Position numbers and translations under genes: made by a program
The notes under the pieces: generated by a model
The model's input: the letters and a program-made list of their open reading frames with translations, nothing else
Databases searched by the model: none
What the model was told of the DNA's origin: nothing
Part shown: piece after piece, positions 1 through 64,000 of the stretch
Position numbering within the stretch: position 1 is the stretch's first letter
Layout of the letters: each line of letters starts with the position of its first letter
DNA from: Cenarchaeum sp.
GTDB taxonomy: Archaea; Thermoproteota; Nitrososphaeria; Nitrososphaerales; Nitrosopumilaceae
Reading direction: 5' to 3'
Assembly: GCA_963693095.2 (NCBI GenBank)
Contig: OY843768.1
Span: forward strand, 128,001-192,000
DNA length: 64,000 nucleotides

Positions 1-120
1 TAACAAGCCTCGCCACGCAAAGCCTGACACATGATTGTGAAGCGTGCCCACGCATGGCACATGACGCGTCTTGCGTATACTGCCTAACGCAGAGCGCGAG
101 ATTGGCCGGACAGACTGGCA

Positions 121-170
121 TGATCACGCCCATTTGGCCAAGCGGAATTGTGAGGGTGCTGATTCCATAC
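121..170. repeat. Degenerate MITE right end
   Basis: GATCACGCCCATTTGGCCAA...GGGTGCTGATTCCATAC. Confidence 0.65.
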
Positions 171-216
171 CGCGTACGTCGCGCGCATTTTAATATGCGG
201 GCAGGGGCGTTGCGGC

Positions 217-453
217 GTGGACTTCACTGATGAATGTGTGCTCGATATGCTAGAGACTACACCTGAGCGCGCGTGGCGCAGAATTGCCATACCAGCCTCG
301 CCCTCCAAAAAACCCGGAGAGCGCGGCAATAACCCTGCCCCCTCGTGCGATATGCGCAAGGGCGCAAGAGTGATCCACGAGACTGTCATCAAAAATTATC
401 ACAACGGCCTAGAGGATGGCGTGCGCTATCGAGGTTTCGAGTCGCATGGTTGA
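217..453 (+). pseudogene. Decayed, internally deleted paralogue of the 811..1395 gene
   Basis: Same upstream TTTTAATATGCGGGCAGG and same spacing to a GTG start; peptide matches FTDE..LDMLE/STDE..RDILE, RRIAI/RRNIAI and IHETVIKNY/IREIVVRNY. Confidence 0.65.
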
Positions 454-810
454 CATATGGGACGATTTCCTTGTGGGCTTTTTTCAAGGGTTCACGTGTC
501 CGTATTTTGCGTTTATGTTTGGTCTGTATGCGCGCCTTGCGCGAACCCGGCTGCGCGAGCGTCGACGTCGCCTGCGCGGGGAAGGCGCCTAGCGGAAACT
601 CGAATGGTGCCGGACATGGAACTTGACACATCGTGCCGCCATGGCGGGACTGCGCAGTTGCGCTGATCGGGTGCCGAGACGGCGTGGACGCCCGTGGGTG
701 ACACGAGCAGGGGTGCGCCTGCCCGTTTGGCCAGATGTGGCCATGTGGGCGCTGATCCAGTCCCCTGCCCCACCGCGTGCGTTTTAATATGCGGGCAGGC
801 GCGCCTTGGC

Positions 811-1395
811 GTGGAATCCACCGACGAGCGCACGCGCGACATACTCGAGATAAGGGAGCACCTCGCAAAGGAGGCCGAGCGATACGAGACTGCCCTAGAG
901 TACACGCGGCGCAACATTGCCATACTGGACTCGCTCCTCATAAAGTCAAGCTTTACGAGGGCGTCTGACATCAAGCGCGGGCCTGATGAGCCGCCGCGCG
1001 AGGATGCGGCGCCAGAGGAGCCTGCCGCAGATGATGCGGAGACAGACGGCGCGATTCCGATAATGGCCGACTCGGAGACAGTCGCGCACGCGCGAGTCAC
1101 CCCCGATGAGGTCAGTGTGGCCATCGCAGACGGCGTGCGCCTGACTGCTGACACGCCCCCGCTGCGCACGTTCTTTGTGGAGAGGATCATCGCCGGAATG
1201 AGGGCAAAGGACGACGCGCGCGCAAAGTCCGGCGAGATTGACGCTGACTCGGTCATCACTTGTGACATACGCGAGGATGCCGGCGCGATACGCGAGATTG
1301 TCGTCAGGAACTATCGCGACAAGCCGAGGGCCGACGAGATAGTCGCATCCGTCTCGTGGTCACTGGCGCGAATGGTGGAAAACTCTGCGGGATGA
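811..1395 (+). CDS. Conserved thaumarchaeal hypothetical protein (N-terminal coiled coil)
   Basis: ORF 694..1395; likely GTG start at 811, 29 bp after the TATA-like box begins; ends just before guaA. Confidence 0.75.
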   Translation: MESTDERTRDILEIREHLAKEAERYETALEYTRRNIAILDSLLIKSSFTRASDIKRGPDEPPREDAAPEEPAADDAETDGAIPIMADSETVAHARVTPDEVSVAIADGVRLTADTPPLRTFFVERIIAGMRAKDDARAKSGEIDADSVITCDIREDAGAIREIVVRNYRDKPRADEIVASVSWSLARMVENSAG

Positions 1396-1399
1396 CACA

Positions 1400-2923
1400 A
1401 TGGACACGATCGCAGTCCTGGACTTTGGCTCCCAGTACGCGCACCTGATCTGCAGGCGAATACGCTCGCTCTCTGTGCGCGCGGATCTAGTTGCGCATGA
1501 CACAAGCGTCGATGACCTGCGCCGTCGCGGCGTTCGCGGGATTGTGCTCTCTGGCGGCCCGTCAAGCGTGTATGACGAGGGCGCGCCGCGCCCCGACCCC
1601 GCAATATTCTCCATGGGCGTGCCGATACTTGGCATCTGCTATGGTCACCAGCTAGTCGTCGACGCGTTTGGCGGCCGCGTGCGCCGCGCCAACCGCGAGT
1701 ATGGCTCCTCCGAGCTGTCAGTGGACTCGGCCGACGGCCTCCTCGGCGGAATTGGCCCCTCGGTGCGCGCGTGGATGAGCCATGGCGATGAGGCCGAGCG
1801 CGTGCCAGACGGATTTGAGGTCATTGCGCACACGCGCTCCTCGAATGCTGCGGCCATTGCGGATGCGGCACGCTCAGTCTACAGCGTCCAGTTCCACCCC
1901 GAGGTCACGCACACCGAGCGCGGAGTCGACATTCTTGGCAACTTTGCGCTGCGCATATGCTCGGCAGGCGCTGACTGGACGATGGGCTCCTTTGTCGAGT
2001 CGCAGGTCCGGCGCCTCTCGTCGATCGAGGGCGGCGTCCTGTGCGGCGTGAGCGGCGGCGTGGACTCTACGGTCGTGGCGGTCCTCCTCCACAGGGCCAT
2101 CGGGGACCGCCTGCGCTGCGTCTTTGTCGACAATGGCCTCCTGCGCGAGGGCGAGGCCGACGAGGTCCGCTCGATCCTTGCGGGAGCCGGAGTCGAGAAC
2201 CTCGAGGTCATCGACGCCTCTGAGCGCTTTCTTGGGCGCCTCGCCGGCATTACCGATCCTGAGAAAAAGCGCCACGCCGTGGGCGACGAGTTTGCGCGCG
2301 TATTCACCGAGGCCGCACAGTCCGGTGCGGGATGCAAGTGGCTCGCGCAGGGGACGCTATACCCTGATGTCATCGAGAGCGGATCGACGCACGGGCCGGC
2401 TGACGTCATAAAGTCGCACCACAATGTCGGCGGACTGCCCAAATGGCTTGGCATGGAGACAGTCGAGCCGCTCCGCGAGCTCTACAAGGACGAGGTTCGC
2501 CGCGTCGCCGGCATACTCGGGCTGCCCGAGCGCGTTGTGTCGCGCCACCCCTTCCCCGGTCCGGGCCTCTCGGTGCGCGTCATGGGCGAGGCAACGCGCG
2601 AAAAGATCGAAATCGCACGAAAGGCTAGCGCCATAGTCGAGGCCGAGCTTGCCGCCGACGGCCTCCTCGCCTCGGTCTGGCAGGCCTATGCGGGAGTCGG
2701 CGATGACAGGGCCGTTGCCGTGATCGGCGACGCGCGCCTCCACGGGCGCGTCGTCATCATCAGGATTGTAGAGTCGACTGACGCAATGACTGCGGACTGG
2801 TCGCGCGTGCCCTATGACACGCTTGCGCGCATGAGCAACCGCATAACAAACGAGGTCGAGGGTGTCGCACTGGTGACATATGCGATATCTAGCAAGCCGC
2901 CTGCGACAATAGAGCTAGAGTGA
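1400..2923 (+). CDS. guaA: GMP synthase (glutamine-hydrolysing)
   Basis: VLDFGSQY, GICYGHQ, QFHPEV, SGGVDS, IKSHHNVGGLP and KPPATIE motifs. Confidence 0.97.
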   Translation: MDTIAVLDFGSQYAHLICRRIRSLSVRADLVAHDTSVDDLRRRGVRGIVLSGGPSSVYDEGAPRPDPAIFSMGVPILGICYGHQLVVDAFGGRVRRANREYGSSELSVDSADGLLGGIGPSVRAWMSHGDEAERVPDGFEVIAHTRSSNAAAIADAARSVYSVQFHPEVTHTERGVDILGNFALRICSAGADWTMGSFVESQVRRLSSIEGGVLCGVSGGVDSTVVAVLLHRAIGDRLRCVFVDNGLLREGEADEVRSILAGAGVENLEVIDASERFLGRLAGITDPEKKRHAVGDEFARVFTEAAQSGAGCKWLAQGTLYPDVIESGSTHGPADVIKSHHNVGGLPKWLGMETVEPLRELYKDEVRRVAGILGLPERVVSRHPFPGPGLSVRVMGEATREKIEIARKASAIVEAELAADGLLASVWQAYAGVGDDRAVAVIGDARLHGRVVIIRIVESTDAMTADWSRVPYDTLARMSNRITNEVEGVALVTYAISSKPPATIELE

Positions 2924-2929
2924 GGCAGG

Positions 2930-4546
2930 CTACCCTGGGGGCATTCCGCCGCCGCCTGGGGGCGCGACGGATATGACGTCATCTATGCGAAGTATCATGC
3001 ATGCGGCCTCTGTTGCCGACTTTATGATCTGCTCCTTTACGACGACGGGCTCGACGATGTTGATCGAGAGCATGTCGGCAACCTTTGTGTTGCGCGCGTC
3101 GACTCCGACCCACTTTTTGCCCTGGGCCTGCCTTGAGCGCAGCGTCGCCATCGTGTCTATCGGATCCATTCCGGCGTTCTCGGCTATCGTGAGGGGTATG
3201 GCCTCTAGTGCCTCGGCGTACTTTTTGACTGCGAGCTGCTCGCGGCCATCAAGGCCGTCAGACCAGTCCTTTAGCTTCATTGCGATGTATGACTCGGGTG
3301 CGCCGCCGCCGCCGACTATTCTGGGGCTCTCGATGACGTCCTTTACGACCATGAGCGAGTCGTGCATTGAGCGGTCGACCTCGTCGACGACCCTCTGCGA
3401 GCCGCCGCGTATGAGTATCGTGACTGCCTGCGGGTTGCGGCATCCCTCGACAAAGACCCACTTGTCAGACTCTACCTTTCTCTGCTGGACGGTCTGGGCA
3501 GCGCCAAGGTCCTTTTCACCAAGATCCTCAATGTTCGTCGTTATGCGCGCGCCAGTGGCGCGTGCGAGCTTTGTCATGTCGCTCTCCTTTACGCGCCTTA
3601 CTGCAAGTATGCCGTGCTTTGCGAGATAGTGCTGCGCAATGTCGTCGATGCCCTTTTGGCAGAGGCAGACATTGGCGCCGATCTCGTGCAGCTTGTCGGC
3701 CATTGACTTTAGCATGCGGTTCTCCTCCTCGAGGAACATCTGCATCTGCGTTGGGTCGCTTATCCTAATCTCGGCGCTAAGCTCGGTCTTTTCGACCTCT
3801 AGTGCGCAGTTGAGGAGCGCTATCTTTGCGGACTCTGCCTTTTGGGGCATGCCGCTGTGGACTATCTCCTTGTCAAGGACGACGCCGGTGATGAGGCGCG
3901 TGTCCTGTATGGAGCCGCCGGACTTTTTCTCGACCTTTATGTTCTCAAGGTCGACTGTGTGGCCCGTCTCCTTTTTGGTCGACACCTTTAGGATGGCGTC
4001 AACGACTATCTTTGCGAGCGGGTCGCTGTCCTCGGATATGAGCTTTGACTCCATGCTCGTCTTTGCGACGTTTGTGAGTGCCTCGCGGTCATCGGCCTTT
4101 ACGTCCTTTGCGATCTCGGCGAGGAGCTCGAGGGTCTTTTCAGAGGCTGCCTGGTACCCGTCTACGATGACTGATGAGTGGACGTCCTTTTTGAGGAGGC
4201 TCTCGGCGTTTGCGATCAGCGCGCCGCCAAAGACCACCGAGGACGTCGTCCCGTCGCCGACCTCGTTGTCGACGGTCTTTGATATCTCGACCATCATCTT
4301 TGCGGCCGGATGCTGCACGTCGATCTCCTTTAGTATCGTCGCGCCGTCGTTCGTTATCGTCACGTCCCCTAGGGAGTCCACGAGCATCTTGTCGAGGCCA
4401 CGTGGGCCCAGGCTTGACTTTACGAGGTCTGCTATGAGCTTTGCAGCCGCAATGTTGTTCTGCTGCGCATCGCGGCCCTTTTGCTGGAGCGCGCTCTCCT
4501 TTAGGACGAGAACCGGCCCCTGTGGCGTTTGCTGAATTGATGCCAT
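2930..4546 (-). CDS. ths: Thermosome subunit (group II chaperonin)
   Basis: LGPRGLDKMLVD, TNDGATIL, GDGTTS and MILRIDD motifs; GGM tail. Confidence 0.97.
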   Translation of the reverse strand: MASIQQTPQGPVLVLKESALQQKGRDAQQNNIAAAKLIADLVKSSLGPRGLDKMLVDSLGDVTITNDGATILKEIDVQHPAAKMMVEISKTVDNEVGDGTTSSVVFGGALIANAESLLKKDVHSSVIVDGYQAASEKTLELLAEIAKDVKADDREALTNVAKTSMESKLISEDSDPLAKIVVDAILKVSTKKETGHTVDLENIKVEKKSGGSIQDTRLITGVVLDKEIVHSGMPQKAESAKIALLNCALEVEKTELSAEIRISDPTQMQMFLEEENRMLKSMADKLHEIGANVCLCQKGIDDIAQHYLAKHGILAVRRVKESDMTKLARATGARITTNIEDLGEKDLGAAQTVQQRKVESDKWVFVEGCRNPQAVTILIRGGSQRVVDEVDRSMHDSLMVVKDVIESPRIVGGGGAPESYIAMKLKDWSDGLDGREQLAVKKYAEALEAIPLTIAENAGMDPIDTMATLRSRQAQGKKWVGVDARNTKVADMLSINIVEPVVVKEQIIKSATEAACMILRIDDVISVAPPGGGGMPPG

Positions 4547-4569
4547 TTTGCGCCCCCCCTCGGCCCGCC

Positions 4570-6345
4570 CTATTTTAACCTACGAGCAACCGTGGGCACC
4601 CTCCGGCGTGCCCTTACGTCGACTAGGCCGCCGTGGAGGAGGCGAACCGACGGGAGCGCAAGAAAGGGCAGAAAGAGGGGCACGAGGTGCGCACGCCCAA
4701 ACCTGCAGCCCGAGTCGGCCATCTCGCCGTCGATGCGCCCTAGGCGCGCGCCGGCCTCCTCGAGGCCCAGGTTCGAGACGATGCCGCAAAAGGGCAGCGG
4801 CAGGCTGGCCACAATGCGCCCGCCCCTGGCCACGGCGATCCCGCCGCCGCCAGAGGCCGCCTCGTTTGCGGCGGCTGCCATGTCGGCTGTTCCCGAGCCG
4901 ACGACTATGGTGTCGTTCTCGTGAAAGCTCCACGTTGAGGCGATCGCAGCATCAAGGCTCCCGATGCCCTCGACGAAGGCGACGGCCCCGCCGCGCGAGG
5001 CGCCTGACCTCCCAAAGGCCGCGGCTCTTGCCACCTGCTCGCCATCAAGCCTGCCCTCGCGCGCCCCGAGCCTTGCGCTGCCGAGCTTTGTGACGATCTC
5101 TGTTAGCATGACTATCGTGTTGACCTCGGCGCCGCCGGCGCCGCCGGCGCCGCCGGCCACCTCAAAGTCATCGCTCCTGAACGGCCGCCTCGAGCTGACC
5201 ATGCGTGATGCCCATGCCGGCGCCCTCTTTTGTGGCCATGCTGCCACAAGCTTGCCGTCGATGACGGTGGGCCGGCCGCCGACATAGACGTCGCGTACCG
5301 CTGCAGACTCTAGTGATTCCAGCATTACAATGTCAGCTAGCCTGCCCGGTCCTATGCCGCCGAGGTCATGGCCCATCTCGTAATAGTCAAACGCGTTCCT
5401 TGATGCTATCGTGTACGCCCTTATGGGATCCATCCCGAGGCGCACGGCCTCGCGCACACAATGGTCAATGTGGCCATGGCTTGCCATGTCGGCCGGATTG
5501 ACGCCGTCCGAGCAGAACATTAGGCGACTCGTGTCTATATTGTGCGCAAGAACGTCGGTGACTATTGCTGCGAGATCGCGCCGAATCGAGCCCTCCCTTG
5601 CCATGACCCACATGCCAAGCCGCAGCCGCTCGACTGCCTGCGCATAGTCGACTGGCTCGTGGCATGACAGTATGCCAGATGCGACGTACGCCTGGAGCTT
5701 TTTGCCCGATGCGCCGGCGGTGTGGCCGTTTATCGCGTGTCCTCCGTCTAGCATGCGCTCCAGCTGGCGCATCGTGCCGGCATCGCGTCCCGTCACGCGC
5801 GTCCACGAAAAGACCTCGCCGAGGCCGACGACGTCATTGCGCCGCAGCGCGGCCTCCTCGTGCGCGCGCGTGAGCGTGCGCGCCGTGCTAAACTTGCGGT
5901 CAACGGGAAGGCCGCCGGGCACAGAGTTGAATATCCTCGCCGGTGCGCCCTCGCACTGGCGCAAAAACTCGCCGAGGCCGCGCGCGCCGGCCACGCTCAC
6001 GATGTCTATGGGGTCAGAGAAGAGCGACGTCACGCCGTGGAGGACGGCGTGCGAGGCGAACTCGCGCGGCATGACAAACTGGTCGATGTGCGTGTGCGGG
6101 TCGGCCATGCCCGGCACGGCAAGGGCCCCGCGCGCGTCAACAGTCCTCGTCGACTCGCCGGCCGTGTGCGAGGCGTCCGGCCCCACATAGGCGATGCGCT
6201 CGCCGGCGACGGCTATGTCGATGCCCTCCTGGAGCTCGCCCGTGTAGACGTTGGCAAGCCTCGCGCCCCTGATGATGAGGCTCGCGTCTGCCTCGCCCAT
6301 GGCCACTGCGTTGAGCCTCCGTATGGAGCCGCCTAGCGCGCCCAT
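4570..6345 (-). CDS. ade: Adenine deaminase
   Basis: PGMADPHTHID amidohydrolase motif, DPIDI, CHEP, REGS, GRLADIV and HENDTIVVG. Confidence 0.88.
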   Translation of the reverse strand: MGALGGSIRRLNAVAMGEADASLIIRGARLANVYTGELQEGIDIAVAGERIAYVGPDASHTAGESTRTVDARGALAVPGMADPHTHIDQFVMPREFASHAVLHGVTSLFSDPIDIVSVAGARGLGEFLRQCEGAPARIFNSVPGGLPVDRKFSTARTLTRAHEEAALRRNDVVGLGEVFSWTRVTGRDAGTMRQLERMLDGGHAINGHTAGASGKKLQAYVASGILSCHEPVDYAQAVERLRLGMWVMAREGSIRRDLAAIVTDVLAHNIDTSRLMFCSDGVNPADMASHGHIDHCVREAVRLGMDPIRAYTIASRNAFDYYEMGHDLGGIGPGRLADIVMLESLESAAVRDVYVGGRPTVIDGKLVAAWPQKRAPAWASRMVSSRRPFRSDDFEVAGGAGGAGGAEVNTIVMLTEIVTKLGSARLGAREGRLDGEQVARAAAFGRSGASRGGAVAFVEGIGSLDAAIASTWSFHENDTIVVGSGTADMAAAANEAASGGGGIAVARGGRIVASLPLPFCGIVSNLGLEEAGARLGRIDGEMADSGCRFGRAHLVPLFLPFLALPSVRLLHGGLVDVRARRRVPTVARRLK

Positions 6346-6415
6346 GCGCGGGGTGCGCACAGTGCCCCAATTTAAGATTCAATGCTTAAATTACGGCAAT
6401 CGCGCGCGCGCGCCG

Positions 6416-6697
6416 TTGAAGTACCCAAAGGCGATAATGCGCTACTGCCCCAAGTGCAAAAAGCACACGTCGCAAAAGGTCTCGCTATACAAGGCCGGCA
6501 AGCGCCGCGCCTCGGCCATAGGCGAGAGGCGCCACGCCGAGGACAAAAAGGGCTATGGGGGCCAAAAGTTCCCAAAGCTCGCAAAGCCGGCCAAGGTCAC
6601 CAAAAAGTTCACCCGTATGCTCTCGTGTCCTGACTGCAAGAAAAAGTTCAACATGTACGGCATTCGTGTCAAAAAGTTCGAGTTGGTGGCAGTATGA
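6416..6697 (+). CDS. rpl44e: 50S ribosomal protein L44e
   Basis: YCPKCKKHT...GYGGQKFP...CPDC; TTG start inferred. Confidence 0.95.
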   Translation: MKYPKAIMRYCPKCKKHTSQKVSLYKAGKRRASAIGERRHAEDKKGYGGQKFPKLAKPAKVTKKFTRMLSCPDCKKKFNMYGIRVKKFELVAV

Positions 6698-6897
6698 AGA
6701 AGGATCACGTTCCAGTCCCAAAGCCCTCTAGCAAGTTTCTGCGCGTAGAGTGCTCCGAGTGCAACGAAAAGCAGGTAGTCTACTCACACGCCTCGACTGC
6801 CGTCACGTGCAACTCGTGCGGCAATGCGCTAGCCACGCCGACTGGCTCGCTTGCGCAGATTCACGGCTCGATTGTGGATCCGGACACGAGCTCATAG
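6694..6897 (+). CDS. rps27e: 30S ribosomal protein S27e
   Basis: SKFLRVECSEC..QVVYSHAST.V.CNSCG..LA.PTG. Confidence 0.95.
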   Translation: MKKDHVPVPKPSSKFLRVECSECNEKQVVYSHASTAVTCNSCGNALATPTGSLAQIHGSIVDPDTSS

Positions 6898-7460
6898 TCG
6901 CTCACGGTGTTGACGCCGAGGCATATCCTCCTGTCATCTAGCACGCGCTGTGTCTCCCTCACGTGGGCGCCGCCGCGCGCGAGGCTTGCGTTGACCACGG
7001 AGACTCCGGTATAGCAGCACTCTCTCTCACCCACATTCACGAAAAACTCTGGCGTCGCGCCAAGCGACTCGGCAAACCTCCTAGTCGCGACGACTGCCAT
7101 CCACGCGCCACTGTCATCGTAAAGTGTCGCTGCCCTGCGCAGGGCTGATGCGTCAAGGAGCGCAAGGTCTCCGGGCACGACCATGACGTTGCCCTCCAGT
7201 GTCGACATTGCGGCGCACACGTCAGCCGCATATCCCTCGCCGGCAGTCTCTACCACGTCGATGCGCGCATCATTGCGCAAGAGTGCGGCAGTGCGCGGCG
7301 CGTTTGGGCTAGTTGCCGCGACGATGCGCGTGTACATGCCCGAGTCCTCCATTGCGCCAATGACCCTGCTCACTATTGGCGTCTCGCCACCGAGGATTAG
7401 CTTTTCTCCCATTGCGCGCATGCGCGTCCCGCGCCCGCCGGCCATGACGAGGCCGATCAT
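6861..7460 (-). CDS. cobY: Adenosylcobinamide-phosphate guanylyltransferase (NTP transferase)
   Basis: MAGGRGTRM..EK nucleotidyltransferase motif; last gene of the cobalamin operon. Confidence 0.8.
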   Translation of the reverse strand: MIGLVMAGGRGTRMRAMGEKLILGGETPIVSRVIGAMEDSGMYTRIVAATSPNAPRTAALLRNDARIDVVETAGEGYAADVCAAMSTLEGNVMVVPGDLALLDASALRRAATLYDDSGAWMAVVATRRFAESLGATPEFFVNVGERECCYTGVSVVNASLARGGAHVRETQRVLDDRRICLGVNTVSDYELVSGSTIEP

Positions 7461-8191
7461 TGCGCTCCCACCAGCACTATTACTGCGGCAATCCTTGCGA
7501 GCTCGTTGGCTGCCCCTAGTGAGTCACCGCGCAGCCCACCGAGTCCCCTTTCAGAGGCGACGCCGACTAGGAGCGCGACGATGATTGCCGCAACTGCTGC
7601 CCCGATGGCCGCCACGCCCGAGACGCCGATCGATATGGCCATCGCGACTGCGACGGTGGCGGCCACTGCGCGCCAGTTCGCCGCGGCGCGCACAAACGGC
7701 TCGGCCGTGCTGCCGTGCGCTGCCCTGCGGGCCCTCATCAGGATGACCATGGCGAGCTTTGCGATCACCTCGGCTGATATTACTGCGGCCAGGATGCCCC
7801 AGGGGCCGGCCGGATATATCGCAGCAACGAGTGCCATGAGCGAGATGGCAACAGCTGCGCTGCCTGCCGTGCCTGTGGCGTGGTCCTTTAGGGCCGCGAT
7901 CCTGCGCTCGCGCGACCCGCGAACCATGAGGGCGTCGGCCAGGTCGGCTAGCCCGTCGAGGTGGTGCATTCCGGTGAGGAGCGCGAGTGCGGCGACTGCG
8001 CAGACTGCGGCGAGGAGCGGCTCCAGTCCGGCAGCCATCGCGCCGGCACCGACTGCGCCGGCGACGGCCCCCACGGCGAGTCCGGCGAGCGGGAACGCCC
8101 AGAGGGCGCCGGCCGCACCCTCGAGCGTCGTGCGCCCTCCCTGCGGGATCACCGTGAGGAGCGCAAAGACTGCGCCCACGCGCTCAAGCAT
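7457..8191 (-). CDS. cobS: Adenosylcobinamide-GDP ribazoletransferase
   Basis: TGMHHLDGLADLADA, LKD..TG and GGLRGDSLGA motifs; multi-pass membrane protein. Confidence 0.92.
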   Translation of the reverse strand: MLERVGAVFALLTVIPQGGRTTLEGAAGALWAFPLAGLAVGAVAGAVGAGAMAAGLEPLLAAVCAVAALALLTGMHHLDGLADLADALMVRGSRERRIAALKDHATGTAGSAAVAISLMALVAAIYPAGPWGILAAVISAEVIAKLAMVILMRARRAAHGSTAEPFVRAAANWRAVAATVAVAMAISIGVSGVAAIGAAVAAIIVALLVGVASERGLGGLRGDSLGAANELARIAAVIVLVGAQ

Positions 8192-9152
8192 GGGACCACC
8201 ACACCGGCGCGCCGGCGGCCACCAGCGCGAGGGAGACTGCGCCAATGGCGGCGACCAGGATCACCGAGCCGACGAGCATGACCCTCCTTGCAGCATCAAC
8301 GTCGCGCATAGTCGGCTCTGCGCCGCCCTCGCATATGACATAGTGGCCAACCTTTTCGAGGCGCACGCCGAGCGCGCCGGCCATCGCCGACATTGGGTAT
8401 CCCGCATTGGGGCTTGCGGTGACCGCATGGTCGCGCCGGACGCATGCGAGCGCACCGCGCCAGTCCAGGCCCATGATCATTGCGGCTGCGACGATGAGCC
8501 CCGCTGTCATCCTTGCGGGAACATAGCCGAGCACGGTGTCACATGTCGCGCCAAACCACCCAACCCTCTCGAGCTCGCGCGTCCTATAGCCGGCCATCGC
8601 GTCGATCGTGTTGATCGCGCGATAGACGAGCGCGCCGGGAGCGCCGGCGAGGGCAAAGTATGCCAGGGGCGCGATGACGCCGTCTGACATGTTCTCGGCG
8701 ATAGTCTCGACTAGTCCGGAGAGTATGTGCGCGCGCCCGAGGCTGCGCGTGTCGCGCTTTACGACCATTGCGAGCCTGTGCCTTGCGGCCGTCAGGTCAT
8801 CCTCGCCGAGGCGCGAGGTCACGGCCTCCACATGCTGTGACATTGAGCGGATCGATATTGCAGCAAAGAGCAGGAGCGCGCCGGCCATGGCCCACACGAT
8901 GCCGCCCCACGCGCCGAGCGCGCCGATTGCCGCATGCAGTACGGCTAGCGGAACGATGACTGCGCCGCACACGCCGAGGACGACGGCGACGCCGGCGGCA
9001 CGCTCGTGCGCACTAGCGCGCGCCGCAACGACGAGGCGCGCAGTGAGCCGGCCCATCCAGACTGTCGGGTGCAGGCGGCGCGGCGGCTCGCCGAGTCCAA
9101 TGTCCATGGCGAGCGCAATGGCCGCGGCCAGCGCTACTGCGATCAGCGGCAT
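8184..9152 (-). CDS. cbiB: Adenosylcobinamide-phosphate synthase
   Basis: GEPP..HPTVWMG, AENMSDGVIAP, YRAINTIDAMAGY and SPNAGYP motifs. Confidence 0.93.
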   Translation of the reverse strand: MPLIAVALAAAIALAMDIGLGEPPRRLHPTVWMGRLTARLVVAARASAHERAAGVAVVLGVCGAVIVPLAVLHAAIGALGAWGGIVWAMAGALLLFAAISIRSMSQHVEAVTSRLGEDDLTAARHRLAMVVKRDTRSLGRAHILSGLVETIAENMSDGVIAPLAYFALAGAPGALVYRAINTIDAMAGYRTRELERVGWFGATCDTVLGYVPARMTAGLIVAAAMIMGLDWRGALACVRRDHAVTASPNAGYPMSAMAGALGVRLEKVGHYVICEGGAEPTMRDVDAARRVMLVGSVILVAAIGAVSLALVAAGAPVWWSHA

Positions 9153-9973
9153 GCGTCCACCAGCGCGCCGACGTCGATGCGCTCCTCAAGGGCGCGCGCG
9201 AGGCGCGAGCACGCGCGACTGATCGTGTCCCTGCGCGGCATCGTCGCGCTCGCCGCGCGCGCGCCAAGCGAGTCCTCCTCGGGAAGGCCGACTTTGAGCA
9301 TGGGAATCGTGCCAAGAACGGGCTTTTTTGTGATTCGGCTCAGCGTGGGGTAGCCGCGCGCAAGTATCCTCTCATCGCCGCGAAACTTGTTGATGATGAC
9401 GCCGCGCACGAGGCGCCTGTGGCGCGCCTCTAGGAGCGCGATCGTGCCTACGATCGAGGCAAAGGCGCCCCCGCGCTCAATGTCGGCGACGAGTATGACC
9501 TGGGCCCGCGCGGCCTCGGCGATGGCCATGTTGGCAATGTCGCCATCACCAATGTTGATCTCGGCCGGCGAGCCGGCGCCCTCGATGACTACAATGTCGT
9601 GCGCGGCCTCTAGGCGGCCCAGTGCGGTCAGGGCGACGCGCAGGCCCCGGCGCCTGGCAAACGCATAGTACTCGCGCGCTCGCATGCGCGCCTTTAGCGT
9701 GCCGTTGACATGGACGTCTGAAGAGTCATCGCCGACGGGCCGCAAGAGTATGGGATTGAGGTCGACTCTGGCCTCGCACCTGGCGGCGATCGCCTGGACC
9801 GCCTGCGCGCGCGATATGCGCCCTCCCCGAACGGCGTGTGAAAAGCGTGACATGTTCTGTGCCTTGAACGGCGCCACGCTGTGCCCGCGATCCGAGAGTG
9901 CGCGGCAGAGCGCGGCAACTAGCGTTGTCTTGCCCGCGCCCGATGACGTCCCCTGGACCATTATTGCCCTCAT
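9143..9973 (-). CDS. cbiP: Cobyric acid synthase, ATPase domain only
   Basis: MVQGTSSGAGKT, PFKAQNMS, EGAGSPAEIN and INKFRGD motifs; 276 aa with no GATase domain. Confidence 0.9.
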   Translation of the reverse strand: MRAIMVQGTSSGAGKTTLVAALCRALSDRGHSVAPFKAQNMSRFSHAVRGGRISRAQAVQAIAARCEARVDLNPILLRPVGDDSSDVHVNGTLKARMRAREYYAFARRRGLRVALTALGRLEAAHDIVVIEGAGSPAEINIGDGDIANMAIAEAARAQVILVADIERGGAFASIVGTIALLEARHRRLVRGVIINKFRGDERILARGYPTLSRITKKPVLGTIPMLKVGLPEEDSLGARAASATMPRRDTISRACSRLARALEERIDVGALVDACR

Positions 9974-11061
9974 ATCGACTCGATCGCCCTCATAAAGTGC
10001 ATGTTCTCCTGGTGCGTGCTCACCGATATGCGAATGTGGTCATCACCGAGGCCGCCAAAGGACGCACAGTCGCGCACCAGCATGCCCTTCTCCAAAAGCC
10101 TGTCGCGAACCTCGCGTGACGTGTGCCCGCTCACCCTTACCAGGAAAAAGTTTGCCGCGTGATGGCGCGTGCACTCAAACCCGTCGATCATGTCTATCTC
10201 CCTGCGCAGGTAACGCGACTCTTTTTGGCATATTGCGCGCAGCTTTGTGATGTGTGCGGCCTTTGACCTTGACACAAGCAGCGGCGTTGCGGCCCTGGCG
10301 ACTTCCTGGGCGATGCCAGAGACGGTCCACGGAATCCTGGCCTCGCGAAGTGCCGATGCCATGTGCGCGTTGCCGATGCCATACCCGACGCGCACGCCGG
10401 GAACGCCAAACGTCTTTGTGTACGAGTGGACCACATAGAGATTGTCACAGTCGGCCACGTCCCCGATGACAGACGCCTTGCGCGACGGGAACTCTATGAA
10501 CGCCTCATCCACTAGTACCTGCGCGCCGACCTTTGATGCGGAGCCGACGATCTCGAGGATCTCCCTGCGCTCTAGGAGCTCGCCAGTTGGGTTGTTTGGG
10601 TTGCACACATAGACGCACCCGCCGTGCGGAATCTTTGAGACCAGTCCGCCAATGTCCTCGCCGAGCTCCATCGTGGCAAACTCCTCTACGCGCGCGCCGC
10701 ACAGCCTTGCCGCTGAGGCATACTCGGAGAATGTCGGGGACTGCATGAGCACGCCCATATGCGGCGTGACTAGCGCCCTGGTCCAGTCATGGATGAGCTC
10801 GGATGCGCCGCAGCCGAGGACGACCTGCGCGTCATCGACCTCCCTGGCGCCTGCGATGAGTGAGCGCAGGGCAGCATAGTCGGGGTCCGGATATGAGAGC
10901 GACGCGTCGACCCCGCGCTCGATGGCCGTGATGACCGGCCCGGGCGGCCCGAGGGGGCCGACGCTGGAGCTAAAGTCCATGACGCTGCGCGCGATCCCCC
11001 CGCGCACCGAGTGCGGCCCGCCGTGCTCGGCCCGCGTGTGCGTGAGAACCTCCCTTCGCAT
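9970..11061 (-). CDS. cobD: Threonine-phosphate decarboxylase (PLP aminotransferase class I/II)
   Basis: HGG, YPDP, CNPNNPTG, DEAFIEF, SYTK.FGVPGVRVGY and VRDC motifs; cobalamin operon context. Confidence 0.85.
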   Translation of the reverse strand: MRREVLTHTRAEHGGPHSVRGGIARSVMDFSSSVGPLGPPGPVITAIERGVDASLSYPDPDYAALRSLIAGAREVDDAQVVLGCGASELIHDWTRALVTPHMGVLMQSPTFSEYASAARLCGARVEEFATMELGEDIGGLVSKIPHGGCVYVCNPNNPTGELLERREILEIVGSASKVGAQVLVDEAFIEFPSRKASVIGDVADCDNLYVVHSYTKTFGVPGVRVGYGIGNAHMASALREARIPWTVSGIAQEVARAATPLLVSRSKAAHITKLRAICQKESRYLRREIDMIDGFECTRHHAANFFLVRVSGHTSREVRDRLLEKGMLVRDCASFGGLGDDHIRISVSTHQENMHFMRAIESI

Positions 11062-11182
11062 AGTCACCGGCCGCGCGCGAGCCCTCCCCGTGTTTAGACT
11101 TTTGTGCCTGCGCGCGGCCCCCCACGCCACGCCGCCTGGCCTGAATAACGGTTATTAACGCGCCCGGGTTCACTGGCGCAAC

Positions 11183-12262
11183 ATGAAAAAGCGGGTCGCC
11201 ATAGTCGGCGTCACGGGAATCGTGGGCCAAGAGTTCGTCCACGCGCTAGACGAGCACCCGTGGTTTGCCGTCACGCAGATCGCAGCATCTGAGCGCAACG
11301 CGGGCAAGACGTATGCCGAGGCAGTCTCGGATGACCCAAGCGGCATCGTCGCCTGGGACGGGAGCGGCAAGATACCGGGGTATATCGCCGACATGAAGAT
11401 ACGCTCAATCGACGAGCTTGACCCGTCAGAGCTCGAGCTAGTATTTTCTGCAGTCGAGTCACAGGCCGCGCGCGACATAGAGACGCGACTCGCCGCTGAC
11501 GTTCCGGTGATCAGCACGAGCTCGGCGTACAGGTACGAGACTGACGTGCCCATACTCATACCGGGAATAAATGATGACCATGCCGAGCTCCTAGACGTGC
11601 AGAGCAAGAACCGCGGATGGAAGGGCTGGGTCGCCCCGTTGCCAAACTGCACGACTACGGGACTAGTCATCACGCTAAAGCCGCTTCGCGACTCGCATGG
11701 GGCAAACAAGGTGGTGATGACATCGATGCAGGCGCTCTCTGGCGCGGGTCGCTCGCCCGGCGTGAGCGCGATGAACATTACGGACAATATCGTGCCCTAT
11801 ATCCCAAAGGAAGAGGGCAAGGTTCGCATAGAGACGCGCAAGATACTCGGCACGCTAAAGGGTGACAGGATTGAAGAGGCAGACATTCGAGTCAGCTGCA
11901 CATGCACGCGCGTTCCGGTCATAGACGGGCACACCGAGTCGGTTCTCGTGGGAACCGAGCGCGAAATTGACGCAGAGTCAGCAAAGATGGCATATGACAA
12001 GTATGGCAAGGAGATATCGACTGTTGGCCTGCCGTCAGCGCCAGATGACTATTTTGCGGTCCATGATGACCCGATGCGCCCGCAGCCGCGCATAGAGCGC
12101 GACGTCGGTGACGGGATGACTACCACGATCGGGAGGCTAGAGGCAGATGACATGCTCGGCCACGGGATAAAGTACGTCCTCTTCTCGCACAACAAAAAGA
12201 TGGGCTCGGCCAAGGGGGCGGTCCTGCTCGCCGAGATGCTCCATAAAAAGGGCAAAATCTAG
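11183..12262 (+). CDS. asd: Aspartate-semialdehyde dehydrogenase
   Basis: GVTGIVGQ, PNCTT, QALSGAG, CTRVPVIDGH and SHN..MGSAKGA motifs. Confidence 0.96.
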   Translation: MKKRVAIVGVTGIVGQEFVHALDEHPWFAVTQIAASERNAGKTYAEAVSDDPSGIVAWDGSGKIPGYIADMKIRSIDELDPSELELVFSAVESQAARDIETRLAADVPVISTSSAYRYETDVPILIPGINDDHAELLDVQSKNRGWKGWVAPLPNCTTTGLVITLKPLRDSHGANKVVMTSMQALSGAGRSPGVSAMNITDNIVPYIPKEEGKVRIETRKILGTLKGDRIEEADIRVSCTCTRVPVIDGHTESVLVGTEREIDAESAKMAYDKYGKEISTVGLPSAPDDYFAVHDDPMRPQPRIERDVGDGMTTTIGRLEADDMLGHGIKYVLFSHNKKMGSAKGAVLLAEMLHKKGKI

Positions 12263-12309
12263 CGCACAATTGGGAATATTCCAAGAATAGACTTTTAAGC
12301 TCTCAAAAA

Positions 12310-12795
12310 GTGGACGCGCCGGTGTCATCGCAGGAAGGCGCAGACGATCTCGACATGAGCATACTGGCGGGTCTTGCCGCCGATGCGTCAGTCTCGGTTC
12401 CCACGCTTGCGCGCGACATTGGCACAAACCCGTCAGTCGTGTACTCTCGCATACGGCGCCTCGTAAAGAACGGCCTCATCGAGCGATACACCATAGTCAT
12501 CAACGAGCGCAACCTCGGCTATACGGTAAAGGCCCTAGTCGGCATCAACATGGACAGCCGCGAGCGCGATGCGATAATCGGCTCGCTTTTGGCGACAAAC
12601 GGCGTCGGGCGCGTCGCCGAGGTCACCGGCAGGTTTGACATACTCGTGACCGTGTATGCGAGGACGCTTGATGACATGCACGAGATTGTGTCCGAGCGCA
12701 TCGGCAAGATTGACGGAATTGTGTCTTCAGAGTCGTTCCTCGAGATGAAGTCAGTCTCCAAGGACATGCCGCACGTGACGGCGGGGGCTGCCTGA
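12310..12795 (+). CDS. Lrp/AsnC family transcriptional regulator
   Basis: HTH (VYSRIRRL..NGLI) plus EVTGRFDI RAM domain. Confidence 0.92.
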   Translation: MDAPVSSQEGADDLDMSILAGLAADASVSVPTLARDIGTNPSVVYSRIRRLVKNGLIERYTIVINERNLGYTVKALVGINMDSRERDAIIGSLLATNGVGRVAEVTGRFDILVTVYARTLDDMHEIVSERIGKIDGIVSSESFLEMKSVSKDMPHVTAGAA

Positions 12796-12796
12796 G

Positions 12797-13723
12797 TTGC
12801 AGAGGCAGGGTTCGGCCTCGCGCGTGGCCGTGTATTACGAGCTCACAAAGCCAAAGATATGGTACCTACTTGCGTTCACCGCCTTTGGCGCGACGATAAC
12901 TGCGTCCAACGTGTACGGTGTTGACGTGTCAGGCGTGACGTGGGCGCTCGTGCTCGGCAGCGTGATTGCAGGCTCTGCTGCTGCCAACACGCTGACAAAC
13001 TATCACGACAGGGACATTGACGCGATAATGGAGCGCACGCGCGACCGGCCAATCCCGTCAGGTCGCATAACGCCCGAGAATGCGCGCAACTTTGGCCTCG
13101 TCCTAGCCGTAATGTCAGTTGCCATGGCATTTGGAATATCGGCGACTACGACACTCGAGCAGGGCACGTGGGCCGCTGCGTTCATTGCATTCGGATTGCT
13201 CAACAATATTCTCGTGTACTCTTATGGGCTAAAGCGCCGCAGCTGGACCAACATTATCCTGGGGGGCATATGCGGTGGCTCACCACCCATGGTCGGCTGG
13301 GTTGCAGTAACAATGTCAGATCTCTGGACGATGGGCCTTGTCATGGCCGGCCTTGTCTTTATCTGGATACCGCTGCACATTTGGAGCCTGACGCTGCACT
13401 TTAAATCCGACTATAATGCAGTCGACGTGCCGATGCTCACTGCGGTGAAATCCGAGGGTGCGTCTGCGCGGATTATTGCGGCCTCGACGGTGATTATGGT
13501 GGCCTTTAGCGTCGTGCCGTTCTTTTTGGAGCTAGAGGGCGGCGAGCCGATGACCGGCCCCGTCTATCTCTGGACCGCGATTGCGTCTGGCGCACTCATG
13601 GTGGCACTCTCGGCGTGGGTCGTGGCGCGGCCGTCGGAGAGCTCGTCGTGGGTTCTCTTCAAGTTCTCTAGTCCGTACCTGGCAGTCCTGTTCATCGCCC
13701 TCATGGTGGATTCGGCGCTGTAG
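12797..13723 (+). CDS. ctaB: Protoheme IX farnesyltransferase
   Basis: ELTKPKI, DRDIDAIMERT..RPIPSG and W.PLH.W motifs. Confidence 0.95.
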   Translation: MQRQGSASRVAVYYELTKPKIWYLLAFTAFGATITASNVYGVDVSGVTWALVLGSVIAGSAAANTLTNYHDRDIDAIMERTRDRPIPSGRITPENARNFGLVLAVMSVAMAFGISATTTLEQGTWAAAFIAFGLLNNILVYSYGLKRRSWTNIILGGICGGSPPMVGWVAVTMSDLWTMGLVMAGLVFIWIPLHIWSLTLHFKSDYNAVDVPMLTAVKSEGASARIIAASTVIMVAFSVVPFFLELEGGEPMTGPVYLWTAIASGALMVALSAWVVARPSESSSWVLFKFSSPYLAVLFIALMVDSAL

Positions 13724-13819
13724 GGACTAGAGTCTGCAGTCACAAGACTGGCTATCGTGCATGCGACAACTCTAGTTTCGGTCTTGAAACGCGTCTAGTC
13801 CGGTCTCGCTGGGAGCCTA

Positions 13820-14919
13820 TACTGCCGATCAAAAGTCCGTGCCGCATTCCAGCGACGTCCGGCCCAGGTATGCCATCACGTCGAGCCGGTACCTCGTGTG
13901 CCTGAAGTGCCGTGACACCGCCGTCCGCATATCCACCATGGTGGGGTAGTGCTCGGAGACCAGCAGCGCCCGCTTTGCCTGCCGCCACACCTCCTCGATC
14001 GCGTTGAGGTACGGCGAGCCGGTGGGCAGCTCGATCAGCCTCACCGCCCTGTGGGCGCGAAGATAGTCCTTCACCGCCGCGGCCCTGTGCTGCGGCGCCC
14101 TGTCGACGATCACGGCGACCCTGCCGAACTTCCTGTGCATGTCGCGCAGGAACGCGACAAACGTCTCCGCATCGAACCTGTCGTGCACCCGGAAGATCTG
14201 CTTCCCGTCAGTGGAGATCGCGCCGTACACCACGACCCTCCTGTGTCCCCCGGTGTACGGGGCGACGACGGGGACGCCCACGCGCGACCAGTACTTTGAT
14301 CCGTCGGCTGCGCCGTGCACGGCGATGGTCTCGTCCTGCACCACGATGGTGAATCCCGCGCGCCTGAGGCGCCTTATCTCGCGCCGCACCCGGCGCCGCC
14401 AGCCGGCGACAGTCGGCCCGTCGGCCCTGTTCACGTGCACCAGGCGCGTCCGCTTGGCGGAGAGGCCGGCCCTGCGCATTATTTTCCTGACGTGCGACAT
14501 GTGGAACCTCACGCCGGTGGCCCGCTCGATCTCCAGCATGACCTCTGCGGGCGTGACGCGCCCGGGCATTCGGCCAATCAGGCGGCCAAGCTTCTGCCGC
14601 GCGACCAGCGGCGGCCTGCCGGGGCGGGGGCGGTCCCGCAGGGCCTCGACACCGCCACTCCGGTAGCGCGCGACCCACTTGCCGACCCACCTGGGGCACT
14701 GCACGAGCGCAAGTGCGACCTCCTCGCGCGTCATCCCCAGGTTCTCGTGCATGTTGACCGCGGCAAACCTGTACCTGACGTCGCCGTCCCTCTCGTCGCG
14801 GAGTGCCCTGCGGAACGCTTCCAGCTCTTGGCCTTCCATGCGGGGCGTGGGGAGGGGCGATCCATATAGCATGCGGGTCGGGAAAGTTTGATCATGGCAC
14901 GAACTTTTGCTCGTCAGTA
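13820..14919 (-). mobile_element. IS630-family insertion sequence, about 1100 bp
   Basis: Imperfect TIRs TACTGCCGATCAAAAGTCCGTGCC and the reverse complement of TACTGACGAGCAAAAGTTCGTGCC; flanked by a TA duplication that restores a CTAG target. Confidence 0.92.
13829..14872 (-). CDS. IS630 transposase (intact single ORF)
   Basis: HTH with RPRPGRPP; DDE triad QDE / VDRAPQH / SPYLNAIEEVW; start placed at the first ATG inside the TIRs. Confidence 0.93.
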   Translation of the reverse strand: MLYGSPLPTPRMEGQELEAFRRALRDERDGDVRYRFAAVNMHENLGMTREEVALALVQCPRWVGKWVARYRSGGVEALRDRPRPGRPPLVARQKLGRLIGRMPGRVTPAEVMLEIERATGVRFHMSHVRKIMRRAGLSAKRTRLVHVNRADGPTVAGWRRRVRREIRRLRRAGFTIVVQDETIAVHGAADGSKYWSRVGVPVVAPYTGGHRRVVVYGAISTDGKQIFRVHDRFDAETFVAFLRDMHRKFGRVAVIVDRAPQHRAAAVKDYLRAHRAVRLIELPTGSPYLNAIEEVWRQAKRALLVSEHYPTMVDMRTAVSRHFRHTRYRLDVMAYLGRTSLECGTDF

Positions 14920-15050
14920 TAGCTCTTATCCTCAAACTCTTCCGGGAGCTCGGCTATGTATCATAGTCTGAGAGGGATATGCCTACGGCTGGAACGCTTA
15001 TCACGACGATCTATCCCTGATATTTCAGTAGATTGGATGTGTAATGTTTT

Positions 15051-17759
15051 TTATCGATCAGCATACTTTTTGATTATGATGTGAACATCATCTGGATCAT
15101 ACGCTACGTCCCACTCCCATTTACCAAACCTACCATCTGCATTCACTGTTTCAATCCATTCTTTCAATGCATCGTGTTTTTTTGTAGTTTGTTCATTATG
15201 TTGTCCTTTAATCTCTAAAATTAACGTGACGTTATTTTCTAGCTGGACAAGATAATCAGGATTATAATCATGAATCTCTCCTTTAAATTGATATTTCACA
15301 TTGAATCCAGATATGTAGTTTTTTACCCATGAGATGACTCTTTCATTTTTGTCTAATTCTTTGCTAGCTTGCTCTTCCCATTTATTATCGCATGGGCTAG
15401 GATTAATATGTGATTTTGTTGCGTTGACAACTTTTTTTGTAGTGTACCATGCTTGCATATCGTTAGTTGATTTTTGTTGTTTTGTGTTGCCAAAAATTAT
15501 TTTTTTATATTTTGTGTTATCAGCTCGTATGAAATCATGTATGTATATGACAATAGTTTTCATGTTGAACATGATCGCTAATTGTTTTCTTATTTTTAAC
15601 TTATCAGTTAAATTTAAAAATTTAATTTTATCTAATTCGATAAATTTCTCAACAATTTTAACAATTTGAAAAAAAAGATAGTTCTTATTTCCTGACCATT
15701 CTGGGATTGTTATATGATCATAAATATCACTTACAGTCTGGAAAATTATTGTTTGCATTCGTAATTTGTTGTAGGATTTCTGCAATGTTATCTCTGAAGC
15801 ACGACTAATGTCTAATTTTGAATCTAGCATTGGGGCTACGTGTATAGTTGTGGTGACTTTTGATCTAATCCTCAATGTTGAAACTTTTTTCCAGTTGATT
15901 TTTAAAACTGGTGTGATTATGGTTTCGATTCTAGCTATGTTTGGCCAGCTTATCTCGTGTTGAATATTGATTGGATCACACGCTATGCGTGTTTTCGTCT
16001 TTTCCTTTCGAATCTTACCTGGTGTGTTCTCATGTGGCAGAAATGAAAACGGTACTCCGAGTATATTGACATATTCTTTATCTAACAAACCAGTTTCAGG
16101 ATCTATTTCATATGATAAGCGGCGTAAACCTCTGCCTACCACTTGTTCACATAAAAGTTGACTAGTAAATGCACGTAACCCCATTATGTGAGTGACATTT
16201 TTTGCATCCCATCCTTCAGACAGCATTTGTACTGCAATAATATTCATTATTTGTTCTCCGGGTTTATCTTTTTGACCCACCGTGTTGATTATTTCACGAA
16301 TGGCATCAGTTTTAGCAGATTGTTTTTCCCCACGTTCAGATTTTAAAACACTTGTATCTATACGACACATTCTATTTTCATCTGCCAGTTCCCCAAATTT
16401 ATATATACTATTCTTAAAAAAATGTACTACTCTGGCTGATGTATGTACACTATTACACACAGTAATCATTACTGGGATTATATTTGATTTTTTCAGCTCT
16501 TTTCGTTTCATCGCCCAATCATTTCCGAGTAATATGTATGCATTACGGACTAAATCGGGTAGTGTCGTTTCGGGTTTTTTTGCGCCTTTTAGATCGCTTT
16601 TTACTTTATCATTGTCGTATATATGATAATATTTGGAACGATCTCCATACTTGAGTGATTTGCCATCATCACCTGCAGGCATACGTGGAGTTTTTACAAG
16701 GCCAGATTCTATAGCATCGTTAAGTGAAAAATCAGAAATTATCCATTTGAATAAAATATCATCGTTTGGCTTATTTTTGCTTGGAATAAACGGCGTAGCT
16801 GTAAAATCAAAGCATGTGACAATAGTTCGTGCTCTATCTAATTTATCAAGTCCTTCGATCCATAATGTGGCCATCATCTCATCCATGTTTGATTCAAAGT
16901 CTGATTGTTCTTCATAGTCATTTTTAAGTTTTCTCCAAGCATGATGTGCTTCATCATTTATCACTATTATGTTATCATAATTATGCTCCAAAATCCTTTT
17001 CGCGAATGCTTCATCGCTTTCAACTCCTCTACGAACCACACTATGAGGTTGATCTTCTGCTGGTTTCAGCGTGTGCCAATTATGAATTTTTAATTTCCCA
17101 TGTCTTAGATTTTCATACATTGAATCTGGTATTATCGAATAAAGATGGTAATAACTGTTTTCTTGATCAGGTGGCCATAGCACTTGCAGTCGTGATTTTA
17201 CAGTAAGTCCTGGAGCAACAACCACAATGTGTTTTGAAAATCTTTTATCTTGTGGGTATGACACTTTGTTTAATATTTGCCATGCGATTACCATTGCCAT
17301 TACTACTGTTTTCCCTGTCCCCGTTGCCATTTTTGAACACAATCTTTTGAACAGTCCACCATCAGTGCCTAGCCCGAGTTCCTTTTTTTCTGATTCGGGA
17401 GACTCTATCATCCAAATTATTGTTTCTATAGCTTCTAATTGACAAAAGAAAAAACGATGTGCTTGACGCATAGATGGATCGTTCCAAAACTCTAGGAGTT
17501 GCCTTGTTATTCCTGTGACCCCGGGATAACCTTTGTCTCTCCATCGATCTACTCGCTCTCTTATGATATTTACAGATTGTATAGGATAAAATGCGCCAGG
17601 ATCATCAATAGAATTGTTTTCTGGAGATGCAATTATGTATCCTGCTGGCCTCCTTTTTCCAACAATGCGTTCGGGCTTGCGTGTCTCGAGATTAAACTTC
17701 CAGTACTCTTTAGGTTTTTCATACGGGTTGCATATTATCAATTGATCGATTTCGTCCAA
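15051..17759 (-). CDS. res: Type III restriction enzyme Res subunit
   Basis: KMATGTGKT, NDEAHH, TATP, LSEGWD and QVVGRGLR motifs; C-terminal PD..EIKG nuclease motif. Confidence 0.93.
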   Translation of the reverse strand: MDEIDQLIICNPYEKPKEYWKFNLETRKPERIVGKRRPAGYIIASPENNSIDDPGAFYPIQSVNIIRERVDRWRDKGYPGVTGITRQLLEFWNDPSMRQAHRFFFCQLEAIETIIWMIESPESEKKELGLGTDGGLFKRLCSKMATGTGKTVVMAMVIAWQILNKVSYPQDKRFSKHIVVVAPGLTVKSRLQVLWPPDQENSYYHLYSIIPDSMYENLRHGKLKIHNWHTLKPAEDQPHSVVRRGVESDEAFAKRILEHNYDNIIVINDEAHHAWRKLKNDYEEQSDFESNMDEMMATLWIEGLDKLDRARTIVTCFDFTATPFIPSKNKPNDDILFKWIISDFSLNDAIESGLVKTPRMPAGDDGKSLKYGDRSKYYHIYDNDKVKSDLKGAKKPETTLPDLVRNAYILLGNDWAMKRKELKKSNIIPVMITVCNSVHTSARVVHFFKNSIYKFGELADENRMCRIDTSVLKSERGEKQSAKTDAIREIINTVGQKDKPGEQIMNIIAVQMLSEGWDAKNVTHIMGLRAFTSQLLCEQVVGRGLRRLSYEIDPETGLLDKEYVNILGVPFSFLPHENTPGKIRKEKTKTRIACDPINIQHEISWPNIARIETIITPVLKINWKKVSTLRIRSKVTTTIHVAPMLDSKLDISRASEITLQKSYNKLRMQTIIFQTVSDIYDHITIPEWSGNKNYLFFQIVKIVEKFIELDKIKFLNLTDKLKIRKQLAIMFNMKTIVIYIHDFIRADNTKYKKIIFGNTKQQKSTNDMQAWYTTKKVVNATKSHINPSPCDNKWEEQASKELDKNERVISWVKNYISGFNVKYQFKGEIHDYNPDYLVQLENNVTLILEIKGQHNEQTTKKHDALKEWIETVNADGRFGKWEWDVAYDPDDVHIIIKKYADR

Positions 17760-17762
17760 ATC

Positions 17763-20335
17763 TCATGGCTCCATAATTCGTAATGTTTCTATTCCTCTGT
17801 CATCAATTATTTTAACTGCAATTTTTTTATTTGTTCCCAATTTAAACGGTATAGATAATATTCCTGAATATTTCTCCAACAAATATTCTTCAACATATGG
17901 TTTTAATGTTTTTGCTATTTTATTCCATGAGCTTTGTACATCCAACATTGGAAAAAATACTTGTTGTGGGTATATGCTTCGCCCATCATAATCTGTATCT
18001 AACATCCACATAGCAATACGCGTTGGATCGCCGGGTTCAACCTTATTTGTTATTGTATTGTAATAATCAAACTCCTTAACCATTACTTCCCATTCATTTT
18101 TTTTCTTTTTAAGCTCCACGTCAGGTTGACCTATTAACATGAATGATTCATTTTTTATTTGTTTATTTTTTAAATCACTCGTAAACAAATCGCCATTTAT
18201 CTGAGCTTTTAATATTACAATACCGGGCCATCTGAGTTCGTCTATGTCTTTTGCTGCTTCGGGATCAAACTGCAACGCTGCAAAAATCACCATTGCGGGT
18301 TTTTCGCCTAATTTACGAACCTCTTGTATCGCATTTTCAACCTGACGTTGTTCAAGAGGTGTATGTGCTGATCCAAACGATATTAAAACAGTTTTTGTTT
18401 CCTTTTCGTTTGTTTTAGCTTTTGCATGTAACCACCTGGTTGTTGGATGTGGATCTACACTTAGAAATTTTATTTTTTGCTTGTTTTTACCAACAATTCC
18501 AGTTTTTAACAGCTCTTGGCGCCAATCAGACTGTCTTTTACTTTCGTTGTTTTCTAGATCTGATTCTTTATATTGATTAACATACATTAGATCTAATGAC
18601 TTGGACGTTGGTGATGGTACTGCCTCTACTGTGAACGGGCCTGATACTCTCGTCTTTGACGAATCTTTGTCTGGACAATCGTACAAAATTACATTGTTGG
18701 GTTCTTCATCATGTGATATTGATTTTTGAGTTATTTGTTGTATTTTTTTATATGAAAATCCAGCATCAATACCTTGGCCGGGGTTTTCTAATTTATAATA
18801 TTTATAAGTCGCAGTCATTAATCTTCTTTTTGTTAATGCAATTGCCACGCGTGATGTGTCACATGTAATCCAACGTCTCCCAAATTCTTCTGCTACGAAT
18901 GCGGTTGTCCCAGATCCGCAAGTAGGATCTAATATGAGATCACCTGGATCGCTAGTCATCAATATGAATCGACGAATTACTTTAGCTGTGGTTTGAACAA
19001 CATATATCTTGTTTTCAAATCCCCCACTACTTGTGTCATCCCACATATTCTGGAGTTCGGCGTATTCAAAATCATTGAAATAGCGCACATATGATAACCT
19101 GTTACCATTTTTCATAATTCGATTTTTTGTGATCAAGTATTTCATGCCTTTAAGTGATGCCTTCCAATGACTATGCTGACCAGGTGTGAACACTTCACCG
19201 TCAAATATGAGAGAATCGTCACTCTTTGACTTGCCCGGAGATGTTGTGGCAGCAAGCCTATAAATTTTTGATTCTGATGGTATGCTAAGTGGGTTATCTC
19301 TTTGCTCCTTTGTCATTCTTATACGTTCGCCCTCTTTTAATTCTAAATATTTGTAATTCGGATCGTTGATGGGCAATTCTTTTTTTGTATACAGTTTGTG
19401 AGATTTTAACAGTTTTTTATTTTTTGCATACCATACAATATAATCAAACACCACTGAAATATGCGTACTTGTAGAATTTGATGTTTTTCTAAATGAGATC
19501 ACGCTTACAAAATTCTCATACCCAAACACTTCATCCATTATTATGCGTACATAATGCAAATTATCATCAGAAATTTGTACCCCACAACTTCCAGTTTCAT
19601 TTAATAGCTCTTTTGCTAAAATTAACCGATCGCGCAAGTATCCCAAGTATGAATGAATTCCATGCTTCCATGTGTCTCTAAATGCTGTCACCATTTCTGG
19701 TTCCTGTGTGAGATCATCATCATTACGATCTTTAACATTCATTTTATTTACAAACGGTTGAAAGTTTGACTTATATTCAATACCGTATGGCGGATCTATG
19801 TATATTGTTTGAATTTTTCCTGCAAAATTTTCTTTTTGTAATAGGGAGTTCATAACTAACAGAGAATCTCCGGCAATTAATCGATTTGACCAATTATGTG
19901 AATGTTGATAAAATTGCAATGCTTCTCGTAACGGAAGATTGTATTCATCATGATCAAAATGAAGGGTAATTTTTTGTTGGATGTGAGTCTCTGGCTTCAG
20001 AATTTTATCAATAATTGTTATAGGATCAATACGTTCATGTTGATGTAGCGACACTGTATCGATTTCAAAATTTCCATCTTTTTGCTTCTCAAACCAGACT
20101 AATACCGGGTCTAAATGAGGGTCATATTCGTATTTGGTTGGATCATGATCACGATCTGTGTTGGGATCAACAAGCCCTACGGGTGGGTTATTTGGTCGTG
20201 CGCTACTGTGATAATACTGCTGAATGCGTTCTCGTAGCTTGGGTTCTGACTTTGATGCTTTTGTGGCTTTATTTTTTGACTTTTTGCTGGGGGGGGGGGT
20301 CGTCGTGTTCCTATTTTCGTTTTAGTCAACGGCAT
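17763..20335 (-). CDS. mod: Type III DNA methyltransferase Mod, frameshifted at a C11 tract (putatively phase-variable)
   Basis: IYIDPPYG and DPTCGSGTT motifs; the frame stays open upstream of the 20054 GTG (YYH..RPNNPPVGLV..YEYDPHLDP) as far as the poly-C; the ATG at 20335 is in frame only with C9 or C12. Confidence 0.88.
20289..20299. repeat. G11/C11 homopolymer tract in the 5' coding region of mod
   Basis: Eleven consecutive G on the + strand inside an AT-rich island. Confidence 0.9.
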
Positions 20336-20643
20336 ACCCCCACTATAACCACACGGCTTGCGTTGTTATATGTAAAACACATAGTGTTGACATACTTATA
20401 GAGTTGAGTGCTCCAATAGCATTCTTTCTGGGTCATTGCTAACGCCCACTCGCAAGTTATTTTCTATATATAGGTACCAGCGCATATTGGTCATATTCAC
20501 TGTGTTTTCTACAGGGTGGATGTGATTCTTCAGACGACTATTATTTCTGGCGTATTCTATGGTTTTACGTTTTGTCTGATCTGCCAGGGTAATAGTTCTG
20601 TACGCCTAGGCATTAATATGGCTCCCACCCGACGCCCGCCTGA

Positions 20644-21498
20644 ATGGCAAAGGCGACAGTCGGCATATCCATAGTCGGGCGTGACCACGAGGGAGTCGTG
20701 GCCGCCTTCACGTCATACGCGTTTCAGGGCGGGGCCAACATTGAAAGGATCACGCAGAACGTCATAAAGGGCCTCTTTGGCATGTACCTCGAGGTCTCAT
20801 TCTCCCGTCCCCCGGACCGCAAGTCATTTGACGCCGGGCTGCAGAAACTCGCCAAATCGCACGGCATGGAGGTCAGCGCGCACCACGAGGACGGCTCTAC
20901 AAAGCAGATCGCAGTCTTTGTGACTCGCGAGCCGCACTGCCTTGAGGCCATACTCGCCGCACAAAAGTCACTGCACGGTGGCAAGGTCGCAGTTGTTGTG
21001 GGAACCACACGGTCACTTGCGCCAATGTGCAAAAAGGCACGCGTCCCGTTCATGACCATCGAGGAGCGCAACCAGGAAAAGGCCGAGGCGCGACTGCTGA
21101 AAATCTGTAGGGAAAAGAACATTGACGTTATCGTCCTGGCCCGCTACATGCGCATACTCACGCCAAACTTTGTCTGGCGCTATCCAAACCGCATCATCAA
21201 CGTTCATCCCTCACTCCTGCCTGCATTCCCCGGCGCATCGGCATACGCGCAGGCGCACGAGCGCGGCACAAAGATCGCCGGAGTCACCACACACTATGTG
21301 ACCGAGAGCCTTGACCAGGGCCCGATAATCGCACAGCGCTCATTTGAGATTCGCGCAGACGATGCGCTTGAAAAGATAAAGGTTGCAGGCCAGAGGCTAG
21401 AGGCGCGCGCGCTCCTAGAGTCACTAAAGCTGCACCTTGCTGGCAGGCTCGAGGTTCGATGGCGAAAGGTTCACGCAAGGACGACACGGCGCAAATAG
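20644..21498 (+). CDS. purU: Formyltetrahydrofolate deformylase
   Basis: N-terminal ACT domain; VLARYMRIL, INVHPSLLPAFPGA and LDQGPII motifs. Confidence 0.95.
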   Translation: MAKATVGISIVGRDHEGVVAAFTSYAFQGGANIERITQNVIKGLFGMYLEVSFSRPPDRKSFDAGLQKLAKSHGMEVSAHHEDGSTKQIAVFVTREPHCLEAILAAQKSLHGGKVAVVVGTTRSLAPMCKKARVPFMTIEERNQEKAEARLLKICREKNIDVIVLARYMRILTPNFVWRYPNRIINVHPSLLPAFPGASAYAQAHERGTKIAGVTTHYVTESLDQGPIIAQRSFEIRADDALEKIKVAGQRLEARALLESLKLHLAGRLEVRWRKVHARTTRRK

Positions 21499-22226
21499 CA
21501 TCAAAGGCCGATGCTGCTGCGCTGCGCGCGCTGCGCAGGCGAGTCGCCGTCCTTCCAGTCGGCGCAATAGAGCAGCACGGAGCGCACCTGCCTGTCTCTA
21601 CTGATGCCGACATTGCCACCGAGATATCTCGCAGGCTCTGCCAAATCTCCGGCTATGCGCTCCTCCCGACGTTCTCGTATGGCTCGTCACTCGAGCACGC
21701 GCCGCGACTCAACATGAGCCTGCGCGGCCCCACGCTGCGGGCCGCCGTGCGCGATATCGCCGCCTCGGCCGCTGACGCCGGCGCGACTGCGCTCATCGTC
21801 CTCAATGCGCACCACGGAAACAGGGCACACCTAGCGCGCCTCCCGGGCCGCATACGCGGCCACTCGGGCGGCCGGACGGTCCGCTGCATCGTGGTCCACT
21901 ATTGGCACCTCATGGACGCCGAGATGGGCCACGCCGGCCACACCGAGACGTCGATCATGCTCGCGCTCGGCTCAGCAGACATGGCCAGGGCCCGCCGCGG
22001 GTACGTCGAGCCGGCCTCGATGACTGCCCGCCAGAGGGCCGCGGCAGCCCGCCTCTCCTCGAGGTCGTTTCTGGCTGTCGCCAAAAACGGCGTCTGGGGC
22101 GACCCCAGGGGAGCCACGCGCAGTGCAGGCGAGTCGCTCCTCGCCGAGATCGCAGGCAACGTCGCTGACGAGTGCGCCAGGCTCCTGCGGGCCGCCCCAC
22201 GCACGCGCAGACGCCAAAAACGATGA
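21459..22226 (+). CDS. Creatininase family protein
   Basis: LPVGAIEQHGAHLP..TD, NAHHGN, HAG..ETS and GVWGDP motifs. Confidence 0.9.
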   Translation: MAKGSRKDDTAQIASKADAAALRALRRRVAVLPVGAIEQHGAHLPVSTDADIATEISRRLCQISGYALLPTFSYGSSLEHAPRLNMSLRGPTLRAAVRDIAASAADAGATALIVLNAHHGNRAHLARLPGRIRGHSGGRTVRCIVVHYWHLMDAEMGHAGHTETSIMLALGSADMARARRGYVEPASMTARQRAAAARLSSRSFLAVAKNGVWGDPRGATRSAGESLLAEIAGNVADECARLLRAAPRTRRRQKR

Positions 22227-22276
22227 AATTTTAATATACTACGGCCCTGGCCATGCGTCTTGGAGCAGATGCAGAT

Positions 22277-22513
22277 TTGTCCGTAGACATGGCAGTAAAG
22301 GTTCTCGATGAGAGCATAAACAAGGTGGTCCTGATCAAGATAAAGGGCAACAAGACGATCAGGGGCAACCTTTTGGGCTTTGACCAGCACATGAACCTCC
22401 TCCTCGACCAGGCCGAAGAGTCCGCAGCAGGCGGCGAGCCGGTGAGCCTGGGCACGATCGTCGTGCGCGGCGACAATGTCATAATGATATCGCCGTCACT
22501 CACGGAGGGATAG
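22277..22513 (+). CDS. Sm-like (LSm/snRNP) protein
   Basis: [16 protein letters not shown] and [12 protein letters not shown] motifs. Confidence 0.95.
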
Positions 22514-22517
22514 GCAG

Positions 22518-22685
22518 ATGGTCAAGGGCACCACCTCTATGGGAGGCTTTACGCGCAAAAAGACCCACATCCGCTGCCGCAGGTGCGGCAAGAACGCGTT
22601 CCACAAGCGACACGGCCGGTGCGCGAGCTGTGGCTTTCCGGATCCAAAGATCAGGCGCTACTCGTGGATAAAGTGGTACACATAG
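22518..22685 (+). CDS. rpl37e: 50S ribosomal protein L37e
   Basis: Read manually (below the ORF-track cutoff): [20 protein letters not shown]....CASCGF. Confidence 0.95.
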
Positions 22686-22689
22686 GGCC

Positions 22690-23613
22690 ATGTCCGTCGA
22701 GCTCTTTCTTAGCGCCGTTGCGGGGGCAGCAACGGCTGCTGCCGCCTCTAGGCTATCGCTCTTTCGCGCGCGTGTCCCGCGCATCGGCGCCAGCCCTCGC
22801 ATAGGCGCGCAGGTCCGCTCACTAGAGTCACAAAAGCGCATCCTCGAAAAGTCGATCGCGCGCATCAACACCGGAAGCATGGGACTGACCGATGGCCAGC
22901 GTGACGCGTTGCTTGCCAAATACCAGCGCGAGCTCGGCGAGATCGGCACGCGCCTAGAGGGCCTAGAGGAGGCCTCAAAGCACCCAGACCTTGGCGCACT
23001 CGGCGACGGTCTGGTGACCATTATGGACCAGCGCCTCTCCGAGCTCGACGGCAAGTTCGGCGAGCTCTCTGCGCGCATTGCCTCTGCGCAGGCCGAGCGG
23101 GCAGAAAGGCCAAAGCCATCGCGTCAGTCCACGCCGCCGCGCGAGGCGCCGCGTCCGGCACCAGTGGCGCCGCAGCCGCGCAAGACGCAGGCTAGCATGG
23201 AGCTCACAACGCTCACGCAGGTTCCGGCCGGTGCGGCACCGCAGCCGATTGCGCCGATCGCTCCGCAGGGCACAGCTCCTGCGCCGCTCACTCCGTCCCC
23301 GCAGCCCCCAAAGGCTCCTGACGTGGCACCACCTGTCGTGCCCGCCGGACCAATGACAGTTCCCGAGGTGCAGCCTGTGGTCCATCCGCCCAAGCCATCA
23401 ACGGTTCCGGACACGCCGCCGGCCACGACGGTTCCCGAGGTGCAGCCTGTCGTGCCGAGGCCAGAGGGCGCGCCACCGCCGCCACAGGTCGGCACGCCGC
23501 CCATAGAGGAGATCAACATTGACGATGATGACGCTGATGAGGACGACCTCGCAAAGATAAAGCGCGACATACTAAAGACGCTCAACAGGCTGGACCAGGC
23601 AGAGGTGGAGTAG
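22690..23613 (+). CDS. Hypothetical coiled-coil protein with Pro-rich linker and acidic C-terminus
   Basis: Long ORF coupled between rpl37e and rpiA. Confidence 0.75.
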   Translation: MSVELFLSAVAGAATAAAASRLSLFRARVPRIGASPRIGAQVRSLESQKRILEKSIARINTGSMGLTDGQRDALLAKYQRELGEIGTRLEGLEEASKHPDLGALGDGLVTIMDQRLSELDGKFGELSARIASAQAERAERPKPSRQSTPPREAPRPAPVAPQPRKTQASMELTTLTQVPAGAAPQPIAPIAPQGTAPAPLTPSPQPPKAPDVAPPVVPAGPMTVPEVQPVVHPPKPSTVPDTPPATTVPEVQPVVPRPEGAPPPPQVGTPPIEEINIDDDDADEDDLAKIKRDILKTLNRLDQAEVE

Positions 23614-24372
23614 GTGGCCTTTGAGAAGGCCATCGCAGCAGTGGCGACTGACGCAATGCGTTTTGTGAATGCCGGCGATACCATTGGACTTGGAAGCGGA
23701 AGGGCCGCGACTGCGTTCGTGCGCGCACTAGGCAAGCGCGTCGTGACCGACGGCCTTGACGTGCGCGGCATACCCACGTCGATGCAGATACGCCTAGTCG
23801 CCGAGGACGCCGGCGTGCCGCTCATCGACGCCGGCCAGGCCGCCTCGATAGACGCCGCCTTTGACGGGGCCGACCAGATAGACGCGCGCGGCAACATGGT
23901 AAAGGGCGGCGGCGGGGCGCTCTTGCGCGAAAAGATACTCATCTCGGCGGCGCGGCGCGTCATCATCATGGCAGATCGCACAAAGTTCTCGCGCCACCTC
24001 TCGATTCCAGTCCCCGTCGAGGTTCACGCGTCTGCGCGCTCGCATGTGGCATCGCGCGTGGAAAGACTCGGCGGAGCGCCGTCGATCAGGCGCGACGCGC
24101 GCGGCTATCCGGCGTTCACCGAGAACGGCAACATTGTCCTAGAGTGTGACTTTGGGACAGTGCGCGAGCCTGCCACACTGGAGCGCTCGCTGGGCCACAT
24201 CGCCGGCGTCATGGAGTCGGGCCTCTTTACGTCGCGCACGGCCGCAATATACAAGGCCGGTCCGCGCGGCGCCTTTGAGGTCACTGGAGCGGCGAGACGA
24301 GGCGCCCGTGCCCCGCCGGCCCGACGACCTCTGAGCCGTCGGCGACAAGCACGCCGCGCACAATCGTCTTGA
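23614..24372 (+). CDS. rpiA: Ribose-5-phosphate isomerase A
   Basis: IGLGSG, DGADQ, KGGGGALLREKI and TENGN motifs. Confidence 0.96.
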   Translation: MAFEKAIAAVATDAMRFVNAGDTIGLGSGRAATAFVRALGKRVVTDGLDVRGIPTSMQIRLVAEDAGVPLIDAGQAASIDAAFDGADQIDARGNMVKGGGGALLREKILISAARRVIIMADRTKFSRHLSIPVPVEVHASARSHVASRVERLGGAPSIRRDARGYPAFTENGNIVLECDFGTVREPATLERSLGHIAGVMESGLFTSRTAAIYKAGPRGAFEVTGAARRGARAPPARRPLSRRRQARRAQSS

Positions 24373-25669
24373 CGGGCCAGCCCTTTAGCGACATCCCGTC
24401 ATAGACGCTATAGTCAGAGTGGCCGCCAAACATGGCGTGGTCGAGCCTTCGCTCTAGGCGCGTGTCTATTATGGCGATATCTGCGTCGAATCCGGCCTCG
24501 ATTGGGCCCTTTTGCGGCGAGAGCGCAAATATGCGCTCGGCGTTTGCGCTAGTCAGCTCGGCGAGGCGGTTCAGCGTGAGCCTTCCGCGGTTGAGTCCCT
24601 CGCTCAGCAAAAGCGGGAGCGATGCGCCAATGCCGGGAAATCCGGCAAGCGCGCCCCACACGTCGCTGCCTGCGAGCTTTGCGTCGCGCGTGTTGGCGAC
24701 GTGGTCGGTCCCTATCGTGTCTATCTCGCCTTTTGCGATGGCGTTCCAGACGGCATCAACGTCAGACTGCGAGCGCACCGGTGGCATGACCTTTGCGAGG
24801 TATCCATCGCGGCCCTCGTGCGAGAGCGCAAGATAGTGCGGGCACGTCTCGACATGTATGCGCGTCCCGCGCGACCTCTCGAGGCGGATCTGCTCGAGCG
24901 CGCGCGCCGAGCCCACATGCACAAAGTACATCGTGCAGCCGTGGCGCCTTGCCATCTCGCAGACGCGCGCAATTGCTGCGGCCTCGTACTCGGGCGAGCG
25001 GCTCTCTGACCACGCGCGCAGGCCGTCGTTGCCGGCCGCACGCGACTCGCGCATCGAGCACGCGCATGACTCATAGTCCTCGGCATGAACGCAGACTGGC
25101 AGGCCGGTCCGCGAGGCCTTTTTGACCACCTTGTCGACTAGCGCGTCGGTGACCTCGACGTCGGCCATCTGTGGTGCGCCGGCCCCGGGATCGAGATCCA
25201 TGTGAACGTGGCCAATCTCGCCGCCGAGGTTCATGTAGACCTTGAAGGACGATATTCCGGTGACTGCCGTCTCGTACATCTCCTCGGCCTGCGCGTCATT
25301 GAATATCGAGGCGTGGACTCCATAGTCGATGTGGTGGGCCTTTGCGCTCGCCTCGAGCTGGGGGCCAAGTGAGCTCGAATAGGGGTCGACCCTGCGCAGC
25401 ATGCGCATCATTGTCGTCACGCCGCCGATGGCAGCAGCATGCGACTCGGTCGCCGCAGCCCTGTCTATGGGCGTGTACACGCCATAGTGGACGTGCGTGT
25501 CTATGGCGCCCGGAAGCGAGACTAGGCCGTCGGCCCTAATGCGCGTCTCGCACGCCGGCTCGTCGGCCGTGACTGCGGTGACCTTGCCGCCGTCTATGAC
25601 GATGTTGCGGTCCATGACGCCCTTTGGCGTGATGACGTGCGAGCCCGTTATGACCATGTCGTGTGCCAC
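24281..25669 (-). CDS. Dihydroorotase/hydantoinase-family cyclic amidohydrolase
   Basis: LPGAIDTHVH, GGVTT, VHAE, ETCPHYL, PPVR and IGTDH motifs. Confidence 0.88.
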   Translation of the reverse strand: MAHDMVITGSHVITPKGVMDRNIVIDGGKVTAVTADEPACETRIRADGLVSLPGAIDTHVHYGVYTPIDRAAATESHAAAIGGVTTMMRMLRRVDPYSSSLGPQLEASAKAHHIDYGVHASIFNDAQAEEMYETAVTGISSFKVYMNLGGEIGHVHMDLDPGAGAPQMADVEVTDALVDKVVKKASRTGLPVCVHAEDYESCACSMRESRAAGNDGLRAWSESRSPEYEAAAIARVCEMARRHGCTMYFVHVGSARALEQIRLERSRGTRIHVETCPHYLALSHEGRDGYLAKVMPPVRSQSDVDAVWNAIAKGEIDTIGTDHVANTRDAKLAGSDVWGALAGFPGIGASLPLLLSEGLNRGRLTLNRLAELTSANAERIFALSPQKGPIEAGFDADIAIIDTRLERRLDHAMFGGHSDYSVYDGMSLKGWPVKTIVRGVLVADGSEVVGPAGHGRLVSPLQ

Positions 25670-25839
25670 TGTGGCGCCCGCCTGCGCCTGCGTCTCTATA
25701 TTCCTTTTAGGCCGTGGGCGCGCCTGTGGGGCGCCCTGCGGCTTTTGTGCCTAATTCCCCGCCACGGGTGGCGATTGGGCACAGTTGCAATGGCAATCTT
25801 CATATAATGTTGGTATATGCCATCCCGCCGTTGGAATTC

Positions 25840-26001
25840 ATGGTGACAAGAAGGATTGTAAGCGGCGGACGGTCTGCTAGGCGTGGTGTCGGTGCCGTGC
25901 GCGCAGGCGAGGCCGTGTATGGCCGCCACGTCAAGGCGTGGCGCGCCATAGCGGACAGGGCGCTGGCCAAAATAGGCTGCACGGCGGGGGCGAGGCCCTA
26001 A
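25840..26001 (+). CDS. Small hypothetical protein B1 (RHVKAWR motif)
   Basis: TATA-like sequence about 25 bp upstream; stop overlaps the next ATG (TAATG). Confidence 0.55.
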   Translation: MVTRRIVSGGRSARRGVGAVRAGEAVYGRHVKAWRAIADRALAKIGCTAGARP

Positions 26002-26249
26002 TGACCGAGACGATCACGCGCAGGCGCCCGCGGGTCACGTACCATCCCGACCAGGTGAGGCGCGGCAAGGACATACTCGCCTCGATGCCCGAGAAGGAGC
26101 GCGAGTGGTACCTCGCCAAGGTCAGGGACGGCACGTTCACGCTCGCCGAGACGCATGGTATGCTCGCCGTGGGCGAGTCCATGAGGCTCGGCCGCGAGGA
26201 GGGCACAAGGCGCCGCAACGTGCGCGTGGGCCTGGAGGCGCTGTCCTGA
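26001..26249 (+). CDS. Small hypothetical protein A1 (paralogue family)
   Basis: RPRVTY..DQVRRGK.I...M...EREWY...GLEALS; similar to 26877..27113. Confidence 0.75.
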   Translation: MTETITRRRPRVTYHPDQVRRGKDILASMPEKEREWYLAKVRDGTFTLAETHGMLAVGESMRLGREEGTRRRNVRVGLEALS

Positions 26250-26398
26250 TGGCCGCAAAGCTGGCGCGCGTGTGCTCGCACTGCCACGGCACCAGGCACG
26301 GTGAGTCAGTGGGCACGCTCAAGGGCGGCTTTCACTGGGTGCATCATATGTGCCTGACCGGCTACCTCACCGACCACCCGGAGGCGGTCGAGACGTGA
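26249..26398 (+). CDS. Small Cys/His-rich (Zn-finger-like) protein Z1
   Basis: CSHC...HWVHHMC; TGATG and GTGA coupling to its neighbours. Confidence 0.65.
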   Translation: MAAKLARVCSHCHGTRHGESVGTLKGGFHWVHHMCLTGYLTDHPEAVET

Positions 26399-26646
26399 CC
26401 CACCTGCCACCCACCACCAGGGAGAGGAATTTCCCCAGGGTAAAGTGGCCCGAGCAGGACCCCGAGGCCGTGAGGCGCGGCAGGGAGGTGCTCGCGCGAC
26501 TGCCGCCCGAGGAGCGCGAGGGGATCATCGATGACGCCAGGACAAACGGCGAGCCCGAGGACGTGATGCTCGCCTCGCTGTACGCCGCGTCCCGCCTGCA
26601 CGAGGCGCTCAACCCCGGCGAGGCCGGGCGGGAGGCCAAGCAATGA
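26395..26646 (+). CDS. Small hypothetical protein A2 (divergent paralogue)
   Basis: FPRVKW..DPEAVRRGREVLARLPPEERE; GTGA/ATGA coupling. Confidence 0.7.
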   Translation: MTHLPPTTRERNFPRVKWPEQDPEAVRRGREVLARLPPEEREGIIDDARTNGEPEDVMLASLYAASRLHEALNPGEAGREAKQ

Positions 26647-26876
26647 CCAACGGCGCCGAGTCCGTGGAGGAGCTGAACCCAAAGCTCGTCCCCGTCAGGG
26701 GCGACGACGACCTCATCGGTGGCGAGGGCACCGCCATGCACCACCGGTGCAGGATATATGGCTGCAGCTCAACGTGGCCGGTCGGCGACGCAAAGGCTTA
26801 CGACATCATCTACGGCCGGTGGTGGTGCCAGTCGCACGTGCCGGGCGCAGAGCACACCAGGGAGGTGTTGCACTAG
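26643..26876 (+). CDS. Small Cys/His-rich (Zn-finger-like) protein Z2
   Basis: CRIYGC...WWCQSH; translationally coupled. Confidence 0.65.
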   Translation: MTNGAESVEELNPKLVPVRGDDDLIGGEGTAMHHRCRIYGCSSTWPVGDAKAYDIIYGRWWCQSHVPGAEHTREVLH

Positions 26877-27113
26877 ATGGCGGGAACGGCGCAGGTGCGC
26901 CAAAGGCCACGGATCATATACGACTCCGACGTGGTGAGGCACGGCAAGGCCATCTTTGACAGGATGACCGATGATGAGCAGGAGTGGTACCGTCGCAGCC
27001 TCGCCCATGGCCTCACGCTCGACGACGTGTACGGCTCACTCGCCGTGACCGAGGCCATAGCCCGCGGCAACGCGGGACGCAGCGTGCGCGAGGGTCTGGA
27101 GGCGATCTCCTGA
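26877..27113 (+). CDS. Small hypothetical protein A3 (paralogue family)
   Basis: RPRIIY..DVVRHGK.I...M...EQEWY...GLEAIS. Confidence 0.75.
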   Translation: MAGTAQVRQRPRIIYDSDVVRHGKAIFDRMTDDEQEWYRRSLAHGLTLDDVYGSLAVTEAIARGNAGRSVREGLEAIS

Positions 27114-27114
27114 C

Positions 27115-27336
27115 ATGGTGAACTGCAACTGTGGCAACGGTTCGGCTCCGCACAAGGTGTGGTGCGCCATCCGCGCCGGACAGCGCGAGAGGCGTGTGAC
27201 GCAGGCAGTGCGTCCCGAGAAAAAGATGACAAAGGCGCAAAAGCGGCTCGCAGACCATGACCGGCACGTCAAGGCGTGGCGCGAGGTAGTCGAGAGGGTG
27301 CGCAACAACCTGGACAGCAATGCAGAAAAGTCCTAG
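27115..27336 (+). CDS. Small hypothetical protein B2 (CNC..H..WC plus RHVKAWR)
   Basis: Starts 1 bp after the A3 stop; shares a motif with B1. Confidence 0.65.
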   Translation: MVNCNCGNGSAPHKVWCAIRAGQRERRVTQAVRPEKKMTKAQKRLADHDRHVKAWREVVERVRNNLDSNAEKS

Positions 27337-27471
27337 ACGGCCATCATGGCCAGCCTGCGTGATTGACTGCCTGTCAGATCACCGCGAGGCCAAAAAGGAC
27401 GAAACGGGGGCGAGAATGTCGCCCCATGCGCGCGCCCAAGATCGCAGACATGACAACAGTGATATAATCAT

Positions 27472-28068
27472 GTGAGACTCTGTGGCCTGTTGAATAAAAC
27501 ACGTGCCGATCCATTATCCGTCCCAGAGTCACTCCTTGCCGCCTCCATGCGCAATGTGCCGCATCGGGGCGCGTTGCCCCTCACTCCGGATATCTTTCCG
27601 CCGATCCCTCAGAGCCGCCCCAAGAAGATCCGCAAAAAGTCAGCCTTGCCAACACCTGACATCGCCTCGTCTATCCTTGCCGCCTCCATGCGCAATGTGC
27701 CGCATCGGGGCGTCCCTCCGTTCACGGTAGCCTCGTATATGTCACGGCAGCAGCACCCCTCTGGGAATCTGCCTGGTAAACCAATGGTGCCCTCCTCACG
27801 CTTTGACACGGTGGACACTAGCACGGCAAACTCCGTGTCCATTGAGGAATCGCATGGGCGAGGCCGCGTCGCGGCCAATTCGTTCTCCAAGGGAATCGTT
27901 TTCCTGATCGCCGCGGCGCTTTTCATCTATCTGGTCTACCGTAAATACCGCCGTCATCGTGTAGAACGTCAAAAACGCCGTGAGCTGAGCATTCTCAAGA
28001 ACGAGCGCCGTGCAGGACGCCAAGAGCTCAAAACGCGCAAATCAAAGAGCCGCAAACAGCGGAAATGA
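27472..28068 (+). CDS. Hypothetical membrane protein with basic C-terminal tail
   Basis: Single TM (GIVFLIAAALFIYLVY) followed by a K/R-rich tail; start uncertain. Confidence 0.5.
   Translation: MRLCGLLNKTRADPLSVPESLLAASMRNVPHRGALPLTPDIFPPIPQSRPKKIRKKSALPTPDIASSILAASMRNVPHRGVPPFTVASYMSRQQHPSGNLPGKPMVPSSRFDTVDTSTANSVSIEESHGRGRVAANSFSKGIVFLIAAALFIYLVYRKYRRHRVERQKRRELSILKNERRAGRQELKTRKSKSRKQRK
27533..27712 (+). repeat. 39-bp direct repeat TCCTTGCCGCCTCCATGCGCAATGTGCCGCATCGGGGCG, two copies
   Basis: Identical copies at 27533-27571 and 27674-27712; degenerate core near 28429-28450. Confidence 0.85.
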
Positions 28069-28129
28069 CGGCAATGCCACCGTATGCAACGCGCCCTTGC
28101 CAATCACCCTGGTGCGGCGCACGCACCCT

Positions 28130-28414
28130 ATGTTCGCGGCTGGATGGTTGCATTTGAGCTATCATTGGGGCGCGCCGGTACAGGATCACCCTGTAACATC
28201 GTACATATGGGAAGAGTTTTTCTGGGTCACGTTTGATGTCACGACATGGCTGATCCTCCTCATCGTCGTTGGGATCAGCGCGCGATTTGTGCGGATCAGT
28301 GTGCGCGAGCGCCGCGTGTCCGAGGGCACAGAGGACATTTCACGGGGAATGGAAGAGAACATTCGCGACATTCTGCGCGAGACCTATCTGTTCCTGTTTC
28401 CGTGGACCAGATGA
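28130..28414 (+). CDS. Small hypothetical membrane protein
   Basis: TM segment TWLILLIVVGISA within ORF 28010..28414; start uncertain. Confidence 0.45.
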   Translation: MFAAGWLHLSYHWGAPVQDHPVTSYIWEEFFWVTFDVTTWLILLIVVGISARFVRISVRERRVSEGTEDISRGMEENIRDILRETYLFLFPWTR

Positions 28415-28453
28415 CGCCGGCGCCCTGCTGCGCAATGTGGCGCACCGCGCGCA

Positions 28454-29392
28454 CTAGGTGATGATGACTGCTGACATGGCGGGGTCAATGGATGCCCCCA
28501 TGGCATAGCGCGCGCCAATCCTGCACTCGCCGCCACTGTTGCCAATGATGACCTCTAGGGTGCTCAGTGCCACGCTGACCGAGCCCCTTGCGGCAACGAG
28601 CACGCTGTCCCAGCCCGTGCCCGCCGCGTCCCCAAACGCGGGGCTCACCACCACGCTCACCCCGTCGACCTCCATCTCTCCGGCCCACAGGTCATTGCTG
28701 TCAAACAGCAGCCTTGCCTGCCTTGGGGAGGCCACGCAGAACAGCCCGTGCGGAAACCTCGTGCCGTGGTTGGCGTCAGCTATTGCCCGTGCGGCCCTTA
28801 GGACATCGGCGCCCTCTAGCGCGCCGCTCTCGCCGACATCACGGGTTCTCCTCTTGTCGTCCATGCGCAGCGTCCTTGCGAGCATTGGCCCGTCTGAGCG
28901 AATCAGGCTGGAGCGAACCGCGCGCTCGACGTCGAGGAGAACCTCGTCACGTATGGACGCGAGCATGTCGCGCGCCACGTTGGAGCCGTCCTCAGCCAGG
29001 GCATCCTGGCTGACATTGTGCCATATGCCCTCCTGCACGGAGAACTCGGTCTCCACGACACGGTGCGTCCTCGTGCCGGCCTTGACCCCGAGCGCCTCGC
29101 GCGTCCTGTGCGGGGCACCGAGGGCTATGCGACCATGCGTTCCGTCGGCGTTCACGCCCACCTCAGTCACGCTGGCATGGTCGATCACCGAGTCGCGTGC
29201 CGTGGGCATTATGCGCCCAATGGGAACCTGCCACGAGACGGCGCCTCCCTCGCCGAGCTCCCCGGCCCCATCGCCGAGTATGCCCCTGACGGCAGGCCAC
29301 ATGGGCTCGCCGCTCCTGAACGCGCCTGTGATCGAGTAGCATATTGCGTCCCATCCTGCGCTACTGTCATCCTGTCCCTCCATTGCGGACAC
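28454..29392 (-). CDS. Putative HK97-fold capsid-like protein
   Basis: 312 aa; VSQDALAED..NV..DM...IRDEV..DVERA (spine-helix-like), DVLRAARAI..AN..LFCVASPRQ..LL, DGVSVVVS and C-terminal RY.MGA.IDP...AVI pattern. Confidence 0.55.
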   Translation of the reverse strand: MSAMEGQDDSSAGWDAICYSITGAFRSGEPMWPAVRGILGDGAGELGEGGAVSWQVPIGRIMPTARDSVIDHASVTEVGVNADGTHGRIALGAPHRTREALGVKAGTRTHRVVETEFSVQEGIWHNVSQDALAEDGSNVARDMLASIRDEVLLDVERAVRSSLIRSDGPMLARTLRMDDKRRTRDVGESGALEGADVLRAARAIADANHGTRFPHGLFCVASPRQARLLFDSNDLWAGEMEVDGVSVVVSPAFGDAAGTGWDSVLVAARGSVSVALSTLEVIIGNSGGECRIGARYAMGASIDPAMSAVIIT

Positions 29393-29498
29393 TGCGCACG
29401 GGGCATATTTGAACCATGGCCGCAGCTCTGGCGCGCAACGCCGTGCGCACGATGCGGGGTAAATGGTTAAAAGAAGCGCACCCTCGCCGGCTGCGCAC

Positions 29499-29573
29499 GG
29501 GCCAGTGGTTTAGTGGTATAATGCCGCGTTCGCAACGCGGAAGTCAGGGGTTCAATTCCCCTCTGGTCCACCA
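29499..29573 (+). tRNA. tRNA-Ala(CGC)
   Basis: GGGCCAG/CTGGTCC acceptor stem, anticodon arm CCGCG-TTCGCAA-CGCGG, GGTTCAATTCC T-loop, encoded CCA. Confidence 0.95.
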
Positions 29574-29585
29574 CATGATCTACGC

Positions 29586-30983
29586 CTAGGCGCCGGCTGC
29601 GCACCTGTTCGGACCGGCCTCGAGGTCGGGGATCATTGCGGGGTTTAGCGGCATCGAGCCGCGATTGAAGCGGATTATCATCGAATAGTTTGGCGGCTTT
29701 GGCGGGATCGATGCCGTCACCCTCTTGACAAACTCTGCCCTCTCGGCACCATAGAGCTCGCCTGACTTTAGCGCACCGACGCCGATGCCGTACGAGCCGT
29801 CTGGCGACGGCGTGGCGTCCTCTGACCTGTGTGACGGGAGTATGAGCGTGCCCTCGGGCAGCGCGCCGAGCCTCGAGTGGATTGTGTCATGCAGCTCGCC
29901 GGCGGCGGACTCGGCGTCCTCGTGGAGGTCAGGCCTCCCGACACCGCCGGCAAACGCCGTGTCGCCGCAGAACGCAAGGCTTTCGGTGACATATGCCATG
30001 CTGCCCGGCGTGTGGCCCGGCACGCGCATCGCGCGCAGCTCGCCCTCGCCAAACCGTATCGCATCACCGTCGCCAATGCGCTCGCACTCTATGTCGTATT
30101 TCTCGCCGGCGCTAAGGTAGAGCTTTGCGCCAGTCGATGCCGCAAGCTCCCTTGATGCCGATATGTGGTCTGCGTGGCAGTGCGTGTCGGCGACTGCGAC
30201 GATCTCGGCTCCGGCGTCAGCGGCAATCCTCGCGTACGCGCCGACGGGGTGCACTGCGTCGATGACTGCGGCCTTGGCCCCGCTTGCGACAATGTACGAG
30301 AGGCAGCCCTTGCCGACCTTTTCGACCTGGATGACCTCCACGCTGCCACTCGATATCTTTTTGGGGACAAGAACCTGGCTCCAGCCGGCCATGCCGCCGT
30401 CAAGTGACGTCGACTCTATGCCGTTTCGCGCAAGCGCAAACGTGGCGACCATTGAGCGGTTGCCATGCGAGCATATCGTGACGACCTTTTTGTCCCTCGG
30501 TATGGCATCACACGCGCCCTTTTCAAAGAGCTTTGCCAGCGGCACGTTGACTGCGCCGTCGATCATGTGGGCCGCGCACTCGTCAGGCTCCCTGACATCG
30601 AGGAGAAACACGTCACTGCGGCTCTGCCAGAGCTCGTCACCGGAGATGAGCGGGCTGTGCGAGCCCTTTACGGTCTGGCCTGCCCAGCCGGCCATGCCGC
30701 CCTCGAGGTGGTGCGCGTCGATGCCAAACTGGGCCATCATGCCGGCGTTGCGAGACGACTCTGCCCCGTCGGCGTCGATGAGGACCACCTTTGAGCCGCG
30801 CGGCATCTTTGCCATGATGATCTGCTTTTGCTGCATCGAGCCGCAGCGCGCGTTGGCCGCGCCCCTCACGTGGCCGGCCACATAGTCGTCAGCAGGCCGC
30901 ATGTCGAGTATCATCGTGCCGTCGCCTGCGGCGATGATCGACTCTAGGTCGCCTGCGCTGATTCCCGTGCCCATTGCGGGCAT
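29586..30983 (-). CDS. Double rhodanese plus MBL-fold hydrolase (persulfide dioxygenase-like) fusion
   Basis: LDMRP..Y..GH, LDVREP..E, ICSHGNRS, THCHADH and PGHTPGS motifs. Confidence 0.9.
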   Translation of the reverse strand: MPAMGTGISAGDLESIIAAGDGTMILDMRPADDYVAGHVRGAANARCGSMQQKQIIMAKMPRGSKVVLIDADGAESSRNAGMMAQFGIDAHHLEGGMAGWAGQTVKGSHSPLISGDELWQSRSDVFLLDVREPDECAAHMIDGAVNVPLAKLFEKGACDAIPRDKKVVTICSHGNRSMVATFALARNGIESTSLDGGMAGWSQVLVPKKISSGSVEVIQVEKVGKGCLSYIVASGAKAAVIDAVHPVGAYARIAADAGAEIVAVADTHCHADHISASRELAASTGAKLYLSAGEKYDIECERIGDGDAIRFGEGELRAMRVPGHTPGSMAYVTESLAFCGDTAFAGGVGRPDLHEDAESAAGELHDTIHSRLGALPEGTLILPSHRSEDATPSPDGSYGIGVGALKSGELYGAERAEFVKRVTASIPPKPPNYSMIIRFNRGSMPLNPAMIPDLEAGPNRCAAGA

Positions 30984-31131
30984 GGCGATTCATGCCAAAT
31001 TTAGCGTTTTGCCATGGGCTGCCTGTGGCTTGACGGTATGCGCACACGCGTGCCTGTCCGGGGCCGTCGGCACCGTGCGTGCGCGCGGCTGCGGCGACAC
31101 GATTTTACAAGGCGCAGCCCGTGCGCGCCCC

Positions 31132-32298
31132 ATGCGGCCCGCGCATGTCCTCCTCGTGCTGGCGATCCTGGTGATCCCGTGCGCAGCGTCTGCGCAGATC
31201 ATCTCGCCGGGCGACCCCGTCGAGCCCCCGCGGGGCCAGCAGGGCACGCCTGGCCTTATCCCCGATCCGGTCGGGCGCACCGGCGCACTCTTGCCGACGC
31301 CGACCCCGCAGGGAGGCGCACAGGACGGCCCTGCGGCGCAGGGCCTCTGGGTCTCGCACGCGCGCATGTCAGTCGCGCGCTCTGAGGTCGCCGTCGTCGC
31401 AGTCGATGACACGGTCTACGTTATCGCCGGACTCGACGCTGACGGCCGCGCGACGCGCACGCTGGAGGCATACGACACTGTGTCTGGAACGTGGAGCACG
31501 CGCGCACCGGCCCCCGATGCGCTGCACCATGCGGCCGCCGCGACTGATGGTGCGCTAGTCTATGTCGTTGGCGGATACACGCCCTTTGGCATTCCGTCAT
31601 CATCGCTATACGTGTATGATCCGCTCGATGACTCGTGGTCGTCCGGCCCAAACATGCCAACTGCGCGCGGGGCGCTCGCCGCCGCGTTTGTTGGCACGAG
31701 CCTGTATGCGCTTGGCGGTGCGGCATACGGCAGGGCACTTGACACCGCCGAGGTGTATGACACGTCGACGGGAACGTGGGACACGATCGCGCCCATGCCG
31801 ACTGCACGCGACCATCTTGCGGCAGCCACACTTGACGCGCGCGTGCATGCGATCGGCGGGCGCAACATATCGCTCTCATCGAACACCGGTGCGCACGAGG
31901 CGTACAGTGCGGCACTCGGAGCCTGGGAGGAGCTAGACGGCCTGCCCACGCCGCGCGGCGGGCTGGCCGCAGCGTCCATCGGCGGCAGCATATTTGTCAT
32001 CGGCGGCGAGCAGACGCTCGGGACGTTTGCGCACAACGAGCACTATGTACCCGGCACCGGATGGGCAGCCGCCGAGGACATGCCGACTGCAAGGCACGGA
32101 CTCGGTGCGGCGGCAGCCGGCGAGCGCATATACGCCATGGCCGGCGGCATAGAGCCCGGCGGGGGCGTGAGCGGCCTGGCCGAGTCGTACCGTGACCCCG
32201 TTCACGTGCCCGAGTTTGGCGCAGTTGCGGCAACCATGGCCGTCGCGCTAGGGGCCGCCGCCGCCGCCGGCGCGCTCACTCGCCGAGCACCCCGATGA
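31132..32298 (+). CDS. Secreted Kelch-repeat protein with PEFG-CTERM sorting signal
   Basis: Signal peptide, about six GG..YD..W..MPTAR Kelch repeats, VPEFG then TM then basic tail. Confidence 0.88.
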   Translation: MRPAHVLLVLAILVIPCAASAQIISPGDPVEPPRGQQGTPGLIPDPVGRTGALLPTPTPQGGAQDGPAAQGLWVSHARMSVARSEVAVVAVDDTVYVIAGLDADGRATRTLEAYDTVSGTWSTRAPAPDALHHAAAATDGALVYVVGGYTPFGIPSSSLYVYDPLDDSWSSGPNMPTARGALAAAFVGTSLYALGGAAYGRALDTAEVYDTSTGTWDTIAPMPTARDHLAAATLDARVHAIGGRNISLSSNTGAHEAYSAALGAWEELDGLPTPRGGLAAASIGGSIFVIGGEQTLGTFAHNEHYVPGTGWAAAEDMPTARHGLGAAAAGERIYAMAGGIEPGGGVSGLAESYRDPVHVPEFGAVAATMAVALGAAAAAGALTRRAPR

Positions 32299-33808
32299 CC
32301 TTTCCGGGAATGTCGCCTAGCCTGCTGACTGCAAGGACCCTCTCATAGCCGAGTCCGCGCAGGTTGGCCGCTATTGCAGTCGCGCGCACGACGTCAGGCC
32401 CCAGGCCCAGCGCGCACATTCTCGTTCCGGCCGAGCGCGCCGCGATGACTGACTCGCGAACCGCGCCAGCGTTGGAGGGCTCGCCGTCAGTCATCGTGAG
32501 GAGCGTCTGCGGCCGCTCGATCGCAATCACCCTTGCCATCGTCGCGTACACCTCGGCTAGCGGCGTTGACCCGTTGGCCTCGATCTGGGCCAGGCGCCTC
32601 GCGCAGGGAACGTCCCACCTCTGCGCGGCGCGCTTTATCTCCCAGCACACGACTGACTTTGCTGACGTGCTAAACGCGTATACCGAAAAGCGCGCACGCA
32701 GCAGCGCGAGGACCTCGCAGAGGGCGAGTGCGGCCTTTTTGTACTCGGACTGCGAGGAGGCGATGCTCGAGGAGTGGTCCAGGAGCATCATCACGTCTGC
32801 GTGAATCTCGCGCCGCTCATCGCGCACAAAGGCGCCTTGGGCCGAGCCTGACTCGATGTGCGCCTCGACGTCGAGCTCGTCGCCGCTTGAGGCGTGCGTC
32901 TCTGACCAGCGCGACTTCCAGTCGCGAAACCGCATCTTTAGGCGCGCGATGAGCTCGTGGTCATATATCGAGGACTCGTCGACATCGGTGAGCGGCGGCA
33001 CGCACAGGCCGGCGAACACCTGCTCGCCGCCCCCGCCGGCGATTCCCCTGAGCGACTCGTACTCGCCGAGGATCGCCTCATCGGCAACTGCGGCGCGCAA
33101 TGTCCCCCTTGGGATCCCCATGGCCCCCTCGACTCGCGCAATGGACCTCGGGATGTCATCCTCGCCTAGCGGCATGTCCGGCCTCGACCACGGGAACGCA
33201 ATGGGCACGCTCGCTATGGGGTCGATCTCAAGCTCGCGCAGTATGGCCGGCACTGCGGCCTCTAGGGCATCGGCATCGCCGCCGAGTGCGGCCTCGACTG
33301 CGCCTGAGCCGAGCTCGCCGGCCCTCACGGCAGCGTCGAGCTGCCTCTCGGATATGTCGCCCTTTGTGTCGCCGAACAAAAAGTTCTGCAAAAACGCCTC
33401 GGCTGCCCGTGGCCTGCCATAGACGGAGTTGAGGAGCGGCCTGTACAGCCACTGAAACGCGTGGTTGAATATGACCTCGCCGGCCATGCCGCGCCACTCG
33501 CGCAGTCCGGCGATCTCTGTGCGGCGGACCTCAAGGGCGTTGAGGACAAAGCCAAATGCGTGGTCGCCGCTCATGTCGCGCCCGCCATGGCGCCTCCGCA
33601 TCGCCGCGTGCCAGACGTTGGCCCTGATCTGCCTGTACCTGTCAAGCCCAGAGCCGGAGAGTGACTCCATTGGCGCGACGCGAATGGTCTTGCCCGCGCG
33701 CCACGGCGCCGGCGCGAATGACACGGCGACGCGTCCGTCGCCGGACCAGCAGCGGGCCAGGAACGTGGCGATCTCGGCAGTCGCGCCGGATCCGAGCCCG
33801 TCGCGCAC
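32276..33808 (-). CDS. vWA domain protein (NorD/CbbO-like)
   Basis: LLDHSSS MIDAS, GSTP and MTDGEP motifs; downstream of a MoxR ATPase. Confidence 0.85.
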   Translation of the reverse strand: MRDGLGSGATAEIATFLARCWSGDGRVAVSFAPAPWRAGKTIRVAPMESLSGSGLDRYRQIRANVWHAAMRRRHGGRDMSGDHAFGFVLNALEVRRTEIAGLREWRGMAGEVIFNHAFQWLYRPLLNSVYGRPRAAEAFLQNFLFGDTKGDISERQLDAAVRAGELGSGAVEAALGGDADALEAAVPAILRELEIDPIASVPIAFPWSRPDMPLGEDDIPRSIARVEGAMGIPRGTLRAAVADEAILGEYESLRGIAGGGGEQVFAGLCVPPLTDVDESSIYDHELIARLKMRFRDWKSRWSETHASSGDELDVEAHIESGSAQGAFVRDERREIHADVMMLLDHSSSIASSQSEYKKAALALCEVLALLRARFSVYAFSTSAKSVVCWEIKRAAQRWDVPCARRLAQIEANGSTPLAEVYATMARVIAIERPQTLLTMTDGEPSNAGAVRESVIAARSAGTRMCALGLGPDVVRATAIAANLRGLGYERVLAVSRLGDIPGKVIGVLGE

Positions 33809-34612
33809 CTACTGCCCCCCAAAGATCGACGTTATGATTCCGGCCACCTTTTTGTGCTCGATCTCGCCCCACTGCGCGTACACGTTGCCAAAGACGGTGC
33901 CGGCGGCCTCGCCGGCGGCCATGCCGGACTGCACGAGCCGGCCGTACGCTATGGTCTCGCGCAGGCTCGGCGCGTATGCGAGCTCCTCGACTGCGGCGGC
34001 CTCGCGAAGCGCGCCGGCGAGGCGAATTCCGGCCTTTAGGTCGCCGTCATCGCATCCGGACTCGCCGATGTGGCGCCTCGCGATTGCCTCCTCGGTCTCT
34101 GCCGGCGGGTACTCTAGCCTTATCCTGACCGGAAAGCGGCTCAAGAGCTGCGGCGGGAGCTCCTTTGTTCCGACGTGCGAGAGCGGGTTTATCGTCGCGA
34201 CTGCAAACCAGCCCTCGGCTGCCTTGACTGACTCGCCGGCTGACTCTTTTAGGACGAGCTCGCGCCGGTCGTCGAGTGCCTCATCGAGCCTGAGTAGGAC
34301 ATCGGCCTCGGCTGCGTTGAGCTCGTCGAGGTACATGACGCCGCCGCGCCTCATCGACCTCACGAGGACGCCCTCTGAAAACGCAACGTTGCCGCCCTCG
34401 AGCGTCTTTGACCCAACAAGGTGGCTCTCGCGCGTGCGCAGGCTAAAGTTGGCCGACTCGAGGGCCAGGCCGCGGGCCTGCGCGAACTCGCGCACAAGCG
34501 TGGTTTTGCCTGTTCCCTTGGGCCCGATGACTAGAGCAAAGAGTCCGGCGTCGTGTGCGCGGCCGAGCGTCTCTAGTGAGCCGTTCCAGTCAAGGTATCC
34601 GGCCGTGGTCAT
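33809..34612 (-). CDS. MoxR/CbbQ/NorQ-family AAA+ ATPase
   Basis: GPKGTGKT, YLDELN, ATINP and LLSRF motifs. Confidence 0.9.
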   Translation of the reverse strand: MTTAGYLDWNGSLETLGRAHDAGLFALVIGPKGTGKTTLVREFAQARGLALESANFSLRTRESHLVGSKTLEGGNVAFSEGVLVRSMRRGGVMYLDELNAAEADVLLRLDEALDDRRELVLKESAGESVKAAEGWFAVATINPLSHVGTKELPPQLLSRFPVRIRLEYPPAETEEAIARRHIGESGCDDGDLKAGIRLAGALREAAAVEELAYAPSLRETIAYGRLVQSGMAAGEAAGTVFGNVYAQWGEIEHKKVAGIITSIFGGQ

Positions 34613-34984
34613 GTGCGCGGCGCGGGGAGGGATAGCCAATTAAACCTTGTATCCTGGCCTGCGCAGGCTGCCCTGCACAGGCCTTTCTCGCCGGCCTGGC
34701 ACTCGGGGGACACTCATCAGGCACGTGAGCACGCACCAACACATTTTTCGCCAGGAACTACAGTGCCACAGCGCAGCTCCCGGAGGACGCCATAGATCGC
34801 CTATGTCCTGCGCTGCAGGCTGACCTGGACTATGCGCAACAAGACTCTGCTGATTCCCACACACCGGCGTGCAGGCAGCGTGTTACGCGCGGTCTCAGCT
34901 ATAAATATGTCCACGTGATCTGGGTGGCATGAGATGTGACAGGCGCAGACTCGCACGCGTCACACGTGGGGAGCCGACACTGCG

Positions 34985-36190
34985 TTGCTAGACGTGCGCG
35001 TGAGGCGTGTCGTAGACGCAACGCGTGACATGCCTGCGCTGCGCTCACTTGAGATACGTGTTGGCGACGAGGTGATCGTGACTCCGGCGAGATGCGCAAC
35101 GGGATACGAGATGGACATGAACCCACGCCACGGACTTGGAATCGAGCTCGAGAACCGCGTGGCCGTGTATGCGAGGACAATCTACCGCTATGACACGATC
35201 ATGCTGCTAGCCGATCATGACGGACCGAGGAAATTCGTCGATGGCCTAGCAAAGTTCAACGCGCAGGACGTGCCGCTTCGCGTTTGCTCACTCCAAATTG
35301 GCGACATTGCGATGGGCACACCAAATCCGATACTCGAGTGTAGTGATGCGCAGGATCACCTGGTTGATGCACTTGTTCACTCGCAGATAAAGGCAGGCTA
35401 TGACATTGTGTCCGTGCCGCACATGGGACTAAACCCCGAGCAAGCAAAAAGTACACCACACGTTGATGACGTGCCGTCATCCAACGTAGAGAGCCGCACG
35501 GCACCTGACTGGCTACGAAAAAAGCTCTGGTGCGTAAAGGACGAGATTGAGAGCTGCCACAAGCAGGCGCTCCTCTCGATTGACATGGGGTATTTTGCCT
35601 TTGCCGATGTGCTAGAATACATTGTGGACGAGCTTGAACTAAACATGGTGAACATTCTCTACCGCCCACCCGAGTCAGCTCCTGTGGCCTATAAGTGCCT
35701 CCGGAAATACACGCACAGGAATGTCGCGTTTCTTGCCACCAATATCCCTCACGCAAACCTTGCGGATCGACAGGCCTCTACAATCCACTGCATGCCGTTC
35801 TGGGGCGCTGATCTCATGGCACTGTCCACAACGCGCGGGTTTGGCTATCTGGAGAGAAAGAATGACACGCGCAAGCTGCAGGCCCTTGACAGTTGCACCA
35901 TCGGCCTGCGCCCCGTTTCAGATCATAATGACCTCGCACGCACAATCGCCCTGGAGACTGGCATACGTGATGACTCTAGGGCACGCGCGATTCTTGACGA
36001 GCTGGGGGATGCACCGGATGATCATGGCGCGTATGACCGGATAAACTCGCTCCTGCGGCTCCATGAGCTGCGGGTAAGCACAAGGGAGATGGAGACCCTT
36101 GCGAGTGCCATACTAGAAGACGGGGTCGACGAGTATGTTGGAGATCGCGATAATCTGGCCAGCGTGATTCGTCCACAAATTGCCGCGTGA
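34985..36190 (+). CDS. Hypothetical protein, possible TGT-like TIM barrel
   Basis: 401-aa ORF; the N-terminal R.LEI..G..IVTP resembles the start of tRNA-guanine transglycosylase folds (weak). Confidence 0.6.
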   Translation: MLDVRVRRVVDATRDMPALRSLEIRVGDEVIVTPARCATGYEMDMNPRHGLGIELENRVAVYARTIYRYDTIMLLADHDGPRKFVDGLAKFNAQDVPLRVCSLQIGDIAMGTPNPILECSDAQDHLVDALVHSQIKAGYDIVSVPHMGLNPEQAKSTPHVDDVPSSNVESRTAPDWLRKKLWCVKDEIESCHKQALLSIDMGYFAFADVLEYIVDELELNMVNILYRPPESAPVAYKCLRKYTHRNVAFLATNIPHANLADRQASTIHCMPFWGADLMALSTTRGFGYLERKNDTRKLQALDSCTIGLRPVSDHNDLARTIALETGIRDDSRARAILDELGDAPDDHGAYDRINSLLRLHELRVSTREMETLASAILEDGVDEYVGDRDNLASVIRPQIAA

Positions 36191-36312
36191 GGGACACTGT
36201 GCCCGTATTTTGAGCAACGCTAATAATGAGTCCCACTACACAGCCTGCCAGAGACGTGCGATTGTTGCGCCTTTAGGGCGGGCGGCATCCGTAATGGATC
36301 CGTCCGTCTGTC

Positions 36313-36720
36313 CTATGTGTACATCAAGCTGACGCGTTTATGCAACTCTTCAAACATGGGCTTGCTTGCGTGCCGCTCGATATACGCCACAATGTCGGCT
36401 CCCTGCTGTGCGTTTACGCCAAATGAGCTGTGAAACCTCATTGGGGACATCATCCTGCATCCGGCATGCCTCTCAACGTGCGCGCTAAGGATTCTGGATA
36501 TGTTCTTCCTCGCGCTGTCCATATCGTGGACGATCATTGCCATGGAGTCTCCACCAACTGACTCTAGTGCCCTGTCACATTCTTCCAAAAACCTGTCCCA
36601 TAGATAGTCTCGCATGCCGGTATCCGTGGCATTGTAGACATGTGTGGACTTTTTGCTCAAGCTTGCATGGGCGATCCTCGCATTTGCATCCTTGAGCGCG
36701 TCTAGCACCTCGTTGAACAC
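36313..36720 (-). pseudogene. DUF3800-like fragment
   Basis: C-terminal QGADIVAY motif; in-frame TGA shortly upstream and no clear N-terminus. Confidence 0.35.
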
Positions 36721-36936
36721 ATTCTCATATGGCGGCGGGACTGCGTCTCCAATGTGCCTAATGCGCCCATGCCCTGCTGCGGCACAAGTGGGCGGCCGGG
36801 CATGTCATGTCCTGCAAACCTCGGTGCGCATGGTGTGCCGCCTGCAGCGCCTGCGCGCACGAGATGGGATCATGGGAATATCTGTGATCGGCAGCCCTGG
36901 GCATTTATGGACAGTGTAGCCGTATGGCTGGCGCGA

Positions 36937-38391
36937 CTAGGTGTACTTTGCCATGGCCATGCCGGCCCCGTCGAGGATCTTGTGGAGGTGGCTTCTCCAT
37001 GCGGCAAACCCGTCCGGACTGGACGGAAAGTCGCGATAGTGCGCAGTGAGGAGCTTGTTCTGCCCCGTCGTCGTGCGCAGGCCCGCGGCAAGCCTCCTGT
37101 TGAGCGCGCCACGGATGAGTATGCTGAGGCGGCCAACTCCCCCAAAGTCCGGATGCTCGCCCTTTGATATGGCCTCGACGTCCATGTCGCCCAAAAAGTG
37201 CTTCATGCCATAGTTGATCTGCTCGTTGGTCAGCGTCTGGATGAACCTGCGAAAGACCTCGAGGCCGGCAGTCTTGTACCCATACTCGTCAATGTACTCC
37301 TTGTTGTACTGCCACAGGCCGCCCTCGCCGGTGTCGCCTGACTCTACTGCGGCGACTGCGCACTTGCCGGCGATCGTTCCGGCAATGAGGGCCGGCCCTA
37401 TGCCACCGGCATCAAGAGGCTTTGGCATCCACGCCGAGTCGCCAACTAGCATGTATCCGCCCGAGACGAGGCAGTCATTCTGCCTTCTCACCGAGACCTG
37501 AAAGTTTCCGGTCGCATTGTCCGCATCTACTGCGTCCTCGGACAGGCGCGCGTTCTTTATCGCGCGGTTGCGCGTTACATACTCGTTGATGAGCCCAGAG
37601 ACCGAGTCACTCTTGCCGAGGCGCGCGTTGCGCTTTTCCAAAAGCGTCTTTTCAACACCGAGGCCAATGTTGACCTTGTCCTTGCCCTTTGGAAAGACCC
37701 ACCCGTATCCGCCCGGTGCTATGTCCTGGTCGAGGTGTATTATGCAATAGTCGGGATCAAACTCGGTCTTGTCCTCCTCGCCGCCATCAAAGTACATTAT
37801 GTGGCGCCCCGTCGACTCTACGTCCTTCCTGTCGACCTTTCGCTCTATCTTGTCGGTGTTGCGAACCTGGTTGCGCAGCATCGACGTCATGCCCGTGGTG
37901 TCAACCACAATCTTTGCGCTTTTCCTGTATGACTCGCCGGACTTTGCCCTGCCCTCGACGCCGCAGACATTGTCCCCGTCATAGACGAGGCCCGTGAGGT
38001 TTATCCCAAAGTCAAACTCGACGCCCATCTTTACTGCGCGCCGGTTCTGCTCTTGCGGGAGGAGCTGCCTGTTTAGCATGTATCCCTCGCCGTCAAACGG
38101 TATGGCAGTCTCGCGGTCCGGCGAGAAGGCCATGACGCCCTTTACGGTGTGCTCGATCTCCGGACTGGTCCATTTCACGCCCGTGCGCTCGCTCATATAG
38201 TCGATGGCCTCCTTGCTAACCGCATCGCCGCATATCCAGCCGCTCACGCTCTTGCTGCCGGGCATCCTCTCGGGGCTGCGGTCCACGACTAGGACGCGCA
38301 GGCCCTGCGAGGAGTGCTTTGCGACCGAGTGCGCAACGACGGTGCCGGCGAGGCCGCCGCCGGCAATTATGACGTCATAGTCATGCTCCAT
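36937..38391 (-). CDS. Geranylgeranyl reductase-family FAD oxidoreductase
   Basis: DVIIAGGGLAG, CGDAV, APGGYGWVFPK and LVGDSA..P..GGI motifs. Confidence 0.9.
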   Translation of the reverse strand: MEHDYDVIIAGGGLAGTVVAHSVAKHSSQGLRVLVVDRSPERMPGSKSVSGWICGDAVSKEAIDYMSERTGVKWTSPEIEHTVKGVMAFSPDRETAIPFDGEGYMLNRQLLPQEQNRRAVKMGVEFDFGINLTGLVYDGDNVCGVEGRAKSGESYRKSAKIVVDTTGMTSMLRNQVRNTDKIERKVDRKDVESTGRHIMYFDGGEEDKTEFDPDYCIIHLDQDIAPGGYGWVFPKGKDKVNIGLGVEKTLLEKRNARLGKSDSVSGLINEYVTRNRAIKNARLSEDAVDADNATGNFQVSVRRQNDCLVSGGYMLVGDSAWMPKPLDAGGIGPALIAGTIAGKCAVAAVESGDTGEGGLWQYNKEYIDEYGYKTAGLEVFRRFIQTLTNEQINYGMKHFLGDMDVEAISKGEHPDFGGVGRLSILIRGALNRRLAAGLRTTTGQNKLLTAHYRDFPSSPDGFAAWRSHLHKILDGAGMAMAKYT

Positions 38392-38450
38392 GGATCGCGC
38401 GCCGCCGCTTGATTCTATTTAAAACCATCTTGGGCACCCGCGATGTCGCG

Positions 38451-38900
38451 CTATTGCGGCGCAGAAAGGAGATCGGCGAGGGTCGACTCGGCGTCTGCAC
38501 GCCTGCCATCAGGCGCCCTTATGCGAACGACGACCTCGCCGCCGCGAGGCGCAAACTCGCCGGCAAGCGTTGCGCGCCCCGCAATGAGATCCTGCTTGTC
38601 AAGCCTGACGCTGATGGTTCCGTCATGCAGGCGCGCGCGAACCTCGGCGACGGCGTCTGCGCGCGACTTGCAGCCAAGTGCGGCACGAACGGCTCGCAGC
38701 GCAGTCTCGGCATCTCGCGCCGTCGCGCCCAGGACGGTGATTGCGTTGCCAAAGTGGCCGCGCAGGACAGATCTTGCGGCGGGATCAGGGCTCGCATCGA
38801 GCATGCGATCCAGTGCGGCAGTCACTGCGCCCTCGCTCTCTGTGGCATGCAGTATCGCGCTAACGGATATGCCTGCGCGCCCTGAACCAGCCCGCGCCAT
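38451..38900 (-). CDS. RNA-binding protein (DUF54-like)
   Basis: HATES, GHFGN.I and VRLDKQ motifs; coupled to rps3ae. Confidence 0.8.
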   Translation of the reverse strand: MARAGSGRAGISVSAILHATESEGAVTAALDRMLDASPDPAARSVLRGHFGNAITVLGATARDAETALRAVRAALGCKSRADAVAEVRARLHDGTISVRLDKQDLIAGRATLAGEFAPRGGEVVVRIRAPDGRRADAESTLADLLSAPQ

Positions 38901-39511
38901 CAGGCCTTTAGGAGCGTAATCTGCTCCTCGGCCGTCTTGATGAGCTTTACCTTTTCGAGCCCAACGTGCCTCACGCGCACAATCCTCTTGACTCCGGCCA
39001 TTATCTCCGAGTTTATCGCGTTATAGCACGTTGCCTGGACAAACTGGTCTATGGTCATGCCGGGAATCTTTTTCTCGATGATCTCTCGCACAACGAGGCG
39101 GAGCGCGTGCTTTTTTGACGAGTTTAGCTGGTGCTGCGTGAGGACGATGACCTTTATGCGGAACGTATAGCCGTCCTTCGTCGAGACGTCGGTGATAAAG
39201 TTGACCTTTGAGGAGCCCCTCCTGATGAGGCTGCGCAGGAACTCCTTTGCGTACTCGTATCCCCTGAATATCGTGCGGGCCTCCTCGCCGTCGACCTCGA
39301 CGATCTTGAAGTAGAGCTTGTACTGGTGCTGCGACGCGTCGCCCTTTAGTATGTCATATAACGTCGTCTCGACGACCCTGCCGCCGAGGCTGTCCTCGTC
39401 GGTGATCGGCACATAGGCTACTGGCTCGTTGCCAAACGAGTCTGGCGTGCGCACGGTGACCCACTTTTTCTCACGCCACCGATCCTTTACTCTTCCCTTT
39501 TTGCGAGCCAA
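38900..39511 (-). CDS. rps3ae: 30S ribosomal protein S3Ae
   Basis: KDRWREKKW, GRVVETTLYD and LRSLIRRGSSK motifs; TTG start inferred. Confidence 0.96.
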   Translation of the reverse strand: MARKKGRVKDRWREKKWVTVRTPDSFGNEPVAYVPITDEDSLGGRVVETTLYDILKGDASQHQYKLYFKIVEVDGEEARTIFRGYEYAKEFLRSLIRRGSSKVNFITDVSTKDGYTFRIKVIVLTQHQLNSSKKHALRLVVREIIEKKIPGMTIDQFVQATCYNAINSEIMAGVKRIVRVRHVGLEKVKLIKTAEEQITLLKA

Positions 39512-39797
39512 TTGTGGGCAGGCCTCCTGCGCCTTGTTATAAAGGCATACGGGGCGCGTGGCCTGCGGCCGTGCGCCATCCTCGAGCGCGAACCGCATGC
39601 CATGGACGGCATGACGGCCAGTCGCCGTACAGGGGCGGATCTTGACCAACTGGTTTTATAGGGACTGCTGGCTCGTTTGGGGCGATGAGCGGGGGTTATG
39701 GGGAGGTCGTTTGGCCTTCCGATCATGTGGATTTGGGTCATTTTGGGGCAAAAAACCGGCCAAGAATTATAAAGTACTTGTATGGTAGGGTGTGGTA

Positions 39798-40355
39798 ATG
39801 AAGCCATACAAGGCAATACTGCTGACACTGCACGCCAACGAGGACCTGAGCAACGGTTCTGGTGCCGGCGATATGCCGATCAACCGCACCGCAATGCAAA
39901 AGCTCGTCTATCTCGAGTCACAAAAGCGCCTCTGCGATGCCTCGTACCGCGCCCACTATTACGGACCATATAGCGAGGACGTAGCCGAAGGGCTCATGAC
40001 GCTGTGGGCATTCGGGTATGTGAGAGAAGATGCGCCCAACTATGACACTAGGGCATATACCTACACTCTAGAGTCCGGAGGCCGTAGACTTGGAAAAAAG
40101 CTTGCGTCTGGCGAGCACGATAAAGAGTACGCGGTCATCCGCTCCATCGTGAACACTTGTAGAACACAATGTTCGCTGCAGCAGATAAAACTCTCCCGTG
40201 CTGCTAAAATCCACTATCTGCAAAACGAGCATAAAATGCGTACTCACGACCCTGCAAAATTTGTGACTCTTGGAAAACAGCTTGGCTGGGAATTAAAAAA
40301 GAGAGATATCGGTGCTGGTTTAAAGCTTCTTCAAGCTTTGGGTCTTGCCAACTAG
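39798..40355 (+). CDS. YwgA-like / DUF4065-like winged-helix protein
   Basis: RTAMQKLVYL...YRAHYYGPYSEDV...GYVRE...Y.YTL pattern. Confidence 0.65.
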   Translation: MKPYKAILLTLHANEDLSNGSGAGDMPINRTAMQKLVYLESQKRLCDASYRAHYYGPYSEDVAEGLMTLWAFGYVREDAPNYDTRAYTYTLESGGRRLGKKLASGEHDKEYAVIRSIVNTCRTQCSLQQIKLSRAAKIHYLQNEHKMRTHDPAKFVTLGKQLGWELKKRDIGAGLKLLQALGLAN

Positions 40356-41637
40356 AGACTTTGCATTCAAGTCGATTCGTGATCCGATTTATGGTTATAT
40401 TGGTGTGTCTGAAACTGAATATAATCTGATAAACACCAAAGTTTTTCGACGACTTCACCACATTAAGCAGCTGTCACATTCATACCTAGTGTATCCTTCA
40501 GCAACACATACGAGATATGAGCATTCACTAGGAACTATGCACATGGCCAGCAAGATGTATGACAGAGTTGAATTCGACAATTCGTACAAAAATAAAAATT
40601 ATGAAGAATACAAGGAGTTTGTTCGAATCGCTGCATTGCTCCATGATATTGGCCATGGTCCATTTTCACACACATATGAATCGGTTCTTTCACACATAAA
40701 TCCCGACATGTCCCAAATACATGAAGAGATCGGCATGGAGTTAATTAAAAATGATGGAGAGATCAATGATCACCTTGGGAAAACCAAACATGAGATCGCC
40801 CACATTCTGGAGGGGACAGGGCGCCCGAATCGAAAATACCCACTATTGTCATCAATCGTTTCAGGCAACCTTGACGCAGACAAGCTTGACTATTTCGCAC
40901 GAGATTCATATCACTTAGGTGTCAAATATGGGGTGGTAGACACTGATCGAATACTGCACGTCCTTCGAAAGGATCGCACCGGAAAGCATATTGGCGTCCA
41001 TCTGAAGGGTAATCACGTCCTAAACAGCTACCGAATGGCGAGATATCTGATCGCGACTCAAATCTACTCCCATCACACACGTCTTGCCGCTGACCAGATG
41101 TTTATTGCGGCCTCCAAGATCGCCTTTGATGACGAACACGTGCTTGACAGAGATGATTTCACATTTGGTTCAAAATCTTTTCTACAATGCCACACAAACC
41201 TTGATGATTCGTCATTTGTGCACATGATTATGTCACATGATAATGCCAACGTATCTAAGTTAATACTTGCTAACATTCAGCAGAGACGCCTGCTCAAACC
41301 TTGCCTCACATTGCCGTCGAAAACCCTCAAAGATGGCACGGTAAAAGACCAGATCCTTGACACTAAAACAATTCTTGATGATGCTTCTACGCAGATCAGA
41401 AAAAGCCTCCATCTTGCCCCACACGAGCTCATAGTCTACAAATCCGACATTCCCATAAAGCTGTTCAACAAGTCTGATATAATGATCCTTGATGATGAGG
41501 GAAAAGAACCCGATACTGCTCCAATATCCCCGATTCAGGCTGACTTGGGAATTCTCAACTATTACGTCTTTGGCATAGCCAAGAAACGTTCGCAAATTCG
41601 AGAAAAATTTGTTAAAATGGTGCCATTTTCCCAATGA
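40345..41637 (+). CDS. HD-domain dNTP triphosphohydrolase-like protein (SAMHD1/YwfO family)
   Basis: IRDPIYGYI, FRRL..IKQL...YPSATHTRYEHSLG, ALLHDIGHGPFSH, LDADKLDY..RDSY and IYSH motifs. Confidence 0.92.
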   Translation: MPTRDFAFKSIRDPIYGYIGVSETEYNLINTKVFRRLHHIKQLSHSYLVYPSATHTRYEHSLGTMHMASKMYDRVEFDNSYKNKNYEEYKEFVRIAALLHDIGHGPFSHTYESVLSHINPDMSQIHEEIGMELIKNDGEINDHLGKTKHEIAHILEGTGRPNRKYPLLSSIVSGNLDADKLDYFARDSYHLGVKYGVVDTDRILHVLRKDRTGKHIGVHLKGNHVLNSYRMARYLIATQIYSHHTRLAADQMFIAASKIAFDDEHVLDRDDFTFGSKSFLQCHTNLDDSSFVHMIMSHDNANVSKLILANIQQRRLLKPCLTLPSKTLKDGTVKDQILDTKTILDDASTQIRKSLHLAPHELIVYKSDIPIKLFNKSDIMILDDEGKEPDTAPISPIQADLGILNYYVFGIAKKRSQIREKFVKMVPFSQ

Positions 41638-41798
41638 TCAGGTACTTCAGACGTTGCATTTTGTGACCTTGTGACAACAGGAACATAAACTGGAGTATTC
41701 CTAGCTTCGCTTGCCATATCATTTTTCTACGTACGTCGCGCATACAGCCCTGCCTGTTGTTCGTGAGCTGCAAGTCAATAACTTGCTTGGTTCATACG

Positions 41799-43049
41799 TT
41801 AAATCTCGTCCTTGCCGACATACTTGCGCAGTGGGGCAGGCACCGATATGCCCGAGTCTGTCCGGCAGTTCTCGACGATTGCGACAAGAACGCGCGTCGT
41901 GGCAACGAGCGTCGAGTTTAGCGTGTGGACATATTGCGTGTCCTCGTTGGTCTTGTCCCTAAAGCGCATCTTTAGCCGGCGCGCCTGGTAGTCGAGGCAG
42001 TTGGAGCACGAGACTGCCTCGCGGTACGCGCCCTGGCCGGCCATCCACGCCTCGATATCGTACGTCTTGGCCGAGACCTTGCCCATGTCGCCGCTTGAGA
42101 GCAGGACAGTGCGGTGCGGCAGGCCGAGCTCGCGGTAAAACTCCTCGGCGACGCCGAGCATCCGCTCGTGCTCGGCCCACGACTCCTCTGGCCTCGCAAA
42201 CGCAAACTGCTCGACCTTGTCGAACTGGTGCACGCGAAATATTCCCTTTTGGTCGCGCCCGTGCGCGCCGGCCTCCTTCCTAAAGCACGCGCTCACGCCG
42301 GCGTACCTGATGGGCAGCGATGCGCCCTCGAGTATCTCATCACGGTGCATCGCCGCCATTGCGTGCTCAGACGTGCCGATCATGCACAGGTCCTGGCCCT
42401 CTATGGCGTATATCGAGTCCTCAAAGTCCTCGGCAATGACTGCGCCCTCCATCGAGTCGCGCTTTATCATGTACGGCGGCTGGATTGCAGTATAGCCGTG
42501 CGAGGACGCAAAGTCGATGGCAAAGGAGACTAGCGCGTGGTTTAGGAGGACCATGTCGCCCTTTAGATAGTAAAACCTGGCGCCAGACACCTTGGCGGCC
42601 CTCTCAATGTCAACGAGGCCCATCTTTTCCATTATCGCAGCATGGTCGCCCTCTGCGCGCCGTGGCTCGCCCCACGTTCGCACGACGACATTGGCCGAGT
42701 CGTCCGGCCCGTCAGGCACGGACTCGTGAACCATGTTGGGCAGCGTCCTTGCAAGGCCCGCATACTTTTCATGCGCCTGCCGCTGCGCGGCCTCTAGTGT
42801 CTCTAGCCTTTCTGAGACGCCGCGCATCTCCTCGATCGGCTTTGCCGCATCGCCACCGCGTTTTTTTTCTGCGGCGACGGCGCGCCCGAGCTCGTTGCGG
42901 CGACGGCGCAGCTCGTCGGCCTCTGATGTTGCCTTGCGCCATGCGCCATCGGCGGCAACTAGCGCATCAAGATCATACTCGACGCTGCGCCTCCTTAGCA
43001 TGTCTCGCACGTCATCGGGCCGTTCGCGCACGATCCTGGGGTCTATCAT
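41799..43049 (-). CDS. serS: Seryl-tRNA synthetase
   Basis: FRKEAG, GIFRVHQFDKVEQF, SCSNC.DYQARR and HTLNST motifs. Confidence 0.97.
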   Translation of the reverse strand: MIDPRIVRERPDDVRDMLRRRSVEYDLDALVAADGAWRKATSEADELRRRRNELGRAVAAEKKRGGDAAKPIEEMRGVSERLETLEAAQRQAHEKYAGLARTLPNMVHESVPDGPDDSANVVVRTWGEPRRAEGDHAAIMEKMGLVDIERAAKVSGARFYYLKGDMVLLNHALVSFAIDFASSHGYTAIQPPYMIKRDSMEGAVIAEDFEDSIYAIEGQDLCMIGTSEHAMAAMHRDEILEGASLPIRYAGVSACFRKEAGAHGRDQKGIFRVHQFDKVEQFAFARPEESWAEHERMLGVAEEFYRELGLPHRTVLLSSGDMGKVSAKTYDIEAWMAGQGAYREAVSCSNCLDYQARRLKMRFRDKTNEDTQYVHTLNSTLVATTRVLVAIVENCRTDSGISVPAPLRKYVGKDEI

Positions 43050-43288
43050 CCCTGCGTGGCCTCCAGCGCGGCCTGCGCGTGCGCGAGAACCTCGTCAACT
43101 GTCGCGACGAGGCTCGGGATCGCCCCGCCGCCGACACTAATGCGCACGTCACTGCCGTCAATTGACATCTCCATCTCCTGGCCCGGAGGAAAGGCGACAT
43201 TGTCTGGCGCAAGCGCGGCCATTACGGCCTCGGCGCCCTGCACCGACAGGTCAGTTATGCGAATCTGCACCCTGCACGCCGGAGACAT
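43046..43288 (-). CDS. pcc1: KEOPS complex Pcc1-like subunit
   Basis: ALAPDN...SL.ATVDEVL; size and position between the DHH gene and serS. Confidence 0.75.
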   Translation of the reverse strand: MSPACRVQIRITDLSVQGAEAVMAALAPDNVAFPPGQEMEMSIDGSDVRISVGGGAIPSLVATVDEVLAHAQAALEATQG

Positions 43289-44663
43289 TTTTCTCGATAT
43301 AGTCAAGGAACCCACCAAGGCTGCCCTTTGATATGCGCGCGCCGGCCGCTGCGGCGTGGCCCCCGCCCATGCCCTCAAAGCGCTCGGCCGCTTCCCTCAT
43401 CATCTCGCTCAGGTTGACATTGCCGCCATAGCCGCGCGCCTTGCGCGAGGAGACCTTTACGCGCCCGCCCTCGGCACCGGCCCGCAGGACGACTATCTTG
43501 CCGGCGCTAGTCGGCGCGCCGGCGATCACAGACGATATCGTTCCGGTCATCGACTCGGCCACGACGCCCTCGGCGTCGACCATGACGCACGAGGCGCTCT
43601 CTGATGTCCTCCAGCGCTCACTCGATATGCGCTCCATGCAGCCGCGTATCGTCTGGCGGTACTCGGAGAGGGCCTCTTCGGCCTCGGCGACCATCTTTGT
43701 GCGGTCCCCCATGCAGAGGGCCATGCCGGTTCCTGCCCTGCCTATGCGCCCGCACGAGTTGAGCACGGTGGCAAACTCGCGCGCGTCGCGCAGGAGGCCC
43801 TTTGCGCCCTCGCCTGAAAGCGTGTACGCGCTGCCGACGAGCTCGGCTCTGATCGCCTCGGCATCAGCGCCCTGCGCGTGGGCCGCAATGCCGTCAACGA
43901 GGCTGGACTTTTCGTCTTCAGAGAGCTCGGAGGCCACGCGCCACCGTCCACCGTCCCTGGCCTCGATGCCGGCTGCCCTGATGAGCTCGGCGCACGCGCC
44001 ATGGTTCCACGTCAGGCCCTCTATGAACGGCCTCGTCGTGAACGCAAGCGCGTCGGCTAGCGCGCGCGTCTCCCTGCCGGCAAGCAACAGGTCGGCGCGC
44101 ATCTCTAGCAGCTTTAGCTCCTCGGCCTTTGCCGCTATCTCGGCGTTGCGCCCGACGAGTGTGCGCCCCTTGCCCTGATCCTGCCTGTCACCTAGCGCGG
44201 CGACGACGGCGACTGGCGAGAGGTCAACATTGCGGCTGTCAAGGGCCACTGCGGCAAGGTATGCCATGCCGCCTGAGCATATCTCGTCACCGCCGTCGAT
44301 GCCGTACTTCCACGAGTTTATGACGCGCTCGTTGTCAAGCTCGGCGTCACGAACCTGGTGGTGATCCAGGATGATCCAGTTCTCGCCGACTGCGGCGTCA
44401 AGCTCGGAGGCCATTGCGCCGCCGACATCCATGACGATGTGAAGCGCATCAGGTGCGAGCTCCCTTGCGTGACTGGCGCCAAACTCCTTTACTGCCCTTG
44501 CGCCACACCGCGCACCTGCCCTTATTGCGGCCTTTGCCATTATGCCGCCGGCGGCGAGCCCGTCACAGTCCATGTGCGTCGTTATCGAGATTGGCTTGCC
44601 GTCCCTGGCGCACTCGGAGACCCTGGACGAAAAGAGTGACAGTGACTCGGCTAGGCTGGCCAT
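43251..44663 (-). CDS. RecJ-like DHH phosphoesterase
   Basis: H.DCDG, LDHH, GDRQD, LNSCGR and GGGH.AAAG motifs. Confidence 0.9.
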   Translation of the reverse strand: MASLAESLSLFSSRVSECARDGKPISITTHMDCDGLAAGGIMAKAAIRAGARCGARAVKEFGASHARELAPDALHIVMDVGGAMASELDAAVGENWIILDHHQVRDAELDNERVINSWKYGIDGGDEICSGGMAYLAAVALDSRNVDLSPVAVVAALGDRQDQGKGRTLVGRNAEIAAKAEELKLLEMRADLLLAGRETRALADALAFTTRPFIEGLTWNHGACAELIRAAGIEARDGGRWRVASELSEDEKSSLVDGIAAHAQGADAEAIRAELVGSAYTLSGEGAKGLLRDAREFATVLNSCGRIGRAGTGMALCMGDRTKMVAEAEEALSEYRQTIRGCMERISSERWRTSESASCVMVDAEGVVAESMTGTISSVIAGAPTSAGKIVVLRAGAEGGRVKVSSRKARGYGGNVNLSEMMREAAERFEGMGGGHAAAAGARISKGSLGGFLDYIEKNVSGVQGADSHN

Positions 44664-45106
44664 CACTCTAGCTGCGCAATGACGGACTTGTACTTCCACT
44701 TTTTTGGTATTCGCCCGATGCGCTTGTAGTATGTTGAGAGGCGGTGAACCTTTGCCTCTATGAGCTCCAGTGATCGCACGTTGCGCCTGTCGCCCTTGTG
44801 GATCTTTAGGTGCTTTTGGAGGCCGACTGCGGTCCTCACGATGCTTGCGAGATCCTCGGGCATCTCGGGCAGCATGTCATGGGCCGCGAGCGTCTCAGTC
44901 ACGGTCCGGCCGGTGACTGGCTTTGCGAGCGGAATTGCGTGCTGGTCTCGCAGCCTCACGCCGATCTGGCTGGCCGTCATGCCGTCCTTTGCGTACCTGA
45001 CTATGGCCTCCTCGACCTCCTCCTTGTTGGCGTACTCGGGAGCCACGGGATTGACGGGGCGAATCGAGTGGGCCTTGCCGTGGCGGTGCGAGTGTATGCG
45101 TCCCAT
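44663..45106 (-). CDS. rps15: 30S ribosomal protein S15
   Basis: MGRIHSHRHGK, IGVRLRDQH, PEDL and IEAKVHRL..YYK motifs. Confidence 0.97.
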   Translation of the reverse strand: MGRIHSHRHGKAHSIRPVNPVAPEYANKEEVEEAIVRYAKDGMTASQIGVRLRDQHAIPLAKPVTGRTVTETLAAHDMLPEMPEDLASIVRTAVGLQKHLKIHKGDRRNVRSLELIEAKVHRLSTYYKRIGRIPKKWKYKSVIAQLE

Positions 45107-45230
45107 GCAGGGGGGAGCGCGATATGGTTTGGAATTAAACGTTGCCTACCCTCCCTGTGGGCCCCTCACGCCTGCGTGCGTGCGTGTGAGCCAGGATAAG
45201 ATTAAATATAACATGGTGGGGCGTGCTGCC

Positions 45231-45560
45231 ATGAACAGGCACGTCATGGCGGGCGCCCTCGGCGCTATCGTGGCACTCGGATCGCTCGGTCTGGCCGTAG
45301 ACGCATTTGCCCAGTACATGGGTAACACTGGCGGCGGCGGCGAGACTGGCAAGTATACTCTCGAGGAGGCACTGGCACTACAGGCCGCACGCGTGAACTA
45401 TGCCCAGGACAATCCCGGTTCCGGCTCTGGCACGCCGTATCTGAGCGCTGACAGCGTTGTCGGCGCTTCGATAATCTCGGCTGCCGTATTTGGCGGAATC
45501 GCGGCGACCTTCTTCATTAGGGCACGTTCTGGCAAGTATGCTGCAATGGGCAGGGGCTAG
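45231..45560 (+). CDS. Conserved AOA membrane protein, candidate AMO subunit AmoZ
   Basis: Signal peptide (DAFAQ), GSGTPYL, C-terminal TM; located between rps15 and amoXA. Confidence 0.6.
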   Translation: MNRHVMAGALGAIVALGSLGLAVDAFAQYMGNTGGGGETGKYTLEEALALQAARVNYAQDNPGSGSGTPYLSADSVVGASIISAAVFGGIAATFFIRARSGKYAAMGRG

Positions 45561-45724
45561 ACTCCTACCCATATCTCCCCTATTTTAGACGACTCTGAGC
45601 CTTGGCTGCGTGCGCACCCCGCAGGCACGCCTGGGGCGATCCACGGGTTCAGGGCAGGCGCCTGCTGTCCCCACGCCTGAGGCCGGGGAAATCTATATAA
45701 TGTAGCCCCCTGCCCGCTCTGCCA

Positions 45725-45994
45725 ATGATACCGATAGTGGGTACGGTTCTGAGCGTCCTGTCGGCGCTTACGGGTCAGCTAGGCCCCAACTACGATCCCC
45801 TGTTCTATGACGTCATGGTCTACATCTTTGGCACCATCATGTTCACGGTCTTCCTCCTTGGAGTGATCGCGTACTGGTTGCGTGTCCACGGTTGGGCATA
45901 CAAGGACAACCGCGAAAGGTGGGTCGACGAGCTTGACAGGCACTTTGAAAAAGAGGGCATCGGCCTCATTCCAGACAACGGCAAGTACTGGTAA
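45725..45994 (+). CDS. Small membrane protein, candidate AMO subunit AmoY
   Basis: Single clear TM; own TATA box (CTATATAA) upstream; amo neighbourhood. Confidence 0.5.
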   Translation: MIPIVGTVLSVLSALTGQLGPNYDPLFYDVMVYIFGTIMFTVFLLGVIAYWLRVHGWAYKDNRERWVDELDRHFEKEGIGLIPDNGKYW

Positions 45995-46518
45995 GGCCAC
46001 CTCCTCTCTATTTTTGTCACTTGGCTGCGGATCGTGCGCACGCCGCCCTGCTGGCCTTTGAGCCCCGCGTCGTGGTGCCTGCCATTGCCTCTCGGCTGCG
46101 CCCTTGATCATGCGCTGCCGGACCGCTGCCTCACGGCATGGCGCACGGGCCACAATGCAATTGCGCCCAACTGCTGCAGGATCCCGGACGACTCGCGCAG
46201 ATGTGCGATGTATGGCCACAACGCCGGCGCATGATCCTGTGTGGCCGGATGTCGGCTGGTTCACGCCACGGGGTTGCGCATCGCGCAAAGACCATGCCGC
46301 CGTCACTGCCACTGCCGCCGTCACCGTCAGTCACTGCCACTGCCACCGGCGCGACATCATACAGTCAACGCTGATCAACACTGTCTAGCATAATGCGAGG
46401 CGTGTGTTGTCGTGTAACTGTAATGTTTTCTTTATTGTTTGCAAATGTCGGCAAGCATGATATGTTGCGCAACACGCAATGGTGCCTGATGATCAGGACA
46501 ATCATTGAACTGTTGCAT

Positions 46519-46700
46519 CATTGCACATTATGCATTATGCGTTACACATTATGCATTATGCGTTACACATTATGCGTTACACATTATGCGTTACACATTA
46601 TGCATTATGCGTTACACATTATGCATTATGCGTTACACATTATGCATTATGCGTTACACATTATGCGTTACACATTATGCGTTACACATTATACATTATG
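46519..46700. repeat. 26-unit heptamer array of CATTATG and CGTTACA
   Basis: Direct parse; 182 bp = 26 x 7. Confidence 0.95.
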
Positions 46701-46818
46701 CCAGTGTGCTATATGCACAATGGTTTCGTGTTCACTATTAACTTGTCAACCAATGCGCAACAACACTGCCAAATGCAATATGCCTGCAAACCATCTGCCG
46801 TATGTCGTTGACGAACTC

Positions 46819-47331
46819 TTACTGCCTGTCTGGGGGCATAAAGTCGTGCTCTTCGGATATGTCATACGCCTTTGACCTAAACTCGGCGACATATGTCCTT
46901 CCATCCTCTATTGGAGTTGCGATAAACCTTGATGACTCTACACCGTCAACTAGAATCCTCGAGTCAGACTCGAGCATGTCGCGCAGCGGAAACTCCCACA
47001 CCCACAAAAAGTGCCCAATCTCAAACGGGTACGCCTCCTCCCATGACCCATAGATTGTCCCGTCGGCTGTGAGCGTATAGAGCGACCTCTGGCAGCCGCC
47101 CTCCTCAAACCCAATGTTGGCGGGAATCTCGGCGCGCTGGCCGTCGACATACAGCTCGAGGGATGCGCTAACGGTGTATGGCGTCACCCTCTCGTTTATG
47201 CAGATCTTGAGCGGGTCATTGGCGGAGATCTGCGAGAGGACGAGGCTGCTTCCGACGCCGACAGATATGCCGATGCCTGCGGTGATCACTAGGAATATGA
47301 GCGTCTTGCGCCGCTTTGTGGGATCGCCCAT
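46819..47331 (-). CDS. Hypothetical membrane-anchored protein
   Basis: N-terminal TM, then C..IPANIG...C...LYT...DGTI; start at MGDPT. Confidence 0.75.
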   Translation of the reverse strand: MGDPTKRRKTLIFLVITAGIGISVGVGSSLVLSQISANDPLKICINERVTPYTVSASLELYVDGQRAEIPANIGFEEGGCQRSLYTLTADGTIYGSWEEAYPFEIGHFLWVWEFPLRDMLESDSRILVDGVESSRFIATPIEDGRTYVAEFRSKAYDISEEHDFMPPDRQ

Positions 47332-47691
47332 TCCCGGCCAGAACATGGCATCCGCGGCGCATGGCGTTTTACTTAAATCTGCTTGCCGGGCGCCTGCGAT
47401 GCCCTGCATGAAACGTGGTGGAGTGGGCAGGAATGCCCGCCTGGGGCAGATCCGGACCCCCTGGTGGCTCCCCTGCCTGCCCCGTGGGCTCGCAGCCACG
47501 CCTGGATCGCCGTGCTGAGCCACACCCAGTGTGGGGCCTTTCGTGGCCATGATCGCACGGCTCGTGCCTGCCACGATCGGCCATCCTGCGGCACGCCGAC
47601 CCAAAAATGGCCCTAATGGCCAATTCGTGCCTACGTATTTGTGCAGAATCGCGAAAGGGTTAAAAGGCTCTGATATTCGCGGGGGACGCAG

Positions 47692-48054
47692 ATGACTCTT
47701 CCAAAAGGGTTCGGCTCCGCCGGCGGCGGGGGTGCTGGTGCGGCAGATGTAGAGAAGATGATCGGCAGGCGTGTGGAAAACATGACTGGCATCATCACGA
47801 TCTCCTACATTGCAGCCTGGCTCGCCACGTTCGCCGGCACTGCCGCGGGGTACTTTTACTACCCGTGGGCATATCCGACACCTAGCGGCCACTATGCACT
47901 CATAGTGTTGACGATAGTAGAAGCCATCGGTTACCTCTTCTCCGTGAAGGTGTGTGAAGAGGGCTCCTCGAAGAACAGCAATGGCATCATTGGTGTCACG
48001 CTTGCGGCCACTGCGGTCGGAACGCTGCTCATATCGCTCTACGTCGGAAACTAG
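47692..48054 (+). CDS. amoX: Ammonia monooxygenase subunit X
   Basis: LPKGFG.GGG...MIGRRVENM...YYPWAYPTPSGHY; directly upstream of amoA. Confidence 0.9.
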   Translation: MTLPKGFGSAGGGGAGAADVEKMIGRRVENMTGIITISYIAAWLATFAGTAAGYFYYPWAYPTPSGHYALIVLTIVEAIGYLFSVKVCEEGSSKNSNGIIGVTLAATAVGTLLISLYVGN

Positions 48055-48156
48055 GCGGGTATCCTGCCTACTATTTTTGCCATGTCACAGCGTTAGCTGC
48101 GATCATGGCCTGTCGGCGTGTCCTGCGATCAGGGCAGATCGGCGCGCCTGCGCCTA

Positions 48157-48168
48157 AAATTATATATA
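48157..48168 (+). promoter_or_regulatory. TATA box of amoA
   Basis: AAATTATATATA about 25 bp upstream of the ATG, consistent with a leaderless transcript. Confidence 0.7.
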
Positions 48169-48191
48169 CTAGCCTTCTGGCGAGGGGGGCA

Positions 48192-48842
48192 ATGGTCTGG
48201 CTAAGACGCTGTACGCACTACCTCTTCATCGTGGTAGTTGCCGTCAACTCCACACTGCTGACAATCAACGCAGGAGACTATATCTTCTACACTGATTGGG
48301 CGTGGACGTCGTTCGTGGTATTCTCAATATCGCAGACGCTCATGCTCGTCGTCGGTGCGGCGTACTACCTGACATTCACTGGAGTGCCGGGAACTGCGAC
48401 GTACTATGCGCTGATAATGACAGTCTACACGTGGATAGCAAAGGGCGCATGGTTTGCCCTCGGCTACCCGTATGACTTCATCGTCACGCCGGTATGGCTC
48501 CCATCTGCAATGCTGATGGACCTTGCATACTGGGCGACAAAGAAGAACAAGCACTCGCTGATTCTGTTTGGTGGTGTGTTGGCCGGCATGTCGTTGCCAC
48601 TGTTCAACATGGTGAACCTGATAACGGTGGCCGACCCGCTGGAGACCGCGTTCAAGTACCCGCGACCCACACTTCCCCCCTACATGACACCAATAGAACC
48701 GCAGGTGGGCAAGTTCTACAATAGCCCAGTCGCACTGGGCGCTGGAGCCGGGGCCGTGCTGTCCGTGACTATGGCCGCGTTGGGCTGCAAGCTCAACACG
48801 TGGACATATCGCTGGATGGCCGCCTGGTCGAAATGGGACTGA
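48192..48842 (+). CDS. amoA: Ammonia monooxygenase subunit A (archaeal)
   Basis: 216 aa, MVWLRRCTHYLF...AGDYIFYTDWAWTS...WMAAWSKWD. Confidence 0.99.
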   Translation: MVWLRRCTHYLFIVVVAVNSTLLTINAGDYIFYTDWAWTSFVVFSISQTLMLVVGAAYYLTFTGVPGTATYYALIMTVYTWIAKGAWFALGYPYDFIVTPVWLPSAMLMDLAYWATKKNKHSLILFGGVLAGMSLPLFNMVNLITVADPLETAFKYPRPTLPPYMTPIEPQVGKFYNSPVALGAGAGAVLSVTMAALGCKLNTWTYRWMAAWSKWD

Positions 48843-48852
48843 TACGCACCAT

Positions 48853-48875
48853 ACCTCCTTTTTCATTTTGATTTC
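48853..48875 (+). terminator. T-rich archaeal terminator after amoA
   Basis: CCTCCTTTTTCATTTTGATTT immediately after the stop. Confidence 0.5.
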
Positions 48876-48967
48876 CTAGCGTGCCCTGCGCACGTGCTCA
48901 ACAAATACTGCGCGCATGGTGATCTTTTGTTGCCCTGTTATACCTTCAAAACGCGCCGAACCATTCT

Positions 48968-49822
48968 GTGTTGGCACAGCAGCACGCGTGTGAGGCAGCC
49001 GGACCCTTCGTAAAGTGGGCAGGCGGAAAGAGGCAGCTCCTCGCCGAGCTGCGCGCCCGCGCGCCGAACAAGTTTGGCGTGTACCACGAGCCGTTCGTCG
49101 GTGGCGGCGCGCTTGCCTTTGAGATACTCTCGTCGCGTCCCGGCTCGCACTGCTCGCTCTCTGACCTCAACTCTGATCTTGTCCTCGCATACGTCACCGT
49201 GCGCGATCGCGTCGATGACCTTGTCCGCTCACTCCGGCGCCACGCCGACGCATATGCGCAGGATCCAAAGGCGTACTATTACGCGACGCGCGCGGCGACT
49301 CCGCGCACACAGGTCGAAAAGGCATCGCGCCTCCTGTTCCTCAACCGCACGTGCTTTAACGGCCTGTACAGGGTCAACTCTAGCGGCAAGTTCAACGTCC
49401 CGATGGGCGGATACGACAACCCCAACATCATCAACGAGGATGCGCTGCGCGCGGCAAGCCGCACCCTCTCCTCAGGCAACGTCTCGATCCAGTGCGCCGA
49501 CTTTGGGGCTGTCCTGCGCACGGCAGAGCGCGGCGATTTTGTCTACTTTGACCCGCCATACCAGCCGGTGAGCCGCACGGCCGCATTTACGGGCTACACC
49601 AGCGCGTGCTTTGGGGAGCGTGACCTAGAGCGCCTCGCCGGCGCATGCGAGGAGCTTGCGGGCCGCGGATGCCACGTGCTCGTCTCCAACTCGGACACAG
49701 GCGAGGTCCGGTCCGTGTTTGGCCGCGGGTGGAGCGTTGATGAGATCGGCGCGTACCGCCGGATCAACTCGGATGGCGCGCGAAGGTCGGGCCACACGGA
49801 GCTGATGATCAGGAACTATTGA
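48968..49822 (+). CDS. Orphan Dam-family (D12) DNA adenine methyltransferase
   Basis: KWAGGK, EPFVGGGA, LNRTCFNGLYRVN..G.FNVP and DPPY motifs. Confidence 0.93.
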   Translation: MLAQQHACEAAGPFVKWAGGKRQLLAELRARAPNKFGVYHEPFVGGGALAFEILSSRPGSHCSLSDLNSDLVLAYVTVRDRVDDLVRSLRRHADAYAQDPKAYYYATRAATPRTQVEKASRLLFLNRTCFNGLYRVNSSGKFNVPMGGYDNPNIINEDALRAASRTLSSGNVSIQCADFGAVLRTAERGDFVYFDPPYQPVSRTAAFTGYTSACFGERDLERLAGACEELAGRGCHVLVSNSDTGEVRSVFGRGWSVDEIGAYRRINSDGARRSGHTELMIRNY

Positions 49823-49824
49823 AG

Positions 49825-49898
49825 AGCTCCGAGTGGGATCCGAACCCACGACCTTTACCTTACCAAGGTAACGCTCTACCAGGCTGAGCTATCGGAGC
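49825..49898 (-). tRNA. tRNA-Thr(GGT)
   Basis: GCTCCGA/TCGGAGC stem, TTACC-TTGGTAA-GGTAA anticodon arm, GTTCGGATC T-loop. Confidence 0.95.
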
Positions 49899-50058
49899 GC
49901 TCGAGCCCGCGCACGCTGCAATCCTTATAATCCTTGGTCAACCCCGCCAAGGCCAACGCCGACTGGGCTCTCGCGCCATGTCGTGTGGGCAGGCCGGCCC
50001 ACGGCGGCCCAATGCTCCTAAAGTTTAATATATCTACAGCCGAGCGCGTGCGCTGGAA

Positions 50059-52185
50059 ATGAACGCGCGCGTCCGGCGCATCTTTGATGAGACGATACAG
50101 ACCGACCACAAGGTGATAACTGAGGATGTCTCAAAGTCCATTCTGCGATCATATGGCATCAAGGTTCCGCGCCACACGCTTGCGACCACTCCCGAGGAGG
50201 CCGCGCGCGCCGCGCGCTCGATCGGCTTCCCGCTCGTGATGAAGGTCGTCTCGCCGCAGATACTCCACAAGACTGACATTGGCGGCGTAAAGGTCGGCAT
50301 CAGCAGCGCCGCTGAGGCCAAAAAGGCCTTTGGCGAGATGATGCGCAACGCGCGCCGCGTCAAGGGCGCCGAGATCAAGGGCATACTCCTCGAGCAGATG
50401 GCCGGCAAGGGCGTCGAGCTCATAGTTGGCCTGCAGAACGACCCGCAGTTTGGCCCCGTTATCATGGTCGGCATGGGCGGCGTCATGACCGAGGTGATCA
50501 AGGACGTCGCGTTTCGCATGCTGCCAATCACGGCCAAAGACGTCAGGTCGATGATCTCGGAGCTAAAGGGCTCAAAGCTCCTGCAGGGATTTCGCGGCTC
50601 TGCGCGCGTTGACATGGCAATGCTCACAAAGGCCCTCCTTGCTATAGGCCGCCTCGGAGTCGAGAACGCGTCGCACTTTGAGAGCATTGACTTTAACCCC
50701 GTCATCGTGCAGCCGCGCTCGTACTCGGTCGTTGACGCAAAGATAATCCTGCGCAAGAGCCCTGATCCGGATGCGATCTCGCGCGCCAGGCCCGACTCGT
50801 CGCACATGGAGACGTTCTTTACGCCAAGGTCAATAGCGCTAGTCGGCGCGTCGGCCACAAAGGGCAAGATAGGCAACTCTGTACTTGACAGCCTCACGCG
50901 CCATGACTACAAGGGCAAGGTGTACCCGATCAACCCAAAAAAGGCAAGCATCCTCGGAACAAAGTGCTACCCTTCAATATCGGCAATACCGGGCAAGGTT
51001 GACCTCGTTGTCGTCTGCGTCGACCTGTCAGTGACGCCGCCGATACTCGAAGAGTGCGCCAAAAAGGGAATCCACAGCGTCGTTATCGTGTCTGGCGGCG
51101 GCAAGGAGCTCGGCGGCGAGCGGGCAGCATACGAGGCCGAGATAAAGCGCCTCTCACAGGAGCACAAGATTCGCATAATAGGGCCCAACTGCATTGGCAT
51201 GTTCAACGCCGCAAACAGGCTAGACTGCGCGTTTCAGGGGCAGGCGCGCATGGTTCGCGCGCGCCTGGGTCCGGTCGCGCTCCTCTCGCAGAGCGGGACG
51301 ATGGGCATCAGCTTTCTGGAGACTGCTGACACGTTTGGCCTCTCAAAGATGGTCAGCTATGGCAACAGGTCTGATGTTGATGAGGCTGACATGATATGGT
51401 ACCTTGCCGATGACGCGCAGACCAGGGTCATTGCGCTATATGTCGAGGGCTTTGGCGACGGGCGCAAGTTCATCGAGACTGCAAAGCGCGTCATGCGCGA
51501 CAAGAAAAAGCCCGTCGTGATCTGGAAGAGCGGGCGCACGGAGATGGGCGCAAAGCAGGCCGCCTCGCACACGGGCTCACTTGGCGGCTCTAACGCGATA
51601 ATAATGGGCGCGCTGCGCCAGGCCGGAATCATATCAGTCGACAGCTATCAGGAGCTCGCCGCAGTCACAAAGGCCCTGGCGTGGCAGCCTGCGGCGGCCG
51701 GTGGTGCTGCTGCGCTCACGAGCAACGGCGCGGGTCCGATGATCGGCGCAATGGACCACTTTGAGCGCCTCGGCATATCGCTTGCCAAAATATCGCCGAG
51801 AAGCCTAAAGTCGATGGTTGCGCACTTTCCAAAGACGTATGTCATCGGCAAGGGCAACCCCGTGGACGTCACGGGCGGCGCGACGGCTGAGGACTATCAG
51901 TATGTCATAAAGACGTTCATGGCCGATCCGGCCGTGGACATTGTCATGCCGTGGTTTGTCTTCCAGGACGACCCCCTCGACGAGGTCATCATAAAGTACC
52001 TCGCCGAGTTCTCCAAGAGGCGCAAAAAGCCGATCCTCGTGGGCGGCAACGGCGGCCCCTACACGGCGCGCGTCTCGGCGATGATAGAGGCCAACAAGAT
52101 ACCAGTCTATGACGACCTGCGCGACTGGGTTGCGGCCGCCTCGGCCCTGGCCCAGTGGGGCGCACGCGGGGGCCACAAGAGATGA
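50059..52185 (+). CDS. ADP-forming acyl-CoA synthetase, probable 3-hydroxypropionyl-CoA synthetase (3HP/4HB cycle)
   Basis: ATP-grasp HKTDIGGV, CoA-binding VGAS, GPNCIG and SHTGSL phospho-His; next to a crotonase. Confidence 0.88.
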
Positions 52186-52219
52186 CATTTATGGCGGCAT
52201 ACGGGAGCCCTGGCACATA

Positions 52220-52981
52220 ATGGCGCTCGTAGAGCACTCGACAACCGAGTCTGTCTGCACGGTAAAGATCAACCGCCCCGACAAGCTCAACGCGATGAAC
52301 ATGGACGTCGCGCGCGAGCTCATTCGCACGTTTGAGTCCCTTGCGCTCGACGAAAAGGTTCGCGTTATAATCCTGACCGGTGAGGGTGACAGGGCCTTTT
52401 CGGCAGGCGCCGATATAGAGTACATGTCACGCATCACGCCTGATGAGTCAGTAGAGTACGCAAAGCTCGGGCAGCTCCTCACGCAGACAGTCGAGCTTGT
52501 CCCGCAGCCGACGATAGCGGCAGTCAACGGGTACGCGCTAGGCGGCGGATGCGAGCTAGCAATGTCATGCGACATACGCATTGCCGCCGAGACTGCAAAG
52601 CTCGGGCAGCCCGAGGTCACGATAGGCATACCGCCGGGATGGGGCGGCACGCAGAGGCTCATGCGCATTGTCGGAATAGCAAAGGCAAAAGAGCTCGTCT
52701 ATACGGGCAAGGCCGTAAAGGCCGAGGAGGCCCGCGAGATAGGCCTCGTCAACAGGGTCGTCCCGCTAGAGTCACTCGCCGAGGAGGCTAACTCAATGGC
52801 GCGCGCGATCGCGGCAAACTCGGATATGGGCGTTCGCATGTCAAAGGTGTCGATAAACACCGGCCGCAACGCCGACCTGGCAACCGGACTTAGCGTCGAG
52901 CTGCTCGCGTGGCGCAACTGCTTTACGCACGAGGACCGCAAGGAGCGCATGACGGCCTTTGTCAACAAGTCAAAACACTAG
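52220..52981 (+). CDS. Enoyl-CoA hydratase, probable 3-hydroxypropionyl-CoA dehydratase/crotonyl-CoA hydratase
   Basis: [19 protein letters not shown] and [15 protein letters not shown] motifs. Confidence 0.9.
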
Positions 52982-52999
52982 GCGCGCGCCGCACATGCC

Positions 53000-53545
53000 A
53001 TGGACCTTGGGCTTCTGAGGGCATCGCTCTCGACGCGCATTGGTGCTGATGTCGCATCCTCCAACCGCGCCCCCTCGGCGGTCCTGCTCACGTTTCACGG
53101 TCCGGGCGAGCCGTCTGTCATCATGACCGTAAAGCCGCAGCACATGAGGCAGCACGCCGGCGAGGTCGCCTTTCCGGGCGGCAAGCGCGAGGAGGGCGAC
53201 GCTGACCTCCTCGAGACTGCCCTGCGCGAGACCCGCGAGGAGCTCGGCCTGGAGATCGGCAGGGACGAGATCATCGGCCAGATGGGCGCCGTCGAGACGC
53301 AGAGCACGGGATACGTCATTGCGCCCTTTGTCCATATCCTGGAGGACTCGCCTAACCTGCGCCCCAACGCCGAGGTCGCCGAGGTCCTGCGCATTCCGCT
53401 CGGGCCGTTCCTGGCCACGCTCAAGACCTCAGGCCAGATGGGTCCCACACTCACGCACGGGCCCCACACGGTCTGGGGGGCGTCTGCGAGAATCCTCGCC
53501 GAGGTCTCCGGCAGGCTGCGCCTCGCAGGCGGGAGCTTGGTTTAA
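53000..53545 (+). CDS. NUDIX CoA pyrophosphatase
   Basis: HAGEVAFPGG...TALRETREELG and VWGASA motifs. Confidence 0.9.
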   Translation: MDLGLLRASLSTRIGADVASSNRAPSAVLLTFHGPGEPSVIMTVKPQHMRQHAGEVAFPGGKREEGDADLLETALRETREELGLEIGRDEIIGQMGAVETQSTGYVIAPFVHILEDSPNLRPNAEVAEVLRIPLGPFLATLKTSGQMGPTLTHGPHTVWGASARILAEVSGRLRLAGGSLV

Positions 53546-53573
53546 AAAGAGCCGTCGGGGAGGCGCCACCCTG

Positions 53574-53732
53574 ATGGCAGCGCGCAAGAGCTCGGCTCGC
53601 AAGATCCGCCTTATCAGAAAGGCAAAGCAGACATCGCCGGTGCCAGCATGGGTGATACTTCGCACAAAGCGCGGGGTTCGAACAAACCCAAAGCGCCGCG
53701 CCTGGCGCCAGACGGACGTGGATGTGGGCTAG
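53574..53732 (+). CDS. rpl39e: 50S ribosomal protein L39e
   Basis: KQTSPVPAWVILRT...NPKRRAWR. Confidence 0.95.
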   Translation: MAARKSSARKIRLIRKAKQTSPVPAWVILRTKRGVRTNPKRRAWRQTDVDVG

Positions 53733-53733
53733 A

Positions 53734-54363
53734 TTGGCCGACGATTCTGAGCGCGTCTACACGATACCATTGGGCAAGGTTCTCCTCTCTCCGGACAACC
53801 GCCGCGCGATGCGCGCAATCAACATGATCCGCGAGTTTGCGCGCCGCCACATGAAGGTCCAGGAGATAAAGATAGACCAGTCGCTCTCGCATGAGATATG
53901 GGCCCGCGGGATAAAGAGCCCGCCGCGCAAGGTCCGTGTCCGCATGTCAAAGACCGAAGAGGGTCATGTCCTCGTCTCGCCGTACTCGCTTGGAGCCGGT
54001 CCGGATGACGGGGCAGGGGGCAAGGACGACGCCGCGAAGGACGAGAGTCCGGCCGTGGAGGATGCGCCCGGCGATGACGTTGCGCCAGAGGCTGAGACTG
54101 CCGACGCGCCAGAGACTGATACTGCCGATGCTGCTGACGTTGCAGTAGAGCCAAAGGGAGATGACGCCAAACCTGCAGATGCTGCTGATGTGCCAGCCGG
54201 GCCAAAGGGAGATGATGCCAAACCTGCCGATGCTCCTGCCGCCAAGCCCAAACCAGCAGATGCTCCTGTTACCAAGCCCAAGGCTGCCGGTGGCAGCGCA
54301 AAGCCTGATGTGGCCAAAAAGGCAAAGTCTTCAGCACCTGCTACAAAGAAAAAGTCAAAGTAA
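53734..54363 (+). CDS. rpl31e: 50S ribosomal protein L31e with long low-complexity C-terminal extension
   Basis: ERVYTIPL...IWARGI.SPPRKVRV; D/A/P/K-rich repeated tail. Confidence 0.93.
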   Translation: MADDSERVYTIPLGKVLLSPDNRRAMRAINMIREFARRHMKVQEIKIDQSLSHEIWARGIKSPPRKVRVRMSKTEEGHVLVSPYSLGAGPDDGAGGKDDAAKDESPAVEDAPGDDVAPEAETADAPETDTADAADVAVEPKGDDAKPADAADVPAGPKGDDAKPADAPAAKPKPADAPVTKPKAAGGSAKPDVAKKAKSSAPATKKKSK

Positions 54364-54396
54364 CACTTGCACGGCCCTGATGGCCGTGTGAAAGTC

Positions 54397-55335
54397 CTAG
54401 CGCTCTATCTGGTCAATGTCGAGGCTGCACGGAACGCTAGACTCGGCCTCGGCCCAGTCAAGCGTCATGTCCGACGGTATTGCGCCGAGTGGATCGTATG
54501 CGTCAAACTTTGATGCGCCGCGCAGCTCCGAGACTACGACAATGCCCTCCTTGCCCGTGCCAGTCGGCATTGCAGTGGCCTCGCCGCCTGTCATGCCCGA
54601 GACTGCCTCCACTGTCTCGGCGATTGCGCCAACGGGCACGTCATCGCCGGTGACGTGAATGAGCGAGCCGCCGATCGTGCCGTTCGCGGCCCCCTCGTGG
54701 ATCATCTTTATGGCCTCGCGCAGCGACTCCTCGAGGCCGGCGCCCGCACTCGATGCGGCGACCATGCTGTCGCCGCCAGGGACGCTGCCGGCGCCGATCG
54801 AGCCAACAACGTGCATGATTGCCGCATTTGCCATCTCTATGCAACTGCGCGCCCCCAGGTTTGGGTTGCCCTCTAGCATTGCGTCATTGTCTACGATGAT
54901 CGAGCAGTCGCTTGCCTCACGCAGCCTCTTTAGGGCGATTCCGGCACCGAATATGCGATCGTGCTCATAGCCAAAGGGCATTATCGCAACCGAGATGACG
55001 CGCTTGCCGGCACTGGCCGCAGCGGCGGCCACCATGGGGGCGATTCCGGCCCCAGAGCGGCCCGCGAGGCCTGCCATTATGATGACTGTCCGGGTGTCTC
55101 TGGCGGCCTCTAGGACGCGCTCGGCCTCCCTGCGCGCTGCGGCGCGTATGACGTGAACCGTGGGATTGATGACCGGTGCCGTGGAGACCTCTATGGAGGC
55201 CTCGCCGTGGAGGTCAGAGGCGACGTTGCTCACGAGTACGTGCCCTGCGCCTAGCCTCGAGGCGGCCTCTGGCGCTAGCCTCGAGCCCGCGCCGCCTGCC
55301 CCGACGATCATGATCGGCTCCAATACTGTGGTCAC
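54397..55335 (-). CDS. Divergent FtsZ/tubulin-like protein (thaumarchaeal type)
   Basis: IVGAGGAG, GLAGRSG (degenerate GGGTG), IMPF.YE and IVDND motifs. Confidence 0.8.
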   Translation of the reverse strand: MTTVLEPIMIVGAGGAGSRLAPEAASRLGAGHVLVSNVASDLHGEASIEVSTAPVINPTVHVIRAAARREAERVLEAARDTRTVIIMAGLAGRSGAGIAPMVAAAAASAGKRVISVAIMPFGYEHDRIFGAGIALKRLREASDCSIIVDNDAMLEGNPNLGARSCIEMANAAIMHVVGSIGAGSVPGGDSMVAASSAGAGLEESLREAIKMIHEGAANGTIGGSLIHVTGDDVPVGAIAETVEAVSGMTGGEATAMPTGTGKEGIVVVSELRGASKFDAYDPLGAIPSDMTLDWAEAESSVPCSLDIDQIER

Positions 55336-55409
55336 TGCATAGGGGGCTGCGCGGTTTGGATAAAAAAGCTTCCCGTGTAGCCTTAATCATACCTGCGATC
55401 TAAAGTTTT

Positions 55410-56684
55410 TTAGCTCATCGCCACGGCCAAGAGGCAGTGAGTCGTCGCCCTGGTCACCTCGGCCTCTAGGCGCTCTCCTGCCGGGGCACTGCCGCACCCA
55501 TCAACGTCGAGCTGCCTGTAGGCCCCGTTGCGGCCCACCATGCCTCGCTCGCCCCTGCCGGTGAGCCTGACCTGGCCCTTCCAGCCGACCCACGCCTCGC
55601 TGGCCTCGAGTACGATCCTGCCGGCCAGGTCGTGTATCTCCTTGCTGCGCCGCTTGACGGCCCGCTCGTCGGGGCGCTCGAGCAGGGCCGCCTCGGTGCC
55701 CGGCCTGGAGCTGTACCTGGAGAGGTTTACAATGTCAGGCCGCGTCTCCTCGAGGAGGCGCACGGTCTGCGCATGGTCATCGTCAGTCTCGCCGGGATAG
55801 CCGACGATGATGTCAGTGGCCACGGTAAATCTCGCAAAGCGCCGCCTCATCGTCTCGCACGCGCGCGCAAACGTCTGCGCCGTGTGACCACGCTTCATCG
55901 CGCCGAGGATGGCGTCGCTTCCGCTCTGGACGGGCATGTGGAGGAATCGGTATATGCGCGGATCGGCCTCCATGGCGTCTGCAATGCCGTCAAGCGTGCG
56001 ACCCGCGTACATTGGGTTCATCATGCCAACGCGCACGCCAAAGTCGCCCTCGACGTCGCTTACTGCGCGCAATAGCTCCGGCAGGCTCGAGTCGATGTCA
56101 TGCCCATAGCACCCGTTGTCAGTCGACGTTAGCCATATCTCACGGCACCCGTCGCGCACATCGGCGCGAACCTGCCTGACGATATCGCCGACGCGATAGC
56201 TCTGAAGTCCACCCTTTGCGAGCTTTGTCTGGCAGAATGAGCACTCACTCATGCACCCGCTTGCAATCTCGACTATTCCCACCAGTGGATCCAGGCGCAC
56301 CTTTGGCAGGCCGACCTTTGTGTCTGTCCCGTCAAGCGCAACGCGCCGCTCGCCGACAAGGGCTGCATTGACAAGCTCGCCGGCGCGCGATATTGCTCCC
56401 GGCCCCATCATGCCGGCCTGCGGCGTAATCTTGCGCACGGTCTCTGGCTCGGCCTTTGCCATGCATCCGGCAACGACTAGTGGTCTTGAGGAGAGGTGTC
56501 GCATTCGCTGGATCATGCGTCTTGCCGTGGCGTCCTTTACCGAGCACGTGACGATGACACTAGCGTCGGCATCGCCCTCGCCGTCAGCTATCGTGTGGCC
56601 CTCTGAGCGCAGGACACCGGCGATCATCTCCGAGTCGGCCCTGCTCGCCGAGCACCCGTACTCTTCAATGTGGACCCTCGCCGT
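55410..56684 (-). CDS. tRNA methylthiotransferase (MiaB-like, archaeal MtaB type)
   Basis: YGCSAS, TCSVK, AGC, radical SAM CMSECSFC and HMPVQSGSD motifs; start codon uncertain. Confidence 0.92.
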   Translation of the reverse strand, partial: TARVHIEEYGCSASRADSEMIAGVLRSEGHTIADGEGDADASVIVTCSVKDATARRMIQRMRHLSSRPLVVAGCMAKAEPETVRKITPQAGMMGPGAISRAGELVNAALVGERRVALDGTDTKVGLPKVRLDPLVGIVEIASGCMSECSFCQTKLAKGGLQSYRVGDIVRQVRADVRDGCREIWLTSTDNGCYGHDIDSSLPELLRAVSDVEGDFGVRVGMMNPMYAGRTLDGIADAMEADPRIYRFLHMPVQSGSDAILGAMKRGHTAQTFARACETMRRRFARFTVATDIIVGYPGETDDDHAQTVRLLEETRPDIVNLSRYSSRPGTEAALLERPDERAVKRRSKEIHDLAGRIVLEASEAWVGWKGQVRLTGRGERGMVGRNGAYRQLDVDGCGSAPAGERLEAEVTRATTHCLLAVAMS

Positions 56685-56691
56685 GGCCGCC

Positions 56692-58053
56692 TCACCTGAG
56701 TAGCGCGTCCATCTCGGCGCTCGTTGCAATCCCGCCGGCGACTGCAAGCTCCCTGATCGTCTTGCCTGTTGCAAGTGACTCCTTGAAGAGGGCCGCGGCC
56801 CTCTGGTAGCCTATCTTTGGCGCGAGGAGCGTGACTATGACGGGGCTGCCCTCTATGCGCCCGCGCATCTTGGCCTTGTCAGCACCTAGGCCGTCGATGA
56901 GGTTTGCTGCAAACTTTGGCCCAAAGCCGGCGAGCATGTCTAGTGAGTCAAGCGTGCGGTCGATCATGACGGGAAGCATGACGTTGAGCTCAAACTGGCC
57001 CGCAGACGCCGCTGCGGCGACTGCGGCATCGTTGCCAGATATTGCGATGCAGACCATGTTCATGCACTCGGCGAGTGACGGGTTTACCTTTCCGGGCATT
57101 ATCGACGAGCCCGCATGGACCGCCGGTATCGAGAGCTCTGCAATTCCGGCGACAGGGCCTGACGCCATGAGCCTAATGTCATTTGACACCCTGCCTAGCT
57201 CGACGGCGAGGCCGCGCAGCGCGCCGGAGAGTGACGCGATGGCCTGCCTGCTCTGGAGGCCATACTGCATGTCTGGCTCGGGGCGCAGTTTTAGCCGCGA
57301 CACGCGCGCAAGCTCGGCGACTGCAGCACGCCTGTAGCCGCGCGGAGTGTTTGCGCCAGTTCCTACTGCCGTTCCGCCAAGTGCTACGGCCTCTAGCGGC
57401 CTGGCAGCGGCCGCTATAGAGTCGCGCGCCGACTTTATCGCAGTCGCGTACGCGCCAAACTCGGCGCCAAGCGTGACGGGAAGCGCGTCCATTAGGTGCG
57501 TGCGCCCGAGCTTTTTGTGCGAGGAGAATGCCCTTGACTTTTTTCGCAGCGAGGAGACTATGCGGTCTATGGCCGGAAGCGTGGCCTTTGTGGCGCCGAG
57601 TGCGGCCACGTGCATTGCTGTGGGAAACGTGTCGTTGCTTGACTGTGACATGTTGACATGGTCGTTTGGGTGGAGGTGCCCGTACTCGCCGCGCCTCTTG
57701 CCGAGCTTTTCGAGGGCGACGTTTGCGATGACCTCGTTTGTGTTCATGTTGAGCGCCGTGCCGGCCCCCGAGTTTATCGCGTCGACTGCAAAGTCCCCCA
57801 TGTGCTCCCCGCCGAGTATGGCGTCACACGCCCTGGTTATCGCGCGACCCGTGGACTTTGGAAGGGCGCCGACGCGCATGTTGGCGACAGCCGCTGACCT
57901 CTTTGTCATTACAAACGCCCTGATGAGGCCGTCATGCGACCTCCTTCCAGTGACCGTGTACTGGGCGATCGCCCTGGCCGTGAATGGCCCATAGTATGCC
58001 GAGTATGGCACCTTTACGTCGCCTAGCGAGTCCGTGTCGGTTCGCGTCTTCAT
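56692..58053 (-). CDS. Class II fumarate hydratase / aspartate ammonia-lyase family
   Basis: HPNDHVNMSQSSND, GRTHLMDA and GSSIMPGKVNP motifs. Confidence 0.92.
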   Translation of the reverse strand: MKTRTDTDSLGDVKVPYSAYYGPFTARAIAQYTVTGRRSHDGLIRAFVMTKRSAAVANMRVGALPKSTGRAITRACDAILGGEHMGDFAVDAINSGAGTALNMNTNEVIANVALEKLGKRRGEYGHLHPNDHVNMSQSSNDTFPTAMHVAALGATKATLPAIDRIVSSLRKKSRAFSSHKKLGRTHLMDALPVTLGAEFGAYATAIKSARDSIAAAARPLEAVALGGTAVGTGANTPRGYRRAAVAELARVSRLKLRPEPDMQYGLQSRQAIASLSGALRGLAVELGRVSNDIRLMASGPVAGIAELSIPAVHAGSSIMPGKVNPSLAECMNMVCIAISGNDAAVAAAASAGQFELNVMLPVMIDRTLDSLDMLAGFGPKFAANLIDGLGADKAKMRGRIEGSPVIVTLLAPKIGYQRAAALFKESLATGKTIRELAVAGGIATSAEMDALLR

Positions 58054-58103
58054 GCAGCCGCGTCGCTGCGCGTCCCGTTAATCACTCTTTGCGGCCCGTC
58101 TGC

Positions 58104-58214
58104 GTATGAGGTCAGCACCCTCGCCTGTTCATGCCTGGGCAGACGCCGCAGTGGCAAGTCGATATGCCGGATCACGCCCATTTGGTCAAATGGGCAGAGG
58201 TGCTGACCTCATAC
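58104..58214. mobile_element. 111-bp MITE-like element, intact copy
   Basis: Perfect 16-bp inverted ends GTATGAGGTCAGCACC / GGTGCTGACCTCATAC; internal palindrome GCCCATTTG-GT-CAAATGGGC. Confidence 0.85.
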
Positions 58215-58220
58215 TGGTAG

Positions 58221-59543
58221 CTAGAGCATTGCCGGAACCTTGAGCCGCTCGAGCGCATTGTGCGCCTTTATGCGATATAGCGCAGCGTCGCGCTCGGCCT
58301 CCACAAAGTCAAGGCGCCTGACCATGTCTGGCAGGTCGGGTATGAGCGCAGACCCCTCGCACTTTTCCTGGTAGTGATTTGCGTTGACCCGAACCCATTC
58401 GGAGGCGACCGAGGCGAGGAAGAGGAGTCCGTCGTATCCAAGCGCTGACTCAAGTGCCGCAGAGAATGACTCGCGGTTCGCATTTGCGCTCCACCGAACT
58501 GCCATGTCGCGCAGGCGCGATATCTCGCCTGCGTGGCTTGTGAGATCCCTGGTAATCGCATCGTCAGGAAACGATGCTCCACTGGCGTCGCGCATTCTGC
58601 CATGTAGGTCAAAAAGTATGTGGAGCTCTATGACCATCTGCTTGACACAGTTGAGGATCTTGTGGCGCTCTAGTCGGTTCCACAGTGGCGAGAGCGTGTT
58701 GCCCATCGACTGCACCTCGTTTTGCAGCCTGTGCCGACCAAGTGCGTCATACAGCGCACACCTGATCCTGATCAGCTCGGAGGCGGTGTGGATTGCGCCA
58801 TCTCCCATCTGGTCATAGTCAGCACAGTGGGTTGGGTTCTGCGCCACATACGCGTCTATCCTGCTGGAGAGACTTGCCCAGTCAGACAGCCCGATTGGCG
58901 CCTCGGAGGGAATCTTGGAGAGTGCGGCGCAGAATGACTCTGGCATTGCGTGCAATAGCCCATCAAGCAGCGCCAGGGCCATGGTTGCGCACGCAAAGTA
59001 CGGCCGTTCTGCACCGTGGCTGGCCACCATGGCGCTGTCTGGTGACTGGCCTACCTCGACCATTCCGTTGCCCGGACTGGCTATCCTGTCACGCATGTCA
59101 GGCATCCCCAAGACAAGTTTGCGCACCTCGTCAGATAGCGGCTGCAGGTGTGAGAGTTCGACCTTTGCGTCCTTAAGCTGTGAGAGCAGCCCGTCATACA
59201 TGTCGACGAACCGGTGGAGGTCGAGCGCAAGGTACTGCAGGCTAGACTTTATCAGGCAATGATCCTCATCAGACGTTCCCGGCACGAGGCCTGCCGCCTC
59301 GCGCAGCGCAAAGTCCAGCCCAATGCGAAACTCAAACATGTCAACGAGCGTCCGGTCAAGCTTGCCCTGTCTCCCGCTGCCTGACGTGGGGGCCATGTAT
59401 GCGGCGTGGGTACGGTGTATGGGCGAGGCGCACTCGGCCCCGCAATCGGCACTGCACTCGCCTGGCGCCTCATCAAGCCAATAGTCCCACATTAGCGATT
59501 GCCCCCGTGTGAGGGCGTGACATCCGTCATGCCACTGCCGCAC
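58221..59543 (-). CDS. Hypothetical all-helical protein with internal duplication
   Basis: LQYLALDLHRFVD..MRD and VKQMVIELHILFD..LRD halves; start uncertain. Confidence 0.6.
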   Translation of the reverse strand: MRQWHDGCHALTRGQSLMWDYWLDEAPGECSADCGAECASPIHRTHAAYMAPTSGSGRQGKLDRTLVDMFEFRIGLDFALREAAGLVPGTSDEDHCLIKSSLQYLALDLHRFVDMYDGLLSQLKDAKVELSHLQPLSDEVRKLVLGMPDMRDRIASPGNGMVEVGQSPDSAMVASHGAERPYFACATMALALLDGLLHAMPESFCAALSKIPSEAPIGLSDWASLSSRIDAYVAQNPTHCADYDQMGDGAIHTASELIRIRCALYDALGRHRLQNEVQSMGNTLSPLWNRLERHKILNCVKQMVIELHILFDLHGRMRDASGASFPDDAITRDLTSHAGEISRLRDMAVRWSANANRESFSAALESALGYDGLLFLASVASEWVRVNANHYQEKCEGSALIPDLPDMVRRLDFVEAERDAALYRIKAHNALERLKVPAML

Positions 59544-59788
59544 ATGGTCACCCCGGTGCGATGATCCCTGCAGCCCATACCGCGCAAATCTCCAACATTA
59601 TGTTATATGTTTTGCTGCATGGACTAGCCTCGCGAATTCGCGTGTCGGCCGCATTGTGGCGGCGTTGGAAGCGTGTGCCAGCCTCAACACGCCATGCTGC
59701 TGCGATCATGCGGCGATGGCGGGCATTTGGCAAGCAGGCGGCTCGGATCCTTGCGATCAAAAAGCTTTAACTAGAAGCGGATCGAAGT

Positions 59789-60325
59789 GTGGGCAGTGAG
59801 GTCATACGACGCATGAGCGACAAAGGTCAACCAGATCACGGGAGCACGTCTGTGGACAGGCATGAAAGTGAGGACGTGTGCCGTACACTTGAAGCGACCA
59901 TGGGCATAATCGTTCGTGTTGGACGCATAGATTATGATGTTGCAGAGTATCTTGCATGCACACAAGCAAGATCAGCCGAAAATATGCGTGGCGAAAAACG
60001 TCGGAAAATCCTGAGGCATGTTTATAGTATGAACGCGGTGATACGATACAACAATGTCAGAGGAGACCTGAATCGTAAAGACATTGACAACTCACTGAAA
60101 ATGGTGAGGCGAGTACGAAACGGCCTGGCTCATTGTGTAGAACAGATAACCCCAGACGGAGTAACGGGCAATTATGAGGTTCCGATAAGCTATAGCGCAA
60201 AATATCTGAGGCAGGTATTGAAGACTGCCGATTTATGCTCAAAAGACATAACAAAATCATTTCTGAAAAAACAACAATATGTCAAATGGAAGGAGATCGG
60301 CAAGTCAGAGACAAAAGTTGCATAG
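59789..60325 (+). CDS. Putative HEPN-domain protein
   Basis: RVRNGLAH matches the Rx4H motif; lower GC than host genes. Confidence 0.55.
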   Translation: MGSEVIRRMSDKGQPDHGSTSVDRHESEDVCRTLEATMGIIVRVGRIDYDVAEYLACTQARSAENMRGEKRRKILRHVYSMNAVIRYNNVRGDLNRKDIDNSLKMVRRVRNGLAHCVEQITPDGVTGNYEVPISYSAKYLRQVLKTADLCSKDITKSFLKKQQYVKWKEIGKSETKVA

Positions 60326-60493
60326 GGCGGGGATTTTGACCCCCCCATGATATCTTTATTGGCGTTTTGTCTAGAACTATCTCGACAGGACCTGTATTTC
60401 ACATTGAAATGATGGCGAAGGACTCGAATGGGCGACCACTACTTTCCGTGCAAAACAAGAGACGGGGCTTTGTCCACAATGATCCCTCAAAAG

Positions 60494-60600
60494 GTATGAG
60501 GCCAGCACCACGTGTGATCATTTGACCAAATGGATGCACCTTGTCCATCTACTTGCCACTGCGACGTCTGTCTAGGCACGAACGAGCGGTGGTGTTGACC
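60494..60600. mobile_element. MITE copy, inverted relative to the 58104 copy
   Basis: GTATGAGGCCAGCACC..CATTTGACCAAATGG..ACTTGCCACTGCGACGTCTG..GGTGTTGACC aligns to the reverse complement of 58104-58214. Confidence 0.8.
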
Positions 60601-60679
60601 AGGCCCGGCGCCCTAGAGAGATCCTCGATGGCCTCGATCCTGCCGTTGAGCTGCGCCACCATGCTGTCCGGGTTCCGGT

Positions 60680-60777
60680 CCTGTTGCCCCGTCACGCCCC
60701 TGGGGCAGGCGTCGCGGCAGATGGATCGGCAGGATCACGCCTATTTGGTCAAATGGGCAGGGGTGCTGACATCATAC
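60680..60777. mobile_element. MITE copy with eroded left end
   Basis: GGATCACGCCTATTTGGTCAAATGGGCAGGGGTGCTGACATCATAC matches the right half of the 58104 copy. Confidence 0.8.
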
Positions 60778-60825
60778 CCCAAAACCCATGATCCCCTTAT
60801 ATATGGGCCAAATGGGGGCGTGGCA

Positions 60826-62208
60826 ATGAACACAAGACAACTACGCACGCTACTCCCCGTGGCCGCAGTCGCGGCAGTGGGGATGACGCTGCTAGGAAGC
60901 TCCTACACGCAGACACAGATATCGGGCATGACGCTAGACACGTCAGCACTAGACATTGACGCCATACAGCAGATCCACGACATGGGCGGCCTCAGGCTAG
61001 TCATGCCGGAGGCATTCGCACAGATGGACTGTGGCGACCTTGACACATCAGGGCGCGACATAGTCAACCTGGACCTAATCGGCGAGAGCGTAATGCTGCC
61101 GATCATGGGTCACACCGCAGAGAACCCAAAGACATTCCATGCAATGACCTTTAACGGCCAGGTGCCAGCACCTACGCTGAGGGTCACGCAGGGCGATGTT
61201 GTGAGGATGACGCTGACGATTCCGGACGGTGAACTAACGCCGCACGGCAACGACATGCACGCCTCACAGATATCGGCAACAAACTTCGATGCGGTAAACC
61301 CAGGCGAGTCAGCAACGTACTGCTACATAGCACACGTTCCAGGCGTCTTCAAGTACCACTGCTCGGGCGTTAACGTCGCGGCTATGGACCAGCACGTCCT
61401 CTCGGGCATGTATGGCATAGCCATCGTCGACCCGCTCGACGGCTACAAGAGGCTCATGGTCGAAAAGACGGCAGTAGAGAACGGAGAGGTCGTAAAGGAC
61501 AGGATGTTCTATCCGCCTGACGCACTCGAGTTCCAGCTGCAGTACAACCAGCTCTACCTGACTGACTCTGGCACATATGACAGCACGGCAATGTTCAAGC
61601 ACCAAAACACGCAGACAGTCGTCAACGGAATGCAGTTCGGATACGTCCCCAACGAGACGCACAACACCCTAGTCAAAGATGATCCCAAAAAGAACATCTT
61701 TGTGGCACAGCCATGGAACTCCGAAGACCTCGCACAGTACCAGTCGCAGCTCCTCTTCGTGGAGACCGACCAGCACGTGAGGTTCTTTGTTGAGAACCAG
61801 GGCAACGAGCCGGTGTTCTTCCACATTGTCGGCGAGATCCTAGACAGGGTCACGCAGGGCAACAGAGTCCAGTCCGGGCCTACCGAGACGTGGCTCCTTG
61901 GAGGATCGCAGAACATGATCGTCGACGTCGTCTTTGACGAACCGGGCGTATACGTCGCAGTCAACCATGACTATGCGGCGATATTCTCTGGTGCGGCGAC
62001 GATCATAGTGGCTGGAGACCCCTTTGGCCTGGTCGAAAAGCACGACCTGCCAGATGCAGTGTCCAAGTCATACGCGTATGCGCTAGGAAACCCGAGTGAC
62101 GCAGTCCCTCCGATGGGAGATCAGAGCATGGAGCACCCAATGGTGAACCTGCACGGCCTCTACACCGACGAGCGGGCTGCAGAGCTCAGCACACAGCTCG
62201 GCCTATAG
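60826..62208 (+). CDS. nirK: Copper-containing nitrite reductase (archaeal NirK)
   Basis: HGNDMHA, YHC...DQHVLSGM, FHIVGE and AVNHD copper ligands; N-terminal signal; TATA at 60797-60804. Confidence 0.93.
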   Translation: MNTRQLRTLLPVAAVAAVGMTLLGSSYTQTQISGMTLDTSALDIDAIQQIHDMGGLRLVMPEAFAQMDCGDLDTSGRDIVNLDLIGESVMLPIMGHTAENPKTFHAMTFNGQVPAPTLRVTQGDVVRMTLTIPDGELTPHGNDMHASQISATNFDAVNPGESATYCYIAHVPGVFKYHCSGVNVAAMDQHVLSGMYGIAIVDPLDGYKRLMVEKTAVENGEVVKDRMFYPPDALEFQLQYNQLYLTDSGTYDSTAMFKHQNTQTVVNGMQFGYVPNETHNTLVKDDPKKNIFVAQPWNSEDLAQYQSQLLFVETDQHVRFFVENQGNEPVFFHIVGEILDRVTQGNRVQSGPTETWLLGGSQNMIVDVVFDEPGVYVAVNHDYAAIFSGAATIIVAGDPFGLVEKHDLPDAVSKSYAYALGNPSDAVPPMGDQSMEHPMVNLHGLYTDERAAELSTQLGL

Positions 62209-62278
62209 CCAACAGCACACTATCTTCATTTTTCATCTCCCAAATCGTTATAACCCGTGCGCACGCCCCTCGGCCACG

Positions 62279-63208
62279 TTGGCCGCAAACTCTGCCCTGA
62301 TATGCGACAAGGTTGACCCCATACTCAACAAGATACTCTCCGATAACGGGATTGAGGTGACCTACGAGCCAGAGATCACGCCTGAGGCCCTCCTCGAGTC
62401 AGTCGCAGACTGCACGATAATCGTCGTGCGCAGCCGCACAAAGGTGACCTCTGAGGTCATTGCGCGCGCTACGTCATGTAAGATAGTCGCGCGTGTCGGA
62501 GTCGGCCTAGACAACATCGACACTGAGGCGTGCAAGGCGCGCGAGATACGCGTCCTCAACGCAGTCGAGGGCGCGATGAACGCCGTCGCCGAGCTCGTCC
62601 TGGCTCTCATGCTCTCGATGGCACGCCAGATACCACGCGCCGATGCTGCCCTGCGCGAGGGGCGCTGGCTCAAAAAGGAGCTCGTGGGCAGCGAGCTGCG
62701 CGGCAAGTACCTCGGGATCGTCGGCATGGGCAACATTGGCAAGCGCCTCGCGCGCCTCGCGCGCTCGCTAAACATGAACATAATCGGCTATGACGTCGTG
62801 CCCATCGACGCCGAGCTCTCGCGCGAAGTTGGGCTGATGAAGGCCGACCTTGACACGCTGTTCCAGAGCTCCGACTATGTCTCGCTCCACGTGCCCCTCC
62901 TCGACTCGACGAAAAACCTCGTTGATGCGCGACGCCTTGCGATGATGAAGCCGACTGCACGCCTCATCAACACGTCGCGTGGGGGAATAGTTGACGAGGA
63001 TGCGCTATATGACGCAGTCTCATCAGGCAAGCTTGCCGGCGCGGCACTTGACGTCTTTGATGTCGAGCCGGCCACGTCTAGCCGGCTCAGGGAGCTCGAG
63101 CAGGTTGTCCTCACGCCGCACATGGGCGCGCAGACGGCCGAGGCCCAGGGACTTGCGGCCAACGTCATTGGCGAAAAGATAGTGCAGGCAGTGCGCGGCG
63201 TCATCTAG
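62279..63208 (+). CDS. serA: D-3-phosphoglycerate dehydrogenase-like 2-hydroxyacid dehydrogenase
   Basis: RVGVGLDNID, G.GNIG, INTSRG, LDVF..EP and TPH.GAQT motifs. Confidence 0.85.
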   Translation: MAANSALICDKVDPILNKILSDNGIEVTYEPEITPEALLESVADCTIIVVRSRTKVTSEVIARATSCKIVARVGVGLDNIDTEACKAREIRVLNAVEGAMNAVAELVLALMLSMARQIPRADAALREGRWLKKELVGSELRGKYLGIVGMGNIGKRLARLARSLNMNIIGYDVVPIDAELSREVGLMKADLDTLFQSSDYVSLHVPLLDSTKNLVDARRLAMMKPTARLINTSRGGIVDEDALYDAVSSGKLAGAALDVFDVEPATSSRLRELEQVVLTPHMGAQTAEAQGLAANVIGEKIVQAVRGVI

Positions 63209-63965
63209 CGCGGCGCGCAATTCGCGCAGCAGCGGCCCCGCCGCCGATTCCATTGTCAATGTTCACCGTTGCGAGTCCCGGCGAGCAGCTCTGCAGCATG
63301 GATGCCAGCGCGGCGGCCCCGCGGCCGGCATGGCCGTACCCGACTGACGTCGGGATGCCGATGACGGGTATGTCGACTAGCGAGGAGACTACTGTGGCGA
63401 GGGCTCCCTCCATTCCGGCCACGACAATGATCGCCCCAACGTCACCTTTGGCCATTTGCTCCACTGCCGGAAACACCCTTCCGAGGGCCGCAATCCCTAC
63501 GTCGTACTCGGTTGTGCACTTGCAGTCCATGGCCTCGCACATGAGGCGGGCCTCCTCGGCGACGCCAATGTCTGACGTGCCGGCGGCCATTATGCCGACG
63601 CGCCCGAGCACGCGCCGCCTGCGCCCCTTTTTTGCCAGCACGGCAGTCGAGCGGCGCGCAAGCGTGACGCTTGCGCCCAGTGACCTGAGGTGGGCTGCCA
63701 GCGCACCCCTCTCCCTTGCGCGAACCCTTGACACCAGCGCGACGCCCGAGCTCTTGAGGAGCCTTGATGCTATGGCCCTAGTCTCGGCTGCAGTCTTTGT
63801 CGAGGCGAGGACTACCTCGGGTGCGCCGGTTCGATCGCGCCTTGATGTGTCAACGCGCGCAAACCCGCCTACGCGCTCTATGGAGTTGAGCGAGATTAGC
63901 GTTCGTGCGCGCTGCGCGCCGATGCGCCCTGACTGCAGCGACTCTAGTATCTCGTCGAGCTCCAT
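63201..63965 (-). CDS. larB: LarB-family (AIR carboxylase-like) protein
   Basis: D..R..RTG.PEVV, AGTSD..VAEEA, AGMEGAL, PTSVGYG and VNIDNG motifs. Confidence 0.88.
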   Translation of the reverse strand: MELDEILESLQSGRIGAQRARTLISLNSIERVGGFARVDTSRRDRTGAPEVVLASTKTAAETRAIASRLLKSSGVALVSRVRARERGALAAHLRSLGASVTLARRSTAVLAKKGRRRRVLGRVGIMAAGTSDIGVAEEARLMCEAMDCKCTTEYDVGIAALGRVFPAVEQMAKGDVGAIIVVAGMEGALATVVSSLVDIPVIGIPTSVGYGHAGRGAAALASMLQSCSPGLATVNIDNGIGGGAAAARIARRAR

Positions 63966-64000
63966 CGCGCGCATTCTGAGCTGTGCGGATAAATACCTAG

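Follow-up and report, generated by a model that had tools for sequence, protein, structure and literature searches.

The question raised by this locus is why a Type III mod gene with an intact restriction partner should carry, between its only upstream ATG and its long reading frame, a run of eleven cytosines that places the two out of register, and whether that run might serve as a reversible switch. The window referred to throughout is the whole 64,000-nucleotide stretch of Cenarchaeum sp. DNA that was analyzed, and the genome from which it comes is designated G000. The initial annotation had proposed that the mod gene is switched OFF by the run and that it represents a candidate archaeal phasevarion.

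The mod-res pair and its reading frames

On the basis of its amino acid sequence, the mod product is a Type III-like N6_N4 DNA methyltransferase. It matches Pfam family PF01555 (N6_N4 DNA methyltransferase) with an E-value of 6.6e-31 and the PADLOC model MTase_III (PDLC03632) with an E-value of 7e-138, and the nearest solved chains are those of the Type III Mods 6k0w_B and EcoP15I (4zcf_A). The res gene, which encodes a restriction subunit of 902 aa, is positioned at 15051..17759 on the same (minus) strand and begins 3 nt downstream of the mod stop codon. Its product shows a Pfam ResIII match and is further recognized by NCBIfam NF046055, the "BPTD_3080 family restriction endonuclease" (928.7 bits; cut-off, 800), and by the PADLOC model REase_III (E-value of 2.4e-11). 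Beside res lies a gene for an IS630-like transposase with DDE_3 and HTH regions (13829..14935, minus strand), which is missing at the syntenic site in G004, the genome of a sister species that is likewise named "Cenarchaeum sp." Both res and mod are contained within a low-GC island (15000..20400) of ~35-36% GC, as compared to ~62% in the surrounding DNA. The island is flanked by a UbiA prenyltransferase gene and a formyltransferase (purU-like) gene, and it occupies the same position in G004.

When the sequence was read directly, eleven C's were counted on the minus strand from window position 20299 to 20289. This C11 homopolymer (20289..20299, minus strand; G11 on the plus strand) is the proposed switch element, and it encodes some of the consecutive prolines found near the N-terminus of Mod, in its tail. 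The only ATG upstream, at 20333..20335 on the minus strand, is likely the true start of mod, and it is separated by the C11 run from the mod frame of 852 codons plus stop (17763..20321, minus strand), which is open from 20321 to 17766. The frame of this ATG begins MPLTKTKIGTRRPPPPAKS and continues for 52 codons to a stop at 20179-20177; the corresponding ORF (20177..20335, stop included, minus strand) would be the OFF-state product at C11. When the run length alone was varied by script, the ORF from ATG 20335 measured 857 aa at C12 and 856 aa at C9, as compared to 52, 21, and 22 aa at C11, C10, and C13, respectively. Only runs of 9, 12, 15, etc. bring the ATG into the mod frame. The earliest canonical start codon of that frame is the annotated GTG (20052..20054, minus strand), and there is no ATG, GTG, or TTG in that frame between 20321 and this codon. 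As can be seen from these data, the anatomy put forward in the initial annotation was borne out: the Type III identification, given the PF01555 and MTase_III matches of Mod and the adjoining ResIII-type gene; a frame that remains open some 80 codons above the GTG (89 codons, ~78 of them past the run); an ATG that joins this frame only at 9 or 12 nt; an early stop at 11 nt; and an intact res, the 902-aa ORF of which shows no stops or gaps relative to G004. The run also has two of the attributes looked for by Atack et al. 2018, whose survey threshold for mononucleotide runs was 9 nt (PMC5909438), namely a mononucleotide repeat of at least 9 nt inside the mod ORF and a repeat number that shifts the gene in and out of frame.

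The annotated GTG falls within a conserved block, VSLHxHERIDP. In an alignment of 15 homologs chosen from at least 120 listed, the residues from V90 through D99 are nearly invariant, as are 10 columns 5' of V90, and a QYxH..NNPPVGLV..YDPHLDP block is present in 13 of the 15. Because this block and the 10 nearly invariant columns precede V90, the N-terminus of Mod must lie upstream of the GTG. Judged from the alignment, GTG 20054 is probably an artefact, with the real start elsewhere. Gene callers shorten such genes and in doing so hide the switch, leaving 763 aa here and 696 aa for P0002, a 95%-identical entry on a 1,644,826-bp contig. An AlphaFold model calculated with a 16-row alignment had a mean pLDDT of 58, and with values below 50 for residues 1-144 it was uninformative on the N-terminal region.

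If Mod were to start at the GTG, or at the ATT codon just before QQYYH in the mod frame (20223..20225, minus strand), the run would be irrelevant and ATG 20335 would be a decoy or would belong to a leader peptide. The ATT codon aligns exactly with Met 1 of the homolog P0035 (819 aa, MEQYTH...), and from this match it is a possible non-canonical start that would give a protein of 820 aa (MQQYYH...). The basic tail 5' of QYxH differs in length among the aligned homologs and so would be dispensable, and the low dN/dS ratio described below would follow naturally. An ATT is, however, a rare and weak start, and a Shine-Dalgarno-like motif was not seen in the sequence before position 20225, whereas a GTG start would begin inside the conserved block and remove the 10 nearly invariant columns. 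In P0003, the closest full-length homolog among the matches listed (69% identity), a Met followed by PAPPPPKKRK occurs at the position of ATG 20335, and opposite that segment the window at C12 would read four prolines and then SKKSK. A start downstream of the run would, in addition, leave unexplained why 14 of the 40 family loci, a C26 paralog among them, have G/C runs at just this position. For these reasons, an irrelevant run is considered decidedly unlikely.

Run length and selection in related genomes

Four sources resolve the run, namely the window, G004, and the contigs of two public sequencing runs, X1 and X5, and in all four a length of 11 is the major form. The X1 contigs branch at the homopolymer into an 11 form with a word depth of 82.9 and a 10 form with a word depth of 32.6. 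This 10 form, observed at the level of contigs, could come either from a second strain or from misreading of the homopolymer. No contig of a further run, X6, crossed the homopolymer, no reads of the Hi-C run X7 mapped to the stretch, and no run recorded as RNA contained the locus. No contigs with an inserted letter at the run were reported at depths greater than 100, and a scan of metagenome contigs with both flanks and a variable gap gave no matches. The reading given in the initial annotation held for the Type III-like mod, the neighboring res, and a run that sets the frame, but an ON length (12 or 9) for mod was found in none of the window, G004, the X1 contigs, and the X5 contigs. It had suggested counting tract lengths in related genomes and metagenomes, and apart from the minor 10 form of X1 the length in these sources was 11.

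Misassembly is an improbable source of the C11 run. Errors in long-read consensus sequences occur mainly at long G/C homopolymers, and both of the complete genomes may share one technology, in which case a true C12 and an intact gene could have been miscalled. The same length was obtained, however, from two independent assemblies and from the contigs of two further runs belonging to other studies, and the sole variant seen was 10 rather than 12. Furthermore, a second Type III mod in the genome requires the opposite correction (to G10 or G13), so that no one-directional miscall would mend both genes, and the out-of-frame loci of the family need changes in both directions. A consensus error at mod is accordingly regarded as exceedingly improbable.

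Comparison of mod with its G004 counterpart yields a dS of 0.159 and a dN of 0.019, for a ratio of 0.12. The dN/dS value for res is 0.083, and those of the housekeeping neighbors lie between 0.04 and 0.09. Over the 1754 codons of mod and res combined, 249 substitutions have accumulated with no stops and no gaps. The dS of the island equals that of its flanks in G000 versus G004, and since the site is also identical in both genomes, the island was inherited vertically. The low dN/dS ratios, together with a dS matching that of the flanks, point to purifying selection on mod and res since the species split. Judged by these substitution patterns, mod is not a dead gene. Note that purifying selection as strong as that on the neighbors is harder to explain if mod is mostly OFF.

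A decaying pseudogene, left by a -1 slip that made C11 permanent in a system on its way to loss, would be in keeping with a mod that is out of frame in every source, with the landing of the IS630-like element next to res in G000, and with the extra TAG within the gene of one family member. The dN/dS ratios of both genes argue strongly against it, as do the absence of stops and indels after that many substitutions and the agreement in dS between the island and its flanks. Decay of the system is thus regarded as very unlikely.

The region immediately surrounding the run is more similar between G000 and G004 than expected. Specifically, a 0.9-kb patch (19990-20889) contains 16 substitutions as compared to the ~44 expected. 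Because this patch is poor in substitutions, the C11 lengths in G000 and G004 may not be independent states, and their common length may reflect either recent exchange or constraint.

Runs at Mod-family loci and across the genome

Forty Mod-family loci were read, and 14 of these contain a G/C run of at least 9 nt, located either within the gene or at its 5' end. With start codons inferred for the other loci, two of the 14 are in frame (G066 and G053), nine are out of frame, and three are unclear. At least five genera of the family have Mod genes arranged in this way, and a paralog in G004 carries a C26 run at the same N-terminal place. The C9 run of G053 leads to an ORF of 842 aa, whereas the C11 run of its ortholog in G031 leads to one of 50 aa, or of 847 aa at C12. 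These two loci are 87% identical over 3.9 kb according to blastn, and the run is the only gap near the start. With respect to the shift needed to restore the frame, all four out-of-frame poly-C loci need +1, and of the poly-G loci, with the second Type III mod counted, four need -1 and two need +1. A fixed strand rule (+1 for poly-C and -1 for poly-G) that fitted the first 20 loci was broken when 20 more were added, given that the poly-G loci of G101 and G136 need +1. The family member at G084:192400 is the one that carries an extra in-gene TAG.

Recoding at a fixed C11 would require no switch in the DNA; RNA polymerase slippage would add a C, or ribosomes would shift by -1 on CCC CCC. Programmed frameshifting and transcriptional slippage at homopolymers are known for bacterial dnaX, IS elements, and Sulfolobus fucA, and the mod locus is similar to these in having a homopolymer at the join of two frames, a conserved protein, and purifying selection. 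Recoding would explain why the length is 11 in all four resolving sources despite a dS of 0.16 between two of them, why the dN/dS of mod is as low as that of the housekeeping neighbors, and why, among the 11 run-bearing Mod loci that could be classified, the assemblies show nine out of frame. Additionally, the 11-nt run is longer than the RNA-DNA hybrid, as is relevant to transcriptional slippage. Unlike dnaX, the IS elements, and fucA, however, the locus displays no stimulatory RNA structure downstream (z = -0.73 for the fold of 20180-20345), the out-of-frame loci need both shift directions such that no single rule fits, and the orthologs in G053 and G031 differ in length at the level of the DNA itself. 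Two loci, those of G066 and G053, are also plainly in frame. Recoding is therefore viewed as unlikely, albeit the least so of the alternatives.

We consider that mod has slightly better than an even chance of being a slipped-strand contingency locus with OFF as its sequenced state. Translation would begin at ATG 20335 and would cross the poly-C run, the prolines of which would fall in a basic tail that Mod could do without at its N-terminus. Mispairing of slipped strands at replication would alter the length of the run, with C12 or C9 giving the full Mod (857 or 856 aa) and C11 or C10 ending translation after 52 or 21 codons. Type III Res subunits are described as cutting only when complexed with Mod, with both ATP and two sites being needed (PMC10609329). 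Since Res needs Mod to find its sites, the OFF state would silence restriction as well as methylation. Were mod such a locus, its switching would be reversible and frequent, its ON form would be active, and a downstream regulon might respond to it. In Cenarchaeum-like sponge archaea, long G/C runs are placed at methylase, restriction, and surface-protein genes across the genome, and the mod run belongs to this set, which extends through the family.

When G and C runs are counted together, the 2.0-Mb genome has 2040 of 5 nt, 433 of 6 nt, 44 of 7 nt, four of 8 nt, and none of 9 nt. The same genome nevertheless contains 15 G/C runs of 10-21 nt, including the C11 at mod. These long runs are far beyond chance, with fewer than 0.1 predicted by our extrapolation of the decay. 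Runs of A and of T decay smoothly and without a second mode. The excess of long runs is found at surface and restriction-modification genes. The second Type III mod, which is accompanied by a ResIII gene, contains a mid-gene G11 and is out of frame, its frame being restored only at 10 or 13. Further G/C runs are observed at a GmrSD_N (GmrSD-type) gene, upstream of surface-protein paralogs, and at genes for signal-peptide or Ig-like proteins. Altogether, about a dozen runs beyond those at the mods are located at defence and surface genes, and many of them are positioned 5' of the genes rather than inside. By analogy with known systems, the gene classes at these runs are those typical of phase variation.

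G/C runs of such length are present in all five genomes of the genus. When orthologous runs with both flanks matched were compared between G004 and G000, six of eight differed in length (17 v 21, 19 v 16, 17 v 18, 19 v 18, 19 v 7, and 16 v 13, respectively), although lengths greater than ~15 nt in assemblies may be imprecise. The flanks of these pairs are 85-100% identical, and one pair, which is paralogous, was assigned by its right flank. The runs are thus hypervariable between close relatives.

Comparison with known systems

To our knowledge, nearly all known cases of simple-repeat phase variation and of methylase phasevarions come from bacteria that are pathogens or commensals. No characterized archaeal phase-variable mod was found in the literature, in agreement with the initial annotation, and nothing relevant was found there on homopolymers and frameshifts in Cenarchaeum symbiosum or the sponge Thaumarchaeota. 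The term "archaea" is absent from the main text of Atack et al. 2018, but M.CsyAORFQP is already listed in its Supplementary Table S4 among 662 mod genes with phase-variable repeats (PMC5909438). CsyA is the REBASE prefix of Cenarchaeum symbiosum A (PMC11033074, PMC10609329), and because M.CsyAORFQP carries it, a mod gene of a related archaeon has already been flagged computationally. The comparison of M.CsyAORFQP with the mod described here is one of listed name only, not of sequence.

The data suggest that random on/off switching of genes, as known from host-adapted bacteria, may be used by archaea too. With somewhat less than even confidence, we propose that a multi-locus homopolymer "phasome" operates in Cenarchaeum-like sponge archaea and in several related genera within the family, consisting of two independently switching Type III mods (two potential phasevarions), a GmrSD-type gene, and secreted surface-protein paralogs with strain-variable upstream G/C runs. 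If true, this phasome would be the first in Archaea and would reside in a non-pathogenic animal associate, and stochastic bet-hedging by contingency loci would have arisen in Archaea as well as in Bacteria in response to pressure from hosts or viruses. With two Type III mods out of frame through 11-nt runs, the genome provides an archaeal case that is concrete and can be tested. Confirmation would mean that stochastic variation of defence, methylome, and surface occurs in ammonia-oxidising sponge archaea.

Known phase-variable Type III mods with poly-G runs include modH, modJ, and modL from Helicobacter pylori and modU from Campylobacter upsaliensis (PMC5909438). Like these bacterial genes, the archaeal mod contains within its ORF a mononucleotide run, longer than the 9-nt threshold, that sets the frame, with res lying downstream, and several independent run-bearing methylase genes occur in one genome. 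It differs from the mods of bacterial pathogens in belonging to a sponge-associated archaeon and in that all of its observed run lengths are out of frame. Further differences are a Mod belonging to a subfamily of 830-870 aa, a Res of the BPTD_3080 family, and the placement of the run in a basic N-terminal tail. Genomes with multi-locus poly-G/C contingency are described as seemingly confined to pathogens, with their archaeal distribution yet to be mapped (PMC11868660). The genome reported here is distinguished from those of Campylobacter and Helicobacter by its archaeal origin, its GC content of ~60%, its association with a sponge rather than pathogenicity, and the many runs located 5' of genes. 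It shares with them a bimodal distribution of homopolymer lengths, long G/C runs at restriction-modification and surface-protein genes, and run lengths that differ between close relatives.

Reading frames at the C11 run and identity of the encoded proteins

On the minus strand of the window, the ATG at 20335 opens twelve codons (ATG CCG TTG ACT AAA ACG AAA ATA GGA ACA CGA CGA) that are followed by eleven Cs (20299-20289) and then by AGCAAAAAG. The frame entered from this ATG reaches a stop after 52 codons. The mod frame runs without a stop from 20321 to 17766 (852 codons), and the first ATG, GTG, or TTG that it contains is the GTG at 20054. When the run length alone was changed by script, the ORFs from the ATG were 856, 21, 52, 857, and 22 amino acids long for C9, C10, C11, C12, and C13, respectively. 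The coordinates, the frames, and the 857-residue product proposed in the initial annotation are correct, and the frame-breaking C11 is real.

It had also been claimed that typical Mod motifs lie upstream of the annotated GTG, and the alignment of homologs bears this out. Most of the 120 best-matching homologs listed have lengths of 810-917 residues, and their coverage of the 852-residue query is 94-100%. Of 15 taken from these for alignment, 13 carry the block QYxH..(K/R)xNNPPVGLV..YxYDPHLDP..W..VSLHxHERIDP. Because the GTG at 20054 corresponds to Val 90 within this block, with ten nearly invariant columns upstream of it, the GTG start is probably an artefact of gene calling. In the homologs, the initial methionine leads into a basic tail whose length varies. 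P0003, the closest full-length homolog among the 120 best listed (69% identity), reads M..PAPPPPKKRKTA and aligns with the C12 reading of the window, in which four prolines precede SKKSKNKA. Alternatively, Mod might start downstream of the run at the ATT at 20225, which aligns exactly with Met 1 of a second homolog, P0035.

The 852-codon frame contains PF01555 and matches the PADLOC model MTase_III with an E-value of 7e-138. Its closest solved structures are the Type III Mods 6k0w_B and EcoP15I (4zcf_A), with coverage limited to residues 140-478. The res gene (15051..17759, minus strand), starting 3 bases past the mod stop, is a 902-residue ORF with a ResIII domain that scores 928.7 bits against NCBIfam NF046055, "BPTD_3080 family restriction endonuclease" (cut-off 800). 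The GC content of the mod and res island is 35-36% in surrounding DNA of ∼62%, and the island is flanked by a UbiA prenyltransferase gene on one side and a formyltransferase gene on the other. An IS630-like transposase with DDE_3 and HTH domains (13829-14935) adjoins res in the source genome and is missing at the syntenic site of G004, a sister species of the same genus and the nearest relative in the genome collection. A second GC dip, of 45%, lies at 40001-42000 of the window; within it, next to seryl-tRNA synthetase, is a gene for a 430-residue protein with HD and HD_assoc_2 domains (40345-41637). The source genome (G000) comprises 2.0 Mb in two contigs with 60% GC and a completeness of 99.55%. 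Within the Archaea, the genus Cenarchaeum belongs to the Nitrososphaerota; because the genus is generally known from sponges, we take the source organism to be a sponge associate.

Run length and divergence in other assemblies

G004 likewise has C11, with flanks that are 98% identical. The locus is present in six public sequencing runs from three studies, of which four (X1, X5, X6, and X7) were examined, X7 as raw reads with none on the stretch. The evidence from X1, X5, and X6 consists of assembled contigs, in which rare variants are lost. In X1 (word depth 160-500), the contig graph is interrupted at the run, which is crossed by a pair of short contigs, one with 11 Cs (depth 82.9) and one with a letter fewer (depth 32.6); no contig with an inserted letter is reported. 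The form with 10 may reflect true variation, an error in the reads, or the presence of another strain. One contig crosses the run in X5, with a length of 11, and none does so in X6. The comparison of tract lengths suggested in the initial annotation thus yields 11 in G004, X5, and the major form of X1, with 10 as a minor form. That annotation had also named an assembly homopolymer error as a possible cause. A consensus error in one direction is unlikely, however, because a second Type III mod gene of the source genome needs the opposite correction. The window, G004, X1, X5, and X6 are distinct mosaic haplotypes that differ at single bases. The mosaic patterns in X1, X5, and X6 suggest recombination.

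The location of the island is shared by G000 and G004. Nei-Gojobori estimates give mod a dS of 0.159 and a dN of 0.019 (ratio 0.12), and res a dS of 0.205 and a dN of 0.017 (ratio 0.083); the ratios for housekeeping neighbours are 0.04-0.09, with dS values of 0.16-0.25, and those for three further neighbours are 0.22-0.45. Neither stops nor gaps occur between the two genomes in the 852 and 902 codons of mod and res, and res is intact as initially described. It follows that the island was inherited vertically and has been kept under purifying selection despite C11 in both genomes. A long-dead pseudogene is excluded by this selection. The 0.9 kb at 19990-20889, which takes in the 5' end of mod, the beginning of the formyltransferase gene, and the intergenic region between them, contains 16 substitutions relative to G004, where the local rate would predict ∼44 (elsewhere, ∼7 in every 150 nt). 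This patch reflects either constraint or a more recent segment exchange, and in both cases there is less reason to hold that 11 was "chosen" by two independent lineages.

The best-supported reading is that mod would be a contingency locus of the slipped-strand type, with every sampled state being OFF; restriction would then also be off, since Res needs Mod. The constant length of 11, together with purifying selection as strong as that on the neighbours, weakens this reading and keeps alive both the downstream start at the ATT and a recoding event on C11, by either RNA polymerase slippage or a -1 ribosomal shift. Recoding is disfavoured in that the run is without a downstream RNA structure and the shift directions required vary among the family loci.

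Long G/C runs across the genome, genus, and family

The contingency-locus reading can be set beside the other runs of the genome. G/C runs in G000 fall from 2040 of 5 nt to four of 8 nt and none of 9 nt, and then reappear as 15 runs of 10-21 nt, a bimodal distribution; A and T runs decay smoothly without a second mode. The long runs lie at G000:C1 positions 16806, 148289, 285034, 329750, 337054, 493170, 515985, 766200, 776010, 780478, 813399, 1324331, 1328123, 1812968, and 1959854. One of them is the C11 of the mod gene in the window, and another belongs to the second Type III mod gene (G000:C1:283563-285300, minus strand, outside the window; L013/L104; PADLOC MTase_III E 1e-114), where a G11 directly past the DPPY motif is in frame only at G10 (574 residues) or G13 (575 residues). 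A ResIII ORF of 841 residues follows. The homolog of this gene in G043 (58% identical) is without a mid-gene run and has a C9 located 27 nt upstream of its frame. At a GmrSD_N/DUF262 gene (L024; Pfam E 3.4e-34), a coding-strand C11 (G000:C1:1812968-1812978) immediately follows a TAAATATA box and precedes the ATG by 17 nt, and its length could set the promoter-to-start spacing. Another site is at a DUF4344 metallopeptidase gene. At least six long-run genes encode proteins with signal-like N-termini, the run being ∼60-80 nt upstream of the first methionine. Among these, runs of 14-21 nt precede the genes for Thr/Ser/Ala-rich proteins at G000:C1 337054, 493170, 515985, 766200, 776010, and 1324331 (L015-L019 and L022); two of these proteins contain Big_5 Ig-like domains, two are close paralogs, and the run lengths of the group are unlike those at the orthologous G004 sites. 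The flank of the G18 run at G000:C1:16806 (G14 in G004) matches at least eight G000 sites between 19181 and 28501, pointing to an array of repeated units or paralogs at 16806-29000.

Long runs occur in all five genomes of the genus, and G004 likewise has 15. Eight of its run loci are matched by both flanks in G000, and the remaining seven are without a two-flank match. Lengths are equal in two pairs (mod, 11/11, and another, 15/15) and differ in six (G004/G000: 17/21, 19/16, 17/18, 19/18, 19/7, and 16/13), one of the six being a paralogous pair assigned through its right flank. One-base differences in runs of more than 15 nt could be consensus noise, which is unlikely for the larger ones. In the 19/7 pair, C19 at G004:C1:1124573-1124591 corresponds to only 7 bases (G000:C1:1326048-1326054) between flanks that are 98-99% identical.

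Among 81 sampled Nitrosopumilaceae genomes, 35 contain one or more G/C runs of at least 10 nt (34 of 80 without a genome flagged unpublished). The long runs cluster in six genera (g1, g2, g7, g14, g28, and g30), and many genera hold none. Tens to more than 200 such runs are found in G066 (231) and G084 (223) of g2, G092 and G074 of g14, G078 of g30, and G055 of g28. The Mod family occurs in 15 of the 81 genomes and is confined there to the same six genera; in a wider sample it occurs in 31 of 401, including low-GC genera whose Mod genes are without G/C runs.

The 5' regions of 40 Mod-family loci were inspected, namely the first 20 of 25 matches from the 81-genome sample and 20 further matches from the 401-genome sample. 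Fourteen carry a coding-strand G/C run of at least 9 nt, which lies either within the gene or after an upstream start codon and ahead of the basic tail or QYxH core. Explicit run-length substitution places two in frame (G066, G13; G053, C9) and nine out of frame (G000, G004, the G004 C26 paralog, G031, two loci of G074, G084:192400, G101, and G136). The frame is unclear for G084:2084145, G380:C5, and a contig end in G048, a genome in which some runs sit at contig ends and may be artefacts. By our estimate, random frames would leave one locus in three in frame, which accords with the two found among 11 classifiable loci. The mod genes of G053 and G031, from different genera, are orthologous and 87% identical over 3.9 kb, with C9 versus C11 as the sole gap near the start; an ATG 34 nt upstream yields 842 residues in G053, and the G031 product is 50 residues, or 847 at C12. 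The G004 paralog (G004:C1:277574-280106; L077/L097; 44% identity) has C26 at the same N-terminal position, encoding eight prolines before the basic tail; C27 or C24, unlike C26, would place its upstream ATG in frame. Length 11 is common among the shorter runs of the family at coding or low-GC sites, as in the second Type III mod, the GmrSD gene, G031, G074, G380, and a G004 type II methylase; it may therefore reflect an equilibrium of mutation instead of selection for that length.

Comparison with known phase-variable systems

The initial annotation knew of no characterised archaeal case, and our literature search, with subscription journals mostly outside its reach, likewise found no characterised archaeal phase variation, phasevarion, or contingency locus, Cenarchaeum included. 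Atack et al. 2018 (PMC5909438) count mod genes with a mononucleotide run of at least 9 nt as potentially phase-variable, and their Table S4 of 662 genes with phase-variable repeats includes M.CsyAORFQP, known here by name alone; the word "archaea" is absent from the main text. The prefix CsyA denotes C. symbiosum A (PMC11033074), whose genome has 25 restriction-modification loci, two complete Type III systems among them, according to the available part of PMC10609329, which does not discuss archaeal phase variation. The accessible text of a 2025 review places the archaeal distribution of phase-variable loci in future work (PMC11868660). The genome-wide and family-wide pattern of runs appears undescribed. 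The set of runs extends beyond mod to the genome and the family, and is richer than was visible in the window sequence. By mechanism, the mod locus itself would be an archaeal instance of an already known kind of switch.

Follow-up and report, generated by a model that had tools for sequence, protein, structure and literature searches.

The locus examined here raises the question of whether seven very short open reading frames (ORFs), packed end to end on the forward strand of a Cenarchaeum sp. contig, are genes at all and, if so, what kind of genetic unit they compose. Within the window (the whole stretch of 64,000 nucleotides that was analysed), these ORFs span positions 25840-27336 and encode peptides of 49-83 aa in the order B1-A1-Z1-A2-Z2-A3-B2. 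They are joined successively by TAATG, TGATG, GTGA and ATGA junctions, by a TAG followed directly by ATG, and by TGAcATG, and neighbouring genes overlap by 1-4 nt or are set apart by 0-1 nt; all seven ORFs and all six junctions listed in the preliminary description of the locus are present in the sequence (Table 1). In terms of codon usage, the frame of each of the seven scored best of the six possible (0.14-0.58, with host true-frame chunks at 0.50 +/- 0.20 and wrong frames at -0.67), B1 being the lowest of the seven and yet the best of its own six frames. Codon usage is host-like, with GC3 values (0.72-0.94) above the host mean. The idea that the ORFs are pieces of a single frameshifted gene was rejected, since they lie in different frames and have their own starts; it is countered also by the completeness of A1 to A3 as paralogues and by the GGAGG sites preceding individual ORFs.

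Table 1. Features of the array and of the insertion that holds it (positions within the window)
Feature	Position	Strand	Remarks
Insertion, ~3.75 kb	25710-29458		Relative to the empty G003 site; limits approximate, taken from alignment; holds the array through the HK97-fold gene
TATA-like box TTCATATAATG	25809-25819	+	31-41 nt upstream of B1 ATG
B1	25840-26001	+	53 aa; codon score 0.14
A1	26001-26249	+	82 aa; codon score 0.58
GGAGG before Z1	26234-26238	+	Starts 15 nt upstream of ATG
Z1	26249-26398	+	49 aa; codon score 0.37
GGAGG before A2	26380-26384	+	Starts 15 nt upstream of GTG
A2	26395-26646	+	83 aa; GTG start; codon score 0.43
GGAGG before Z2	26631-26635	+	Starts 12 nt upstream of ATG
Z2	26643-26876	+	77 aa; codon score 0.48
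GGAGG before A3	26861-26865	+	Within GGGAGGTG; starts 16 nt upstream of ATG
A3	26877-27113	+	78 aa; codon score 0.41
GGAGG before B2	27098-27102	+	Starts 17 nt upstream of ATG
B2	27115-27336	+	73 aa; CxCx6Hx3C N-terminus, RHVKAWR helix
Two overlapping ORFs	27472-28414	+	198 aa (27472-28068); 134 aa (28010-28414)
44-nt direct repeat, copy 1	27528-27571	+	Contains 21-nt core CATGCGCAATGTGCCGCATCG
44-nt direct repeat, copy 2	27669-27712	+	95% identical
21-nt core, third, shorter copy	28427-28447	+	2 mismatches
Predicted HK97-fold protein	28454-29392	-	312 aa; fold from Foldseek; codon score 0.42
tRNA-Ala (CGC)	29499-29573	+	Right-hand neighbour of the insertion site

The array also carries translation signals. 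A GGAGG motif lies 12-17 nt upstream of five of its six internal starts, the background frequency being 1.0-1.5% of window positions. Assuming independent sites, the binomial probability of this arrangement is about 4e-9, a figure that overstates the case because two of the sites are paralogous. The sites ahead of Z1 and B2 are encoded by the GLEA codons of A1, where they are conserved and C-terminal, and of A3, respectively. No GGAGG is found upstream of B1, which is preceded by a TATA-like box that is conserved in the congener G004; for seven of the 20 host starts examined in the window, the best A/T-rich 8-mer falls at -32 to -35. The box may well be the promoter of a leaderless or short-leader operon.

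The relatedness of A1, A2 and A3 noted at the outset lies far beyond chance. A1 and A3 share 43% identity over their full length (E 3e-17), and A2, a divergent paralogue with a common N-terminal half and a different C-terminus, matches A1 at E 3e-7 and A3 at E 8e-7. B1 and B2 are likewise related (E 3e-6, with a 45-nt DNA repeat at 80%). B2 opens with a CxCx6Hx3C knuckle at the N-terminus, continues through a basic linker and closes with a C-terminal helix that contains RHVKAWR, and B1 is a shortened paralogue in which this helix is kept and the Cys-rich N-terminus is gone. On comparison with G004, dN/dS is 0.13 for B1 and 0.12 for B2, inside the range of the flanking core genes (0.05-0.30), with third codon positions contributing 8 of 11 and 16 of 26 differences, respectively; as judged from these substitutions, both genes are under purifying selection relative to this congener. 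The A gene of G004 is an A1 orthologue (70.5% identical) in which the 5' segment has been replaced, and its dN/dS of ~1.0 is less what one would expect of a conserved regulator than of a gene under relaxed or diversifying selection. A compensated frameshift behind its divergent N-terminus was considered and rejected, the DNA there being simply unlike that of the window.

These data bear on the possibility that the ORFs are non-functional, whether they opened by chance in GC-rich DNA or are remnants undergoing decay there. The same DNA does yield long spurious ORFs on the opposite strand (122, 125 and 119 aa), and both the weak codon score of B1 and the dN/dS of A1 would be in keeping with such an origin. 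Nonetheless, it seems very improbable in view of the frames scoring best in all seven cases, the GGAGG sites ahead of internal starts, the protein similarity retained among array paralogues at 24-43% identity, the dN/dS of B1 and B2, and the survival of the candidate Zn ligands of Z2 in a relative of 57% identity. The array is composed of real genes, as attested by paralogy, by translation signals and by selection on B1 and B2.

The position that these genes occupy is variable within the genus. The insertion sits between the promoter of an amidohydrolase gene and that of tRNA-Ala. In G003, ~85 nt separate the amidohydrolase start from tRNA-Ala on one contig, as opposed to 3.8 kb in the window, and this genome thus provides the empty site expected of an integrated mobile element. 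G004 bears a 1.1-kb insert at the same site, with B1-A-B2 only, its lone A being flanked by B1 and B2, and G002 carries there a HATPase_c_3 (GHKL ATPase) gene. No integrase or transposase domain was detected in any ORF between 25.7 and 29.5 kb, and no direct repeat of the att or target-site duplication type brackets positions 25710 and 29458. The DDE transposase nearest to the insertion (13829-14935) lies outside it, and a 16-nt repeat (88%) flanks tRNA-Ala itself (29483-29498 and 29589-29604).

Contigs of related lineages, obtained from runs of two studies, reveal further arrangements, and the breakpoints of these variants coincide with gene borders. A junction of 26251 to 27120 produces the B1-A-B2 form, and the 868-nt skip is matched by a 36-nt repeat (86%) that joins the 3' ends of A1 and A3 at a spacing of 864 nt. 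Position 26393 is also found joined to 27148 through 64 nt of other sequence, which places a B-like gene after a Z1-like one. One metagenome record returns from 26844 to 26245, and in a second one 139 nt of other sequence connect 26074 with 27078. In a co-occurring lineage a Z2-like gene is apparently followed directly by the Z1-like gene, with no A between them (Z2'-Z1'-B3). A Z1 relative with ~87% DNA identity occurs on contigs of the metagenome runs X1, X4 and X5 and was not found in the congeners G001-G004. The Z2-like P0012 and the B-like P0004 both stem from a 48,898-nt ENA contig, and the searches retrieved no A-family protein from a contig of this length. Among related lineages from the same samples, the site carries three gene orders or more. 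The modular nature ascribed to the array in the preliminary description is supported, and the paralogies of A and B are real. The alternation of A and Z genes holds for this genome and is not general, relatives being ordered differently, and the proposed pairing of a constant A with a variable Z is not borne out: the A of G004 has B genes alone as neighbours, and the Z1-like and B-like genes of a co-occurring lineage have no A between them. Given the other gene orders in metagenome contigs, strict A-Z pairing is therefore unsupported.

The remainder of the insertion begins with two overlapping ORFs of doubtful coding status, which have codon scores of -0.16 (198 aa) and 0.03 (134 aa), are absent from G004, and gave no family match above cut-off in Pfam, PHROGs, NCBIfam or PADLOC. 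The 21-nt core of the direct repeats located here occurs three times only in the 2.0-Mb genome, always inside this insertion. A 312-aa gene lies 1.1 kb downstream of B2 and is absent from this site in G004. The AF2 model of its product is of low confidence (mean pLDDT 57, pTM 0.59); a Foldseek search of the PDB with this model returned 212 matches at E<=0.001, consistent with an HK97 fold, and among the matches listed there are only phage, archaeal-virus and gene-transfer-agent capsids and encapsulins, headed by the phage DT57C capsid, the T. maritima encapsulin and Haloferax tailed virus 1. The predicted fold suggests a major-capsid or encapsulin-like protein, which would be unlike HK97 capsids and encapsulins in having neither a sequence match (none in Pfam, PHROGs, NCBIfam or the PDB) nor partner genes, as its immediate surroundings include no gene for a terminase, portal, protease or cargo. 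HK97-like paralogues with 41-43% identity exist elsewhere in G000 and G004; a second array next to such a paralogue was considered and rejected, none being present there.

The co-residence of this gene with the array might be taken to mean that the small proteins serve an encapsulin-like or capsid-derived particle as its cargo, its scaffold or its regulators, the VR.GLEA.S C-terminus of A acting as a targeting tag. This extreme C-terminus is indeed common to A1, A3, the A of G004, P0002 and P0005 despite their different neighbour genes, and its GLEA codons are conserved, at least in part, because a GGAGG site is embedded in them. With G004 keeping B1-A-B2 without an HK97-fold gene at the site, paralogous HK97-fold genes elsewhere lacking such an array, and the 312-aa gene running on the opposite strand, we find a tie of this sort hard to credit.

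The preliminary description recognised no family for the array, and this stands after broader searches: nothing above threshold was obtained with the array proteins in Pfam, PHROGs, NCBIfam or PADLOC, and a profile search of 1.84 billion proteins recovered own-genus matches alone. The array families thus have no relatives outside this genus in the libraries searched, and the array corresponds to no described provirus in these collections. Pattern matches were in no case confirmed, whether for the A profile in genome contigs (0/123) and in the viral contigs of IMG/VR (0/334), the B profile in metagenome contigs (0/27) and IMG/VR (0/103), or the HK97-like profile in IMG/VR (0/71). A degenerate DNA pattern of the Z2 core had no match in metagenome contigs, the B profile found nothing among PDB sequences, and the ESM Atlas gave no usable match for A1 or B2. 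The giant proteins P0007-P0010 (E 3e-8 to 4e-4, 3-6 short stretches each) were set aside as repeats or low-complexity sequence, and the matches of A2 to GPP34 (21.5 bits, cut-off 29.1), of B2 to DUF7365 (16.8, cut-off 27) and to an IS5 transposase model (15.4, cut-off 110), and of the 198-aa ORF to OPA3 (sub-threshold) were taken as noise. As the A, B and HK97-like families are missing from IMG/VR and PHROGs, a viral or mobile-element origin is drawn from context.

The lack of relatives in viral collections would also suit a host-owned, lineage-specific family of micro-proteins that arose or became fixed within the genus, unrelated to mobile elements and lodged in a recombination-prone intergenic spot, whose zinc-finger and helical members would regulate host physiology (cf. 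haloarchaeal micro-proteins and CdrS). In favour of such ownership speak the codon usage and GC3 of the array, the host-like levels of purifying selection on B1 and B2, and the occurrence of the B1-A-B2 core in two or more species of the genus and on three further ENA contigs; small regulators of host genes with zinc fingers or an RHH fold are on record from haloarchaea (PMC10716476, PMC2253796, PMC8406309). On the other hand, G003 has nothing at the site and G002 an unrelated ATPase gene, B was not found in 298 of 300 other genomes of the family, gene order is reshuffled across co-occurring lineages, and an HK97-fold gene is inserted alongside. The B match in G003 is weak and has three stops. 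The empty site, the patchiness, the reshuffling and the HK97-fold neighbour constitute accessory-gene behaviour, and host ownership appears unlikely to us.

Some indication of what the products do comes from the A family. The AF2 model of A1 (mean pLDDT 79.5) is all-helical, with helices at residues 16-28, 31-43 and 48-81, the first two coming after a conserved basic segment (RRRPRVTY) that is unstructured in the model; the monomer shows no N-terminal strand. When it was compared through VIA-align with 48,161 PDB representatives, seven of the top 10 titles named toxin-antitoxin complexes or antitoxins (5ceg_A, Z 5.4; 7ycs_D, 5.0; 5zgn_A, 4.8; 6xrw_D, 4.8; 7etr_B, 4.6; 7ycv_A, 4.4; 4me7_F, 4.3). 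These chains, which we take to be ribbon-helix-helix (RHH) antitoxins, occupy ranks 1, 2, 4, 5, 6, 7 and 9 with Z values of only 4.3-5.4, a range that may reflect nothing beyond a common helical arrangement. Foldseek returned nothing for this model at E<=0.001 in the PDB and BFVD, no Pfam RHH family matched any of five A members even at E<=10, a six-member A alignment compared by hhalign with 27 RHH_1 domains of archaeal relatives reached a probability of 1.5%, and the A profile retrieved no RHH protein and no antitoxin among PDB sequences. The A model can hence be said to resemble RHH type II antitoxins weakly, and membership of A1, A2 and A3 in the RHH (CopG/Arc/MetJ) superfamily is not supported by sequence or profile. 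This weak resemblance and the HK97-fold neighbour are the two leads on the toxin-antitoxin, anti-defence and viral early-gene roles that the preliminary description had entertained.

Z1, Z2 and B2 have in turn the makings of zinc-binding peptides. The Z peptides had been described as mutually dissimilar and Cys/His-rich, and, together with B2, they do not match one another in BLASTP at E<=10, while their Cys+His content (20.4% in Z1, 10.4% in Z2 and 8.2% in B2) exceeds the 3.7% of 24 host genes in the window. Each has exactly three Cys with nearby His, and in each four paired Cys/His ligands can be proposed: C9, C12, H29/H32/H33 and C35 in Z1; C36, C41, C62 and H65, in a conserved C-terminal core, in Z2; and C4, C6, H13 and C17 in B2. 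Conservation could be read for Z2 and B2: P0012, 57% identical to Z2 over 58 aa, keeps the four ligands and YDIIYGRWWCQSHVP, and the ligands of B2 are kept in P0004 (69% identical) and in the B2 of G004. No match to a described zinc-finger family was found for any of the three in Pfam, PHROGs or NCBIfam. It is plausible, from their ligand patterns, that they are single-site Cys3His Zn binders.

Taken together, an antitoxin-like A and a small neighbour evoke tandem type II toxin-antitoxin-like pairs, in which A would be the RHH/ParD-like antitoxin and autorepressor, the adjacent Z1, Z2 or B2 a small zinc-binding toxin of a new family and B1 what remains of a toxin since lost; the modules would persist at the hot spot by addiction or serve in defence. 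An A of ~80 aa is followed three times by a gene of 49-77 aa at a 1-4-nt overlap, as adjacent, co-oriented small genes (TGATG at A1/Z1, ATGA at A2/Z2, TGAcATG at A3/B2); the best structural neighbours of A are type II antitoxins with an RHH domain and a C-terminal helix; the distribution is patchy, with copy number differing among close relatives at a tRNA-adjacent hot spot; and A evolves fast (dN/dS ~1) next to a conserved B (0.12). A is indeed like the RHH antitoxins of the ParD, PrpA, KacA and B. subtilis MazE type in its length of ~80 aa, its basic N-terminal segment, its two short helices followed by a long C-terminal one, and its first place in overlapping pairs. It is unlike them in having no sequence or profile match, structural Z values of at most 5.4 and no modelled N-terminal strand, and in lacking both a recognisable toxin partner and a conserved neighbour. 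No Z or B protein matches a toxin or defence family in Pfam, NCBIfam, PHROGs or PADLOC, and the 49 aa of Z1 are very few for a type II toxin. Cognate pairs are not inherited jointly either, for an A1-like gene precedes B2 and not Z1 in G004, A1, A3, the A of G004 and P0005 combine one C-terminus with different neighbours, and a co-occurring lineage has a Z1-like gene before a B-like one and apparently a Z2-like before a Z1-like gene, without A. A complex prediction for A3 and B2 scored 0.02 against a mark of 0.32, which is evidence neither way. A toxin-antitoxin nature, the chief rival to the explanation preferred below, is thus a possibility that we take seriously and yet deem unlikely.

The explanation that we tentatively prefer, at a little short of even confidence, is an accessory, mobile-element-derived block of small nucleic-acid-binding proteins. 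The seven genes would form one polycistronic operon, presumably expressed as a single transcript. Its first gene, B1, is probably leaderless, and translation of the internal cistrons would start from GGAGG sites that lie within the 3' end of the gene before. As accessory DNA, the operon would occupy an insertion hot spot flanked by the amidohydrolase and tRNA-Ala promoters, and it may have grown from a three-gene core, B1-A-B2, like that of G004, via cassette gain and unequal recombination at gene borders. A would be a DNA-binding dimer with a basic arm and a helical body of RHH/ParD-like shape, perhaps autoregulating the operon, and Z1, Z2 and B2 three unrelated one-site Cys3His zinc mini-proteins, independent and exchangeable rather than fixed partners of A. 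DNA binding by A, Zn binding by Z and B, an origin in mobile elements and a regulatory role are all putative here. The maintenance of B1-A-B2 in at least two species at ordinary divergence would be unusual for the debris of a decayed element.

The products envisaged by this preferred explanation resemble the small nucleic-acid-binding proteins found in large numbers in the integrated mobile elements and viruses of archaea. According to PMC6563490, a Zn-ribbon arCOG and a CopG/RHH arCOG, with 12 and 9 occurrences, respectively, are among the commonest genes of thaumarchaeal integrated elements, 39 of 68 elements target tRNA genes and 15 intergenic regions, and cryptic elements range from 2.6 to 98 kb. 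The array is like the elements covered there in its tiny putative DNA-binding genes, its tRNA-adjacent, intergenic insertion, its ammonia-oxidising archaeal hosts and a virus hallmark fold nearby, and unlike them in having no integrase, att site or replication gene; with 1.1-3.75 kb, the inserts overlap the low end of the cryptic range. Z1, Z2 and B2 may also be likened to haloarchaeal zinc-finger micro-proteins (HVO_0758 and the C(P)XCG class; Brz; PMC10716476, PMC2253796), some of which act as regulators and which share with them a length of ~70 aa or less and one predicted Zn site. The motifs differ (CxxC...HHxC in Z1, Cx4C...CxxH in Z2 and CxCx6Hx3C in B2, as opposed to two C(P)XCG motifs), and so does the arrangement, the peptides described here being arrayed in one operon and confined to one genus.

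A bolder reading would see in this locus a new type of cassette array, with a leaderless promoter and freely exchangeable one-gene modules encoding hitherto unrecognised archaeal toxin/antitoxin or defence/anti-defence mini-proteins under diversifying selection. The 3' codons of each module would carry the ribosome-binding site of the next gene, and relatives from the same sample would swap, duplicate and delete zinc and RHH-like modules at gene borders. We regard this as rather unlikely.

Archaeal genomes, and notably those of ammonia oxidisers, hold many unannotated micro-genes that escape gene callers and family libraries, and the operon makes an unusually strong in-silico case for seven real genes of 49-83 aa. 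It also offers a natural experiment, since a single site carries three or more gene orders across related lineages from the same samples. Were the genes to prove ordinary small regulators left behind by a decayed element, their interest would be local. If their products are DNA-binding or toxin-like, the array would contribute four new families (A, B, Z1 and Z2) and, in addition, a compact model of the shuffling of small accessory genes in archaea with few recognisable mobile elements.

The seven plus-strand ORFs of the array, B1-A1-Z1-A2-Z2-A3-B2, lie between an amidohydrolase gene and tRNA-Ala(CGC) in a genome of 2.0 Mb and ~63% G+C. The window is archaeal, since it encodes an archaeal AmoA, a thermosome subunit and the ribosomal proteins S3Ae and L31e. 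The ORFs are present as the preliminary description had them, joined in array order by TAATG, TGATG, GTGA, ATGA, TAG|ATG and TGAcATG. Because this GC-rich DNA also carries long spurious antisense ORFs at the array (122, 125 and 119 aa), coding was tested directly, with a codon log-odds score, for which 24 host genes served as the training set, compared over six frames. The annotated frame came top of the six for all seven ORFs, with scores of 0.14-0.58 (B1 being the lowest), the host reference values being 0.50 +/- 0.20 for true-frame chunks and -0.67 for wrong frames; GC3 of the array ORFs is 0.72-0.94. That these ORFs are non-functional is very unlikely.

Features of the window and related loci (window positions unless a genome is named)
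Feature	Position	Strand	Description
DDE_3 transposase gene	13829-14935
Low-G+C island	15051-20054		5 kb, 32-37% G+C
Amidohydrolase gene	24281-25669	-
Insertion	25710-29458
B1	25840-26001	+	53 aa
A1	26001-26249	+	82 aa
Z1	26249-26398	+	49 aa
A2	26395-26646	+	83 aa, GTG start
Z2	26643-26876	+	77 aa
A3	26877-27113	+	78 aa
B2	27115-27336	+	73 aa
21-nt core, three direct copies	27546-27566, 27687-27707, 28427-28447
HK97-fold gene	28454-29392	-	312 aa
Repeat D7	29483-29498, 29589-29604		16-nt direct repeat, 88%
tRNA-Ala(CGC)	29499-29573
Second low-G+C stretch	40001-42000		44-46% G+C
HD-domain gene	40345-41637
amoA	48105-48842		archaeal
D12-class N6-adenine DNA methyltransferase gene	48968-49822
tRNA-Thr	49824-49898	-
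HATPase_c_3 gene (L017)	G002:C170, 3-1190	-	GHKL ATPase, at least 396 aa
Other HK97-fold copies	G000:C1:1918036-1918935, G004:C1:1605844-1606761, G004:C1:1625790-1626650

Archaeal operons usually open with a leaderless cistron, and the cistrons within them are led by Shine-Dalgarno sites. Here a perfect GGAGG starts 12-17 nt upstream of five of the six internal start codons, against a background of 1.0-1.5% of all positions in the window; the binomial P of ~4e-9 for this placement treats the sites as more independent than they are, since those preceding Z1 and B2 are located in the 3' ends of A paralogues. Eight GGAGG motifs occur on the plus strand of the array and none on the minus strand. 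Each site is formed by the final codons of the gene before it (...GLEA.., ..PEA.., ..REA.., ..REV..), which partly accounts for the conserved A C-terminus. B1 has no GGAGG and is preceded by a TATA-like box 31-41 nt upstream, kept in the congener; the best A/T box falls at -32 to -35 for 7 of the 20 host starts examined.

The kinship claimed for the three A proteins is well beyond chance (A1 and A3, 43% identity, E 3e-17; A1/A2, E 3e-7; A3/A2, E 8e-7), and the intervening Z peptides are indeed mutually dissimilar and Cys/His-rich. No BLASTP match at E<=10 connects Z1, Z2 and B2. Each of them contains exactly three Cys and a His close by, and Cys+His make up 8-20% of their residues versus 3.7% in 24 host genes. 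Cys is absent from the A proteins. B1 and B2 are also related (E 3e-6) and have in common a 45-nt DNA repeat (D3), B1 aligning as a shortened copy of B2 that lacks the Cys-rich N-terminus.

Genome, protein and family-library searches reveal an extraordinarily narrow distribution of these families. The A profile has matches in two of 61 related genomes, the window's own and its congener G004; in a set of 5.8 billion proteins it finds only itself and P0002 (89% identity), and in a 1.84-billion representative set only P0005 (an 84-aa A member), P0006 (identical to A2) and four giant proteins, which were set aside. The ENA source contigs of P0002 and P0005 measure 154,788 and 80,761 nt. The B profile matches three of 301 family genomes, namely the same two and the congener G003, whose weak match, with three stops, was discounted; outside these genomes it finds only P0004. 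Z1 and Z2 are both absent from the four congeners searched, and the sole relative of Z2 is the database protein P0012 (57% identity over 58 aa), in which the four candidate ligands and YDIIYGRWWCQSHVP are all kept. Nothing above cut-off was obtained for the array families in Pfam, PHROGs, NCBIfam or PADLOC, in agreement with the earlier failure to recognize a family. Pfam aligns residues 13-82 of A2 (26395-26643) to profile positions 116-176 of GPP34 at E 2.8e-4, with 21.5 bits where the cut-off is 29.1; this match was treated as noise, since it is absent from every other A member.

The predicted model of A1 (mean pLDDT 79.5) has three helices (16-28, 31-43 and 48-81), preceded by a conserved basic segment, R.RPR[VI].Y, that is unstructured in the model. 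Foldseek returned nothing for it at E<=0.001 in PDB and BFVD. When VIA-align was run on 48,161 PDB representatives, toxin-antitoxin entries held seven of the ten top ranks (5ceg_A 5.4, 7ycs_D 5.0, 5zgn_A 4.8, 6xrw_D 4.8, 7etr_B 4.6, 7ycv_A 4.4 and 4me7_F 4.3), these being Z scores in a range, below ~8, that may mean just a shared helical arrangement. Sequence tests for membership in the ribbon-helix-helix (RHH) fold were negative: no Pfam RHH match at E<=10 in any of five A members, an hhalign probability of 1.5% for the A alignment against 27 RHH_1 domains of related archaea, and no antitoxin among PDB sequences searched with the A profile. The RHH/ParD-antitoxin-like overall shape of the A model is hence a lead.

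Since the congener G003 has, on a single contig, ~85 nt from the amidohydrolase start to tRNA-Ala, the corresponding stretch of the window is an insertion. A 16-nt direct repeat flanks the tRNA gene here and in G004. In the congener G002 a HATPase_c_3 gene, unrelated to the array genes and with no PADLOC match, replaces the array beside the amidohydrolase gene, and the G001 contig stops at the site. G004 is syntenic on both flanks (90.9% identity on the left, 97.2% on the right) and has at the site only B1'-A'-B2', followed by ~390 nt and the tRNA. Between the two genomes dN/dS is 0.13 for B1 (8 of 11 differences at third positions) and 0.12 for B2 (16 of 26), and 0.05-0.30 for three flanking core genes; it is ~1.0 for A1 (14/14/14 differences by codon position), a comparison that takes in a replaced 5' segment of ~50 nt for which a frameshift origin was ruled out. 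These values rest on low difference counts for the small array genes, and indicate that the B genes are under purifying selection in two species.

DNA sequencing runs of two studies contain relatives with other array architectures, and the contigs, aligning at 80% likeness, belong to other lineages and not to the same strain. A joint from 26251 to 27120, skipping 868 nt, gives a B1-A-B2 form (depth 75, 401 and 7 in runs X1, X4 and X5), and one from 26074 to 27078 with 139 other letters, seen in X4 only, gives B1-A-B2 with a P0005-like A. A joint from 26393 to 27148 with 64 other letters places a B-like gene directly after a Z1-like gene (depth 121, 333 and 8 in the same three runs), and a record that returns from 26844 to 26245 across 9 letters apparently places the Z1-like gene after a Z2-like one (depth 109 in X1, 360 in X4). 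The loose end that follows 27274 carries the HVKVWKGIAERVS of P0004, which shares with P0012 the same 48,898-nt ENA source contig; we infer a third architecture, ...Z2'-Z1'-B3 without an intervening A, including its adjacency on that contig itself. A weaker joint (side 30), from 27326 to 29433, lacks the right 2.1 kb. All breakpoints fall at gene borders, and the gene-order variants would fit unequal recombination, as the spacing (864 nt) of a 36-nt repeat at the 3' ends of A1 and A3 (86% identical; D6) matches the 868-nt difference. The notion of a constant A paired with a variable Z is not supported, for cognate pairs are not conserved. The same instability, together with the want of a recognisable toxin, makes a toxin-antitoxin set rather improbable, even if it has in its favour that the genes are laid out in pairs and that the A model is shaped like an antitoxin.

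G004 has no counterpart of the right part of the insertion, 27344-29432, where two ORFs are of doubtful coding (codon scores -0.16 and 0.03). A 21-nt core is present in three direct copies, of which the first and second lie inside a 44-nt repeat (95%). These are its only matches in the 2.0-Mb genome, a reversed control having none; the copies may act as binding sites for a protein or represent iteron-like repeats. The low-confidence model of the 312-aa product (pLDDT 57, pTM 0.59) has 212 matching chains in PDB at E<=0.001, those listed all being HK97-fold capsids, gene-transfer-agent capsids or encapsulins. Bar one weak match, its family is restricted, among 301 genomes, to the window's genome (G000) and G004, with two copies in each. 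Next to the copies that were inspected, no gene for a terminase, a portal or a cargo protein could be recognised, and no micro-ORF array lies beside the others. A link of the small proteins to this shell protein is most unlikely.

The low-G+C island adjoining the DDE_3 transposase gene encodes a protein of ResIII helicase type (902 aa) and an N6_N4 DNA methylase (763 aa), and looks like an acquired restriction-modification island. The second low-G+C stretch, flanked by the genes for S3Ae and seryl-tRNA synthetase, holds the HD-domain gene and an unassigned 187-aa ORF. In another part of the window, amoA is directly followed by the methyltransferase gene and tRNA-Thr.

According to a survey of thaumarchaeal integrated elements (PMC6563490), the genes that these carry most often include those of a Zn-ribbon arCOG and of a CopG/RHH arCOG, and their targets are mostly tRNA genes or intergenic regions. 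The array insertion differs from a simple integrated element in that no integrase, att site or viral relatives were found, and the purifying selection that keeps its B genes in two species counts against such an element. In the collections searched, the array maps to no described provirus. The lack of viral relatives and a host-like codon usage would suit a host-born micro-protein family, an unlikely origin given that the site is empty, alternative or reshuffled in relatives. Nothing like this array came up in literature searches; the survey could list an element at this tRNA. Our tentative reading, held at somewhat less than even confidence, is that the array is an accessory operon, probably derived from a mobile element, which encodes small nucleic-acid-binding proteins and whose modules are exchanged independently. 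It brings together four small-protein families, all of them orphans, in one self-contained cassette operon that is translationally coupled and differs between lineages from the same samples.

Follow-up and report, generated by a model that had tools for sequence, protein, structure and literature searches.

Why would an archaeal genome keep a capsid gene with no virus around it? In a 64,000-nucleotide stretch of a Cenarchaeum sp. contig (OY843768.1; here, the window), an earlier note had picked out a gene resembling those of HK97 major capsid proteins, which we call MCP-A, and had offered three readings of it: a nanocompartment shell, an element that interferes with capsids, or the last remnant of a provirus. 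The host is an ammonia oxidizer; the viruses and immunity of such hosts are poorly known, and we know of no virus infecting this host. To our knowledge, stand-alone HK97-fold genes of cells have so far been read only as encapsulins or as prophage debris. The family of solitary capsid genes described below fits neither cleanly, given its viral ancestry, its lack of cargo or virion partners, its uniform trimmed architecture over deep paralogs, and its location in variable or defense regions.

A capsid gene in a strain-variable segment

The frame proved as intact as the earlier note had read it: on the minus strand it is open over 28454-29392, giving 312 aa from a GTG start. The inner ATG (Table 1) is the likelier start, because it yields the 309-aa protein on record (P0021/P0001; P0021 is recorded for this same contig) and suits the N termini of relatives in the family alignment. 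Upstream of this ATG, a possible TATA box falls within the strain-specific segment and, if used, could imply a leaderless mRNA for MCP-A. Among 681 long ORFs of the host, the gene ranks at the 86th percentile in GC3 (0.79).

Table 1. Features around MCP-A (positions in the window)
Feature	Position	Strand	Remarks
MCP-A, solitary gene, predicted HK97-fold capsid protein	28454..29383	-	309 aa from ATG 29383 (likelier); 312 aa from GTG 29392
AAATAT, possible archaeal TATA box	29405..29410	-	~25 nt 5' of the ATG; seen by eye
tRNA-Ala(CGC)	29499..29573	+	ARAGORN; Rfam RF00005, 67 bits; right edge of the insertion hot spot; also in G004 and G003
ORF, 198 aa (173 aa from ATG 27547)	27472..28068	+	Convergent with MCP-A; coding status unsure
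ORF, 134 aa (94 aa from ATG 28130)	28010..28414	+	One hydrophobic segment; GC3 0.674; coding status unsure
Two 44-nt direct repeats, 95% alike	27528-27571, 27669-27712	+	Repeat families D2, D4
Third, partial repeat copy, 19 nt	28429-28447		Just beyond the MCP-A stop
Array of five small ORFs (73-103 aa), three paralogous	25938..27336	+	Repeat family D1
Strain-variable segment, 2,106 bp	27327..29432	.	Holds MCP-A and the two small ORFs
Insertion hot spot, amidohydrolase gene to tRNA-Ala	25670..29498	.	3.8 kb here, ~1.1 kb in G004, ~70 bp in G003

The segment that holds MCP-A varies between strains. A congener (G004) lacks it and has ~318 other bases in its place, with blastn homology to the window ending at 27343 and resuming at 29433. 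Presence and absence forms coexist in a single sequencing run (X1): one contig (depth, 130.7) fuses 27326 to 29433, and a separate 1,802-bp contig (depth, 70.7) spans 27683-29484 with 0 differences. Sequencing runs of four studies gave pieces in which MCP-A itself is letter for letter the same, with no variants inside the gene. The segment lies in an insertion hot spot that is an empty gap in another genome (G003), where the tRNA-Ala gene stands ~70 bp from the amidohydrolase gene. A search for att-like tRNA repeats at the segment edges gave only 14-nt matches, which may be due to chance.

The neighborhood is as the earlier note had described it. MCP-A is divergent from tRNA-Ala and is accompanied by a small-ORF array, two small ORFs with one hydrophobic segment each, and, past the tRNA, a rhodanese-MBL fusion. 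Pfam searches of the ORFs from 12797 to 44699 returned housekeeping genes, one DDE_3 transposase, and one Type III R-M pair, and no portal, terminase, protease, or integrase. None of the virion genes searched for was found within 15 kb, and MCP-A does not belong to a morphogenesis module that would also encode portal, terminase, and maturation protease. Across the whole genome (99.6% complete), there was no match to virion proteins of related viruses by tblastn or to the Terminase_6N, TerL_ATPase, and Phage_capsid profiles; the Portal_Mu profile was silent, as it was in every control genome too.

The longer of the two small ORFs ends in a strongly basic tail, with 21 K/R among its final 45 residues; it has a GC3 of 0.655 (host median, 0.74), contains the 44-nt direct repeats, and matched nothing in Pfam, PHROGs, or PADLOC except OPA3 at a subthreshold level. 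The shorter one had no match in the same three collections, and PDB sequence searches with two neighbor proteins gave noise only. No further copy of the 19-nt repeat core was found in the genome at up to 2 mismatches. The small-ORF array, with no above-threshold Pfam match and no PHROG match, is partly common to G004 and varies in copy number by strain; its joints from 26251 to 27120 and from 26393 to 27148 are present in runs X1 and X5.

Fold and viral descent of the family

Structure prediction and fold searches (alignment-based AF2, Foldseek, and VIA-align) upheld the HK97-like call that had first been made from a motif pattern. Prediction from the single MCP-A sequence gave an unusable model (pLDDT, 37); with a 17-row family alignment, AF2 reached a pLDDT of 79.9 and a pTM of 0.82. 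As modeled, MCP-A has a complete HK97 capsid fold, that of the major capsid proteins of Duplodnaviria, aligning with whole capsid chains over residues 11-312 and showing A and P domains, a long spine helix (27 residues, 139-165), and a long E-loop hairpin (84-128), element names that reflect our reading of the secondary-structure string. Foldseek matched 373 PDB chains at an E value of ≤0.001, with capsids on top (RcGTA, 6tb9; E = 6e-11), and 273 viral models at the same threshold, with Caudovirales capsid proteins on top (E = 1e-14). VIA-align placed the model near the LME-1 phage capsid (9eg4_A; Z, 15.3; rmsd, 4.2; 226 aligned) and the HK97 capsid (2frp_G; Z, 13.2). Searches with the protein sequence returned 0 Pfam families, 0 PHROGs, 0 PADLOC-DB 2.0 models, and 0 profile matches, and the best E value in the PDB was only 0.44.

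The same fold is that of encapsulins, and the earlier note had hinted at a shell linked to the rhodanese-MBL protein, a sulfur enzyme that could be its cargo. That link is not supported, because G004 keeps the rhodanese-MBL gene (99% amino acid identity, same place) without the capsid gene. More generally, we consider it quite improbable that MCP-A encodes an encapsulin-like shell that self-assembles and encloses a cargo enzyme. Its resemblance to encapsulins lies in being a stand-alone, viral-descended HK97-fold gene without scaffold or protease and in structural Z scores of ~13 to several of them (9i8e_A, 13.2; 8vjo_C, 13.1; 2e0z_A, 13.0), with a Family 2 member (6x8m) at 12.3 (rmsd, 9.5); encapsulins are, moreover, thought to come from domesticated capsid genes, by the accounts given in PMC8346489 and PMC8987985. 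None of the four families as presented by Andreas and Giessen (2021; PMC8346489) accommodates the gene, however. For Family 1, Linocin_M18 (PF04454) matched neither MCP-A nor any of 17 family members, and MCP-A is bordered by a tRNA and two small orphan ORFs rather than by a gene for a cargo with a targeting peptide; the spine helix and hairpin also look closer to those of phages than to the compact shape that the same source describes for Family 1. For Family 2, none of four loci has the conserved operon with cargo such as a cysteine desulfurase or terpene cyclase, and the model has no extra domain, whereas many Family 2 members have a cNMP-binding insert. Phage_capsid (PF05065) of Family 3, whose shell genes sit in peptide natural-product gene clusters, is absent from both protein and genome with no biosynthetic genes nearby, and a full-length rather than A-domain-only fold with no match to DUF1884 (PF08967) sets MCP-A apart from Family 4, in which the truncated protein shares a two-gene operon with an enzyme. 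There is no conserved partner gene or operon, the neighbors being different at each of the four loci, and strain-level presence and absence together with a defense-island setting would be odd for a metabolic organelle.

MCP-A belongs to a capsid-like family with 20 representatives in 1.84 billion proteins. We aligned 22 full-length members (285-376 aa; typically ~310 aa), and all frames were open. The family comprises three divergent types, A, B, and C, with 25-43% identity between types; the window genome (G000) carries A and B, and G004 carries B and C.

Its ancestry was recovered by profile comparison. In hhalign, the family profile matched a 709-aa ORF of a distant relative (G056) with a probability of 97.5% (E = 7.2e-12; 308 columns), family positions 11-319 pairing with residues 365-708, the capsid half of that ORF. 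The ORF is flanked by a Portal_Mu gene and by connector, tail-terminator, and tail-tube genes, and its N terminus shares 40.6% identity with a protein of provirus Pro-Nvie1 annotated as "protease/major capsid protein"; direct comparison of the family with the published Nvie-Pro1 capsid was not significant (probability, 11.5%). Capsids of the Nvie-Pro1 type are protease-capsid fusions (Krupovic et al. 2011, as reported in PMC6563490), and the hosts of the related viruses belong to the same order as the window host lineage. The family very probably descends from the capsid half of such a protease-capsid fusion of tailed viruses infecting related ammonia-oxidizing archaea. With the same high confidence, held jointly, we regard MCP-A as a gene that stands alone, encodes an entire HK97-fold major capsid protein of tailed-virus descent, and is carried on a 2.1-kb strain-variable cassette in a hot spot on the tRNA-Ala side. 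Compared with the Nvie-Pro1-type capsids of thaumarchaeal tailed (pro)viruses, MCP-A has the same fold, and its whole capsid domain is homologous to the G056 protein, but it consists of the capsid half only (~310 aa versus 403-709 aa) and has no adjoining portal, terminase, connector, or tail genes. A profile search for longer fused forms of the family found none, which is weak evidence.

Genomic context separates distant from close relatives. All four distant relatives outside the genus (G056, G508, G051, and G622) lie in tailed-virus modules: a portal gene was seen directly beside the capsid ORF in G056, G051, and G622 (in the latter two, the capsid ORF was matched by hmmsearch), and the G508 module, cut by a contig end, was assigned via its synteny with G056. 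All four close copies (types A and B in G000, B and C in G004) are solitary, without a recognizable virion neighbor, as judged by Pfam at their loci, by PHROGs (0 families for 17 of 17 proteins), and by 110 hhalign comparisons of neighbor families with virion proteins (all <1% probability). A scan of viral contigs with the window protein, P0003, and P0006 found 0 loci, which is weak evidence of absence from viruses because the scan detects close relatives only. The scan of genome contigs gave nothing, or a chance match in a Rhizobacter MAG; that of metagenome contigs gave a single locus (L010), which the family HMM did not match, and none of 50,697 phage records gave a match in tblastn.

The gene could also be the capsid gene of an unrecognized small mobile element or satellite that draws its other functions from a helper virus, comparable to capsid-forming PICIs or portal-less "mini" HK97 elements, an origin that we hold to be improbable. 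The capsids of RcGTA and of cf-PICIs are among the best structural matches of the model, although that of cf-PICI EcCI2 (Z, 14.9; rmsd, 9.8) is as a match indistinguishable from phage capsids. MCP-A is adjacent to a tRNA gene, five family members are on contigs of 15-25 kb, and the account of PMC13669383 reports small genomes that encode HK97 but have neither portal nor tail genes. Yet neither the 2.1-kb segment nor its surroundings out to 15 kb contain an integrase gene or any gene for replication or packaging, the 3.8-kb hot spot has no head gene besides MCP-A, searches of the genome found no helper provirus, and all four loci have different neighbors; at least five family members, moreover, are on contigs of >100 kb and therefore on chromosomes. 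Capsid-forming PICIs and gene transfer agents likewise keep HK97 capsid genes outside a complete virus, but they carry whole head or packaging modules, whereas MCP-A is a single gene; a capsid-forming PICI is an island of about 10-15 kb with an integrase, a replication module, and head and packaging genes of its own.

Paralogs in defense islands, and selection

Two of the three paralog types, B and C, are in defense islands. MCP-B forms a 1.4-kb block inside a reshuffled island, 233 nt from a DUF4145/PD-T7-4-like gene (E = 5e-16), in a stretch that holds all three PD-T7-4-like genes and all three strong Old-like genes of the genome. MCP-C lies within a 5.6-kb segment found only in G004, flanked by an AbiJ/PDC-S32 gene and a GmrSD/HEC-06 gene. 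PADLOC matches among the neighbors of B and C comprise PD-T7-4, Old/GajA, PDC-S32, and HEC-06. MCP-A is outside any defense island, its closest defense genes being the Type III R-M pair ~8.4 kb off. The combination of one C-clade and one non-C member seen in G004 may recur, as P0004 with P0012 and P0008 with P0010 may each share a contig, a pairing based only on contigs of the same size and on the family tree.

The dN/dS comparison proposed in the earlier note was made on the MCP-B orthologs of G000 and G004, and its outcome differs along the gene. Over the whole gene, dN/dS is 0.71-0.79 and not distinguishable from 1 (P = 0.14 by a binomial test); the core is lower (0.49; P = 0.042), and the first 39 residues, with 14 of the 29 replacements, have a value of 1.11. 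Replacements are concentrated in family-variable columns (P = 0.012 by a Mann-Whitney test). Recent constraint on this pair is weak.

These values are also compatible with MCP-A being the last remnant of a degraded provirus or mobile element, the rest of which has been deleted while the capsid gene drifts without function. We rate this explanation as somewhat unlikely. The open frame would be unsurprising under neutrality: when the 48 substitutions observed in MCP-B were simulated, 25% of the simulations kept the frame open by chance. The setting also suits decay: an insertion hot spot beside a tRNA gene, among small orphan ORFs and polymorphic between close strains, with a mosaic of reshuffled blocks as the type B island and an IS-like repeat near type C. 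What decay explains less readily is that three types so far diverged are each intact and alone, that each has been cut down to one and the same mature-capsid domain, that neither the protease half nor another virion gene has left a trace at any of them, and that the family members seen are all ~310 aa long. Type B has been retained in two species despite rearranged flanks, its replacements avoid the conserved columns, and type A is host-like in GC3 and letter-identical across studies. If the genes are debris, they would record past infection of the lineage by Nvie-Pro1-like tailed viruses.

Interference with virus assembly as a candidate role

None of the three readings in the earlier note can be proved from these analyses, but they do not stand level: viral descent, solitude, strain-level presence and absence, and the defense-island location of two of three types make a metabolic compartment less likely than decay or a part in the conflict between virus and host. 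Our leading explanation, to which we assign a probability of about 0.35, is that MCP-A encodes a capsid subunit co-opted by the host to interfere with the assembly of viruses. The host would retain the solitary gene as a virus-conflict gene and make the subunit without the virus's own protease or scaffold half; when a related tailed virus infects the cell, the orphan subunit could then join its procapsids as they grow, or cap them, so that assembly goes wrong. It would act as a dominant-negative "decoy," by analogy with the restriction factors that animals have derived from viral capsids. Which virus is targeted may be set by the N-terminal arm, which changes fast. We infer, as parts of this proposal, that MCP-A is expressed, that it self-assembles or co-assembles, and that it may protect the host.

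Among such animal factors, mouse Fv1 and sheep enJS56A1 are captured capsid genes, kept alone, that block related viruses and have fast-evolving specificity regions. They have a retroviral Gag fold and belong to another domain of life, so the likeness is a functional analogy only. Closer at hand, bacterial Tai and Tab defend by blocking virion assembly, as described in PMC11364771; the mode proposed for MCP-A would be the same (assembly stopped, DNA not destroyed), and Tai and Tab, too, are carried in variable immunity hot spots. Tai and Tab act on tails and, in the passages of that source that treat them, are not described as homologs of virion proteins, whereas MCP-A is a capsid homolog in an archaeal host. 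In the portions of the literature consulted, we found no prokaryotic precedent for a capsid-protein homolog acting as a decoy.

Several observations count against a decoy: MCP-A itself is outside the defense islands, PADLOC models do not match the protein, MCP-B evolves as a whole at a rate indistinguishable from neutrality, and defense islands and tRNA-flanking hot spots also gather mobile-element debris.

A broader version of the interference proposal, which we hold to be rather doubtful, takes the captured-capsid family as a form of archaeal innate immunity, in which subunits would co-assemble with and poison procapsids, types A, B, and C would make up a strain-variable repertoire, and fast-evolving N-terminal arms would track targets. 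If true, it would be a prokaryotic counterpart of Fv1-type restriction. If the family has a function of any kind, it would represent a new way of domesticating capsid genes or, alternatively, a novel kind of shell that lacks cargo, and it would be the first capsid-homolog defense candidate in archaea. The family profile itself covers a clade of capsids that escapes Pfam and PHROGs.

Fold and ancestry of the capsid protein

The window's capsid protein matched no family in Pfam, PHROG, or PADLOC; the best PDB sequence match had an E value of only 0.44, and a profile search gave no match. Only 20 relatives (E ≤ 0.001) emerged from an exhaustive HMMER search through 1.84 billion representatives. 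AF2 failed on the single sequence (pLDDT 37) and reached a pLDDT of 79.9 (pTM, 0.82) with an alignment of 17 full-length relatives, which has 10 invariant columns. We read the long beta-hairpin (84-91 and 110-128) and the 27-residue helix (139-165) of this model as the E-loop and spine helix. Foldseek returned 373 PDB chains at E ≤ 0.001, with the RcGTA capsid on top, and 273 viral models at the same threshold, with Caudovirales capsid proteins on top. VIA-align Z scores were 15.3 for the LME-1 phage capsid, 14.9 for cf-PICI EcCI2, 14.4 for RcGTA, and ~13 for both HK97 and encapsulins. These model-based searches agree on HK97 capsids, as the earlier note had proposed from motifs, and leave no reasonable doubt that the protein has the HK97 fold.

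The VIA-align and Foldseek scores do not tell phage capsids from encapsulins. An encapsulin is less likely, indeed distinctly improbable, because there is no cargo, no conserved neighbor, and no family Pfam match (criteria from PMC8346489).

We ran the family profile on sampled genomes, in overlapping samples. Among relatives, 2 of 61 genomes matched: G000, to which the window belongs, and its congener G004. By sample, matches were found in 2/401 (family), 4/401 (class), and 6/401 (order) genomes. Four MAGs from other families of the order (G056, G508, G051, and G622) gave weak matches (E 5e-15 to 3e-5) in ORFs longer than the orphan family. The G056 match is a 709-aa ORF with a Mu-type portal gene on one side and connector, tail-terminator, tail-tube, and neck genes on the other; hhalign aligned family positions 11-319 with its residues 365-708 (probability, 97.5%; E 7.2e-12). 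The N-terminal part of this ORF shares 40.6% identity with the protein annotated as "protease/major capsid protein" in provirus Pro-Nvie1, a protease-capsid fusion according to PMC6563490. The G508 locus is syntenic with that of G056, and the matching ORFs of G051 and G622 have portal homologues before them and connector homologues after them. A direct comparison of the orphan family with the Nvie-Pro1 protein was not significant (probability, 11.5%). The orphan family therefore corresponds to the mature capsid domain of related archaea's tailed viruses, minus the protease/scaffold half. The four MAGs carry Nvie-Pro1-like morphogenesis modules (portal, protease-capsid fusion, connectors, and tail tube).

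Coordinates of the capsid genes, their surroundings, and related loci
Feature	Source	Position	Remarks
Capsid ORF, type A	Window	28454-29392	Minus strand; 312 aa from GTG
tRNA-Ala(CGC)	Window	29499-29573	Divergent from capsid ORF
Segment absent from G004	Window	27327-29432	2,106 bp
Insertion hot spot	Window	25670-29498	
Small-ORF array	Window	25938-27336	Five ORFs
Paralogous ORFs of array	Window	25938-26249, 26350-26646, 26877-27113	
Low-GC island	Window	15051-20054 (and 13829-14935)	GC 0.34-0.38; ~0.65 around
Kelch-repeat gene	Window	30901-32298	465 aa
Archaeal amoA	Window	48237-48785	
Type B capsid gene	G000	C1:1918024-1918959	
Mosaic defense island	G000	C1:1,906,000-1,948,000	L005, L006
Unannotated family	G000	L006:593-1717	374 aa
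Unannotated family	G004	L008:14550-15503	317 aa
Repeat near type C	G004	C1:1622555-1623648	L008:12555-13648; 1.09 kb
Virus module	G056	C27	L027
Virus module	G508	C28	L028
Virus module	G051	C99	L033
Virus module	G622	C222	L034

The window gene and its strain-variable cassette

The window copy (type A) is intact and divergent from the tRNA, as previously described. Its likelier start is the in-frame ATG at 29383 rather than the GTG, because P0021, the protein recorded from this contig, has 309 aa, because relatives' N termini start at the matching position, and because an AAATAT box, read by eye, lies ~25 nt upstream. GC3 is 0.79, host-like (median of 681 long ORFs, 0.74). The two small ORFs beside it, which are putative genes, have lower GC3 (0.655 and 0.674) and one hydrophobic segment each; two 44-nt direct repeats lie within the first. 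Pfam families of ORFs 12797-44699 are those of housekeeping proteins (UbiA, formyltransferase, creatininase, LSm, RpiA, amidohydrolase, rhodanese-MBL, geranylgeranyl reductase, S3Ae, and SerRS), a Kelch protein, a MoxR/VWA pair, one DDE_3 transposase, and a Type III restriction-modification pair; the reported absence of portal, terminase, protease, and integrase genes holds among them. The host is an ammonia-oxidizing archaeon, as the window holds archaeal amoA.

G004 is collinear with the window on both sides of the segment (93-97% nucleotide identity) and has ~318 other bases where the window carries the capsid gene and both small ORFs. In sequencing run X1, the absence form is a contig joining 27326 to 29433 (depth, 130.7), and the presence form is a 1,802-bp contig (depth, 70.7) that agrees with the window at every base of 27683-29484. 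Runs X5, X6, and X7, from other studies, also contain short stretches that match the segment exactly. Because only ~70 bp separate tRNA-Ala from the amidohydrolase gene in G003, a more distant congener, the entire tabulated interval qualifies as an insertion hot spot. G004 lacks the capsid gene here but keeps the rhodanese-MBL gene at 99% identity, and the sulfur-enzyme link once suggested is therefore a positional coincidence. We hold firmly that the window gene is an HK97 capsid gene of viral origin that stands alone and is carried on a strain-variable cassette.

Over window positions 25000-30200, closely related G000-like and G004-like populations coexist in X1 (word depth, roughly 70 and 130-230) and are distinguished by indels at the hot spot. 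The small-ORF array has no family match, and its copy number varies among coexisting strains (joints from 26251 to 27120 and from 26393 to 27148 in X1 and X5). The low-GC island, also present in G004, encodes a Type III restriction enzyme of 902 aa and a methyltransferase of 763 aa, adjoins an IS630-like DDE_3 transposase gene, and looks like a recent horizontal acquisition. The Kelch-repeat protein has a signal-like N terminus; its gene, with the rhodanese-MBL gene on one side and the VWA/MoxR pair on the other, is an insertion in the window's lineage, since in G003 a VWA homologue directly follows the rhodanese-MBL gene.

Solitude and maintenance of the paralogues

The divergent type B copy of G000 is 43% identical to the window copy. 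G004 has a type B copy (~90% identical to that of G000) and, 19 kb away, type C (28% to the window copy). Virion genes are not recognizable among the neighbors of any of the four loci in the two genomes: Pfam on 18 and 21 neighboring proteins found TPR proteins, DUF4145, OLD-type nucleases, AbiJ, and GmrSD; PHROGs gave no family for 17 of 17 proteins; and all 110 hhalign comparisons of ten neighbor families with eleven virion proteins stayed under 1%. As for a helper virus, G000 (99.6% complete) gave no tblastn match to related viruses' virion proteins and no genome-wide match to Terminase_6N, TerL_ATPase, or Phage_capsid; a Portal_Mu search matched nothing even in control genomes and carries no weight on G000. 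IMG/VR scans reach near-identical relatives only. The gene could be the capsid gene of an unseen small element, as family members lie on five contigs of 15-25 kb and portal-less HK97 elements exist, according to PMC13669383; we consider this improbable. Two family paralogues may occur together on some contigs, judging from equal contig sizes alone.

Nei-Gojobori dN/dS between type B orthologues was 0.79 (long ORF) or 0.71 (311 codons). Values were lower for two island genes (0.23 and 0.40) and for the genes flanking the window copy (0.16 and 0.05). For type B, dN/dS was 1.11 over codons 1-40 and 0.49 over codons 41-311; 14 of 29 replacements fell within the first 39 residues, and replacements were biased to family-variable columns (P = 0.012). 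Numbers are small, with departure from neutrality at P = 0.042 for the core and P = 0.14 for the whole gene, and the frame stayed open in 25% of neutral simulations. No member is disrupted, whether of type A, B, or C or from metagenomes, and all share one length, with identities of 25-43%; long-term maintenance of the family is clearer than recent constraint. A decaying provirus remnant stays a strong rival, if itself somewhat unlikely, because recent constraint on type B is weak and debris gathers in such hot spots.

A proposed role in virus conflict and the defense-island setting

The type B island is a mosaic of blocks shared with G004 in reshuffled order, the capsid gene being a 1.4-kb block (91.6% identity); a DUF4145 gene resembling PD-T7-4 (E 5e-16) lies 233 nt away from it. 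G000 has three PD-T7-4-like genes, all within 1.917-1.946 Mb, and three strong Old-like genes, all within 1.926-1.948 Mb. Type C, within a 5.6-kb segment specific to G004 that adjoins an IS-like repeat, is flanked by AbiJ/PDC-S32 and GmrSD/HEC-06 genes.

We infer, tentatively (probability, roughly 0.35), a role in virus conflict, most simply as a decoy subunit that would spoil procapsid assembly of related tailed viruses. This reading is favored because the protease/scaffold half is uniformly lost, the capsid gene is solitary at every locus, each genome holds a small paralogue repertoire, coexisting strains differ in presence or absence, two types sit in a defense-island setting, and the N-terminal arm is fast. 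Bacterial defenses that block assembly, Tai and Tab, are described in PMC11364771; the literature searched, as far as its texts were available, yielded no assembly-blocking defense using a capsid homologue.

An unannotated family (28% identity between its two members; E 1e-24) lies near type B in G000 and directly and divergently beside type C in G004, with a fragment beside G004 type B, and is a possible partner for the capsid-like genes. In the G000 island, repeated unannotated families (444 aa, 339-392 aa, and ~160 aa) alternate with genes for TPR proteins and Old/GajA-like nucleases and with PD-T7-4-like genes. The 1.09-kb repeat, with several G000 copies (C1 and C2; 83-98% identity), overlaps a 400-aa ORF that has no Pfam, PHROG, or PADLOC match; the repeat may be an unclassified insertion sequence.
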